The position numbers and the translations under genes were made by a program. A DNA stretch of 64,000 nt from Dudresnaya verticillata (taxonomy: Eukaryota). The notes beneath the pieces are model-generated. The model was not told the origin of the DNA. It was given only the letters and a program-made list of their open reading frames with translations, and did not search any database. Where the stretch lies: contig OZ374559.1 of the NCBI GenBank assembly GCA_977862235.1, positions 124,001 to 188,000 of the forward strand, read 5' to 3'. Of the stretch, positions 1 through 64,000 are shown in pieces; within the stretch, counting starts at the first letter, position 1, and each line of letters opens with the position of its first letter.

Positions 1-2120
1 CAAACCCAAAGATGCCTGCCAACGCAAGAAGCAGTCTTACTGACTGAGGTTGCAAGGTTGTCGTGGAGTGCACCATCATGTCCTTCATCTTGTCTCGATG
101 GCCTCCAATGACGTATCGGGCCTTATACTTGATCTTGCCGTCCAGCGAGGACTTGATCGCGAGTACAAATCTGCCGGGAAGAACATTCGCGTCTCTTGGG
201 ATGTCTTCCTTGAGTATCACCTTGAACGTACCGCGCTGCATGAGGTTGCGGAGTTCTACCTTCTTGGCTTCAGTCATCTCGTAGTGCTTGGCTCGTTCAT
301 CGTTCGGATCAAGCACTTCCGTCATGAATATCCCATGCTCTTCCATCTTCGGGGACTTGAACGGGTTCAGACTTTTGTCGATGTCTGCCATGAAGGTTTG
401 TGCAAGAAGTTCGGGGGTGAAGTATGGTTTCACCTGCGTGACGCTGAAGGGCCGAGCGGGACTTCCTTCGATGTCTCGGATGAACACAAGCTTCTTGGAG
501 TAGTCAACTGATTCTACTTCGAAGGGTCCGAGCCATTCTCCAATGCGGTTGGCAATGATCTTCTCGCGAAATACGAGCACGCGATCACCAGGCTCATAGC
601 TGCGCTCGGAAGCAGGTGGGACAGCGTAGTGAAGTGCTCGTCTGACCTTGAGCTCAGCCATCCGCTTCTTCATCTCCGCACGAGCAGCTGTAGCAATAGA
701 AGCGCGTTCAGCTACCGTGGGTCGAGGTCCGGGCTCTTCAGACAAGGTGGCAATTTGTGGAAATTCTCCGAAGACAAGAGCAGAAGGTACTAGGCCTTCG
801 GGTCCAAGGGTGTCGTTCATTGCCTTCACAGATGAAGCTAGAAGAATCTCCTTGCCTGCATGCGGGTAAGCATGTCGGAGCTTGCGGTATGTCGTTCGCA
901 GCGGCTCATGGTACCTCTCGCACAGTCCAAGACTGGAGTGGGCTTCAATGCCGGTGCGGTTGACTTCAACGTTGTTGACTTGGGCTATGTGGATGAACTG
1001 TTGTCCAAACTGTGAGCCTTGGTCAGTGAGAATGCTGTTCGGACGTCCACAGTAGACGAGAGTCCAGCATGACATCAAGGTTGTCCAGATCTTCTGCGTC
1101 GACACATCAGGGAGGAATCGTGCGGCGCTGAACTTCGTGGCTTCGTCAACGATGTGGAGAACAGGCGCTGATTCAAGTGACATGATGTCAATGAGGATGA
1201 GTTCATTGAATCTTAAGTCTTCGGCACCAAACGATACACGGAAACGATGAGGAGCGTGTTGTATTCGTTGACACGGGTCGGAACGTTTCGCGATGTCTTT
1301 CAGCGTTTCCAGTGTTTGAGGTGTAGCTTCCTCTGGACGTGCTCGCTTAATAAGGTTGTATAGCTTCTGTGCGCTTACATGGAAGAACTGTCGGTGAAGT
1401 CTTCGCAACTGTGGACGCGTGAAGTAGCTGGCTGTCGAGAAGTGCATCTGAGCATACAAGTGGTTTCTTCCAGAGCGGGTCAACGGCACCTGCCATGTTG
1501 AGGTGCACCAGCTTCCCTTCTTGGTCGGTATGTCTCGTACGCTTGATGAGTTGGTTCGAGACAGTGCATGGAGTCAAGGAGTGTTTGTCCAGTACATCCA
1601 TGCCAAGAAGTGCGGGGATATCGGCTTCGACAATGTCCATTTCAACGTCGATGTTGCTTATGCCTGGTGGGGTCAACAGCGGTATGGAAATGCGACCGAG
1701 TGACTCGTACGTGGCGTCGGCAAAGCGAAACCTGTTGCGCGAGGGCATGAGTCTTCGGGAATGTATGCCTGCAGCAGTAAGGATGCGCTGCATCTCTTTG
1801 CGTCCTACGACAGACTTTGGAGCCCCTATGTCCACACAGAAGCCAGCTGGTCTTGTATTACGTATCTCCTTTCCAAGAGAACCAACGTGGATGCATACCA
1901 TGAAGATGTCTGGTGGTTTGATGCTTTGGGATGGGTGGGAGTGCCTGGGGACTGCTTTGCGATGATGCTTCTGCCATCGCTTGTTCGCTCGGCGACAAGG
2001 CTGAGGCATTACATGCTCTTGTCGCCTATCCAAAAATCCTGCGGCATACCAGCCGAGATGTGGTTGGTTACAATCTCCCCTTCCAAGTTCTCGATAGGGT
2101 CTACGAAGTTGGTCTGGATT
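1..2120 (-). mobile_element. Degenerate Ty1/copia LTR retrotransposon (protease-integrase-RT order), running off the window start
   Basis: Minus-strand translation gives protease-like CVDIGAPKSVVG, integrase-like LHIVDEATKF...ILTDQGSQF, then copia RT-like NVLPGRFVLAIK...YKARYVIGGHRD. Frameshifted; no LTR identified; the right boundary is approximate. Confidence 0.8.
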
Positions 2121-2764
2121 CCGGTGTTGGCTAGAGCCGTTGGTGGCCTATTGCTACCTGGGCCATATCGCGATATTCTTTTGCATCGCGCTGAATAAAG
2201 TGCATCTCTCTCTCTCTCTCGCCTTCTCCGCTTTCAAGCGTTGGCGATCAATCGCCGTCGGCTTGCGCTTCAGGTACGTCCTTGGTCCTTGAGTGGACGG
2301 GGCGACCTAGTTAGTGCCCTTCGAATCCGACCCTAAAGGCCCCCATCTCTCTTACTGAATTGCACGATTCTCGGCGCATGTACAACGTGCAGGGGCCCTC
2401 AAATTCATGCGCTCCAGCGGCCACAGGCCCGAAGTGTAGCTTGCGCTTAGGGCTCGCATAAGGCGACGGCGCCGGCCATACGTTTTTTTATCAGAACGTT
2501 GTGGAGGGCCAAGTGAGCCGTCCTTCGGTGATTCTCCTGTTGGGACAAAAGCCGAACAATAGCGCTGCGGCGGGGACAACAAGACGGTCGTTGTGCTACA
2601 ACGTGGAGCTTCGACAGGCCACACGATGTGTTTGGATGGCTAACTTTTCACCGCGCCGCGCTGCATAAATAGAGCCGTGCGGTTGGAGCACCCGCTCCCG
2701 ACACATACCCCAACCATCCCATCTCCAACCGTCTCTACCCGCTTGACCGCCCGCTCCTGCCGAC

Positions 2765-5700
2765 ATGGATGCCACACCGCAGCGCCGTGCCCTTCGCCAA
2801 GCTATCGACGACAATGCCGACGTCCACGCCATGGTTGCACTCGCCTTTGTGTACTGGGGCGCTTCAGATGGAGGGCCTGTTCTACCTTTGCAAGCCGTCG
2901 CCTTGCTCGAGCGAGCGATTGATGAGGGCGACCATGACGAAGCGCGGCATGGCCTTGCACTGTTGCTGAAGGAAGGGGCCGCGGGAGTGCCCAAGGACGA
3001 GCGCCGCGCCGCGGAGCTGGTCGAGCGCGCCAACGCGCGAGATCCGCGCGGGGTGTCGCTGTTCTATCTCGGAGTGCGTCTTCATTTCGGATTGGGCCAT
3101 TTTGTCAAAGACACAAAGCGCGCGGCAGCGCTGTACGAACGAGCCGTTGCAGAGTTTGCGAATGTGGACGCAATGGTCAATTTGGGCGTTCTCCTCGCAG
3201 ACGGCGACGGCGTCGCCAAAGACGCTCCGCGCGCCGCTGCGCTGTACGAGCGCGCCATCGCGGAGGGCGAAGATGTCTTCGCAATGACCGGTTTGGGCCA
3301 ATTGCTGCTGAAGGGCGAAATCGATGTTCCGCGAGACGTTCCGCGCGGCGTCGAACTGCTCGAACGCGCCTGCGACAGCGGTCACGAGAGGGCCCCAATT
3401 TATATGGTTTTGTTGGGCCAAGCGCTTTTGTCCAATCATATCGGAGACGCGCGCGATCCGCCGCGCGCGAAGAGCCTCTTCCAACGCTCAATCGAACGGA
3501 CAGGACTGTTCTTGGTCCTTTTCCCTTCCCTGCTGACAACACCCTTGGGCCTTCCCTAGGCCGTCTACGCTCTTCTGTTGGCAAACAGTGTCAAGCCCGA
3601 CTTAATGATGTAACCACGTTCTTGAATTCTTTCCATGTTACTCCTCATGACTCAAGGTCTCCCGGGTCTGTGCATCATGAGCTTTTTTCTTCTTTTAATG
3701 CCGTGGTTTTGGCCTCTGTGACCCCGTCATCCAACTCTAGTGATGATCTTCGCTGTCGTCTTCGTCTGCAATCTACCTGCACGGCCAGTTCTGCGCGCGC
3801 ATTTGCCGCTGTACCTTCCTCCTTCCACGGTACTCGGGTCGAAGCTGAAGTTTGGATATCAATGATCCAGCTACGACTTGGACTTCCCATTTTCAGTGGA
3901 GATGACCCATGCCCCCGTTGTGTTGATGGTACCGCTTCTGTTCCCTCTCTTCTTGATGTTTATGGGCATCATGCTACGGTCTGCTCTTCTCGTGAGGGCA
4001 CGATTCGCCGTCATGATCATCTTCGGGATCGCTTAAGCGTCTTATTTCAGACTATCGCCCGCCCCCATGGCGTGCGCGTTGAAGTTGAGCATCGTTTCAC
4101 TTATTCGGATGAGCATGGGCCCCGTAGCTCTGTCCCCAACGCTGCCCGAACACGTGCTGAACGCATACGTGACGGGCTTCATGCTGCTTCTGGTGGTCCC
4201 CCACAGCCTGTTGATCCACGTGACCAACTGCGTATGGATATTTTCGTTGATGATCGTGGCTTTGCCCCTCACCCCCATGGATTTGATGTCTCGATCGTCA
4301 GTCCCCATTCTATTCATGGTTCCACTGGTCGCGTTGCTGGCCAAGCCATTGCAGCTCGCGAACGTGTCAAACGCTCTCATTACCGCCGCGTATGCGCTAG
4401 TTTGGATATGGTTCTCCATCCTATGGTTGTAGATGTCTATGGCCGTGTTGGATCTGGCTTTGAAGTTGGCGCCCAACGTATTGCTAATTTCATTGCCAGC
4501 AAGCGCGGGACCTCTCCGTCTACGGAGAAACTTCGCCTCACTACTCGTTTACTCTCTTTAGTTCTCCAATGCGTCGCGGTGAGTGTCAACCGCCGCAAGC
4601 TTGCTCCTCCGCCTCTTTATGGTAGCTCTGAATCCTAAGCCCCCTTAAGGGGCTTCTCTCTTGTTCTTTAATAAAGGTCTCTCTCTCAATCGAACTCCAT
4701 CGCTCCCGCGTCGCACTCTATGAGCTCGCCACATTGCTTGGCCGCGGAGATGTCGGTGTTGCTCGCGATGAGAGCGCAGCAGCCCAACTGCATCAACAAG
4801 CAGCGCATCAACAGGTAACGCCTCTTGAGCTTAAAGTAATCGGCATCCGGTCGCAATACCTTGTCAACCGCATCGGTGACACCAGCACACTTGTTGAAAA
4901 CACCCTCAAGACCGCCATAGCAAAGCCACGGCAGTGCTTTCTTCTTGTTCTCGGCGGTGCGGCACGCGGTAAGACAAGCACGGTAAGGAGCCTGCGCTCC
5001 ATGCCCTTCGTTGCCACCCACCAACCGACACACTTTGTATCGCTGAGTCGCACTCTTGTCGTCCCGGACGGCCCCAAGTTGGACGATGACATTGTCGACC
5101 AGCTCGCCTTCAACAGCGAGGCCTTCCATGCCCTCATGTCACGGTCTGAGATTCAAGAGGTACCCACGCCAACGGAACGACCAACGTCATCTACAGCAAG
5201 TGCATCCGATGCCGGCTCCTTTCGAGCTGGATCGGCGTTTCTCCCAACTGCAACTGATGCATCATCGCGGCCGAGTGAAAAATCCACCGCAAGATTCCGC
5301 CTTAAACTCCGCACTTGGCTCAAGCGAGCTCCTCCGACCAAGAGGACCGTTCCCCAGATTGGAGACACATTGGCAAGCAGCCATACCACTGCTCAACAAC
5401 CACCAGCTCCGCCCAGTATTGCTGTTTCGCAGTCTATAAACTCCCAAGCGTCTCCCATTTGGGAAGCAGCACGGCAAGGGCTCATGAGTTCCGGCTTTCC
5501 TGCCGATAATCGAGCTGCGTTGGTGCAATGCTGGGACCTTGGGGTTCAGGCAGAGTACCTCAGTGTTCCCGCAATCTTCATCCGCCGCGCTTCCATTTTT
5601 GTTTTCGTGTTAGATCTGAAAAGGTTTGCGTCAGAAGTCACCCAAGAGGACGAAGTGTTAGAACTATGCAACTGGATGCAAATGGCACATGCGTCTTCGC

Positions 5701-7649
5701 AAACCCCGAAAAACGTTTGGGTGATCCTGGTGGGAACCAGGAAGGCAGAAGTTGAAAGCCCTGAAGACTTGTTTCAGCAGCTGCGACAAAAACTGCGAAA
5801 GCATCTCGGAAGGGCTGTCTACGATGACTGGGTACGTGAGAAGGGCGATGTCGACAAATGCAAGTGTCGGTGGGTTGCCATCGAGAACAAGAACAGCAGT
5901 GCTGAACAAGACCGTGCCGGGTCAGGCGTTGTGGAACTAGAGAAGAGAATCAAGGAAGCGAGTGAAGACATTCTTGGCGGAAGGGAAGAGGTTCCAGTTC
6001 GGTGGGCTGCCCTCAGGGAAGCCATTTTGTCAGACGCCACTGAAAGCCAAGAAGTCTTTTTGGCAATGGGAGAAGTCCATAGCCATGCTGCCAGACTTCC
6101 CGGATTCTCTAGTGACAAGGAGGAGAGAGAAGCAGACGTTGAGAAATGCGTCCAATTCCAGGGCCAACAATGGCATATTGTCGAAGTTCAGACGGCCGAG
6201 GGATGGTACGTGTTTCCAGATCCGAGCACAATTCTGGACTTTATTCGGCAGGTCACGGGGCCGGCGGCATTTATGCGAGAACGACTGGGTGAAGAAGAAG
6301 CGAAAGAGTTTGAAAAGAAGATACAGACTCTGCGACAGCATGAAGCAGAAAGTTACGAGAACGGGTTGATCCCACGAAAGGGACTGGATGAATTGTGGTG
6401 TAAATACCTACCTCCTGTTCGAGATGTGATGCTTGACATTCTGTGCCGGTTTGGCATTCTAATGCGTTTGCACTCTACAGAGACGGAGGGTGATGAGCGG
6501 AAGGAGCTAGTCGGGATTCCGTCGTTGCTTCCCAAAGGTTGGGAGGGATTCCAGTGCCCTACGAAAGAAGGAGAGTGCGAAATTGTTTTGAGAACCATCT
6601 TTGACGATGCCATTCCCCCTGGCTTGGAGGGCTACTTTGTATCATTCCTTCATCGCACTATCGGAGGAGAGCGAACAAAGCCACCGGAACTTCGCCAAGA
6701 TGCTGTAATTCTTTCTCTGAAGGGGACTTGCCGCATTGTTGTTTGCTTCGTTCCTAAGAAAAGATGGATTGAGTGGACGATCAGGTGCGATGCCGTCTCA
6801 GCAATGAAGGTGGCTCAAGAATGTTTGAAAGCTATGGAAGATTTTTTGACAAGACCTCCGCACGGAAGCAACGCAGCTCGGAATCATTTTCTAGTTACTG
6901 ATTGCCCTTCGAGCATCCAGGGGGGTTGCGGTGGCTCTAAAAGTGTGTTGTTGTCAATACCTCAGACATGGGTTTCGACTGAAGAATGTCAGGCACTCGA
7001 TGAGGCAGAAGGAAAATGCTATTGCAATCAACTGTGGAACTATGGACAACTGAAGTTACATATTCTTGAGGGTGTGTCTGAGGGATCAAGCCACGATCAT
7101 TTTGAACTACGAGACTCAGTAACTCCGTATGATGTCTTTATTAGCCACGCAGGCCCGGAAAAGAGATCCGTTGCCTACCCGCTACGGAATGCATTGAAAG
7201 CAATGGGATTGCGGTGTTTTTTGGATGAAGAGAGTTTGAAGGTGTCGGAACGTACAAACGAAGAGCAAATTGGAGCGGCAATTCGCGGCAGTAAGGCTGC
7301 CGCTTTCATTCTTTCGCCGTCGTTTGTGGCTCGCAAGTGGCCGATGTTGGAGCTGTCAGAATTTCTCGAGCGAAAGCAGGGACCACAGCCACCTGTACTA
7401 TTCCCGCTTTTCTACCAACTCCAGGTGGAAGACTGCAAGAACAAGCAGCTTCCGTTCGACGACCGATTTTGGCGAGAGTTTAAAGAGAATGACTTCTTTG
7501 AACGCGAGTTCGGGAAAGAGTCGAAGGTAATGGACACAGTTGCAGCGGTGACGAAATATGCTGGTGCTCGGAACGATAGAGGAGAATCGGAAAATAAGTT
7601 CGCGAAGAGAGCTGCAGATATGTTGTTCGAGAGTTTTGAAGATACTTAA
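2765..7649 (+). pseudogene. Sel1-repeat / Roc GTPase / COR / TIR protein (~1228 aa when reconstructed), interrupted by a LINE insertion
   Basis: Sel1-like repeats in 2765-3497 (GVPKDERRAAEL, GVAKDAPRAAALYERA). Removing 3498-4695 joins them in frame (SIE-LHRSRVALYELATLLGRG) to ORF 4734-7649, which has P-loop GGAARGKT, WDLGVQ, ILVGTRK, COR-like VPVRW/IPSLLP/IPPGL and TIR YDVFISHAG...WPMLEL. Confidence 0.88.
3498..4684 (+). mobile_element. 5'-truncated non-LTR retrotransposon with restriction-like endonuclease (RLE)
   Basis: ORF 3622-4638 has CPRC...HHATVC zinc motif, RHD, RMDI...GFDVSIV...KRSHY. 3' end is AATAAAGG(TC)n. Perfect 11-bp TSD CTCAATCGAAC at 3487-3497 and 4685-4695. Confidence 0.9.
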
Positions 7650-8634
7650 GTAAATTTCTGTCACATCGCTAAACGTTTCCGTTCGCGTAAGCACCAATTG
7701 GAAGATCGCCAACTTGTACTTTTTCCATGGAGGTTCCAGTGATGGAGAGAATGGAGATACTTGTAACACAAGTGACTTCGGAATTAACTTCCGATACCAT
7801 TTTGCCTTTATTAGCAATACCGACGAGGCTTGCCTATAATTGCAAGGCCTGTGAACATAATCTTACGAAAGGGGGACTATCCTCGTCTGAAATGATGGAA
7901 AATTGCATGGACGGGCTGAAAGTACGCATCATGGTCCTTGAGTCTAGAAAGGGGTTTCATTAATTACACTCGGCTTCCTCTATCTCTCTGACCGAAGTGC
8001 CAGAATATTGGTGCTTGCGTTGGTAGCAGATCATTGCAAACAATGCCCTCGGAATTTATATCCTCGGAAGTTATGACACGTCCCACATACTATACACTAC
8101 CTGCATGTCACATTATTTTTTAATAGAACTTGTTGTTACTACAACTTGTTTATTTAAGTAACAATACTGGTTGTGGGATGTTTTTGTTCTTTTCGAGATT
8201 GGCGTCCAGTCTTATTTGACTTGAAAACTGTAGGCTGTCTGGACGTAGTTGAATAAGAGTTCGGGAAACGGATCCGGTTACTTGGGAAAATGGCAGTCCG
8301 GCGACCATTAATTTACGGGACCCGGGGAGGGATGAGAGGAGAAGAAAAGTTTGAGATTGAAAGCAACCATGAGACAATATTGTGACCCGGATATAACGAA
8401 GCTCTGAAGCACCGGTTTCTATTTCGACCTCGTCAATTCGCATCAAATTTATCACTCAGTGACTATTGTCGAGATCATCTAAAGAGCTGAAGAAGGGCTT
8501 CTGGGCAAGGAAGGAGACAGCGGTTTTGGTTTTACGATCTGCAGAACACAAACCTGTTTGTTCAACGAGTGCAAGTCCGCTCGCTATCTAGATCGCAGGC
8601 GCAGGGCTATCCGAAAAAAAAGTTGGGGATAAAA

Positions 8635-9675
8635 ATGATCGCGTACCTTCACCGAACCATTGGAAGGGAACGGACAAAACCGCCTGAACTTCGTCAAGAT
8701 GCCGTCATCCTGTCACTTGAGGGAGCATGCCGGGTTGTTGTTTGCTTTGTTCCAGAGAAGAGATGGGTGGTGTGGACCATCAGGTCGGAAAGCGATGAAG
8801 CTTTGCAGATTGCACACAAGTGTTTGCAGGGTATGGAAAGATTTTTGAATGGACCGCTGCACGGAAGTAATGCCAATTGGAGTCATCATATGATGACAGA
8901 CTGCCCTTCGGAAATTCGCGGGGGCTGTGGGGGTACCAGTACCGTACGCTTGAAAATCCCTGAGGCTTGGGTAAGAAGTGAGAAGTGTGAGACGTTGGAC
9001 CGAGCAGAAGGATCTTGTTTTCGCAATGAGCAGAGTTGCCAGACTTGGACGTACAAGCAGTTGAAGGTGCACATCCTTGGGAGAGTACTTGGGGGCCCAA
9101 GTCATCGCCCTTTTAGATTGCCAGAACCCGTAATGCTATACGCTGTATTTATCAGCCATGCCGGGGAAGATAAGGAGTCACTTGCATTCCCGCTACGGAA
9201 TGCGTTGGAGAAGAGGGGCCTACGTTGTTTTCTGGATAAAATGTGTCTGAAGGTTTCCCCGCAAAAGATCGAAGAAAGAATCTGGGCAGCAGTCCGGGGC
9301 AGCAAGGCTGGCATCTTCATCCTGTCACCGTCGTTTGTCTCTCGCAAGTGGCCCATGGTGGAGCTGTCAGAATTTCTCAAGCGCAAACAAGGGTCACAGC
9401 GCCTTATGCTGTTCCCGCTATTCTACAAACTCCAATTCAGAGATTGTAGGAACAAACAGCTTCCGTTCGACGATCGATTTTGGCGAGTGTTTAAAGATAA
9501 TCGCTTCTTTGACCGCGCAGAGGTCGGGAATAATTACCCAGTGACGAAGGTAATGGATACACTTTCGGCGCTGACGAAGTATTTTGGTGCTCTGAACGAT
9601 CAAGGCGAGTCGGAAAATCAGTTAGCAGAGAGAGCAGCAGATATGCTGTCTGCGTGTTTAAGAAAAATCCAATAA
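8635..9675 (+). CDS. Truncated paralogue: C-terminal COR part plus TIR domain (346 aa from ATG 8635)
   Basis: From LHRTIGRERTKPPELRQDAVILSL onward it aligns with the C-terminus of ORF 4734-7649. TIR motifs VFISHAG and WPMVEL; reading frame is open. Confidence 0.75.
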   Translation: MIAYLHRTIGRERTKPPELRQDAVILSLEGACRVVVCFVPEKRWVVWTIRSESDEALQIAHKCLQGMERFLNGPLHGSNANWSHHMMTDCPSEIRGGCGGTSTVRLKIPEAWVRSEKCETLDRAEGSCFRNEQSCQTWTYKQLKVHILGRVLGGPSHRPFRLPEPVMLYAVFISHAGEDKESLAFPLRNALEKRGLRCFLDKMCLKVSPQKIEERIWAAVRGSKAGIFILSPSFVSRKWPMVELSEFLKRKQGSQRLMLFPLFYKLQFRDCRNKQLPFDDRFWRVFKDNRFFDRAEVGNNYPVTKVMDTLSALTKYFGALNDQGESENQLAERAADMLSACLRKIQ

Positions 9676-11675
9676 AGTATGCCATCATAGGTGTAGCTGT
9701 GTGCTGCTTTCAACCGCAATCGTTCTATGTTTCTCGCTAAAGCCTCCATCACTTTTTTTGTACAATAGTAATGCACTCATCTTCTGAAATGCCCAGCAAT
9801 GGCTCCATGCGAAAGCATCATGGTCTGTGTTTTCATTTCTAATGTCAAGGACAGGCTCAGATCACGCTCCATGGTTGCAGTCTTTGTTCCGTACGACAAT
9901 ATAAATAAAATACCACATGTTAGGACCACGTTAAACAACAAATAAAACACAACGACACACATGTTGCAAATGGTCTTTCTGGCACCCGGAAGGGTGGTCT
10001 TTCTGGCAACCGGAAGTGTCCAATATAGCACGGTTTGCGTTCTTTTCGCCGCGTTTGGAAAATTACGGCAACTCTGTGGGCGTATGGAAAGACTCTGATG
10101 GCAATCGTGTACCCTGGCAGGGTACCTGTGGCGAGCGGATGTCCGGCAACGGAACTTGGTGGCGCAGTGCAAGGTCAAGGTTTTAGCCGGGCACATTGCC
10201 GGCGTAGGCGGGAGACCGGCAGGCTCGGCTAGTTTTAGTACAGGACAGCTGTGTGCGGCCGGTTTCAGATACAGACAAGCAGCAACGAAATGGGGGCCTG
10301 TACATTCTGCGTTGCTTCGATTGGCAGAAGCACTGGTTCGTCTCAGAGGCTGCTTATGCTGTGATGGTCCGAGCACTGGTGCTGTAGTACTCTTGAAATG
10401 ACAGGAGCGGGATAAGGTGAGTCGGACGATGCAGTAGTACTGCGATCCTTGCACAACGTAATCAGAACGAGTCCGCCGTACGCGGTGGGGAACACAACTG
10501 GAGACTGGGTCCAGTTACATGCGAAATTGCAGGCGACGGGTGAGATAAGTGAATGGGCAAAGACGATGATGAGCGAAGTGGAAAAAGTGTGCTCCGAGAC
10601 TGTGGGCCAAGGCAATAACGCCGTGTTTGAAGGGTGAGGATCATCGTCTTTTGCACACATTGCAAGTTTGGTATACGGATACAGGATGCGCTTTAACGAA
10701 GGGCAAACAGTTATGAGCTGTGGGGCACTGAAAAGGGCAAGCTATTCGTTGAAAAGCTTTTTGGCAACTGGTTGAACAAGATTATGAAACTGGAGCGCGA
10801 GAGTATCAAAGAAGTGAAAGGGTAAACGTCACTTTACAAGTGAAAGGGAGAGTGGAAATCGGAGCGTATGAAGGCGTGGTGGAAACCAAAGTGGAGTGAT
10901 GATAAAGTTTGCTCAACAAAGTTTAGAGTGTACTTGCCTCGGCGTCAACGACCTATTGGCAAACACACTGCGTATCTAGAGCTGGCCCTATCGAGCTGTG
11001 GTGGGGTCGTCGGAGGATGTAGTATGTTGGAGGCCCGTGCGACGGATTTGTTCAATTGCTTGGCCTACGCGGGCGAGGGAGGTGGGAGTTGGGTTTGGGT
11101 GAGCCAGCAGATTCAATAGGGGTCGTAGGCTGCGGACGCGGTGGGCGGCTACCGGGTTGGGGGGAGGGATCGGGAACGTCCCTAAGTGCCATCGTATGGC
11201 GAGAATTCGATGAGCGGTGCATTGCAATTGCAGGGCCGGCGCAAAGCGTGTTGAAGTGTAGACAGGGGCCGGCCGGGTCCCAGCCACGGTGCAGGGATAC
11301 TGCGATCGAGGCGGTGAGCGGCCATGCAAACATTGTGATCCTCGCCTCGTGCCGTCTTTACTACCGGTAGTGTGTCTGATTTCTATTTCGTCCTTGTCTA
11401 TTGACATCGAAGCTCAGCTCGGTGTCCTGTCTATATTTACAAGGCTGGTTGTTGAACATTTGAGATTGTACCAAGGTGCAGGCTATACATAGAACCCAGG
11501 CGGAGTCAGAAGATGGCTTGAAAGTGCTTACAAAACACTCTTGTTATTGTTTCCGCGTTAACCCATTATTGTTAATGGCCGTACTGCCTTCCGAAAAGAT
11601 CTCCCCGTCGACAAACAGCAAAACGGAACACGAATCTCGTCCTTGCTGCAGCCCGTATGTACCACTTTCAACCGA

Positions 11676-11902
11676 GGAGGAGAGAACTTTATTAAAGAAC
11701 AAGAACCGACCTCGCTTCGCACTCACCTTTTTACATCAACCAGCACCCACGACCACCGCCACAGAGAAGATGGATGGCATCCCCCTATCGTTTGTTTCTT
11801 TTCCCTCCTAGTCCCAGTATATTTTGCTGTGGGGGGCAGACCCGCACCCGACACACTAGTAGCTGCTCGTGCACTTGACAGCGTGCCTTCGCCCGGCTGG
11901 CA
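11676..11902 (-). mobile_element. Short TC-tailed retroposed insertion (SINE-like or heavily truncated LINE)
   Basis: Minus-strand 3' end CTTGTTCTTTAATAAAGTTCTCTCC matches the tail of the RLE LINE. Imperfect TSD ACTTTCA(A)CCGA at 11664-11675 and 11903-11913. Confidence 0.5.
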
Positions 11903-13249
11903 ACTTTCACCGAACGCCGCGCCACGGAAAACGCGTGCCGCGACCAGCCGAAAGCGCGATGCCTAACGGACCCCTGCGCTGGCGATCACCCGTGTGGCTT
12001 CTCCTGCTGAATCAGTACGCAGATTGTCCCCTTGCAAATTGACGCCGTGCTCCACTACGAACGCGACTTTAAGAGCATCGGCATCCGGGCCTTCTGCATG
12101 GCTTTCGCCTCGAAGAATCCAGACATGTTTGGCTTTGACGGCTCTCACTTCAGCTTCCAGGGCGAGCAAGTGTGAACAGCAAGGCAGAGCCTACAAACTG
12201 TTTGGACAGGCCGGTGGTGAGACCATGGTCGCTCGCATACGCGAGACGGGCAATGGCCATCGTATTCGCCACACTTTCTTTAATGCTTTTGGTCTCCAGA
12301 CTGCCGATGCGTACGGTCTGGAACACATAATTCGCTTCGAGGGCGACGACCTCGTCCCAGTGAGTTTGAAAGATACTTCCACGTGAGATGTTTAGACAAT
12401 TTCTCGTCTCCTGAGACGCAAAATCCCGTATATGCTGTTAGCAGCTCGAAGGGACGAGTGGCGGCACGCATGGATCGGTGAGTGGGTGTATCAGTGTGGG
12501 TGGCGGCTGTGTGCGGCTATGTACCAAACCGCAATGGAGCTCATGAATTTGCTGGAACGTTCCGACGGCGGCAGACGTAACCGTTCACCCTGGGAGCTCT
12601 CGCTGCTTCCGTCTCCTCCTACATGGTCCTCTTCGTTCCTCGAAATGTCATTCTGTTCTATTGATACGGGTTATGGTTAACAAAAATAGTAGTTGCGATT
12701 CAATTGATACGAGTTGTGATTATCAAAAATAGTAGTTGCGATTCACAACACTTAGTATACAGCATAAAAGTTGGGCTCTTGTCTTATACATCCTTTCTAC
12801 GCCCACAAGGTACGTTGTGCGTTACCCTCCTTTCGAGAAACTAAACCACAGTTTATCTATCGCAGGCCCTCTCGGAGACAACGTGTGTGTAATCTACTTG
12901 TGAGTTCGGACAAACAGAAAACGTTCCTTCTGGTCGATTATTAGAAGGGGTAGCTATTGTGCTCACGGAAGTGGCACTTGTCTCTCCAGAGGTGAGGAGC
13001 TCTCATCAGTACTCCCCATCCTGAAACAAGCACAGAAACGACATGGCAAATATTCACATGTATTCTAACGCCGTAAAGAAATAGCGTTTCCTGTATTGTG
13101 TTCTGGCAGAAGTCCAACGCGCTTGTTCAGCGTTTTTTGATCCCCCTCCCTTGATAGAGGATGATTTTGCAACCTCGACAAAAGCCTTCACTCCCACTCC
13201 TTCGCTCTTCTCGGAAGCTAGCATGAAAAAAAAACTGCGATGCAATTCG

Positions 13250-14272
13250 GCGGGGATTAGAGCTTAGTCGTGCTTGGCAAGAAACCTACCGGCGCAAGCA
13301 CGAGACCTACTACCAAACGGAACATAAGTTCCAGGCCAGACTTTGTCACCCTCTATACGAGAAGTTCTGTAGACCCACCGTTCCGGACCAAATCCCAACG
13401 GATCGCGCCATATTTTGGGGTCCAGGTGTGCCCAGCTTTGAAGACTCATCACCAATGCCCCCTCTGGGATCTTGGTTCCGCCATTGCGTAATATTACCGG
13501 TCTTGCGGACTGCTTGATTGTTGCAGTTACATACCCTGTTCAGGTACGGAGGCTCTCAAACGTTCCGTCTAGATAAAGGGCGGTTAAACAGCTGGTCTCT
13601 AAAGCGGGTAGAAACTTCAGTCCCTGTCAAGTATTCAACATTAGAGTTTCTGCAAGTCTCGTAAACAGCCTAGGATAAGGCCTGGTCAGTTGAAACGTAT
13701 CTGGAGAGAGCAAATTCGACGACCAGGGAGGTTTCCAACGTCATGTCTCCCTTGCTGATGACTATGATCGAGTACAAGAGATCTGAAGAGTGAGGCTCTG
13801 TTTCTTGTTTCGTCTCCACCAGTCTTGTCCGGATAAAGTATGTGAACAAGTGTCCGGATAAAGTATGTGAACAAGTGTTGACAAATATTTTGAACACTTT
13901 GTTCGTTCTCAAGCACGTGTTTCCTCTCTCCAAACGTTCAGGAGTATCGGCGCAATGGGTACATAATTATTTCGCCCATGGTTTCCTTCACGAATGAGTC
14001 TAGACACAATGATAAAGCTATTCTCTGGTCGCGGTCCATTTCAGCACCGAAGCCAATTCCCATTTGTGTTCGAGATGTTGTTAGACCGAAAAGGGCGGAT
14101 ATCGACGGTATTCGACGGACCTCCCTTCGGAGACTTGTCTAAAATCGCATGCATGAGAGTCGCACAGCTCTGCCACAACATTGTTCACAGTTGCTTCGAA
14201 TACGAACAGGGTTGAGTGATTAAAGTGCCGGTGTAATAGTTTTCTGGCGCCGTCGTAATGAGCACATAGCAA
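13250..14272 (-). pseudogene. Cytochrome P450 pseudogene
   Basis: ExxR (ESLR near 13550), PERW and heme motif PFGSRSRACAG on the minus strand; fragmented by stops and frameshifts; boundaries approximate. Confidence 0.75.
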
Positions 14273-14459
14273 GGTGACAAAAAGGTAGGTATCTGTTTGA
14301 TCCCTGCCATGGCTGTCTTACAGGACAGGATAAAAGGTTAATAACGTCGGATGGGTTGCAGAAAACGGACAGAAAGGACAGAAAAGAAGGGCAAAAAGAG
14401 GGGAAGAAGAGGAAAAGAAGCGCAGAAAGTTGCAGAAGCGTCGCGTCAGGGCTGGTGAC

Positions 14460-15240
14460 CAGGGCTGTCGTGCAATTAATAGCAGTAGCAATATATTGCA
14501 ATATACAATAGCAATGGCATATTGAGTTGCTGAGATTATAGCAAATTGCAATTCTTGTTGCAGTGACAATGTATATTGGAATACCTATTGGGTTAAGTTA
14601 AGTGGTAATATTAGAAGCCCTGTTGCTAAAAGCAGTATATATAACCATTTGATGGGTTTTGCGGGGGAGCGGTATCTGTAGAGTTTGATCCCGAGAATAT
14701 AGCGTTTTCTAGCCCCATGCTGTAAATTACATCGTACCAAATCATTGCTACTTTATCACTAACAAGTTGCCAGGTCTGCTTTCTCGCCAACAGTATCATC
14801 GTCGTCGATGATGCACCATGACTTATAATTTACAAGTCATCGATCATTCAGCGTTTAGCCAAGAAGCGAAAGGTACCCTGGAAACTAGATGCTTTTATCA
14901 ACTGCAACTTTATTCTTAGATCCGTTGCCGAGGTTGACCGGCTCAGGAGCATTGCGGAGCACGTGCTAACTGACAATCGCAAGGCGATGACCACCAAGTT
15001 TTTGAAGCTATTATTTTCCTCAAAATGAATGAACAGTTTTGACATCGCATTACACAAACGTTAACATGGATCCCCATGCTTCCTTCGCACTATCTAAGTC
15101 TATTGCAAACTTATTGCACGACGTAGGCATATTCTGCAGATGTTACTGGGGCATGGTGGCGGCTATATAGCAATATAGATTGCCGAAGGGGAGAGTATTG
15201 GTGCAACAATAATTTGCAATGCTATTGCTTGCAGCCATTG
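14460..15240 (-). mobile_element. Possible degenerate hAT DNA transposon remnant
   Basis: ORF 14848-15057 (FKNLVVIALRLSVSTCSA...LQLIK) resembles the hAT C-terminal dimerisation motif; the flanks are GCAAT-rich with loose inverted similarity. Confidence 0.35.
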
Positions 15241-15518
15241 TCCTAGAGGCTGGTTTTTATGTTGCTTTGTAACTTGGTGAATTGATAGCTACGTAAGCCA
15301 TTGGAGTAATACAGCACGAATGCCAGCATTAGCTACAAATGCTACAGTACGGTACTAATGCTATGAATTATTGTAATCGTGCTCTTTGTTAGAAAGCAGG
15401 ATGAATCGTGAAATGATGTTGGCTAAGCTACACAGCTATGGATGTTGGACACGGTGGTCGAGCTGGAAATGAATTTACTCATGACATGGCGGACGACAGA
15501 TGAGATATACGACGTTTT

Positions 15519-15788
15519 TGTTGGCGCAATGAGGTTCAATGTGACACGAACTCATCACGGTCAACATGCACCACAACAATGCAGTTTACCTGACAATGAC
15601 AGAAGTGCAGAAACTCTCCGGCCCTGCTTTTCAGGAGACTCCCCCGGAATTATCACCCGGAGAGGACTCTCCTGCAGTGCAAGCAAAGGTTCGAAAATGT
15701 AGTAGTAGGACTTTGCTTACCGTATAAAGACCAGCCAGAAACAGGGAGTAGCCCAGACTGGTTGGCACATCAACACACAAATCTAACA
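15519..15788 (+). repeat. 5' LTR of copia (270 bp)
   Basis: Direct repeat of 20054-20323; only two mismatches noticed, both near the start. Confidence 0.95.
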
Positions 15789-18700
15789 GGTTATGGGGTT
15801 CTAGTACGCGCAATTCCATCTGCGCTTGTCGTACCGTCTATCGTTTCGTAACAACTCGTCGTTTCGTTTTTTTTCGTCCGTCTTCCCACAACATGGATTC
15901 TGAAAGTGGGACAGACCTCTCTCGTTATCGTATTGAGAAGCTTACATCCCAGAACTACTACATATGGTCTCGTAAAATCGAGCTAGTACTTCGTGCCAAG
16001 GGGCTTTGGGGAATCGTGTCAGGCACCGAGAAGAAGCCGGAAGGTGCCTCCGTCGACGAAGGTGAAACGTTTCAGCGTCGCCATGATGTCGCTCTTACAA
16101 ACTTACTACTCACTGTGGACGACTCAATTAGCGCCCGTGTAATTGGCTTACGTGACGCTAAGCAAGTTTGGGACACTCTTGAGTCTATGTTTCAAGTTAT
16201 TTCGGAGGCATCAATTGATGCCTATCTGACGCAGTACCAGACAGTTACCATGTTGCCGACGGAGAATATTATGAGCTACGTAAATCGGTTGACTAACCTG
16301 GAGCATAAGTTAACATCAGTTGGACATTCAATATCTGAGCGAGATCGCAAAAGGGCCTTATTACGAGGACTTAGAGAGGACTATCATGCTGTGAAGAAAG
16401 TAATGATGATCTCAGGCACAAAGTATGAAGAATGTATCTCACAACTCGTCCTTGAGGAAATCAACATTTTGCAAGATGACGTTAGCACGGAACATAGACA
16501 GTTCTACTGCATTGGCAGCAACACAAAACAGAAAGAAGAAATGCCACTACTGTGGACGACTCGGTCATATCAAGCCCGACTGTTTTGATAATCCAGAGAG
16601 CCCTCGCTATCGACCTTGTGATGCAAATGGAAAACCACAAGGCATCTTCCGCGACCCGCGCTCGAAACAGAAGAATACAGAAACAGTCAATTATGCTAAC
16701 ACCGCTACTAGTGGGTCAAATTACATCACGTTCATCTCAAAATGTGCAACCTCTAACCCTACTGTCCTTGCCTCGCCACCTTATGAATGGTATATTGATT
16801 CTGGTTGTTCCTCGCATATGACGAACAACTCAGAGCACTTCATTACCCAGAATATCAGCCAAAGCCCATCATCTGTAATGGTAGGGAACGGCAACCGATC
16901 TCCAGTTGTTGCCATTGGTGACTTGTTGTGTGTCGCGAGAGTCGGCGACCGTGATGTCAACATCCAAATGACCAATGTCCTACATGTTCTAGGACTCATG
17001 TGCAACCTGATCTCAGTTAGTCGTCTTCGCAAGCAGGGACATCGCGTTATCTTCGAGACAGATACCAACGGCCAAGTAATCTGTACTGTATCAGGATCCC
17101 GTAGCAATGATGTTATTCTTCAAGGCCTCGAACACGAGGACGGACTGTATCGAGTCACCATGAATCCAACAAAGGTGGAAGCTGACACTCACACTGCTGC
17201 CATTTCCGTCGAAGCCAAACAGAATCTATGGCATGAACGGCTGGGGCACGTTAGTCCTGAAACGATTCAGCGTTCCCTTCCACTAGTCAATGGTCTTGAC
17301 ATATCTCAATGCAAGTTTCCATCAAAGTGCGATAGTTGTCTCAAGGGAAAATCGACTCGAAAAGTACGTTTTGAGGCCACAGATGAAGAACAGAAGTCTA
17401 CAAAACCGTTACATCTTGTCCACTCTGATTTAGTTGGCCCCTCTCGTCGCCGATCCATCAAGGGTGCACGGCATTTCGTGACTCTACTCGATGACCACAG
17501 TTCCTTGTCTCTCGTACATTTCATCTCCGGGAAGGGAGATGCCAGCAAAGCACTGAAAGAGATGCTAGTAGAATTGGAAACTGTATTCGGCTCTAAGGTC
17601 AAACGAATAATAGCCCGTCGTGTAACTGCAGACGCTTACGACCCCGAATTTATACGTGTCAAGAGGATGCGTAGTGATAATGGCGGGGAATTCCTCTCCA
17701 ACAAGTTCAAGAAATGGCTCTCTAATCGAGGTACAGTTCACGAATTAACCTCTTCGTACTCCCCGGAGTCTAGCGGAAAGGCCGAACGACTCAACCGTAC
17801 CTTGCTAGACATGGCTCGAACAATGCTCATGGCTGTTTCAGACATTCCTGACCATGAATCACTGTGGGCTGAAGCTGTAAACACAGCTAACTACCTTCGA
17901 AACCGGCTGTATACCCGTTCACGCAATTCGTCCAACCAGACCCCGTACGAAGTTATTATGGGCAAGAAGCCAAATCTAGCCCACATCCGCAAGTTTGGCT
18001 GCCGAGCGTATGTCCATATTCCCAAAGCAACCAGGAAAAGCAAATTCGAACCACGGGCCAAGGTAGGCCTCCTGGTTGGTTATGAAAGAGGCAACAGTTA
18101 CAAAGTCTACTTCGTTACCGATGGCAAAGTTGTTTCTTCCCGAGATTTTAGCTGCGATGAGACCTACACAGGTCTTGACGCTATGTCAGAGCCAGAAGAG
18201 GAAACCAAACATAGCTTTATGGAACTACCTGACCCGGAGGATGACGACAATTCCCTCCAGGTCTCGCGGACGACTCCGATGACGAAGAAGGAGAACTCCA
18301 GTCCGATCACGAAGACGAAGAGGATAGGGACAGAAGCTCCCCTAGTTCCGTTAATACTGAAGAACTTACCCACTTCCCACAATTGCGTCGCTGTAATCGT
18401 GTGTCGACAACTCCAGCGCGATACGGTGACATCGCATCAATTGCACTTAACGTACGACTGGGAAATGAATCAGCAGAGGTTCCGACCACATACAAAGAGG
18501 CCGTAGGCGGCCCTGAAAAGGATCAATGGGTTCAGGCTATGAATGAAGAGATTGCTGAGATCGAGCGTAAGAGTACATGGATGCTTGTTCCTCTCCCGAC
18601 GGATGCCAAGGCCGTCCAGAACAGGTGGGTTTATTTCAAGAAGCGAGACGTTGACCACCGGGTATCTCGATATCGAGCACGCCTCGTAGCAAAAGGATTT

Positions 18701-20053
18701 TCACAGCAGTATGGAATTGACTATGAAGAAACATTTGCACCTGTAGCCAAATACTCCACGCTCCGTTTCCTTCTCTCCTTGGTAGCGGATGAGGACTTAC
18801 AGATAATGCAACTGGATGTGAAGGCTGCGTTTCTCAACGGCGACCTTGACGAGGTCATCTACATGAAACAACCTGAGGGTTTCGTGAACAATGAAAAACG
18901 TGATTTTGTCTACCGCCTCCTGAAAGCGCTCTACGGTCTGAAGCAAGCCTCGCGTGTCTGGCATCGAACAATCGATACACTTCTTAATACACTGGGTTTC
19001 TTTCAGTCTGAGTCTGACGCTAGCCTCTACATCCTTGTCGTCGACTCTATCCGTTTGTTCGTTTTAGTCTACGTAGATGATATGCTGCTCGTCAGTGCCA
19101 GCCTCTCATTAATGCGCAAGATAACTACCTCTATTGCCGACAAGGTAGATATCCGCGTCGAGAAGAGTGTGACGAAGTTTTTAGGTATCATCATTCATCG
19201 TAACCGTGATCTACGTTGCATTCAGGTATCCAGTCCACACATGATCCGCGAGATGGTTTCTAAGTTCGGATTAAAGCATGCCAAGTCTACAACTACTCCA
19301 TTGCCACCTGGCACAATTCTGGAAATCCCAAACGTCACCGATGAGGGGGAATGGGAACCAGCATCGGTACCGTTCCGCGAATTGGTTGGAGGTTCGTGCA
19401 CCTTGCCAACACTACCCGGCCAGACATCGCGTTTGCAACTTCATATCTCTCCCGTTTCATGCAAAAGCCTTCTAAAGTACACTGGAATGCCGCCAAGTAT
19501 GTCCTTCGTTACCTGAAAGGTACAGAAGAGAATGGTATCTCCTTTGGATCAAGGAGCAAAGATTGCGTAGGGTTGCATGGATTTACTGATTCTGACTTTG
19601 CCGGAGATCGCATTGAGAGGAAATGAACAAGTGGATTTGTTTACCTGAGTTGCGGTGGGGCTATTTCATGGCGTAGCAAGAAATAAAATATAGTAGCACA
19701 GTCGAGTGTCGAATATGTTGCGACTTCATTTGCCGTTCGTGAGGCTTTATGGCTTCAACGACTGAAAAAGGACTTTTGCGCAGATGCCGACAAGACTGTC
19801 ACATTATACACCGACAATCAAGGTTCGATGGCGCTCGCAAAGAACAGTGTCTCTAACGAACGCACGAAACACATCGATGTCAAGTACCATTTCATTCGTG
19901 ACCACATCCAGAAAGCGTCTATCGAACTAAAGTACATCTCAACCGAGAATATGGTGGCAGACGTTATGACCAAGGACTTGCAGAAGTTCAAACATACAAA
20001 GTTCACAAGTATGATGGGCATCTCATTCGACCGCTGTTAAGTTCGAGGGGGAA

Positions 20054-20323
20054 TGTTGGCACAATGATGTTCAATGTGACACGAACTCATCACGGTCAAC
20101 ATGCACCACAACAATGCAGTTTACCTGACAATGACAGAAGTGCAGAAACTCTCCGGCCCTGCTTTTCAGGAGACTCCCCCGGAATTATCACCCGGAGAGG
20201 ACTCTCCTGCAGTGCAAGCAAAGGTTCGAAAATGTAGTAGTAGGACTTTGCTTACCGTATAAAGACCAGCCAGAAACAGGGAGTAGCCCAGACTGGTTGG
20301 CACATCAACACACAAATCTAACA
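20054..20323 (+). repeat. 3' LTR of copia (270 bp)
   Basis: Direct repeat of 15519-15788, preceded by a polypurine tract. Confidence 0.95.
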
Positions 20324-20381
20324 GTTTTACCGTCTAGCTAGGATTTACTATTTTCATTTAGAGGGACTGTTGCCTTTGGAT

Positions 20382-20507
20382 AGAGAGAGGAGACCTTTAT
20401 TAAAGAACAAGAGAGAATCCCCTTAAGGGGGCTTAGGGTGCAGATCTACCATAACGAGGCGGAGGAGCAAGCTTGCGGCGGTTGACACTCACCGCGACGC
20501 ATTGAGA
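20382..20507 (-). mobile_element. 3' fragment of the same RLE LINE family as 3498-4684
   Basis: Reverse complement closely matches ~4563-4687 (end of ORF, CCCCTTAAGGGG palindrome, AATAAAGG TC tail). Confidence 0.88.
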
Positions 20508-20509
20508 CA

Positions 20510-23500
20510 TGTAAACTCCGCGGTGTATTCTTCCTTGAAAACTGTGTTCTTGATTCTTCCTTGAAAACTGTGTTGTCCCTTCTCGACCTTCCGCCGAGAT
20601 GGAGCAGTATTTATACTAATCCTTGTTCCTCCTCCTCCCCAGAGCGGTCGGGTGAGGAGTAGAACTGTAATCAGTTCTAGAACAGTAGCCCTACAAGCTG
20701 AAAACTACCGCAACCTGGACAGTGATTTGCAAGCGATTTCCTGCCGTAACGTAAATAATACTCTACAAGCGGTAGTGCACAGCACAGTAAACTATACCCT
20801 ACAAGCCGTAACTCCCAGCAACGGATACAATACTCTACAAATTGAGTGCCCGTTACAGAGCTTAAAGAAGACACCGTTCGTTCCACGAACGGAGTAACTC
20901 ATGGCTTGAAGATCTCCAAGTCCAATCTCTCTACAAGGCCCCATGCATGCGTGCTTATGCGTATGCATTAATTAAGAGAGATCTGCAAATCTTTGCACGC
21001 CTTCTTGGAGAGCTTGCGTTTGTTAGTTCCAGACAGGAATTCTTTCACCTTTTCCGGCTCGTCCTCGTAAAGCTGTTGTAGAGATTGCATGTCCAATGAG
21101 GACGGTCTGGCTGACCGAGCCATTGCACTTGAATAAATATCCCATCATGCGCATCTCCAATATCAAGCAGCTTGTTGACCATTTCGAAATGGGACTCGGT
21201 ATGCTGAGCCTCGCGAAGTAGTTCTGTGGATACAGGAGCACCATCCATCTTCGTTCTGTACAGCATAAGCCTTGCTGCATGTACCACCTCCACTTTTTCA
21301 TCTGTCAAACCGGTGACCTCATAAACAGAATGACTGATCGTACGTGAAATTCTTCGCGGACCAAGCCATTGAAATTGCAGCTTGTGACTCTTGTCTTGGG
21401 CTCTTCGGACCACAACGAAGTCCCCAACATCAAAGTGTGGTGTTACCACGTTAGTGCGTGTGTTATGGTGGTCTACCTGCTTGCGTCGGGACTTGGTTAC
21501 CCGCTGAGATACCTCTTTGTGCATATGCCCCAGTGCATTTTGTAGTGCATCAATCTTGATAAGCTACCTTGCCCTAACTTGGGTAATTTCCTCAATATCA
21601 CTAGTACCTTCATACGTTATTGGCAACGTCCTGCGAGTAGGCCTAATCCCAGTTATGACTTCTAAGGGTGTGCGGTATGTTCCATCTTCACGCATCCCCA
21701 ATCTCTTCATCGGTGCCTCGTTCAAAGCAAACATAACTATATCAATCACCAGGGACCAGTCATGCGGACAGAGCTGGAGCTCGGATAGGAGTGTCGTGCA
21801 CGCCGCAAGAATGTGTCTCATACAAACTTCAACTGTTCCATTAACCCAAGGAGAGCAGGCTACAGTAAATTGATGCGTAATATTATACAACTTCGCCATT
21901 TTCTCCATACCTTTGTTTTTAAAATGCGACCCTTGGTCGCTCATCCAATATTCCATTGCCGTGAACACCCTAATCCATCTTGAGATGTGCTTTGCGGCAG
22001 CCGCTGAGGTCGCTGCTACGCAGGGGCAAAGCCACACATAAGTTGAGAGGTCATTCCTTATCAACAACACATAGTGGAGCCCATCCTTTCCAATCCGCAT
22101 GAAAATAAAATCAAAGTGTATAACCTCATTGGGATTTGTCCCGTGAAGGGTCAATGATATCGGCCGTGGTACCCGTTGACATCCCTTGGAAATAATGCAG
22201 TGCAGGCACCCGGCCACAGACTCCCGAACCTCGTTCCCCATCGAAGCCCAGAATAAATCCCCTTTAATCGACTCAGTGTCGAGTCACAGCCACGATGCCC
22301 GACATCCCCGCAGTGATTAATGACCAAAAGATTCATCTAAAGCTCAATATCTTTCTCTGGTATCCAAATGCGGCCATTCTTCCTCCACAGTCCATCGTTA
22401 CCACACATATGTCTCCAGGACGTTTCTCGGCATCGCCTTGCACCTTTTTGATCACATCCTTAGTAGGCTTATCAAATGCTTGACTACTTCGGGTCCATAC
22501 TAAGTCTTCTGACCTCATCAAACTTGCGATGCGCCTTGCCGTCCTGCGCTTTCCACGATACCCTGCGTACCATCTTGTCATCAAATCAGCAGCAACATTT
22601 CTTTCGCCGCTTATACGTTCTATCGTGTACATGAATCTCGATAAGAACAGTGCCCATCTTTGCACCTTGTTCACAATATGTCTTCCTAGCATTGGATTCA
22701 GAGAAGTCGGGTTATAGATGAACAAAAGGTTTCGATGATCTGTAAATAAGGGCATGTCATCTTCGCATGCCAACATCAAATCCATTTTCTCGAATGGTTG
22801 GAAGACTGCGTAGGCCTCTTTTTCAAAAGTACTCCAGTTATTGAAAGCCTAACCTAGAAATGCCAGTAGTTCATGCCTTTGATCCTCTACTGGAAGACAC
22901 AAACAACTTTCATTACACTGAATCAATAAGCCGCCCAATGCTCATCAGAAGCATCTGTAATCGCACAGACCGCCTTGGACTGATCCATATGGGCAAGGTC
23001 TAACTGCCTTCTTCAACTGTTCTTGTAAGTTATCGAAAGCGTTCGAATGCAAAGGGCCCCAGGACAACGATGATAGCCCTATGCCCTGAATGTAATGTGA
23101 TGTACGTTTTCCTGATTGAGCATACGCTTGTTCAAGCAAAACTCTCAGCGGTGCAACCCTCGAAGCAAAGTCAGGTATGTAATTTGACATCCACTGCAGA
23201 CAGTTGACGAACTGCGACAATTCTGCAGCTTTCACCGGGTAGAATCCTGATTTCAACCCACTTAAGTGTCGGGGGTCACACTCCACCCCGCCATCATCGA
23301 CAACGTAACCGCACCACTGCAGCTTACGGTCAAACAGTACAGACTTCTTAGCAGAGATTTTGAGTTTTCGTTCCTTGCAAATCGTAAAGAAACTACCCAG
23401 GTGGGCAAAAAGCCCTTCTTCTGAGTCGGCATGGACTCCAAAGTCATCCAACCATGCTTTCACAGCCTTTCCCACAGACTGGAAGCAAGGTTCAACTCGA

Positions 23501-25792
23501 GATTAGAAATTCTGGACTGCATTCATGCCACCCTGCAATGTCCTCGTAGGCTTGTAGACTCCAGCAGGTGTCAAGAAACTGTGGTACCCTTGGCTTTCCT
23601 CGTGCAGTGGCATTTTACCAGTAGCCAGCACAAAAATCTATGCTGTTGAGATATCCACTTCCCGCAAAGTCTAGGAGCTCGGACTGTATATGTGGCATAG
23701 GCCAGGCAACTGACTTTTTACACTGGTTAACACGCCGAAGATCGAATGTCGTACGGTACTTGTTAGAGCCAGGTTTTTGCACCAGCAAGGGTGGTGATGT
23801 CCACTCTGCATTCTTGTTGGGCACAGCCATACCAAACTGTACTAGTCCGTCAACCAGTCTCTTCATATAGTCCCTCTGCTCTGCTGGATAGCGACGAGCT
23901 TTGAACATGTATGACTCGGCATCTGGAATCATAGTTATGCGCATCGGGTCAACTTTGGTAGGCGGCCCTGGACCGAGCCGGACCCGAAACACATAACGAA
24001 ACTCTGCCAACATGTCTTCCAACTTGTCCTTGCCAGCATTTGAGATTCCACTTTCGACAGCGGATGACAACATTCCTTGGAGTGCCTCATCAAGCTCCTG
24101 CTTGGTGTCTACACCCAACTCCGTTCGTTGTTCAGATAGACCAGCCTCATCCGAATTCTCCGCGGCGCGGTCTGAATGAAACACACCTGAAGAGAGAATT
24201 CTTTCAATAGAACCTTCGGGGTAGTCCCTATCCATGACCTCGGAAGCGTCAACATCTAAACGATATATATCACATGCAGCCTCCATGACCTTCTTCGTAT
24301 CAAGTCCTAAAGCTTGTTGTATTGGCCTGCACAGTAGCGGTTCGTCCGCGCGCTCAACAGCAACGAACCATTGAAGGTCCGAATCATCAACGACTTCCCA
24401 TGCCTGATATGTAGTTCAATGTTCATGACAGCTTCCCGGTTGCAACTCACAAATAATTCAGATGCGGCGAGTGCGAACTTCTTAGGGGTGCTGAATTCCC
24501 GCACAGTCATCTCTGCTCGTCGTTCAACAAGCTCGGCTAATACATTAGATGGGAGCAAGTTGATGTCTGAACCCCCATCAGCACATAACTTTGCATGAAC
24601 CATCCAAGCAAAATTAACCCCCATTATCGTAGCGTTGTTATCCTCATTACCATATCCTTGCCCTTCCTTACATGATACCTGCTTGACTTTCTGCCTTTTA
24701 ATCTCCATCAGCTCTCGAATGAGATCCTTAGCTCTTTCAGGACTCGTCTTTGGGCATTTGCGCACACCACCCTTGTGTTTTATACCCTTGGCTTTACAGT
24801 CCTCATTGAGGCACAGCAGCTCAGGAGAATTGTTATCACTTGAATCGCTCTGGATGTTCTTCTTTGACGAAGCACTGCCTTTCTCCTTGCCACCGCGGCC
24901 ACCCTTCGAACCAGACGCGTTTTGTTGGACATTCTTGTCATTACGTCCTTGGCCAGGGTTTAAACGAGCCTGGATGACGGATTCCTTCCGAAGCATAACT
25001 ACGTACACTTCAACATCCTTAACAATTCCAGGCTGATATTCTAGTCGGGCTTCCATTGCATTTTTAAGATGAGCGGGATACAAGCGCTCCTGGAGCAACT
25101 TGACCGTCTTTTTCGGATCACAGTCCTTCACGTCCCCATATCAGACACCTTCTAGACGTTGGAAGACACTGTGGACGTACTGCAATACCCGAGCCTTGGG
25201 ATCCACTATAGACATAGGCATACGAACATCCTTCAATGCTTCCTCTATGACCCTCGGGTCAATATCCTCATCTTTCTTCTTGGCCACAATTCCTTTCACA
25301 TAAGACTCAATAGGAGCAGAATTAAGCTCCGCAAATGCAACACCTTTTGCGACATCTCCCATTTATCCAAGTCCATGTAGCTTCTTCAACAAGCTGCGGT
25401 CCACGGAAACCTTGAAAGACGCAACCGACATGGGTGGAACCTCCTTCTGCTTCTCAACCACTTCATCAACGTAGCGCTCCCGCCCCCTCATGAACAATGA
25501 AACCTTGATAGGATCAATACTCCTCAGAACTGGATGCTGCACTGGGGCAAATAGAGCACTAGCTCCAAGTCCACTTGAAGCTGCAGAAATTTCGCCATCC
25601 TTTTCATCGCCTGACCCACTTTTTGTGATAGGCGGCATCTTGAACAAAGTGTTCCTACCGCTATCCTAGCGATAAAGTCAGTACACAACACGTTCTGGTC
25701 CCCTGCAGGTATAGCACAGAAATTTCTTTAGACTCCGCGGTGTGTTCTTCCTTGAAAACTGTGTTCTCGATTCTTCCTTGAAAACTGTGTTG
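20510..25792 (-). mobile_element. Degenerate Ty3/gypsy LTR retrotransposon with a chromodomain-like integrase tail
   Basis: Gag (25647-), protease-like CADGGSD, RT (TFDLRRVN, WLDD), RNase H (TDHRNL, NVAADLMTR), integrase (SDQGSHF, NGTVE), WLGPRRI and VQWLG chromo-like end. ~60-bp LTR-like repeat at ~20515-20575 and ~25732-25792. Confidence 0.88.
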
Positions 25793-27099
25793 CCGTTTCG
25801 TTGGAAACGCGGAGGTACGTAGAATGTTCGAGGCTTTGGTGCCGCGAGGGTGTCTGTGGATGTATCCATGTGTTTTGTGAAGGCTACTGGCTTTAGTCTT
25901 GGTCCCCTGACATGTCCATCCTTGCACGATGGACTCGTTTTCGGTTTCGGGTCCGTAGAACTTGGGAGAGGAGGGACTGTGGGGGCTGTAGTAGCTCTTC
26001 AGACTCGCTCCGTTGCTGTTGCTTCTTGATGGCGCGGATATGGGAGCGTATGGTAAGTTGGAGAGTTCGATACTCTTTCTTTGCTCTCTCTCGTGTTGGC
26101 GGAGTTCCTGCTGCCTTCATTTGTCGATAAGCTCGAGCCCGTCGGCAGCGTAATGGGTGGCTTGTTAGGTATGGCTGAGTGGGAGAGTAGAAGCTTGCAG
26201 GGTTTTTCTAGAAGCTTCGGGAGCTCATCCATGATTTTCTTGGCCTCATGGCGATTGTTGGCATTTCTAGGTCACTGGATGTATGTCGGTAGTGTATTTC
26301 CGTAGGCACGTCGCACTATGTTATGGTATCGGGGGTTAGCAAGGAGCGGTTTTTCGATTCTGCAGCTTCGTTTCTCGGGGACATGGTCGAGCTGCAATTG
26401 TGCTCGAGGTGGGCTGTGGCTGGCGCTGCGGGAGTTTTACCAGGACAGGAGCGTGATCACTAGCCCCGTCCCATTCCCCCGTTGCAACAAACGGGTTGAG
26501 GGACCCCGAGGCACTGTACAGGCAGATATCAATGGTGCTCATATCTCCACTTCCGTTGGAGCTGAAGAAAGTCGGTTGCGGCGGTGCGTGGACGGTAAGG
26601 GGTTTCGGGAGCACCACTTAGATATTGCCGCTCCTTTCTCATTTTTCCGTTTGCACCGTGCCGTACTGCGTGCGTTGAGGTCACCAATGATGAGTGTAGG
26701 TCCACGCGATCTCGGTTTTACAGTGCCCAGAATGGTTCTGATGTCTTCTTTTCCGGCCCTGGGGCTAATATAGGCACCGACTATGTCACCGACATCGGCG
26801 ACTTCGAGGCATAGTAGTTGATATAACGCCGGATGTGGTGGCTGGGGTAGGATGGAATATAGAACAGATGCTTTGAGTTGTGGCTGGCTGACCATTGCAA
26901 TACCTCCGAGCAATGGACCGTTGGTCCCAGCACGCGTTGCCGGAATTGTAAAGGAGGGGTGGGGCAGGTTATGATGTTGTGATGGAGGTGTGTGTGTTTC
27001 GCTGAGTAGTAGGATTTGAGCTTGGGCGGTGTTCAGGAGCGTTATAACGTCTGGAAGGCATGCATGTAGGCCTGCGACGTTCCAAGTCCCCACTAGCAT
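25793..27099 (-). mobile_element. LINE fragment: APE endonuclease end of ORF2, degenerate, RT missing
   Basis: GTWNVAG, LSETH, IIGDLNAR, TIDI and SDH motifs across frameshifted ORFs 26539-27099 and 26336-26617. Confidence 0.8.
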
Positions 27100-27989
27100 G
27101 TTTCTCCTATGTTATGGGGACCCGCTTTTGCGGGAGGTGTGGTGTTGGAATTACAGGAGGCTTGGTCTTCATGTCTAGCAGGCATTCGGTTGGAGTTGGC
27201 CACGGTCCTGTTTTTCCAATGGGGTAAGATTCGCGAAGCCGCGCGCGGTGATGGGCGGGTACTGTTGTATGGTGGGGCTTCTTTGGGAATCATTTCTGGC
27301 TTGCGAGTATGGGTGGGTGTCCATAGGGTCTGCATTTGAAAGACGGGAGAGATCGTGGGGTCCAGAGATTTGATTTTGGGTTGCATCCGGTATTGTTGTG
27401 TTGAACCCAGTCCCCGGAGGTACTGTCTTGTCTTGAGGGGCGGTCTCATTTTGTGAGAGTCCATCATCTGCAAATGGACAAACCCAATGGAATGAATTTA
27501 CGATACGGGTTGGCAGGAGCGCTGTGGAAGGCCGAGTGATTGATTTTGGCCATTAGTAGCGATCCGTGCTTGAAACAATGATGTTTAATAGCCAGCTGGG
27601 GCAAGTTTGCGCAGCCTCCTCCCCTATTGGGAGAGCCTCCCAGCAGCAACAGAACTACCCTTAATTACTATTGTCATGCGACGATTATATTTGGTTATTC
27701 GGATATACTAACAGCATTGGTTCCTATTACCCGTTAAAGAGAGAGGTACCAGTCTGAAAGAAGGAAGGGAGGACGGGAAAGAGAGAGGCACACCCGGGAG
27801 ACTCTGTCGACCTGGTGGGTGCACTCTCATCTCAAGTAGAGACTCCATGCGGCGGCGGCGAAAGCGAGCTGATCCATTCCTTACAGCCTGTGATCCATAC
27901 CGGATGACCCGAATCCGGATTTTAATGGATCACAGCATCGTACGCGGCGAGATGTGCACACGCATGCACACCCTTGCTATGCATTTTCA

Positions 27990-29126
27990 TTACGTTTCAT
28001 GCGCATAAAGAGGCTCTACACCACATGAAACCCCCGCATAATATCCGAGGCATGAACCGGTGCCACAAAGCGGCAGCTGTCGAATCATGCGACTGTGGAA
28101 ACGGTATCGGGGCAGGGAAGGCCGGCTCCGCTCCCGAAAAACCAGAAAGACCCGGAGCGTGCGATCGAAATAAAGATGAGCCATGGCGTCACTATTTGGG
28201 CCCCAGCCGAAACGAGCAAGCCGCACCGCGAGCGGGATGCCCAACAGTACTTGTTCGGTGTGGGCACCGATACGTAACGAATGTGACGTAAATTTCCCAT
28301 GCAGGGGCGGCTGGAGTGCGAGATGTTGTAAGCAACGCTGGAGGGCATCATTCAGTAATGTCCGTGCCGTCTCTGCGCTCTCCCCAGGAAGGGCGAAGAA
28401 GCGACTTATAGGACGTGTTCCACGAACCGCGTCCCAACGGCTCCAGAGGTCAATCGGGGACTGGAGTGACGGTAAGCGGTCGTACCGTACCAGTGCCACC
28501 TTGCTCGCCCGTTGGCCCTTTACCATTGTCAGGCGAGCAATCACATGACTCTCCTCCAGGTCCACGTTGACGGACAACTGTGAATTCACAGAGCTCTCTC
28601 GAAGATCATTAAAACAAAACGACCATACCACCATGGCACAATCACGGATAACTCTGATAGTTGGGCTTGTCATCCCTAATGCCCATATCTGATGAACGAA
28701 CTTGGCACGTATTCCACACCGGACACTTGCAGCTGGGTATGTGTCTTCTTCCCATCGGGAGTACGCCCGCAGTACATGCGAGACGAACGGAAAGGACGGG
28801 ACGTGTTCACCCGTCAGCAGACGTTGCATCTGTCTGACGGCACTGAGGTACTGAGGCACCGATGCGGACCCAACGCGACGGGTCCCTCGTTCTCGCGCTA
28901 GGCACAGCCATCCAATATATGCGACCATGTGTCCCTCGGTGACTGGGAGAATTGTTCGGTTCTCCTCAGTACAGAACTGGACCCATGTCTCCCATTGGCT
29001 GTTCCTAGATTGCGCAGTACGTGGGCTCCATGCAAAAGAGGCCACCAGCTGTAGCGAACGCTGAGCCCCTTCACTGGTACCCGCGATAGCCTGTACGCGT
29101 GATGAACCGGCTGCAGCAAGTCTCAT
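27990..29126 (-). CDS. Tyrosine recombinase
   Basis: Catalytic pattern LRES ... HSLRIG ... FGW ... HLYF; the 3' end probably runs on past the true stop. Confidence 0.85.
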   Translation of the reverse strand: MRLAAAGSSRVQAIAGTSEGAQRSLQLVASFAWSPRTAQSRNSQWETWVQFCTEENRTILPVTEGHMVAYIGWLCLARERGTRRVGSASVPQYLSAVRQMQRLLTGEHVPSFPFVSHVLRAYSRWEEDTYPAASVRCGIRAKFVHQIWALGMTSPTIRVIRDCAMVVWSFCFNDLRESSVNSQLSVNVDLEESHVIARLTMVKGQRASKVALVRYDRLPSLQSPIDLWSRWDAVRGTRPISRFFALPGESAETARTLLNDALQRCLQHLALQPPLHGKFTSHSLRIGAHTEQVLLGIPLAVRLARFGWGPNSDAMAHLYFDRTLRVFLVFRERSRPSLPRYRFHSRMIRQLPLCGTGSCLGYYAGVSCGVEPLYAHET

Positions 29127-29143
29127 TCAAGCAGTGGACCGAG

Positions 29144-30706
29144 TTAAAGGTTGATCTCCAAAGCCAGGAGACGCCACTGCGGGTTCAGTGTGCGTTGTGC
29201 CTCCCATACGTCCGTGGTGTTGAGTGGGAGCCGTCGTACCCGGCCGGCCAGACGCATCGAAGCGTGGTACCAAGGCTGGCGTGGCCATTCTGGTATCAGG
29301 AGGACTGCAGGGGCCTCAGTGCGCTGTAACTTGGGTACTTTCGCCTGTATCAGGTCCACTGGCGGTGATAACAGCCGTACTTGGTCCGTCGCGTGCCAAG
29401 GCACGTCCAGTTCCCGAAAGGCTTGACGGCATCGGAAGACAGGATGCTCTCCCAACGGCCGGTAACGAAACGATTGGACTGGTGCTGCCATTCCATCCCG
29501 CACGGAACGCAGCAGCTGCTTGCGGATCTGGAAGTCGCCGGCCGGGAACCGTCGCGAGAGGGCATCTGCGAAACGGTTTGCGGCCGAAGGAATCCACTCG
29601 CTGCGGATGTTCAGCCCCAGTTGATCCAGGACCACCTTCAAACGTCGCAGCTTGCGCATCATGGGACGACTGGAGGAAGCAAAGGCATTCGCGACATGGA
29701 CTACAGCCTGATTGTCGACGTGTAGCAGCAGGTTCTTATTTTCTGGAGCGGTCAACTTGCTCCCGAGCTTGCCGGCGAGGGGCTTTCGGATTGCCTTCAA
29801 CTCCCGCAGAGAGATGCAGGAAGCTCGGTCTCGCCAGCTCCATACTCCCTGTGCGCGCCATTTTCCATCGATTCCAGGAAGAAAGCTGCGGAAATTTAGG
29901 GTCCCTCCATATCTAAAGTCGGCGGCGTCGGTATGCATCGCGGCATCGGGCTGTACCGGGTGCATGCAGCGTCCCTGCAGTTCGGCTGTGGACAACTCCT
30001 TCCACTTCAACAAGTCCCGTATGCCCTGGTGACTGATCCGACGCCTCCCACGTTGATCCATGCGTGCTTTGGACAGTTCCCAGTATAGTGATCGGGTGTA
30101 GAAGCGCGCCCATGGCATAGCCAGCGTAAGCGACACGCATACACCACAGAAGTGACGCAGGGCTCTCTCTGAGACCCATCGGCGACCGACGCGTACTTCC
30201 TTGAGGAGTCGGCGCGCTAAAAAGCGTACTTTCTCGACCTTCCGCAACTGGACGAAGAACTTCATCTGCTTCGTGTCCACGACGACCCCAAGGTGACTGA
30301 CTACCTGCGCACCTTGCCATTCTCCCTTCGTCGCGTGACGGGAGAGCCCCAAGTTCCTCATCAGCTTGTCTATCGCTCTCGTAGCAACCTGGCAGTCCTC
30401 TACCGAAGCTACGACACCAAGAGGGGAGGGCGAGATCAAGAAATCGTCGAGGTAGGCGAGGACGCGGAGTCCCCGTCTCCGTAACTCCGTTACGAACGGC
30501 ACCATGAAGCGGGTGAACCACATTGGTGAGCGCTCCCATCCAAAGGGTAATGCGATGCAGCGGAAGTAACGCCGGTGGTACTTGAACAGGAACCAGTCCC
30601 GCATCCAAGGGGCTAAACGAAGGTGTCTGTATCCCTTCTCGATATCCATCGAGAGCAGATAATCTCCCTGTTGTAGCCCACTTGCGAACTCCGCCACCGA
30701 CTCCAT
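29144..30706 (-). CDS. Reverse transcriptase / RNase H of the YR element (N-terminus frameshifted)
   Basis: DIEKGY, LPFG, YLDD; TDAA, ELKAI, VDN, NRFADALSR. Confidence 0.9.
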   Translation of the reverse strand: MESVAEFASGLQQGDYLLSMDIEKGYRHLRLAPWMRDWFLFKYHRRYFRCIALPFGWERSPMWFTRFMVPFVTELRRRGLRVLAYLDDFLISPSPLGVVASVEDCQVATRAIDKLMRNLGLSRHATKGEWQGAQVVSHLGVVVDTKQMKFFVQLRKVEKVRFLARRLLKEVRVGRRWVSERALRHFCGVCVSLTLAMPWARFYTRSLYWELSKARMDQRGRRRISHQGIRDLLKWKELSTAELQGRCMHPVQPDAAMHTDAADFRYGGTLNFRSFLPGIDGKWRAQGVWSWRDRASCISLRELKAIRKPLAGKLGSKLTAPENKNLLLHVDNQAVVHVANAFASSSRPMMRKLRRLKVVLDQLGLNIRSEWIPSAANRFADALSRRFPAGDFQIRKQLLRSVRDGMAAPVQSFRYRPLGEHPVFRCRQAFRELDVPWHATDQVRLLSPPVDLIQAKVPKLQRTEAPAVLLIPEWPRQPWYHASMRLAGRVRRLPLNTTDVWEAQRTLNPQWRLLALEINL

Positions 30707-31100
30707 TCTGACGGAGGCCTTGTCCCAGTGTTTGGACTGCTTGGAAACGTTCAGTACGAAACGTCCCTTTTTCCATTCTCGGTCTCCTGCCAGACGGTGA
30801 AGGCCGAAGAAGGGATCGCTCCCTGAACCACCGCCTTGTCCACGTGCTCCCTGCCGACCTCCTCGTAAATACCCGTCCTGCAGCCTTCCTCCAAGTCTGC
30901 AAATGCAAACTGGAGATCCTCTTCGGTCTGGGGAAGATTCCCGAGCTCATCGCCTTGACCAGGAATGAACGGGCGAGCAGGCAAGTCGCTCACGCCGAAC
31001 TTGATCGCTCGGTAGAGGAATTCCGAGCAACCGAGATCGCGCCATGCTTCAGATCGCTTCTGAGTCTTTCTCCAAAGCGGGCGCGGATAGCCAATGTCGA

Positions 31101-31781
31101 CTACTGGTCCTTGGCGGCGCCACCCCTACCTCCGGCACGCTTTGTAGCGTTGCTCGCGCTTAGGGTGGCTACCGCCTTCATCAATTGCGTAGCCATGTGA
31201 GATTCCAGTTTCTCCATTGGCTCTACCAAGTCATCCGCAGCAGGCATATCAGCTCTTGCTTCCAGAGTAGGCATGAACAGTTTGGCATATGTCGGGTCCT
31301 TGGACGCCAATTTGTAGAACTCGCACCGCAATCCGACAACTCTTAGAGCGTACCGGATGGACATGAGAACCCACACGTCCAACTTGAGGGCGTCGTCGTC
31401 CTGCTTCTCTTGCAAAGCTTCCTGACGTAGTGCTATTGCAGCCTCGTGGAAGGACATCCAATAACCCGACGCGTTGATGTAGTTCGCCTCGTACTCGGCG
31501 ACAGGGCGTAGACTATTATGCTTTTCCATATGCTTGCGGATGGGCCACTCTCGGTGCTCGAAGAAGCCGCCAGTGAAGGCATTCACCGAGGAGCCTTGCT
31601 CATAAGGATACCGGCTCAGCCCGAAGTCCTTGTCGTCACGGTATCGCCGAGCAATCTTGGCATAGGCCGTCATCCATGTCGGGTCAATCTCGGTGTCTGC
31701 CAGGGTCATTCCAGCAGTAACCTTCCTGGCCTTCACGATCAACGCGCTGAGTTCCGCGAAACTGGTATCAAAGATACCCAT
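31101..31781 (-). CDS. Putative gag-like ORF1 of the YR element
   Basis: Position: 226-aa ATG ORF between the 5' repeat and the RT ORF. Confidence 0.55.
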   Translation of the reverse strand: MGIFDTSFAELSALIVKARKVTAGMTLADTEIDPTWMTAYAKIARRYRDDKDFGLSRYPYEQGSSVNAFTGGFFEHREWPIRKHMEKHNSLRPVAEYEANYINASGYWMSFHEAAIALRQEALQEKQDDDALKLDVWVLMSIRYALRVVGLRCEFYKLASKDPTYAKLFMPTLEARADMPAADDLVEPMEKLESHMATQLMKAVATLSASNATKRAGGRGGAAKDQ

Positions 31782-32715
31782 CGTGACAATAGAAAGGGGT
31801 CGGGGTAGCTCGCTACCCTCTTAGCCGTCTTCGTTTGGCTCTCTTGAAACAAGCCTACCGCCAGAGATTCTGGGGACTCTCTTGGAAAGAGAGAGGCACA
31901 CCCGGGAGACTCTGTCGACCTGGTGGGTGCACTCTCGTCTCAAGTAGAGACTCGATGCGGCGGCGACGAAAGCGAGCTGATCCATTCCTTACAGCCTTTG
32001 ATCCATACCGGATGACCCGAATCCGGATTTTAATGGATCACAGCATCGTACGCGGCGAGACGTGCACACGCATGCACACCCTTGCTATGCATTGTCATTA
32101 CGTTCATGCGCATAAAGAGGCTCTACACCACATGTAAACGACAGCGAACAAACGGGTGGGCGATAGAAAACGTTCGAAACTGCGTTTGGTACCATTGTGC
32201 AGTGGGAAAGTGTGGAGTTAATTTTCCATTGCGCCACCAGCGCTTGGCGACGTTCACGACGTGTGATTCCATTGTTGTGCTGTTCCCGTCTTGATTAGGG
32301 GGTTTGATGTGTAGTGCCAGGGGGGCCCGTTTCGCTTTCAAGCGGGTTGATATGCAGCGTCTACCGACGGACGACCGCCAACGGCGCGCTCAACCCACCC
32401 GCGGCGCAAACACGTCACCGACGCATGCCGCTGGGCACTTGGGCCAGAACGGCTCGCTGGGCGTGCAGACCGCACGCCTGACCCCGGCCACTGTACGGCG
32501 CCACGCGTACGCGCATGGCGCAGTGGCGGGAACGTTCGCTGTAAGCGTGGCCCGAATCCGGATCCAATCGGGATCCCACATCGGGATCCCACATCGGGAT
32601 TAAGGGGTGTAGGGCACGCGCCTAAAGCCTAGCGCATCCGCATCGCTGGCCCGAATCCGGACTGGATCGGGATTGGTGCGGATCGAGATCGCTCGCGCCA
32701 AGGGGCGCATGCGGC

Positions 32716-34604
32716 TGTAAGGAAATAATCCACGTGTAGGTGTAAGGACTCGAGCGGGGAAGCTACGCGTGATCTGTCAGGAGCGCGGCTGCATGACGGA
32801 CGGATCTGTCAGACACGCCTCGGGACGACACGTGTCCTGAGTTCCCGCGTGACGCGTACATCCGCGTCGCCGCCGCTAGGTAATTCTATACTTATTTGAT
32901 CCGTCTCAGACGACACAGTAAACCCCGGCAAGCCGGCCTTGGTCCAGACTTCCCCGTTCAGCACGCGCGTACCCTACCGCTGCCTACGGCTAAGCGTCTA
33001 CCTCCGTGCTTCCACGTCTCTACCCGTCCTTGACGTGTTCCCTTTCTGTTCTCTTTTGTTCTTCTTTTCCGCCTCAGGCGTTTACAGTCCGCCCAAGGCG
33101 AGTAAACAGCTCTACCACCCGTCGCCCACGGCGAGGCTACTCATCGCCGCAGGCGTCGCTACCCACCGAGCTCCGAACTGCTCGGCGGTGTTCCGTCATC
33201 GACGTTTGCACTACAACTGGTCTCCCGACCTAGAAGTGTGCGACGTTTCAACGAGTTACTCCGTCGTGCGACGTCCGACCTTCCGTCTCTAGACGTTCGT
33301 CGTTAATCGTCCACGACGTTCAAGCAACTCTACGACTGTATTATGGCCTCACGACCGCCGCCGTCGCGAGGCCCCAGTTCAAGAAGACCGTCATCGACGC
33401 CGGGAAGTGTTCCTGCGTCGGGGCGGTCGCTACAGCGGATGACAACGAGGTCTGGGCGCCTCGTGAGCCCCGAGATCGCATCGGCCTTCCCGACCGGTCC
33501 TGGCCACGACCACTCCCATATATCGCTCAACAGGGGCGAAGTACCTCCCCCGCCGGTACCCGTCGTTATCCGCACCACCGTTTCCAACGAATCGGCCCTC
33601 CGAACCTACCACTCGCACGTGGATTCTGCTGACACGGTACAAGCCGAACAGCGACCTGTCTAGGACGGAGCCCAAGCCGACATCGTCGAGGAACAACCGG
33701 AAGTTCCGGTTCACCGACCAGCCTTACCCGTCAACGACGACCAGGGACGCCCTGCAGGGCGCGACGTCGTAGACGAATCACCAATCCCAAGGGGCTGCTG
33801 CCCCTCACCCCACGGCAGTGCCGGATGTTCACCGGCCAGGCCGTTAACGCAACCGCGCAGCACGGGAGGTCCGCTGCAGGCGTCGACCCCCGCGCACATA
33901 CCGCCAATGGCGTCCCCAAAATCCGCCCTCGTTGGCAATCTCACGATACCTCGCGAGCGGATTCGGGAAGTATGCGTCGCTGAAGACGATAAATTACTCG
34001 CTCGATTTGCGGGAATGCTCGACGACAATGTCGGAGGTATTTTCAGCCGTCTGCAGACGTTGGAAGAAGATCGGGACGGTGCCCTTCAAGGACTCCGTTC
34101 CGACCTCGACCGTCTGATGACGAACCCCAACCATGGGGTAGATGCCCCGCAGCCAGCGGCATTGACGGTCCACTCTCAGTCGGAACTGAGTTCTCGCGAA
34201 CGCTTTCAGCGATTAGCAACCCGCTTGGAGCGACTGGAAACCGCCAAATGGCGCCAAGGGCCGCCGTCTGATGACGATAGTTCCGAGGAAGGCCGACGCA
34301 AAGATCGTAAGAAACGGCGCAAGAATCGTCTCAAGTCGCGTCATGGACGGAAGAAGAACCGTCACCGACGAGGGGACTCATCCTCATCCTCTTCGGACAT
34401 GTCTAGTGACGAGGGCTCAACCGGCTCTTCGTCAGGCGACGACGCCCACGTGACTCAGGGCAGTGCAATACGACCCCGCGGAAAGCGATACAAGGGACTG
34501 AAGGAGCTAAGCCCCTCCAATCCTGTTTTCGACCAGCTGCTATCGTACCGCACATACCGTCTCCAAGACGTAGGACAGAAGCGCTCTGGACGCGAAACCG
34601 GGAA
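32716..34604 (+). mobile_element. Ty3/gypsy element, 5' part (LTR, PBS, start of gag)
   Basis: Candidate LTR from TGTAAGG (32716 or 32741) to CTACA (33215), followed by PBS-like TGGTCTCCCGACC. Gag ORF 33907- is cut at RETG and resumes at 58564. Confidence 0.8.
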
Positions 34605-35280
34605 CTTCCCGGATTTCCGGGTTTTCAGAATCTGTGTTCCGAATAAGTCTGAAAAAAATGTTAATGGAATGACGATTTCTATATTGCGTTGGACTGGGAA
34701 GAGGGAGCTGAGAAGAATGGTGGAATCGGTTTTGGGATAGCATGCACGGTTGCGGAGTTACAGCATGCCGCATATAGGGGTGAAATGCCCCGAAACTTTC
34801 GCGAAAGTTTCGAAACTTTCGGAATTTCCGAATTAAAATTTATCCAGAACTTGCACTGCCGCCTGCTGCCCTCCCGGGCGCGCCTGGCAGCGCACCGACG
34901 CTCGTGCTTCAGCACGCTTGGCCCCGCCCGCCGCATCCCCGGCCCGCCCTGAGCTGTGTTCAAGGGCGCAGTGTCGCCCCGCACGACTGGTACTGCTTGG
35001 CCGCCAGGGTAAATCTGGAGGGTAAACCAGTCATGCGAGGCGCTCACGCACTCACGTGCTGGTACCAGTACCACCCCTTCCCGCACGTGCGCATCATTCC
35101 ACTTCGGATCCTGGACCAGTACGGCTCACCTCGCGCAGCAGCTCCACCTCCATCGCGCGTGCCACGCACCTCCTCTACCGCCATCTCGCGTGCGCCACAC
35201 CATCTCTACCGTCATCGCGCATCTCACATCAAACTGCGCATGAGGTTCGCCACGCCTCGCCCCTGCCGCCCTCCCCATCA
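34605..35280 (+). repeat. Left terminal inverted repeat
   Basis: Reverse complement of 57963-58563; the outer ~270 bp are highly similar, the inner part is diverged. Contains the perfect palindrome CGAAACTTTCGCGAAAGTTTCG at 34791-34812. Confidence 0.9.
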
Positions 35281-35299
35281 CCCCGCACCCGTAAGAACA

Positions 35300-37067
35300 G
35301 GCGACTCTTGCATAAACAACACGCCCTGCACAGCGCCCCCAGCCGCGGAGTCTCGCGCTGCGCAAACCGTCGCAGATGAGCCCAACAGCGAGGGAGACCT
35401 GTCCCCACCGCCGGGTGGCGCGTCATCAGCGGATGAGGCCCCCGAACCACAAGAAGAAGACGACGACCAGCCAGATGACGATGGCGATGGACTGCAGAGA
35501 TTGGTTTCCGATTTTGTCGCGTGGCACGACTCCATGGTCCAGGTCTGTTCAGACCTGCACGGGAAGTCCTTAGAAGAGCTGCAGAGTGACTTCTATGCTG
35601 CCACTGAATCCAAGCCCGCGTCATGTACCCTCTTTGCCAACGATGCTCGCTCGTGCGAACCCCTCCCGCGCGACCTCGCAGACTACGCCATCATTTCCAC
35701 CCTTAAAGTGTAGAATTCCCTGGCAATGCAGAACGCTGCATCTTGGCTGTTTAACATGATGGACCGCACTGGTGCTGGCTACGTCATACGGGATGATTAT
35801 GGGCGCTTCGCCGCGTTTTTCTGACCAGTTGCGGATGCCGCGGTTGCAGGGCTTGTATTTGATGAGCTTGTGCCATAGCTGACCGAGCGTGCCGCAGAAG
35901 AAGAGGCGTTAGCAGCCTTGCAGGACTCCAAACAGAACGGCCCTCGCTTTGAGAGGGCTGCGTAACTGGAACGTGCGAGAAGTTAACGAGGAAGCGCAGC
36001 CAAGCCGTTGCAGAGGGCTTACGTCGACTTCGACCTTTTGCATGCATGGTCAGTGCAAATGGTGATGCTGCATCACTTGTATGTCAAGATGCGGGCTGTG
36101 ACATCGACAGCTTTCCCGTTGCTACAATGGTGACTTCTCGGTCAGCAGCCTGTCAGGCGACGGGGCTCCCCTGCACGACATTTATCCGCCAGCTGTTGCG
36201 TTGCGGTATGCGATCTGGTGCCCATTCTTTCTCGCTGTTCAAGACAACTGCCACTAACAAGAAGATGACTGGCTCAACTTACAACAGCGGCTGGGTATCG
36301 ATGCGGGTGAAAGTCTGGTCAATTCGCAAGATGCGTTGGATCTCAGTGCTTTGTTTCATACATTGGGAAAGCTGTACCTTAGCCAGAGGTATCATATTTT
36401 ATTTCCATCTGTTGGCAGGAATCGTTAGTTTGTGAGGTCTGCGGCTATCGTAGCTGTGTCCACGACAGACAGAGATATCTTTCATGATGCGTGACTGCTT
36501 GTTTTCAATACGTCTACTGTCTGAGAGGGAGGTAGCCGTTCATGGGTTATCTGAAGGAAGAGAACGCGGAAGCTGGCTCAACATATGGAAATGGTCGGCA
36601 AGGGCGTAAAGCAGATACCGGGCAAGACCCAACCCTATCGCAACATGTGTGTAAGCTTATGCGGCAATTCACATCGAGGCAGAAGCACCTTTTGTGCTGC
36701 TGTGTCGAAGTCAGAGAGATGTATAATTGCACCATTTGGGTTCATCTTACGGGGTAAATCGTAGCAGCCCACAAGCTTCACCTTCATTTGGGCTCTGTTG
36801 TCTTGCGTCAACTAATGCCCTCGTTACATCCACAGCAAACGCAAGAGAATGGCAAAGCCGGGTTGCAGTCGGGGTGCTAGGATGTGCAGGCCTCATTTTT
36901 CTTGCAATTCTATCGCAGACGCTGTTTTGTTGTTCATATTCTTCATGTTCTTTAAGCACTTCCTGCCCCCTACCAGTCGGCAATTGAAATATTGGCAGGC
37001 TTTCCATCCCTTCGTGGATAGAATCGCGACTGAAGACAATCGAGAAAGGAGTTCATTAAAGACATAA
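35300..37067 (+). pseudogene. Possible captured, decayed host gene with EF-hand-like motif and hydrophobic C-terminus
   Basis: Reading through the stop at 35713 gives WLFNMMDRTGAGYVIRDDY; hydrophobic segments lie near 36860-36960; many stops. Confidence 0.35.
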
Positions 37068-37968
37068 GGTTGACTTCCCATTCTGTCTCAGTAAATTTAC
37101 TCAACCCCGTTTTCTACTCTATCTATTCATTGCTATCACTTGAAATTCTCTCTACACGATTAAATCCTCTTCTTCTTCGCTGCTTAAGGGGTTCGTGCAG
37201 CTCCACAGTTCCGCGGACACCGAACGGACAGCTCTGGCGACAGCTGTTCTAACCGCCGTCGCTTCCCGCCTCAAGTGGCGGTAGCAGTGCATGAGGAATT
37301 CGAATTCCTCCATGCACTCGCGAGCCTCCCTTAAACAGCGCTTGACGATGTCGTGCTGGGCGCGAACATCGATGCGAAGTAGTACCACTTCTTCGTAGGC
37401 TTGTCGGATTGAATTGCGGTTCATGGTCGATGTTGGCCGTGTACGGGGAGGGAGGTCGACTTCCATCTTTAATACTGTGGACTGTGGACTGCCGCAGACA
37501 CAGCCGGTCGCCTGGTGCAGTGGGAACCAGTACCTGAGCAGGATTTGGGGGCGTCAAGTCAGTAGATAAGTGCTAACAGTAATGGAATGCCTTTGCTGCT
37601 CATCTACACGAGACGTCCAAGTCCTGCCATTCGCTTTGCCCTTCGCTAAAGGCAATGTTTCATTGCGCCAATGCCTCGGTCTGTGCACCCTGCACCAGAA
37701 TATGCATGCGTTGGACGTCCTCGTGAATCGGGCATGCTCGTATGTCACTGTGATGTCGTCAAAGTTCATTTCTGGGGATGCAGATACCTCATACTAGGTA
37801 AAAGTTGGACAATGTAGTGGAAGGGGATTTCTGGGAGCCTTTAATATCTGGGAAGAGGAAAAGAGCCCCTGATATCTCAAAACAAGGAAACGACAGACTA
37901 CCCAATCATTACTACCTTTTTTCTTGGTGGTAGTAGTAGTACTGCTGCCAATACCTTCACGGAGCGCC

Positions 37969-49009: not shown

Positions 49010-49773
49010 GTTGTTTTTGGATTTTTTGGCGATTTTCTGTTGTTTTTGGGATTTTCAGGAAACTTTTTGAAGTTTGTAGAATGTTCTGGAACGTTTTGGT
49101 GAAATACGTGGAAGACGTGTACACGTCAGAAACGTGTCAGTAAGCTCGGAAATGAGCTCAGGAGGTGGCCCTGAGGGTGAAACGTGTACACGATGTACAC
49201 GTGTTGAAATCGGGTTGGTCGCCTCCACGGAAGCAGATTGGGATAAGATCCAATTCGAATTGGATCAGACAGGCTGGCTCCACCGTCGTCGCCTATACGT
49301 GGCAAATTCAGCGAGTGGAGCCGTGACAAGCGCCAGTAACCGCTACTTAGGGCCTGTCGGGGACGAACTTCTTCCTCTTCTAACTCCGGAACCCGTCGTC
49401 CAATGCGAACGATCAGGCACTCCACGGAGACCTTGGGGCCTTCTCTTCTCAGATCCGGCGCCTCCGACGGGTTTGGGCGCAGGATCTCTTGACCTTGGCG
49501 TAGTCTTGAACTATGTGCAACCCAATCCAACCGCTGAGCATCCATATTATTGTTCCAGTGACGGAAAAGCTACTGGACTCAGGGATTGGGCGCGTGTGCG
49601 CTTGGTGCTGATCGTGGATCTTAAGGATGCGTTACGCAGGCTTCATTTCGCCGACTACAGGGTCGTCTTTTTTGCGACGGGCGGCGGTGCCGCTCCGCCA
49701 TTTTGGGACTGCCCCGGTCATGCCTGCGAGTTCTCGTGCCTGGGGACGACCTGGTTCTGGTCGAATTATTACC

Positions 49774-50066
49774 ATGGCAGCGGTTGATCTGAAGTTTATC
49801 AGGGAGAACCTGCCCGCGGTGGAACAGAACATTACTGATCGGGCCGTCGCGTAGTTGAGTTGTATGAGAAGTATGTTGCGCTCGGCCAAGAGGCTGGTGA
49901 GCTGCGACGTCGACGGAGTGACAACGCTGCGCTGATGAAGAAGGCAGGCAAAATGCAACCGGACGAGCGAGCTGCTTGCATAGCGGAGGGGAAGGAGCTT
50001 AAGGCCGATGTTGCACGCTTGGAGGAAGACCTGGCAGCGGTTGAGGCCGACCTGCAGGCAGAGGCC
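49774..50066 (+). pseudogene. Seryl-tRNA synthetase N-terminal coiled-coil fragment
   Basis: VDLKFIRENL...LRRRRSDNA...IAEGKELKADVARLEEDL; catalytic domain absent; internal stop at 49852-49854. Confidence 0.75.
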
Positions 50067-51900
50067 GTCACAATGTACCAGGACACCGACAATCCGCCAG
50101 AGTCTTTGCCCTTGATTCCGTCGCATCCCGAGTATGGGCACGGTCGTTGCTGGATTGATATCTCGAAGGCTATTATGGCATCCACCGAGCTCATCTATAT
50201 TGCAGGTTGGGCCGTGTGGCCGGAGCTTGTTATGGTCCGAACTGACTTTCCCGGTGACGAGTGGAAAGGTCTTACGCTTGGCGAGATGCTCAAACAAAAG
50301 GCTGAAGAAGGCGTTAAGGTCCTTGTTATGGTATGGGACGAACTGGCGAGCGGCCGCTTTTCAAAGGGCATGATGGACACCCACGACGAGGAGGTGGTTG
50401 CCTAGTTTAAGAAGTCCAAGGTCAAGGCCATCAAGGTGGGACGACAAAACGTAGAGGACGGCCCGCTTGCCGATCTCAACGACAGTCTTCTTTTCACGCA
50501 TCATCAGAAGACAGTCATTGTTACTAAGCGCGACCCGGACAGCGGTAAGAACCGCGTCGAAGCCTGGCTGGGCGGACTTGACCTGACCGACGGGCGCTAT
50601 GACAATCATAAACACAGCTTGTTCAGAACTCTGGACGGTCTCCATGCGCCTCCAGACTTCTGGCAGGCTTGTGCCATTGGTGTGGACGCAGATTCCGGCC
50701 CAAGGGAGCCGTGGCATGATATCCACAGTCACGTGAACGGCACGGCTGCTTGGGATGTGATGACCAATTTTGAGGGTCGGTGGTCTCGCCAGGCTCCAGA
50801 CAGTGCCAAGTCTGCACTGCACCCTCACCCTCCGGAAGACTTTTTGCAGCCCGCTGATGAGGATGGCATTCGAGACGGGGACTGGAATGTGCAGATCTTG
50901 CTCAGCATTAACGAGGCCTCGACCGCCTTGAATGCTGATCGTCCGGGACTCACCGTCCGAAGAAATGCTGGAATTGACCAGAGTATTCATCACGGATACG
51001 TTCATCAGATCAGAGCCGCAAAGCATTTCATTTACATTGAGAATCAATACTTCTTGGGATCAAGCCACTTGTGGACCTCTGGGCAGCGGGGTGGGTTCGC
51101 ACCCCACCTCATTGCAATTGAGATTGCAGAGAAGATTTGTGCAAAGATTCGAGCGAATGAACGTTTTGCTGTCTATGTCAACGTCCCCTTGTATTCGGAG
51201 GGAGCTCCGGACTCGGGTCCAGTACAGGAAATTCTTTCGCATCAACGCAAAACGCTCGAGTTGATCACCTCTCGGATTGCGAAGACAACGGCGGAGACTG
51301 GGAGCGAGACCACAATTGGCGATTGATTCAACACGTTCTGCCTTGTCAATAGGGAATCCGAAGAGGGTGGAAAAGGGAACGGTGGCTCTTCAGCTATAGA
51401 AAAAACGCTTTCGACAACTCGGTGCTCTATGATATACATTCATAGCAAGTTTGCTATCTTTGATGATACTGTGGCTATTACTGGGTCTGCGAATATTAAC
51501 TCTCGCTCAATGGATGGATCACGTGATACAGAAATAGCCTTGATGGGGTGGCAACCAGAGCATGTTGCGACTGGATCTCTGGGTTACAGCGACGTCGGCA
51601 TGCAGGATCCAAGTGTACCCCAAGGTGATGTGGCTGCCTTCCGGAAAAGTGTGTGGACGGAGCATTTTGCAGAATATGTGCCGGAAACGGAAGATCCCAG
51701 TTCTTTGGAATGCGTGAAGCGCGTGAGACAGCTTGCAGGGCGGAACTAGAATCACTTTGCAGACGATGGTGGATTGGCAGCAGATATGCCTCACGGCCAC
51801 CTTGCTTTGTATCCGCATGAGTTTGACGAGACCACTGGAGAAGTGTCGTCGAGGAGAACTTCAATGCCTGACTTTCCCAACGCGTTGGTCAAGGGTAAAG
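50067..51900 (+). pseudogene. PLD: Plant-type phospholipase D catalytic region, 5'-truncated, with stops
   Basis: IYIAGW, THDEE, THHQK, GGLDLTDGRYD, PREPWHDIH, IYIENQYF, IYIHSK...DD, GSANIN.RSMDGSRDTEIA; stops at 50403, 51324 and 51747. Confidence 0.92.
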
Positions 51901-51929
51901 CCACGCCCGGCATCGCCCCTGCCAACCCG

Positions 51930-52200
51930 GATACGCCCCCGGCCGGCGTGCTCGCGTACAACGCATCCGATGCCGTCGTCCTCCTTGACATGCGCCCGTC
52001 CCCCGCACCCACCCTCACACTTCATACCCGGTCCCCACCATCCGCGCAGCGGCTTCGTTCTACACCCGAGGCGCTTAAGCTGCTTATCGGCTGCGCCAAT
52101 GACGAGGTCTATCCCGACGTCACGCCCCCCCCGCCTGCGACTGCGCCACCCGATGCGGCGGGAAAGAAGCATCGGTCTGTGTCGGCAGTGGCTACGTTGG
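51930..52200 (+). pseudogene. Second WD40-like fragment (possibly WDR20-like N-terminal part)
   Basis: GC-rich segment encoding VLAYNASDAVVLLD...STPEALKLLIGCANDEVY, joined to the end of the PLD fragment. Confidence 0.4.
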
Positions 52201-53652
52201 CGAGTGTCGCGGACGCGGTGTGGTAGAGAGGCCCAGCGGAAAGGCAACCTAGATGGCGCGGGAAACGGCTCGGGTCGTGACGTGCACTCATAAACCTTTA
52301 CTAATGGCGGCTACCGTGCCATGGAGGTTCCGGATCTAGGATTCGGAGCGGGAGGATCGTGGGCTGGATTGGGCCTCCACAGATGTCATCACCGCTTGTA
52401 GGGCAAACATAGCCTGCGATAAGGCCAATGTTATACTGCGATGGACCCGATGGAAGACACTGCCAACCATGCGCAGAGCCGCTCGCTACAGACGGGCAAC
52501 CAGCTGACTTAGCTCATCCTGAGCGCTCCTAAGTTGCTGGAATTCTTCTTCAAGCTCAACGAGTTGCGCTTCGACATCTTGGAGACTTATATCCTCCGTT
52601 TGCATTAGGCTTGTTCCGTGACTTCAGACTCCTCGTTTCTGCGGGCAAGGTGGCGCTGCAAAGCCGCGATATGTACCCTTGCTTCTGTAAGTTTCTCCTG
52701 GATGAAGATAAGCAGACGGTTGATTTGACACACAACTGGCCACCCTAGTCGCTGAAGCTCACGCGACAAGTACGATACCGTCACCCGAATGGTCCTGATC
52801 TCCCCCTGTAGTGTAGCTATTCTCTCCTGAGCGGAATGCAGCCTCCCTTCTCTTGTCTCTTGATACATGTTGTGCATAAGGTAGAGTCTGGAACTTTTGT
52901 CTCACGGCGAACTTCAAATTTGCAGACTGGTACTTGATGCATACTATGCTATTAGTTTGGTGCATGTTCGCAAACTGGTGAAAAGCCAGCTGTAGCCCAC
53001 GGCAGCTCATTGGATTGACTTGTCCTTCTTCTCCAAGAATAATCACGGGATATCGAGACGTAAACATCAACGCAGCCGGCAGCCGGGGTCTTACTTCTCA
53101 GCCCCTCTCGATGCTATTTCTTATCCTTGACGCCCATCAATACTACGCGCTTGTGGTCGCATGGCGGAATAGAGCAGTCTGCAGGGCGTACCCTTGCGAT
53201 ACCGAGTACTGCTTCTTGATTGACGGGGACTCGAGATTCGCGACTTGTCCGTTCTGATTGGTAACATGGCACGCTCGTCTCTCGAATCAGACTGTTTTGT
53301 TCGCACTGGCGCTATAGTGTATGGCGGAATGGAGTGGTGCATACAGAGCGAGAGGGAAGCCCTTCCAATACCAGTCGTTTTAGCTGGGATCCGTAGCAAC
53401 TGTGGGCATGCGCAAGCCTATCATGCAGAACGCCCCACCGCCTCTGGAACAGTATTATATCGGTGTCGTTTAAGAAGCGCCCTCGGCCCTCCCGAGTATT
53501 TCAGCTCTTCAGAACAAGTAGCGCACAGCTATCGCGCCCTAGCCGGAACATCGATTTTGCTCCTTCACTTCGCCCGCCCTGAGTGCAAGGAGCATCTTGC
53601 ACTAGTGAGTTGCAAAAAGCTCAGACTCCCCTGCCGAAAGGGGTAGTAGGAC

Positions 53653-56600
53653 ATGGCCCAAGCCTCATCTGGGCAGGTTTCGAAAGCAGCAAACGTTCCA
53701 GTTCAGAACGACGACGACTTCGGCGATGAGCTGCTTCCCGGAACAAAGCCCGGCGCACGAGTCATGCTCACTCTCAACGGGGAACACGTTGCTACAGCAA
53801 CCCTGCTACGACCCCATGATTTTAGGGAGGGTTCCGTTGATCCCAGTGGGCGATTCAGCACATACCTGCACGGGCGCAACCTTGGGCCTCAACAACGTGA
53901 TGGAGAAGTATGGGTTGTAGTTCACCTCGTGCGATGCCTCCACAACTGCAATTCCTACGAAAACCCGTTCCAGTACAAAACAGGCAGTACGCCTTGTCCG
54001 GAGACACTGAGTCGAATGCAGACTGGAAAACACGCCTGGGACCTATTCCAGATTGAGGATCTCGTAACCATCTACAATACAGAGCGCAGAAAAAGCTCAG
54101 GTGCAACTGTCCCCGGAGTGGAAAAACGAGCGGTGGCTGACGCTAACCCACCAACACCCCCTCTGCTCAGGGTTCGCAAACCCGATCCTCACCCAAAACA
54201 GCAGCATGGTGCGGAAGAAATGGCAGCGGTGAACAGTCCTTCAACACCACCGCCAGAGAAAGGCAATGAAGAGGAAGAAGTCACAAAACGTCTGCAATAC
54301 ACACCTGTACGCCGGCCACCTATGCGTGAACGACCCCAGAAACCACCCAAGAATAACGTTCCGGACGCCTTACCAGTCTCTTTGGCCCCAGTATCTCTTG
54401 AACCCACGACTACACCCGTGGAAGAGAGAGGTCCTTGTGTAGGCGTGAATGACAGAGTCGATGCAGATCTGAAACAAGACTCTGCTAGGGCTGTCAGATC
54501 TATTCCTTCTCGAGGAAAAGGAGCAAGCGACGAAGAGAACTGTATCACGCCCCAGCCATGCCCTGCACACAATGTCAGACGTACGCCTGAAAGCAGTTCG
54601 GGCTTTAGTAGCGGCGCACCTGAACCCGACCCTGATGCTACCCCGGCGTTGGCCGCGAGTACTAACACAGAGGGTGACGTGGAACGAACGCCGGGTGCTG
54701 ATGGCTCGGAAATAGAGCACGGTGAGGAGCAATCAGATGCTGCGACGTTGGATCTGGTGAGCGACGCAGAGGTGGAAGGTGGAAGTGATGGAATATTAGA
54801 AGACGAAGATACTGGAAGCGACCAGGAAATTGAGGACCTCACCAAGGACGCTTATTACGTGCCAAGTGCGACAATTTCACGAAGACGCACGGCAGCATAT
54901 GAGGCTGAACGTGTCCCGCAAACGCCCGGAGTTGCTGAGGATGAGACCAATGGCTCCCGAAAGAGAAGGTACCGCTTCTACGCAAGACAAAGAAAGAAGT
55001 TGAGGGTTGGTGATACTGCATTGCAAAAGCGTCGCAATGCTGCTCTGGAAAAGCTTGATGAAGAAGACTGGGGCTCCAAGGAGTGCTGCATGCGGAAGCA
55101 ATGCTTCAAGAGGGTATCGATTGTGTACATGAAAGCCGAGATTCGCAAACTGTTGCGTATGGACGCCCATGATCGACGAAACTATTTGCACGGGTTGTTG
55201 CAGCGACCGGGATGGAATTATTACTTCGACGGTAAGCCAGTATGCTACACGTTCCTGGAGACGGCGTTTGGGTTTTCCAGGGACCTACAATATTCAGTCA
55301 AACAGTTTGGTGGAAGCCGGCCTATGGAGGGTGAGAATGCCGTGCCGTATCAGCCTCCGAGTGAGGGCAGGGATAAGATACTAAGTTACCTCAACCGGCT
55401 TGCTGAGATAACAGCAAGCTGCATGCCCGACGCAGATGAGAAGCATCTGCCGTACTTTGATAAGGCTGCGGTCTACGAGAACTTCCTTCTGGACCAGGAG
55501 AGGCTGTATCCTGGAAAAGACCCACCTCGACTAAACTACTTCTACCACGTCTGGAAGCAGCACCGCAGTGACATAAAAGTCCGCAAAATCCAACGCTTCA
55601 CAAAGTGTTCGGAGTGTGAAGAATTTCGTGCAAGGCTTGCCAGGGCCGGTACAAACCGCAGACTCGCGGAGCCGTTCCTGCTCCATAGAAAGGAGCACTA
55701 CAAGCTGGTTACAAAGGAGAGGGTGTACTACAGGGAGAATACGGAAAAAGCTACTTTGTATCCCTCCGAGTACTGTTCACTGATAATTGATGGCGCGGAC
55801 CAGAAAGCGTTCGGAGTACCAAAGTTCGTGGTCAGCACGAAGGCTACGCGTGGACATGCCATAGCAACCAAAGTTGTGGGCGCATTGGAACACGGTTCAT
55901 TGAAGCACCTATCCCTGTTCGTCATGACAGGAGAGTTTGAGACCGGCGCAAATCACATGATCGAAACAGTCCATCGCCTTCTCACAGTCAAGCATAACCA
56001 TGGCACTCTGCAGCCTACGCTGTTACTGCAGCTAGACAACTGCACCCGGGAGAACAAAAATAAGTACATGCTTTCTTACCTGGAGTGCTTAGTGGCGTGG
56101 GGTGTTCTGCATGAAGTGCAGGTTTCCTTTCTCCCAATCGGCCACACCCATTCCGACATCGACCAGGCCTTCAGTTGCACAAGCAAGAGGGTCCGATCAA
56201 AAGACATGCCGACCATGTCTTGCCTTCTCCGCGAACTAAGCATGTCATACACGCCTCGTCCATCGGTGGCAAGGTTGCTGCAGGTAGCCAACTTTTCCGG
56301 GCTGTGTGACAAGTATGCGTGTATTGGCAAGACTGAAGCATTCTCACACTACAGATTCTTTCGAATTACTCGCCAACGTGGAAAGGGCATGGGCAGAAAA
56401 GCGAGATTCCGCACGCGATGCCTCGTCAAGATTCAGTGTGAAGATGAGTGGAAACCTCTTGTAACAGAAGCACGTGGCAACTCTCTCAAACAGGAAGGCT
56501 TCATACTATTCACCCCTGCCCTCGTTAAGACGCCAGAGACCATAGCGCGATGCCCACCTGATATGAAGGAGGTCAATGATCGCATACGTTGCACTGAAGT

Positions 56601-57102
56601 CCGAGCGCTCAAGGCGTCGCAGATCACCGAACTGGAAAATCTTAGGGATCACGTCTATAGAGATCGAAACGAACCATTTCACTGGGACTTGGGTCACGCC
56701 CCGGAGACGAATGGGAAGCTGCGAAGGGACAGTAGACAGCATAGAGACCCCGAAATGCTTTCGGAGATACCAGAAGAGGAGCAACTACCCGCACAGGACC
56801 TAACCTACAGCCACAACAGAATGGTGGCCGTCAATTATGTTCAGGCAACCGAGCAATGTCCTTTTTACGTGGCAAAAGTGATGGAAGTTGTGAAGGGGGA
56901 CGATGGAAAGGTTTCGAAATTGTTGTTGCGGTGGTATGAAGCCAAGCACACCGGTAATGTTTTCAGTGCAGCTTACAAACCTTCGTTCTACAAAACCAGG
57001 CGCGGGGTCGCAAAGGAATGGGAAGAAGACGTCACCGTCGATTGCGTACTTGTGGAGTTTGAGTCGCTCACTCGAAATAACCGTCTGCCGGTTGCAGTAT
57101 AG
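53653..57102 (+). CDS. Transposase of the giant element (RNase H-like DDD-type core) with accessory N- and C-terminal domains
   Basis: CC-x3-C and FTKCSEC Cys motifs; LIIDGADQ, QLDNCTRENKN, FLPIGHTHSDIDQAFS; C-terminal PFYVAKV...LLRWY; located next to the right TIR. Confidence 0.85.
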   Translation: MAQASSGQVSKAANVPVQNDDDFGDELLPGTKPGARVMLTLNGEHVATATLLRPHDFREGSVDPSGRFSTYLHGRNLGPQQRDGEVWVVVHLVRCLHNCNSYENPFQYKTGSTPCPETLSRMQTGKHAWDLFQIEDLVTIYNTERRKSSGATVPGVEKRAVADANPPTPPLLRVRKPDPHPKQQHGAEEMAAVNSPSTPPPEKGNEEEEVTKRLQYTPVRRPPMRERPQKPPKNNVPDALPVSLAPVSLEPTTTPVEERGPCVGVNDRVDADLKQDSARAVRSIPSRGKGASDEENCITPQPCPAHNVRRTPESSSGFSSGAPEPDPDATPALAASTNTEGDVERTPGADGSEIEHGEEQSDAATLDLVSDAEVEGGSDGILEDEDTGSDQEIEDLTKDAYYVPSATISRRRTAAYEAERVPQTPGVAEDETNGSRKRRYRFYARQRKKLRVGDTALQKRRNAALEKLDEEDWGSKECCMRKQCFKRVSIVYMKAEIRKLLRMDAHDRRNYLHGLLQRPGWNYYFDGKPVCYTFLETAFGFSRDLQYSVKQFGGSRPMEGENAVPYQPPSEGRDKILSYLNRLAEITASCMPDADEKHLPYFDKAAVYENFLLDQERLYPGKDPPRLNYFYHVWKQHRSDIKVRKIQRFTKCSECEEFRARLARAGTNRRLAEPFLLHRKEHYKLVTKERVYYRENTEKATLYPSEYCSLIIDGADQKAFGVPKFVVSTKATRGHAIATKVVGALEHGSLKHLSLFVMTGEFETGANHMIETVHRLLTVKHNHGTLQPTLLLQLDNCTRENKNKYMLSYLECLVAWGVLHEVQVSFLPIGHTHSDIDQAFSCTSKRVRSKDMPTMSCLLRELSMSYTPRPSVARLLQVANFSGLCDKYACIGKTEAFSHYRFFRITRQRGKGMGRKARFRTRCLVKIQCEDEWKPLVTEARGNSLKQEGFILFTPALVKTPETIARCPPDMKEVNDRIRCTEVRALKASQITELENLRDHVYRDRNEPFHWDLGHAPETNGKLRRDSRQHRDPEMLSEIPEEEQLPAQDLTYSHNRMVAVNYVQATEQCPFYVAKVMEVVKGDDGKVSKLLLRWYEAKHTGNVFSAAYKPSFYKTRRGVAKEWEEDVTVDCVLVEFESLTRNNRLPVAV

Positions 57103-57299
57103 AAGAAGTTGCGCGAATGCCTTCACAAACAGTAGCGCCCGCAGCCATCTGTAGAGCAAGGAATAGATGTAAGTTTACTAAGTCAGAATGGGAAGTATAG
57201 AGTGAATGTGATTAGGGTAATGTGTTTGAGAGCTGCTATGAAACTGATTTGTTTTCCTGTTCGTCCAGGTCTACCACTTTATATACTTGAGCAGTAGTG

Positions 57300-57820
57300 C
57301 TAGGACGCGAAATTGGTACGGTGCGAGTGCTGTGCGTTCCTTGCCTTGCAATGTAAACCTTGCAATGTAAATAGCGGGGTTTGTTTGGTCAGCGTTTCAA
57401 AAGCGTTTGAGGCAATGCACACCGGAAGCCATTTGAGGTTAGAGCGGTTGATGTCGTGGTCCAGTACGTGATGAAGTTTCAGCACTTCAGCAGTTGGCGT
57501 GGACGGAAATGAAAACACGCGAAATTGTTGTGCAAGTGATTGTTATTTGCCTTCCCATGGCAATACGAGGACAATGATAACACGCGAAATTGTTGTTGTG
57601 CGAGTGATTCTTATTTGCCTTGCAATGGCAATACGGGGGTAATGACAACTCGCGAAATTGTTTTCGTGCGAGTGGATTGCGTTGTTTGGCTTGCAATGGC
57701 AATAGCGGGGGCTGTTTGCGCAGCGATGTAGGAGCGATTGACGCAAGGCGCACCGGCAGCCATGCGCAGGTAGAGCGGTTGGTGTCACTCTGCAGTACCT
57801 GATGCAGTTTCAGCACTTGA
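57300..57820. repeat. Subterminal degenerate direct repeats
   Basis: CGCGAAATTG-containing units of ~65-70 bp in tandem at ~57515-57710, plus a duplicated block (~57345-57487 vs ~57675-57818). Confidence 0.75.
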
Positions 57821-57962
57821 GCAGGACCTGCTCAGTTTCCCCCCAGTCGCACAACACTTATCGCCGCGGCGGGGCATGTCGTAGACGTGAAGTCTACAAC
57901 TTCACGCGCACTTTGACATGCCCTGCGCGGTGCGGTAGAGTTGGTGCGCGAGGTGCGCGGCT

Positions 57963-58563
57963 TGATGGGGAGGGCGGCAGGGGCGGGTGTAGACAGCGGG
58001 GTGTGGTGAGCTTGCAGTCTGATATGGCAAGCGAGATGGCGGTAGAGGTGGTGCGGCACAGGCGCCGCACTGGACCCGGAGTGCAATGATGGCCACGAGA
58101 CGGAGGGGTGATACTGGTGAGACAGGGTAAATCTGGGCCAAGCAGTACTAGTCGTGCGGGGCGACACTGCGCCCTTGGTCCCAGCCCAGGCCAGGCCGGG
58201 GGGTGAGGCGAGCGGGGCCAGACATGCCGGAGCACGGGCGCAGGCGCCTGTGCGCGCACGGGCGCAGGCGCCCGTGCGCGCCCAGGCGCCCCCCGAAGGG
58301 CAGCAGGGGGCAGCGCAATTTCCGGCTAAATTTTAATCCAGAAATTCCGAAACTTTCCAAACTTTCGCGAAAGTTTCGGGACATTTCACCCCTATATGCG
58401 GCATGCTGTAACTCCGCAACCGTGCATGCTATCCCAAAACCGATTCCACCATTCTTCTCAGCTCCCTCTTCCCAGTCCAACGCGATATAGAAATCGTCAT
58501 TCCATGACCATTTTTTCAGACTGATTCGCGACACAGATTCTGAAAACCCGGAAATCTGTGTTG
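57963..58563 (-). repeat. Right terminal inverted repeat
   Basis: Reverse complement of 34605-35280; includes a local 24-bp tandem duplication near 58232-58290. Confidence 0.9.
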
Positions 58564-61500
58564 AAGGTCAAAGACCACATCAAGCGACTCGAGTTAACGA
58601 TGAAGGACGCCGCCTTCAACGGCAGCGACCCCGTCATGGTTCTCGAATTTTTAACGCGGTTCGCGGATGAAGCGGACACGCTAGAGATGAGCGAAGCACA
58701 AGCGTTCGTCGCGCTGCCGTACTTCTTAAGGGGCACGGCAGCTGCGCAATTCCACTCCGTCAAATCGACGTCCTCTCGCCACCGCGGCGGCGTCTCATCG
58801 TACCCGGAGGCGGTGCACTACCTCCTCCGCACGTACGCCACGCCTTCGGCGATTCGAGACGCTGTACTCGCCCTGCGGTCGACTAGTCAGAAGCAGGGCG
58901 AAGACGAAACGACTTACGGCATGAGACTCGCCGGCGCATGTATTCGTTGCGGTAACGTTTATCCCGAATAGGAAAAGATGACACTATACATCGATGGGTT
59001 AGACCCGAAGATCAGGTCCTTAGTGGCCCGCTTCCGCGAAGAAACGCCGAGGGCGGAGTTATCTTTCGGACGTTTGGTCCACTTCGCGCAAGACGAAGGC
59101 GACGCGCAACGCGCAAGACGCGGCAGGGCCGGCTCAACGTCAGTAAGACGGGATATAATGGCCCCGGGCCAAGCCGCTCGCGCATTGCGCCCCGCCATTG
59201 GCGACAACCAAACGGTTCTACGTCAACAGACGAGAGGCACGAAGCCTGCCGCACGCGCTATGATAGCGGAGTCTTCCGTTCAGTTCCGTGACGTCACCCA
59301 TCATGCGGACGATATGGAAACACACGCCGATGGCGATCTCTACTTGGCCGATGAACAAGCGTCAGTGCCGACGTTAGCGTTACCAACGGACAGCTACGTC
59401 GAAGACGAGGACACAGGGGCAATGGATCCTACACTCGCCTTTGGGCGTTCCGATGTGCCTGCGCCACGCGTCCCGTACTCGGAGTATGCCCCCCACGTCC
59501 ATCGGGCGAGGCCTGGTTGGCAAGACAGGGGTCCGTCCCGTCAAGACGCTCGCAGACAGTTGATCTGTCATCAGTGTTATGCCCGCGGCCACATCGCACC
59601 GGACTGTTTCCTCCGCATGAGCGAGTTTTGAAAGCGATCGCATACTACGAAGGCCTAACAGACGCCGAGAAGGCAGGGTCCCCGCTGATGCGTACACTCG
59701 GTACAAAGAACGCGCCGCGCACGAAGCAGCACGCCGTGCAGCACGACCGCCGTCGCCAAGGGGCGGACCTATGCCGCATGCAGCAAAACGTCATCCGACG
59801 ATGATCAATCGCTACACAGCGCCGTTACAACCGCCGCAGGCGAAAAACTAATGAGGGTACCAACTCCTGACACTGGGGTGTCGCACCAAGCAGAGAGGCT
59901 TCCGCCTTGGGTGCTGACACGGAAGGAGGACCCGAACGTAGTTAACAAATACGCCGATAGGCGGGTAGATTCGTCACAGACGTCCTTGAAGCGCCCCTGG
60001 TGTAGGTACCAGCCCCCACAAGCCCGGGGACAGTTGTTCGTAATGGCCAAAAGGAACTACAAAGTATACGCCGATCTCGGCGTAACTGTAGGTACCTTGG
60101 CACGTAAACGCACTGTCCTCGTCACGGGGGCTGGTCCGAATTTCATCCATATTGACGATATTCCGCTAGAAGCGCGATCAAGGATCGTATCCAAGAGTCT
60201 CCCCGTCATATCAGACGCTAACAACAAGGCGATTCAGACCAGGGGCACTATCGACTTAGTCGTACGTCTCGGACGAAGGGTTGTCAAGTTGGAGTTGATC
60301 GTTTTCTGAGCGACTCGCTGCGCCGGTTATACTCGGTTGCAACTTTTGCGACCGCTTTGTCGAAGCGATCTACCCGCGAAGTCGCGAGATTGAGTTAGAC
60401 GACGGGACCCGTGTCCCTATAACGCGCCGCCCGCTGCGCCGGCCCCCGTCGTACCCCCCGTTACCAACGGAACAAGAGTACGGCGCGGCCGGAGGACGAA
60501 CGTCGCCCAAGATACGCGTTGCGGAACGAACGATCATCCCGTCACAGGCGCAAAAGTGGATCTCGGTAACGACCGAGCGAGCAGGGGTCATTAACATCCA
60601 ACCGTTTGGGACGTTATATGATCGACAAGCTTTGGCCGTTACTAACGGATTCGCTCAAGTAGAGCCGCTGAGAGTGTTCCAGATTCTCGTCGCAAACTTC
60701 TCACCGCGTCCGCAAGCGCTCGTCAAAGGGCAAGTCGTCGCTACCGCGTTGCCACATCCCACAGCAGTGTTCCCCAGTCACATAAGTCTGGCCGATGTCC
60801 TAGGTATCACCGAGGAGCAGGCAGCAGAGGAAGAGGCGAATCAAGATTTCCGTTTTCAAACGAATGATGGAGTAACGGCACATCCGGATGCATTCGCTAA
60901 GTCGATCGAGGCAACTGTAGCGAAACCTCCGTCAGTGGACGAGTTGGACCTGAGTCATCTCTCAGCCGAACATCAAGGACGGCTGAAGAAGATGCCGCGC
61001 AGGTACTCATCGATGTGGGACGGTTCATTAGGAGAAATCGCAACCACCGAGCACTATATTGACTTGCTCCCCGGCTCCAGGCCGATTTCATCCCCGCCTT
61101 ACCGCGCTGGCCCAAAGCAAGGGCAACTTGCTCAAGCGGAGGTGGATCGCATGTTGCGTTAGGGGGTTATCGCACCTTCACAATCGCCATGGGCGTCGCC
61201 GGTCGTCTTTGCTCCCAAGAAGGACGGTACACGCCGCTTCTGCGTTGACTACCGTCGCTTAAACGCAGTAACGGTACGAGATACGTATCCCCTCCCGCGA
61301 ATCGACGAATGTATTGACAGCCTAGGGGAAGCGAACGTCTTCACCACCCTAGCCTGCAATAGTGGTTACTGGCAGGTGCCCATCAACCCGCGAGATCGCG
61401 ACAAGACGGCGTTCACGTGCCATACCGGATTGTTCCGCTACAAGCGTATGCCCTTCAGATTTACGAACGCACCGGCCACGTTTCAACGGACCCTCGATAT

Positions 61501-64000
61501 CCTGCTTGCTGGTTATAAGTGGCGCTCATGCCTCGTCTACCTTGACGATGTGATCATCTTCTCGAACGATATTGACAGTCACTTCCGTCACGTTGACGAG
61601 ATCCTTTCGACCTTGCATCGGGCCGGGGTGACATTGAAGTTAACCAAGTGCGACTTCTTCACCCCGACCGTCAACTATCTCGGCCATGTGATACGTCCGG
61701 GACGATTGGACGTAGACCGTACGGTCACAGCCGCGTTACGCGAAGCCAAGCATCCGCGGGACCAGAAAGAATTACGGAGCCTTCTCGGATTATGCAACGT
61801 CTATAGACGGTTTGTATTGCGATACGCGCATGTCGCCGCTCCCCTCAACAGTTTGTTAAGGAAAGAGCAAGACTTCCGGTTACAACCGTTCACCGAGGAG
61901 CAAGCTCGCGCATTCAGTACGCTTGAAGCGGTGACTCACCCGCCCATCCTGGCGTTGCCACAACAACGACTACCGTACTCCGTCGATTGTGACGCGAGCG
62001 AGTACCAAGTTGGCTGCGCACTCTTTCAAACGCAGCCTGATGGCGAACGGAAGCCGCGTGGCTTCTGGTCACGCTCGTTAACCGCTCCGGAGCGCAACTA
62101 CTCGGTATCCGAAAAGGAATGCCTAGCAGTAGTCTGGTCGATCACGACGTTGAGACCGTACCTTCAGATGGAGTCCTTCGTAGTCCATACGGACCATTCG
62201 TCATTGAGGTGGCTCATGGAAATCAGCGACCCCTCGGGACGGTTAATGAGATGGCGCCTTCGCCTCTCTGAGTTCGACTTCGTCGTGAAGTATAAAAAGG
62301 GGTACCTGAACACTCAGGCAGATGCCCTCTCACGTCTACAGACGAACGGCGAAACTGTCGAACCAATCGACGATGATATCCCGTGTTACCACGGAAGTTG
62401 CGTCAAAGACGAGGATCACCCGTCAGAGGACGGCTACGCTCACGCAGAAAGCGATACGTCAAACGCCAAGGGCGAAGTCGGTTTCTCCGAACAAGACTTC
62501 GAGGAGTTCGACCAGATGTTGATTACCAACGCGCCACCGGCGGATGAAGTGCTCCTCCGTCAATTGACGCATGAAGAGTTGGTGCATGCTCAGGGCAGTG
62601 ACCAGTACTGTTCCAAGATCCGGAAACGTCTAGACGACGGAGACAACCTTCCGTTTGCAACGGATGAACAGGGACTATTGGTTCGGACCGTCGGGGCCCG
62701 ACCTCAAGTCGTTGTACCATCCGCGTTACGCGTTCGATTGCTCCATCTCCGGCATCATGCCAAATTAGCAGGACATCCCGGAGGGCGGAAGCTGTACCAT
62801 ACGCTTTGACGCGAGTATTATTGGCCGTCTATGTCGGTGGACTGTTACGAGACCGTCCGCAATTGCGTTACTTGCGCGAAGAACCGGGTCCTGATGCGAA
62901 AGAACGTGAAGGAGATGAAAATGTTCCCAGCAACCGAGCCTCTCGAGTTTGTGTCCATCGATATACTCGGGGAGCTCATACGCACTAAGCGGGGGAATAA
63001 GTTCCTACTCGTCATCGTGGACCGCTTCTCAAAGCTGGTCCGGACGGTTCCCTTACGTAAGATTACGGCATTGAAAATCGCTAAGGCGTTTGTTCGACAC
63101 TGGGTGTTCGTGTATGGCCCATCCAAGAAGCTGCTGTCCGACAACGGGCCGCAATTTGTAGCCAAGTTGTTTCAGGACGTCTGCCGCATCTTAGGGGTGG
63201 AGAATCTCTTCACCACTACATACCATCCGCAGTGTAACGGCCAAGTGGAACGATTCAATCGAAACATCCTCGCCTCCCTGCGTCACTACGTAGCAGACCA
63301 CCCCAGCGACTGGGATCTGTTCACCGATGCCTTGACGTTCGCGTACAATACGAAACTGCACTCGTCTACCCACCTCGCTCCATTCGAACTGGTGTTATCT
63401 AAGACCCCGCGGCCATTGTCGCTGGAAGCAGAGCCGTCGCTTGAAAGCTCGCCCACTGCCGGACAGTACTACACCAAATGGTGAACCTGGCTGTCCGCGT
63501 TGATGGGAACCGCTAACGCGTCACTCGCGAAAACGCAGGAGCGTTACAAACGGAACTTCGATACTCGTCTGAGTAAATCGAAGGAGAATATCGCTGTGGG
63601 CGACTTCGCATTCGTGCGGAAGGAATACTTCGCCCGCGGCGGGAGCACCGATCGCTCAGAGCGCAAGCACAAGCTCGCGCCTGTGGCGGATGGACCGTAT
63701 CGAGTAACTCACGTCGACGACGGGACATTCACCGTCGAAAAGGGACGTGGAGAACGCGAACGTTTATCCCGGGACCGCATGGTATGGGCGCCAACCCCAC
63801 CCGGGCACGCAGCCCCCGCAACCATGCACCCACCGGGACCACCTCACGTACCGGGGCCCTGACCCCACGTCAACCGGCGAAGGAGCAGGAACCCCAGACA
63901 CGCCACAGGCGGACCCGGCAGGAGGCACAGGGACACCGCGAAGCACGGACGACGCGCAGGAGCGAATGAATGCAACTCCATTAACTCGAAGGTTAGCAGA
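58564..64000 (+). mobile_element. Ty3/gypsy element, 3' part (rest of gag, protease, RT, RNase H, integrase), degenerate; 3' LTR not in the window
   Basis: CHQCYARGHIAPDC, VLVTGAGPNF, YLDD, DASEY, TDHSSL, ADALSR, HPGG/CVTC, SDNGPQF, NGQVERFN, GPY; several stops. Confidence 0.95.

What the first reader, a model, noticed from the sequence alone, without database searches (positions are those of the whole stretch)
2765..7649. Sel1-Roc-COR-TIR: an unusual immune-receptor-like architecture hidden by an insertion
Seen: the two ORFs fuse into one ~1228-aa frame with Sel1 repeats, a Roc-type GTPase, COR and a C-terminal TIR that keeps the Glu in WPMLEL. Known: ROCO proteins dimerise via COR and usually have LRR-type sensors; TIR domains with this Glu can be NAD+ hydrolases activated by self-association. 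Inference: a sensor-switch-effector receptor that uses Sel1 repeats and a GTPase in place of LRR and NB-ARC. The G3 motif WDLGVQ is atypical.
Basis: partly seen in the sequence, partly recalled or inferred. Interest (0 to 1): 0.75.

Follow-up and report, generated by a model that had tools for sequence, protein, structure and literature searches.

The report
Transposon-broken algal ROCO-TIR immune gene
A gene that joins helical Sel1 repeats, a predicted LRRK2-type GTPase switch and a TIR domain is split by a likely retrotransposon insertion; intact relatives occur in the red seaweed Chondrus, where this layout was already listed, and they likely act as immune receptors that cleave NAD+, which is untested.

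Summary
A 1198-bp insertion with an exact 11-bp target duplication splits one 1228-codon frame. Pfam does not see COR here; an AlphaFold model (pLDDT 81) matches Roc-COR of C. tepidum Roco and LRRK2. The insertion is likely a 5'-truncated non-LTR retroelement. Intact Sel1-Roc-COR-TIR proteins exist (4 of 18 scanned), including a Chondrus crispus protein, so neither refutation test is met. The architecture is not new: TPR-ROCO-TIR in C. crispus is in print (PMC11378527), and bacterial repeat-Roc-COR-TIR proteins were predicted as counter-invader systems (PMC8195603). This copy is probably dead or dying: besides the insertion, 4 of 8 conserved switch II positions are changed, including the G3 glycine. 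The sensor-switch-NADase mechanism is plausible for the family but untested. Verdict: a broken new member of a known, uncharacterised kind.

The parts
2765..3497 (+). 5' part of the gene: start codon and Sel1 units 1-6 (codons 1-244)
   Evidence: Pfam Sel1 E 7e-30; six units before the break by an HMM built from P0009 units
3487..3497 (+). Target-site duplication, left copy (11 bp)
   Evidence: Exact match to 4685-4695
3498..4695 (+). 1198-bp insertion: likely 5'-truncated non-LTR retroelement (3498-4684) plus the right copy of the duplication
   Evidence: Frame open 3499-4638; CCHC-like knuckle and nuclease-like motifs (family meaning recalled); AATAAA and CT-rich tail; 3' end repeated at 20504-20376, 94% over 129 bp; nearest named Atlas cluster zf-RVT at 0.88, a lead only
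4685..4695 (+). Target-site duplication, right copy
4710..4814 (+). Sel1 unit 7, stranded downstream of the insertion
   Evidence: Pfam Sel1 E 0.0038
4920..5978 (+). Roc GTPase domain: P-loop 4953-4979, G3 5532-5549 (Gly to Val at 5544), G4 5730-5747 (no Asp), disordered insert about 5169-5438
   Evidence: Pfam Roc above cut-off; motif alignment; pLDDT under 50 at model residues 158-247; small-GTPase fold Z about 19
5979..6887 (+). COR domain (COR-A and COR-B; the boundaries are approximate)
   Evidence: Foldseek: RocCOR tandem 3dpu_A E 5.1e-14, COR domain 3dpt_A E 5.6e-9, TM 0.63 by target; LRRK2 7lht_A Z 21.8, 445 aligned, rmsd 3.9; no Pfam COR hit on this protein
6903..7025 (+). Four-cysteine linker, predicted zinc ribbon, between COR and TIR
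   Evidence: Cys at 6903, 6927, 7017, 7023; 0 of 4 conserved columns changed in the window, and 0 changed in each of 13 homologues tested; zinc binding inferred
7122..7649 (+). C-terminal TIR domain with Trp (7338) and Glu (7350), and the stop codon
   Evidence: Pfam TIR_2 60.7 bits; AbTir alignment E 3.3e-11; plant TIR 7xoz_B Z 19.2, 164 aligned, rmsd 2.4
8632..9675 (+). Partial tandem paralogue: COR-B, four-Cys linker and TIR (Glu at 9361); open frame, ATG at 8635, 346 codons
   Evidence: 69% nucleotide identity; 65% amino-acid identity, dN/dS 0.19 over 329 codons; no Sel1, Roc or COR-A remnant upstream by family HMM
20376..20504 (-). Second, short copy of the 3' end of the inserted element
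   Evidence: 94% over 129 bp

Best explanation
This is one Sel1-Roc-COR-TIR gene split by a 1198-bp insertion that is likely a recent retroelement copy, so this copy likely makes no full-length protein, while its intact relatives likely work as intracellular immune receptors with a GTPase switch and a predicted NAD+-cleaving output. Shown: the frame, the break, the domain order, intact relatives, the retained TIR Trp and Glu, and the changed switch II. Inferred for intact members: the Sel1 array binds an invader molecule or a guarded host protein; this shifts Roc-COR from the GTP-bound monomer towards the dimer, as proposed for Roco proteins; COR contacts bring the C-terminal TIRs together; the TIRs cleave NAD+, probably to a cyclic ADPR isomer, and trigger defence or cell death. 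Inferred for this copy: translation would stop at 3559 inside the insertion, leaving a 264-residue Sel1-only product; the switch II changes suggest the GTPase was already decaying. Odds: about 0.9 for the broken-gene part, about 0.55 for the immune mechanism.
For: Frame, duplication and junction. Roc-COR and TIR folds. Intact Sel1-Roc-TIR proteins: 4 of 18 scanned (P0001, P0009, P0011, P0012), the best 37% identical over 1243 columns; P0012 clusters with C. crispus XP_005712860.1. The same core carries other N-termini (ankyrin P0014; TIR P0018, P0161; KIX-like P0031) or lacks the TIR (P0016, P0019), and Sel1 unit counts run from 2 to 15 in 10 proteins: modular turnover as in immune receptors. 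All 12 rows with a Pfam TIR keep the Glu. AbTir E208A is inactive, W204 is needed for cyclisation and self-association raises activity (bioRxiv 2022.05.07.491051, passages). Roco monomer-dimer cycle (PMC6337361, passages and section 11). Purifying selection on COR-B and TIR between the two window copies, dN/dS 0.19. Switch II: 4 of 8 conserved columns changed against 17 of 112 overall, P 0.018, post hoc.
Against: No function was measured for any member. The Sel1 region is no more divergent than COR against P0009 (37% against 35-36%), so there is no sign of a hypervariable sensor at this distance. Overall decay is not raised: the window departs at 17 of 109 conserved columns, homologues at 7 to 33 of 76 to 112, so the switch II changes could be an older pseudo-GTPase state. 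Only 5 of 17 homologue rows keep the G4 Asp, so GTP specificity is uncertain for the family, though G4-G5 vary among Roco proteins. Roco proteins also serve non-immune roles. The element's class rests on motifs and layout: Pfam found nothing and the protein search found no relative.
Confidence: 0.6

Rival explanations
1. The family is a developmental or stress signalling scaffold, like Dictyostelium Roco proteins or LRRK2, with the TIR acting as a docking domain rather than an enzyme.
For: The closest folds are LRRK1, LRRK2 and CtRoco. No hypervariability of the Sel1 region was seen. Some Sel1-Roc members have no TIR.
Against: All 12 Pfam-TIR rows keep the Glu; the best sequence matches are enzymatic bacterial and plant TIRs (E 3e-11 to 2e-4), with Toll-like receptor TIRs only at E 0.2 or worse. 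N-terminal modules and repeat numbers turn over.
Confidence: 0.2
2. The locus still works: the insertion is spliced out, or it is one allele of a polymorphism, and the protein is a pseudo-GTPase version of the receptor.
For: Both pieces are free of stops and frameshifts over 244 and 984 codons; TIR and the four Cys are intact; 5 GT-AG pairs near the junctions would leave an open frame.
Against: The donors of those 5 pairs read GTTCTT or GTCCTT, unlike the usual GTRAG donor (recalled). The element carries an AATAAA signal in the sense direction. The conserved His after G3 is changed to Pro.
Confidence: 0.12
3. The break made new, shorter genes: a Sel1-only decoy (264 residues) and sensorless COR-TIR products from the downstream piece and from the 346-codon paralogue at 8635, acting as TIR adaptors or amplifiers.
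For: The paralogue is an open frame with its own ATG, four Cys and the Glu and shows dN/dS 0.19. The downstream piece has in-frame ATGs at 5001, 5136 and 5484.
Against: dN/dS covers the whole time since duplication and may predate truncation; the paralogue begins inside COR-B; ATGs after 5001 lose the P-loop.
Confidence: 0.08

Closest known systems
TPR-ROCO-TIR proteins of Chondrus crispus (Teng et al. 2024, PMC11378527; passages read), e.g. XP_005712860.1 'Sel1-repeat containing protein'
   Same: Helical-repeat N-terminus, Roc-COR, C-terminal TIR; XP_005712860.1 (P0159) has Pfam Sel1, Roc, weak COR-A and TIR and is 31% identical over 1190 columns.
   Different: The paper says TPR, not Sel1, names no accession in the passages seen, and gives no mechanism; that its proteins are these is my inference. 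The window copy is interrupted and has a changed switch II.
Prokaryotic AP-GTPase (Roc)-COR counter-invader proteins (Kaur et al. 2021, PMC8195603; passages read)
   Same: Repeat sensor, Roc-COR and a variable C-terminal effector that includes TIR; predicted immune role.
   Different: Bacterial, with LRR sensors in the text; here eukaryotic with Sel1 repeats. No close prokaryotic relative was found (close relatives only).
C. tepidum Roco and human LRRK1/LRRK2
   Same: Roc-COR fold: 3dpu_A E 5.1e-14; 7lht_A Z 21.8 over LRRK2 1328-1853.
   Different: About 15% identity; LRR rather than Sel1; kinase or no effector rather than TIR; a 90-residue disordered insert in Roc here.
Plant TIR-NLRs and bacterial AbTir
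   Same: TIR fold (Z about 19 to RPPT, RUN1, RPP1, L6) with the catalytic Glu and the cyclisation Trp.
   Different: TIR is C-terminal, the switch is a Ras-like GTPase and not NB-ARC. Not an NLR.
Non-LTR retrotransposons with a C-terminal restriction-like endonuclease (CRE/R2 type; recalled)
   Same: 5' truncation, target duplication, simple-repeat tail, CCHC-like knuckle followed by nuclease-like motifs.
   Different: No reverse transcriptase in the fragment; no database relative found, so the clade is not assigned.

Membership tests
ROCO proteins | Roc domain (Ras-like GTPase fold) | tested here: met
   Pfam Roc 30.2 bits, cut-off 27; family profile hits LRRK2 Roc at E 6e-8; GTPase fold
ROCO proteins | COR domain directly after Roc | tested here: met
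   Foldseek 3dpu_A and 3dpt_A; VIA-align over the whole LRRK2 Roc-COR; Pfam COR absent on this protein, COR-A on 8 of 50 aligned sequences
ROCO proteins | Intact P-loop (G1) | tested here: met
   GGAARGKTS, as in homologues
ROCO proteins (active GTPase) | DxxG switch II motif (G3) | tested here: not met
   Val in place of Gly in this copy; 16 of 17 homologue rows have Gly
ROCO proteins (active GTPase) | Guanine-specificity Asp of G4 | tested here: inconclusive
   Absent here and in 12 of 17 homologue rows; G4-G5 are variable in Roco proteins (PMC6337361)
ROCO proteins | GTP binding, hydrolysis and COR-mediated dimer cycle | not testable with these tools
   Needs biochemistry
Enzymatic TIR domains | TIR fold with catalytic Glu | tested here: met
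   Glu aligned with the AbTir catalytic Glu
Enzymatic TIR domains | NAD+ cleavage on self-association | not testable with these tools
   Needs an assay
Sel1-like repeat proteins | Tandem 36-38-residue helical repeats | tested here: met
   Pfam Sel1 102.8 bits; 7 units
NLR (STAND) receptors | NB-ARC or NACHT ATPase | tested here: not met
   No NB-ARC or NACHT hit; the core is Roc-COR. AAA_16 at E 0.009 reflects the P-loop only
Immune receptors under diversifying selection | Positive selection or shuffling in the sensor repeats | tested here: inconclusive
   Unit number varies 2 to 15, but Sel1 identity is like that of COR; no close DNA copies for a codon test
Non-LTR retrotransposon (RLE type) | Target duplication, 5' truncation, 3' tail | tested here: met
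Non-LTR retrotransposon (RLE type) | Homology to RT-RLE proteins | tested here: inconclusive
   No hit in Pfam, PDB, protein or metagenome searches; Atlas clusters at 0.97 are unnamed eukaryotic proteins, zf-RVT at 0.88

The most novel reading that the evidence does not exclude
Red seaweeds have an expanded family of GTPase-switched counterparts of NLRs: one Roc-COR-zinc-ribbon core with exchangeable Sel1, ankyrin or TIR N-termini that drives a plant-like TIR enzyme making cyclic ADPR signals. It would be the first eukaryotic case in which a Roco dimer cycle gates a TIR NADase, and most members may have relaxed guanine specificity.
Probability: 0.4. Interest if true: 0.7.

Novelty: new member of a known kind. 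Interest (0 to 1): 0.38.

Why it matters
Almost nothing is known mechanistically about intracellular immunity in red algae, and how the Roco nucleotide cycle controls an output domain is still debated for LRRK2 (PMC6337361, passages). An intact Sel1-Roc-COR-TIR protein would give a simple enzymatic read-out (NAD+ cleavage) for the Roco switch and a testable candidate receptor in seaweed. This particular copy matters little: it is broken, and serves mainly as a record of birth-and-death turnover in a transposon-rich region.

Tried and rejected
No whole genome is held, so paralogues outside the window could not be counted. No sequencing run was listed for 2600-7800; this says nothing on expression. 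The single-sequence fold was useless (pLDDT 37.7); the alignment-based fold was used. The word-indexed protein search with the whole 983 residues found nothing; the C-terminal region found 8 proteins, one of them full-architecture. Scans of metagenome and prokaryotic genome contigs found no relative of the gene (480 and 393 stretches examined) or of the element (155 stretches); these reach close relatives only. The Atlas search for the Roc-COR-TIR part did not complete, so distant bacterial relatives and the origin of the family were not tested. The Chondrus genome paper (Collen et al. 2013, recalled) is not held and may already describe these proteins. The supplement text of PMC11378527 held none of 5 terms; its figures could not be seen and may name the Chondrus proteins. 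Nine literature searches listed no paper whose title or abstract start points to an experiment on an algal ROCO-TIR; only listings were seen for most. Rejected: chance fusion of two ORFs; NLR membership; WDLGVQ as a family motif; general decay of the whole frame. The tree places the window row in a supported set of 6 rows with P0009, P0011, P0017 and the Chondrus P0010 cluster; the Sel1-TIR label needs 4 changes against a shuffled mean of 5.3 (78 of 500 as low), so no order of events is claimed.
Full report
Observation. The two ORFs lie at 2765-3559 and, without a proper start, 4698-7649. An exact 11-bp direct repeat sits at 3487-3497 and 4685-4695; removing the 1198 bases 3498-4695 gives one frame of 1228 codons with a single stop. 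Only 4 of 5000 random pairs of 60-bp windows shared an 11-mer. The junction falls between Sel1 units 6 and 7 and aligns with intact homologues without a gap in the window's row. The fusion is real.

Setting. The window is eukaryotic and dominated by mobile elements: Copia-type, Gypsy-type and LINE-type reverse transcriptases and integrases were found in 5 of 14 long ORFs scanned and in the ORF at 2-1489. Of 30 homologue clusters looked up, 3 carry a name and all 3 are Chondrus crispus. A red alga is therefore the likely source; this is inference.

The insertion. One frame is open from 3499 to 4638, from the first bases of the insertion, followed by AATAAA and a CT-rich tail that runs into the target duplication. 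Its last 129 bases recur at 20504-20376 (94%) and 25 bases at 11704-11680. The protein has a CxxC...H...C knuckle and downstream R-x-D, GFDV and ExxKxxHY motifs, which I recall as the C-terminus of non-LTR elements with a restriction-like endonuclease. Pfam, PDB, the protein collection and metagenome contigs gave no named relative; the Atlas gave unnamed eukaryotic clusters at 0.97 and zf-RVT at 0.88. A 5'-truncated retroelement copy is likely, and the perfect duplication and open frames say it is recent. Translation from 2765 would stop at 3559. Five GT-AG pairs could restore a frame, but with poor donors.

Domains. Pfam finds Sel1, Roc and TIR above their cut-offs and no COR. An AlphaFold model of the 983-residue 3' piece, built on a 50-sequence alignment, has mean pLDDT 81. 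Foldseek ranks the C. tepidum RocCOR tandem first (E 5.1e-14) and finds the isolated COR domain (E 5.6e-9). VIA-align superposes model residues 73-783 on LRRK2 1328-1853 at Z 21.8, rmsd 3.9, 445 aligned, and residues 810-981 on plant TIRs at Z about 19. Between COR and TIR lie four cysteines that are unchanged in the window and in the homologues that span them; a zinc ribbon is likely. I looked for it after earlier scan notes described such a ribbon in bacterial Roc-COR-TIR proteins.

The family. A full HMMER search gave 25 proteins at E<=1e-30. Of 18 top hits scanned, 4 have Sel1, Roc and TIR in one chain (P0001, P0009, P0011, P0012; Roc is just under the cut-off in the first two). P0009 is 37% identical over 1243 columns. 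P0012 clusters with C. crispus XP_005712860.1. Other members carry ankyrin repeats, an N-terminal TIR or a KIX-like domain, or lack the TIR. Sel1 unit counts run from 2 to 15 among 10 proteins (a rough count). P0023 and P0013 cover adjacent parts of the query and both have a longest contig of 6234 bases, which hints at another split copy. In the window a second copy, COR-B to TIR only, lies 1 kb downstream, 65% identical, with dN/dS 0.19 over 329 codons (synonymous sites are near saturation in the COR-B part).

Catalytic motifs. The P-loop is normal. Switch II is not: Gly528, Ala535 and His536 of the family are Val, Val and Pro here, against 16, 15 and 15 of 17 homologue rows. Switch II is described as the most conserved region of Roco proteins (PMC6337361, passage). 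Four of 8 conserved switch II columns differ, against 17 of 112 overall (P 0.018, a post hoc test with four near-duplicate rows dropped). Against this, the frame as a whole is not more decayed than its homologues, and P0017 and P0025 also depart in switch II. The G4 Asp is missing here and in 12 of 17 rows. The TIR keeps the Glu and Trp that match AbTir E208 and W204; E208A is inactive and W204 is needed for ADPR cyclisation (bioRxiv 2022.05.07.491051, passages).

Mechanism. For intact members I favour a sensor-switch-effector receptor. The Sel1 array would bind a ligand; Roc-COR would move from the GTP-bound monomer to the dimer proposed for Roco proteins (PMC6337361, section 11); the TIRs would then self-associate and cleave NAD+, probably to a cyclic ADPR isomer. 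Every one of these steps is inferred. Weak points: a dimer may not be enough for a TIR active site, the sensor shows no extra divergence, and guanine specificity is uncertain. This copy is most likely a pseudogene, possibly one whose GTPase was decaying before the insertion.

Comparison and novelty. Teng et al. 2024 list TPR-ROCO-TIR for C. crispus, count five ROCOs there, and treat algal ROCOs as candidate immune receptors (PMC11378527, passages). Sel1 repeats are TPR-like and hit TPR models, so this is very probably the same architecture. Kaur et al. 2021 predicted bacterial LRR-Roc-COR proteins with TIR among at least 24 effectors as counter-invader systems (PMC8195603, passages). A figure legend on Trichoplax ROCO proteins lists TPR and TIR among their domains (PMC4104024, passage). 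Sel1 proteins are already counted among potential pathogen receptors in a red seaweed (PMC12115072, table). Chondrus TIRs of TIR-NBARC-WD40 proteins fall outside the conserved land-plant TIR groups (bioRxiv 2021.11.29.470438, passages). The finding is a ROCO by Roc and COR, not an NLR, and fails the G3 test for an active GTPase. What this work adds is the Sel1 assignment, structural support for COR, the four-Cys linker, the range of N-termini and the conserved TIR catalytic residues.

Verdict. Observation confirmed; interpretation partly supported; new member of a known but untested kind; this copy is broken. Interest 0.38.

Noticed in passing
window 8632-9675 (+): Truncated tandem paralogue (COR-B, four Cys, TIR) with an open 346-codon frame from an ATG at 8635; the 1 kb upstream matches nothing else in the window.
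   Followed up: partly
window 20376-20504 (-) and 11680-11704 (-): Two more, very short 3' ends of the same inserted element, so the family has been active locally.
   Followed up: partly
window 40970-43476 (+): Two overlapping ORFs (584 and 260 aa); the second hits the N6/N4 DNA methylase family (E 2e-8) and the first begins with a ParB-like GMHRL motif (recalled; no Pfam hit). A bacterial-type methyltransferase module in a eukaryotic, transposon-rich region, followed at 53653-57102 by a DUF7869 protein (E 1e-45).
   Followed up: no
window 27990-30950 (-): Reverse transcriptase ORF followed by a tyrosine-recombinase-like ORF (HSLRIG motif, recalled; no Pfam hit): likely a DIRS-type element.
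   Followed up: no
window 44853-49009 (-): LINE-type element with a 365-aa ORF1 and a 1020-aa endonuclease-reverse transcriptase ORF2.
   Followed up: no
window 50436-51326 (+): Fragment resembling phospholipase D (by eye, recalled; no Pfam hit at E<=0.001).
   Followed up: no
window 2-2033 (-) and 16425-19516 (+): LTR-retrotransposon ORFs (integrase, RVT_2, protease) just upstream of the gene and 7 kb downstream.
   Followed up: no
proteins P0010 / P0158 and P0021 / P0161: Two annotated Chondrus proteins (XP_005710386.1, XP_005719309.1) are shorter at the N-terminus than their cluster mates, so the public gene models probably lack the repeat or P-loop region.
   Followed up: partly
homologue alignment, G4 motif (window 5730-5747): 12 of 17 homologue rows lack the G4 Asp although P-loop and G3 are intact; nucleotide specificity of the family is an open question.
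   Followed up: partly

What the first reader, a model, noticed from the sequence alone, without database searches (positions are those of the whole stretch)
34603..58565. 24-kb cargo-carrying DNA transposon with exactly definable ends and a 2-bp TSD
Seen: termini CTTCCCGGATTTCCGGG and (reverse complement) CAACACAGATTTCCGGG, ~600-680-bp TIRs and an AA duplication; removing the element restores the gypsy gag frame (RETGKVKDHIK). So the element moved as one unit (~19.5 kb without the nested LINE, which could have arrived later). The outermost bases of the TIRs are mismatched. Inference: a giant element whose 2-bp TSD and C...G ends suggest the CACTA/Mirage/Chapaev group, while the transposase motifs look Sola-like, so it may be a poorly classified lineage.
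Basis: partly seen in the sequence, partly recalled or inferred. Interest (0 to 1): 0.85.

Follow-up and report, generated by a model that had tools for sequence, protein, structure and literature searches.

The report
Giant Sola-like transposon carrying DNA methyltransferase
A 24-kb jumping DNA element sits inside a retrotransposon gene and carries a Sola-like transposase plus a broken copy of a predicted DNA-methylating enzyme that accompanies this transposase family in other genomes too and likely marks the element's own DNA.

Summary
The element is real. Long inverted ends enclose about 24 kb inside a gypsy gag gene whose two halves are in exact register with 14 of 14 uninterrupted relatives. 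The transposase is a compact DDD RNase-H enzyme (DUF7869, Sola-like layout, BAH-like tail) without CACTA/Plavaka motifs. It lies next to this transposase in 4 distant metagenome loci and, by an indirect contig-length match, in 7 more. The two proteins share a ~100-residue domain of no known family, and palindromes lie between the genes. Giant red-algal transposons with N6-methylase and ParB accessory genes are published (Plavaka, Mutator, Zisupton), but I found no report of the Sola-like carrier or of the ParB-methylase fusion. New variant of a known kind; methylation activity is untested.

The parts
33664..34604 (+). Host gypsy gag, 5' part, up to the insertion
   Evidence: Aligns to 14 of 14 intact gag relatives up to the junction
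34605..34612 (.). Fold-back junction: 8 bases that are an inverted copy of the target and replace the original left end
   Evidence: Exact reverse complement of 34598-34604 plus one G
34612..35002 (+). Left terminal inverted repeat (well-conserved part; weak similarity on to about 35270), with internal palindromes at 34791-34821
37969..40052 (-). Two reading frames of unknown kind (37969-38877, 39336-40052)
   Evidence: No Pfam match above cut-off; no hit in 80 loci
40545..43476 (+). ParB/Srx-like domain + helical region + beta-class N6/N4 DNA methyltransferase + shared C-terminal domain; broken by two frameshifts (near 40930 and 42660); motif IV reads DTPY where intact relatives have DPPY
   Evidence: N6_N4_Mtase E 2e-8; intact relatives P0121, P0122 cover all three pieces; model of P0122 matches CcrM Z 24.3 and PadC ParB Z 9.5
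44035..44160 (.). Pair of 21-bp palindromes (44067-44087, 44140-44160), the first inside a larger hairpin; candidate ParB loading (parS-like) sites, inferred
   Evidence: 2 matches, 0 of 100 shuffles reach 2 (the pattern was taken from the first copy); hairpin
44540..44620 (+). Single WD40-repeat fragment
   Evidence: E 9e-4, below Pfam cut-off
44853..49054 (-). Nested LINE, ORF1 47912-49054 and ORF2 44853-48005 both open; ends not defined
   Evidence: APE and RT domains; no TSD found
49790..50070 (+). Captured N-terminal fragment of a seryl-tRNA synthetase
   Evidence: Seryl_tRNA_N E 3e-8
50070..51900 (+). Captured plant-type phospholipase D pseudogene (three in-frame stops, no introns seen)
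   Evidence: PLDc; best solved relative PLD alpha 1, E 2e-62; stops seen
53650..57102 (+). Open 1150-codon transposase: shared N-terminal domain, Cys cluster, helix-turn-helix region, DUF7869 RNase-H core (D714, D796, D836/D838), BAH-like C-terminal domain
   Evidence: DUF7869 E 1e-45; invariant residues in 79 sequences; folds; shared domain E 2e-13
57346..57824 (.). Subterminal direct and tandem repeats (68-bp unit, about 3 copies)
58136..58562 (-). Right terminal inverted repeat; last base 58562 (4-bp reading) or 58563 (2- or 3-bp reading)
58563..58566 (+).
58564..63862 (+). Host gypsy, rest of gag and pol (RT, RNase H, integrase), itself interrupted by stops

Best explanation
This is a 24-kb terminal-inverted-repeat DNA transposon inserted in a gypsy gag gene, encoding a compact DDD transposase of the DUF7869 (likely Sola) type and a ParB-like + N6/N4 DNA-methyltransferase partner gene that is linked to this transposase in other genomes and likely methylates the element's own DNA. 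Shown: the ends, the insertion site, the two genes, their domain content by profile and predicted fold, their linkage elsewhere, the shared domain, and that this copy's methyltransferase gene and its PLD, SerRS and WD40 cargo are broken. Inferred: the transposase cuts at the two ends and pastes with a 4-bp duplication (my odds 4 bp 0.55, 2 bp 0.3, 3 bp 0.15); the ParB-like domain would load at the palindromes beside its gene and bring the methyltransferase along the element, writing N6-methyladenine (or N4-methylcytosine) as a self mark that keeps the element expressed or licenses its ends; the domain shared by both proteins would tie them to the same site or mark; the left end was later or at insertion overwritten by fold-back repair. 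Odds: one element moved by this transposase 0.88; methyltransferase gene a conserved family part 0.9; self-methylation as its job about 0.5.
For: Ends and site. Transposase: (Mos1 Z 8.2, rmsd 5.1, 233 aligned; intasome Z 8.4; BAH domains Z about 7). Methyltransferase: (CcrM Z 24.3, rmsd 2.9, 228 aligned; PadC Z 9.5; Pnob8 ParB Z 8.9); 132 representatives at E<1e-30. Direct linkage: 4 of the 15 loci with at least 2.5 kb of flank, out of 90 fetched, hold a ParB and/or N6/N4-methyltransferase gene beside the transposase (L004, L007, L011, L013). Indirect linkage: of 23 methyltransferase proteins looked up, 8 have a contig of the same source and length as one of 86 close transposases and in 7 both genes fit; 7 of the 9 contigs of 7 kb or more match; null mean 0.15, never above 3 in 100,000. 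Identities of the 7 pairs correlate (rho 0.70, 38 of 5040 permutations). Linked members are spread through the clade. Shared domain found in 10 transposases and about 30 methyltransferase proteins. Palindrome pairs between the two genes in the window, L004 and L007, one in L013. Sola described as DDD with 4-bp TSDs and TIRs up to 1124 bp (PMC10741241 passage).
Against: No second copy of this element, no empty DNA site and no genome were available, so mobility as a unit and TSD length rest on one insertion. Only 15 of 50 long methyltransferase relatives keep DPP(Y/F), and 17 of 50 keep the ParB DGxHR motif, so many may not be catalytic. 11 of the 15 loci with long flanks show no methyltransferase, including close-clade L002 (about 5 kb each side) and L086, L089 (7.5-10 kb each side). 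One contig-length match (4334) is impossible, so single matches can be chance. The linkage in the close clade is inferred from lengths, not read from DNA. Transposase fold scores are in the range that common arrangements reach, Foldseek gave no hit at E<=0.001. No Sola reference profile could be run. Palindromes differ in sequence between the window and L004/L007, and none was found in L011. No relative showed ends with a readable TSD.
Confidence: 0.6

Rival explanations
1. The partner protein works mainly as a DNA clamp or bridge: the ParB-like domain loads at the internal palindromes and helps bring the two distant ends together or tethers the element, and methylation is dispensable.
For: 35 of 50 long relatives have lost DPP(Y/F) while the overall gene is kept; ParB fold; palindromes; domain shared with the transposase.
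Against: The ParB DGxHR motif is itself kept in only 17 of 50; the SAM-binding motif is well kept and the most distant loci keep DPPF/DPPW and add SET or OTU chromatin enzymes, which points to chromatin modification.
Confidence: 0.22
2. The methyltransferase gene is a selfish or neutral passenger that hops between transposon superfamilies, with no role for this element.
For: Related kinds of accessory genes move among Plavaka, Mutator, Zisupton and Fanzor elements in red algae (Petroll et al. section 8); the window's copy is frameshifted while the transposase is open; 11 of 15 long loci lack it.
Against: Pairs at 27-42% identity remain open and their distances track the transposase; both proteins carry the same extra domain.
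Confidence: 0.1
3. A CACTA/Plavaka-type element with a true 2-bp duplication; the DUF7869 gene is itself nested or captured.
For: Right end can be read as ...TG-3', and CMCT elements mostly have CA..TG ends and 2-5-bp TSDs; giant EnSpm/Plavaka elements are known in red algae.
Against: No Plavaka or EnSpm transposase match in 39 + 85 frames scanned; termini differ from PlavakaA (TGT) and PlavakaB (CATCA); no inner TIR pair around the DUF7869 gene; the methyltransferase shares a domain with the DUF7869 protein.
Confidence: 0.05
4. Not one mobile unit: two separate insertions or a local rearrangement put related ends 24 kb apart.
For: TIRs differ at 23 of 290 columns and the left end is altered; the interior is a patchwork.
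Against: The gag halves are in exact register on the two sides, which a single insertion explains directly.
Confidence: 0.03

Closest known systems
Giant red-algal Plavaka elements with PAG1-3 accessory genes (Petroll et al., bioRxiv 10.1101/2025.02.11.637652; section 8 and passages read, supplements closed)
   Same: 17-19-kb TIR elements; an N6-adenine methylase gene and a ParB-domain gene as accessories; inverted repeats next to the ParB gene; accessory genes also on Mutator, Zisupton and Fanzor elements.
   Different: Here the transposase is DUF7869/Sola-like, not EnSpm; ParB is fused to the methyltransferase in one gene instead of to a 2OG oxygenase; the close clade has no SET domain but a domain shared with the transposase. 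'Sola' occurs 0 times in that paper's main text; its Supplemental Table 6 could not be read and may list such families. Sequence homology to PAG2/PAG3 was not tested.
Sola superfamily (Bao et al. 2009, not held; described via PMC10741241 and PMC3627910 passages)
   Same: DDD triad without insertion domain; long TIRs allowed; 4-bp TSD fits the junction; Sola2 elements are known to carry an extra gene (Fanzor).
   Different: 24 kb against 2-9 kb typical (some over 15 kb); motifs differ from the Sola2 alignment seen (DFAENY, SDG..QYKN, ATSHGKS against DGADQ, DNC.RENKN, GHTH.DIDQ); the 4-bp copy is G-rich, not AT-rich; methyltransferase partner not described. Sola1 likeness is recalled, not tested.
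16-20-kb En/Spm families of Chondrus crispus with 4-5 ORFs (PMC6431247 passage)
   Same: Size, several ORFs.
   Different: Different transposase superfamily.
TET/JBP-carrying fungal DNA transposons (Kojima 2025, PMC12730594) and VANDAL anti-silencing elements (as cited)
   Same: A DNA-modifying accessory enzyme carried by a transposon, proposed to counter silencing.
   Different: Those erase 5mC; this one is predicted to write an amino-methyl mark.
Beta-class amino-methyltransferases CcrM, M.BceJIV, M1.HpyAVI, rotifer N4CMT
   Same: Fold and motif order.
   Different: About 17-22% identity; fused to ParB-like and extra domains; not among the eukaryotic group-1 clades described in PMC4738411 section 8, although clade 6 there also derives from ParB-terminase loci.

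Membership tests
Sola superfamily | DDD catalytic triad in an RNase-H core | tested here: met
   D714, D796, D836, D838 invariant in 79 sequences; RNase-H fold; which of D836/D838 is catalytic was not resolved
Sola superfamily | 4-bp TSD | tested here: inconclusive
   GAAG fits only if the left copy lost one base in fold-back repair; 2 and 3 bp also fit; relatives gave no readable TSD
Sola superfamily | Sequence convergence with Sola1/2/3 transposases (profile or PSI-BLAST) | not testable with these tools
   No Sola reference set held; papers not held; only a by-eye look at a Sola2 alignment
Sola superfamily | TIRs of 11-1124 bp | tested here: met
   About 420 nt well conserved; range
Sola2 subgroup | Sola2 motifs and AT-rich 4-bp TSD | tested here: not met
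   Motif strings differ; candidate TSD GAAG is not AT-rich
CMCT (CACTA/EnSpm, Mirage, Chapaev, Plavaka) | C(2)C and H(3-4)H motifs between second D and last E | tested here: not met
   About 40 residues, no C-x2-C, ending in D
CMCT (CACTA/EnSpm, Mirage, Chapaev, Plavaka) | CA..TG termini and 2-5-bp TSD | tested here: inconclusive
   Right end may read TG; left end overwritten
Plavaka with PAG cassette | Plavaka transposase; TGT or CATCA termini | tested here: not met
Plavaka with PAG cassette | Homology of accessory genes to PAG1-3 | not testable with these tools
   PAG sequences not available; supplements closed
Beta-class N6/N4 DNA methyltransferase | Permuted fold, motif IV (D/N/S)PP(Y/F/W) before motif I | tested here: met
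   For intact relatives P0121, P0122; the window copy reads DTPY and is frameshifted; 15 of 50 relatives keep the motif
Beta-class N6/N4 DNA methyltransferase | Methyl transfer to DNA, and which base | not testable with these tools
   Needs assay
ParB/Srx nucleotide-binding clamp | ParB/Srx fold with DGxHR-type motif | tested here: met
   PadC Z 9.5, rmsd 2.7, 97 aligned; motif in window and in 17 of 50 relatives
ParB/Srx nucleotide-binding clamp | Loading at a palindromic parS site, CTP use | not testable with these tools
   Palindromes present; binding untested

The most novel reading that the evidence does not exclude
A widespread, undescribed lineage of Sola-like eukaryotic transposons carries a bacterial-style ParB-parS-methyltransferase module: a clamp loaded at an internal palindrome pair spreads an adenine-methyl self mark over its own element, while the transposase reads chromatin through a BAH-like domain, letting 20-kb-plus elements move as units; the inverted left junction would be a flank-hairpin footprint, a cutting chemistry not expected for such a compact transposase.
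Probability: 0.3. Interest if true: 0.85.

Novelty: new variant of a known kind. Interest (0 to 1): 0.62.

Why it matters
It extends the recently described theme of giant algal transposons with epigenetic accessory enzymes to another transposase superfamily and a new architecture (ParB fused to an N6/N4 methyltransferase, plus a domain shared with the transposase). If active, it is a transposon-encoded writer of 6mA or 4mC in eukaryotes, which bears on the open question of where non-5mC DNA marks in algae and protists come from, and it is directly testable with long-read modification calls and one purified enzyme. It also gives DUF7869 a function as a transposase core, and warns that a TSD read from one junction can misplace an element in the classification.

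Tried and rejected
No genome is held, so TIRs could not be searched genome-wide; an exact 26-base TIR pattern found 0 matches in the metagenome collection. Sequencing runs were not available, so read support, copy number and whether the two methyltransferase frameshifts are assembly errors stay open. TIR/TSD search around the transposase in 90 loci gave a few short inverted pairs (L047, L070, L079, L082) but no readable TSD. LINE TSD search found none. The shared ~100-residue domain matched no Pfam family above cut-off in 21 proteins; a likeness to plant CACTA accessory domains is recalled only and was not supported there; no fold match was listed for it, but it was not folded alone. A complex prediction of the two copies of the shared domain gave no verdict. 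PDB sequence search with the transposase profile gave only low-complexity noise. Viral contigs: 1 weak locus; prokaryote genomes: 9 loci, of which the two long ones examined have split, intron-like genes and eukaryote-type neighbours, read as contamination; phages match only the methyltransferase core at about 25%, so no donor was identified. The second inverted pair (4567-4694 / 20376-20504) was rejected as a TIR pair: both are the 3' end of a LINE. The tree is the quick version, 57 of 133 rows, used only for the clade and the spread of linked members. Earlier scan notes: nothing. The atlas look-up for the methyltransferase did not complete, so its taxa are unknown.
Full report
Observation. 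The window holds an inverted pair with arms at 34612-35002 and 58136-58556 (422 nt, 83%; outer 290 columns 266 identical), alignable weakly to about 700 nt. It interrupts a gypsy gag. I searched with the right half of gag, obtained 14 longer relatives, and aligned each half separately: in 14 of 14 the left half ends and the right half begins at adjacent residues (10 directly, 4 after extending by at most 5 residues). No genome, reads or second copy were available.

The ends. The mismatch has a structure: 34605-34612 is the exact reverse complement of 34598-34604 plus one G, and 58563-58566 read GAAG, the longest stretch that repeats target bases. So the left end was overwritten by an inverted copy of the target. 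A 2-bp reading (element ends 58563) and a 4-bp reading (element ends 58562, left copy lost its last G) both replace 8 bases by 8; a 3-bp reading replaces 9 by 8. The 4-bp reading needs fewer coincidences (my estimate about 4 to 1) and equals the value given for Sola (PMC10741241, passage). A lost apex base with an inverted copy of the flank is what opened flank hairpins leave at hAT-type excision sites (recalled, no call); template switching during repair is the alternative. One junction cannot decide this.

The transposase. ORF 53650-57102 is open for 1150 codons and matches DUF7869 (E 1e-45). 140 relatives were found, 86 of them in a close group (35-55% identity) separated from the rest by a jump from 1e-89 to 1e-53; in a quick tree of 57 of 133 cores that group has full support. 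D714, D796, D836 and D838 are invariant in 79 sequences and there is no room or motif for the CMCT insertion. The model (pLDDT 71.5) aligns best to retroviral integrases and Mos1/Metnase (Z 8.2-8.4) and, at residues 1047-1150, to BAH domains (Z about 7); these scores are modest and Foldseek had no hit at E<=0.001. Atlas neighbours are eukaryotic DUF7869 clusters. The layout resembles the Sola2 alignment in a supplement of PMC3627910 (part 1 of 2 seen) but the motif strings differ; a Sola1 assignment is recalled, not tested. No other transposase was found in 39 + 85 frames.

The partner gene. Three frames at 40545-43476 are pieces of one gene: intact relatives P0121 and P0122 cover all three. 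P0122 found 132 representatives at E<1e-30. Its model (pLDDT 80.1) has a ParB/Srx domain (PadC Z 9.5, Pnob8 ParB Z 8.9) and a beta-class amino-methyltransferase (CcrM Z 24.3; rotifer N4CMT Z 19.7). The fold does not tell N6-adenine from N4-cytosine; DPPY favours adenine (established motif knowledge, recalled). Motif IV is intact in 15 of 50 long relatives and the ParB motif in 17 of 50. The window copy has two frameshifts and DTPY.

Linkage. Direct: of 90 loci fetched with the transposase, 15 have at least 2.5 kb of flank; 4 of these (L004, L007, L011, L013; about 30% identical transposases) carry a ParB and/or N6/N4-methyltransferase gene next to it, with SET or OTU additions in three; 11 do not, among them L002 of the close clade. 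Indirect: I looked up contig lengths for 23 methyltransferase proteins (the top ranks). Eight equal, in the same source, the contig length of one of the 86 close transposases; 7 can hold both genes, one cannot; 7 of 9 contigs of 7 kb or more match; jittered lengths give 0.15 matches on average and never more than 3 in 100,000. Pairwise identities of the 7 pairs correlate (rho 0.70, 38 of 5040). A profile built from methyltransferase C-termini finds the same ~100-residue domain at the N-terminus of 10 transposases, including the window's (E 2e-13); it has no Pfam match. Between the two genes lie palindrome pairs in the window, L004 and L007, and one in L013; none was seen in L011.

Other contents. 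A LINE with two open frames (44853-49054, ends undefined), a WD40 scrap, a SerRS N-terminus and an intronless plant-type PLD pseudogene, two unknown frames, and subterminal repeats. Whether these are family cargo or private to this copy cannot be told. The host was not determined by any search; intron-poor genes, the Sel1-ROC-TIR gene and the element mix suggest a florideophyte red alga (recalled likeness).

Mechanism. Shown: anatomy, domain content, linkage. Inferred: cut-and-paste by the DDD enzyme; loading of the ParB-like domain at the internal palindromes; methylation of the element's own DNA as a self mark; coupling of the two proteins through the shared domain; chromatin reading by the BAH-like tail. 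The main rival is a non-catalytic clamp or bridging role, favoured by the frequent loss of DPPY.

Comparison with the literature. Petroll et al. (bioRxiv 10.1101/2025.02.11.637652; abstract, section 8 and passages read; supplements closed, reference 46 not identifiable in the held text) describe 17-19-kb red-algal Plavaka elements with an N6-methylase+SET gene and a ParB+2OG gene beside inverted repeats, mobile among several TE families. Arkhipova and Yushenova (PMC6431247, passages) cite 16-20-kb EnSpm families in Chondrus. Kojima (PMC12730594, abstract and sections 3.1, 3.2) covers TET/JBP-carrying transposons. Iyer et al. (PMC4738411, passages and section 8) list eukaryotic adenine methyltransferase clades without this architecture. 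PMC4455052, PMC5751038, PMC10294476, PMC3985635 and bioRxiv 2021.09.26.461848 were seen as passages only and gave no Sola motif; one of two supplement files of PMC3985635 could not be searched. Searches found no description of a Sola-type or DUF7869 element with a methyltransferase, but Repbase and the Petroll supplement, where it could be listed, were not seen.

Verdict. Real element; classification corrected from CACTA-like to Sola-like; TSD unresolved, 4 bp favoured; the noteworthy feature is a conserved transposase + ParB-methyltransferase module. New variant of a known kind, interest 0.62.

Noticed in passing
window 2747-9675 +: Sel1-repeat, ROC GTPase and TIR-domain gene (immune-receptor-like) split by a LINE piece at about 3560-4694, followed by a second, partial TIR-domain copy at 8491-9675 (69% DNA identity over 1 kb).
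   Followed up: partly
window 4567-4694 and 20376-20504: Two opposite copies of the same LINE 3' end, 94% alike; mimics a 16-kb TIR element but is not one.
   Followed up: yes
window 15519-20327: Young copia element, LTRs 99% identical over 274 nt, coding region frameshifted.
   Followed up: no
window 27776-32137 -: DIRS-like element with RT and a recombinase-like frame between 255-nt direct repeats at 97%; the recombinase call is by eye.
   Followed up: no
window 21045-25799 -: Decayed second gypsy element.
   Followed up: no
window 49080-49787 +: 235-codon frame between the LINE and the SerRS fragment with no Pfam match; probably another captured piece.
   Followed up: no
L007:2360-5746, L013:4513-8790, L011:708-4283: Distant versions add chromatin enzymes to the ParB/methyltransferase gene: SET in L007 and L013, OTU protease in L011.
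   Followed up: partly
L004:5034-5329, L007:5873-6119: Both have two copies of a palindrome with the same outer hexamers between the methyltransferase and transposase genes, although the loci are otherwise distant.
   Followed up: partly
L086, L089: Long contigs filed in bacterial MAGs carry split DUF7869 genes and eukaryote-type repeats; likely eukaryotic contamination of those bins.
   Followed up: partly
window 34605-34648 and 58520-58563: The outermost 10 bases of the intact right end are complementary to a stretch 13 bases further in, so each end could form a terminal hairpin; the stem starts at 58562, slight support for that base as the true end.
   Followed up: partly
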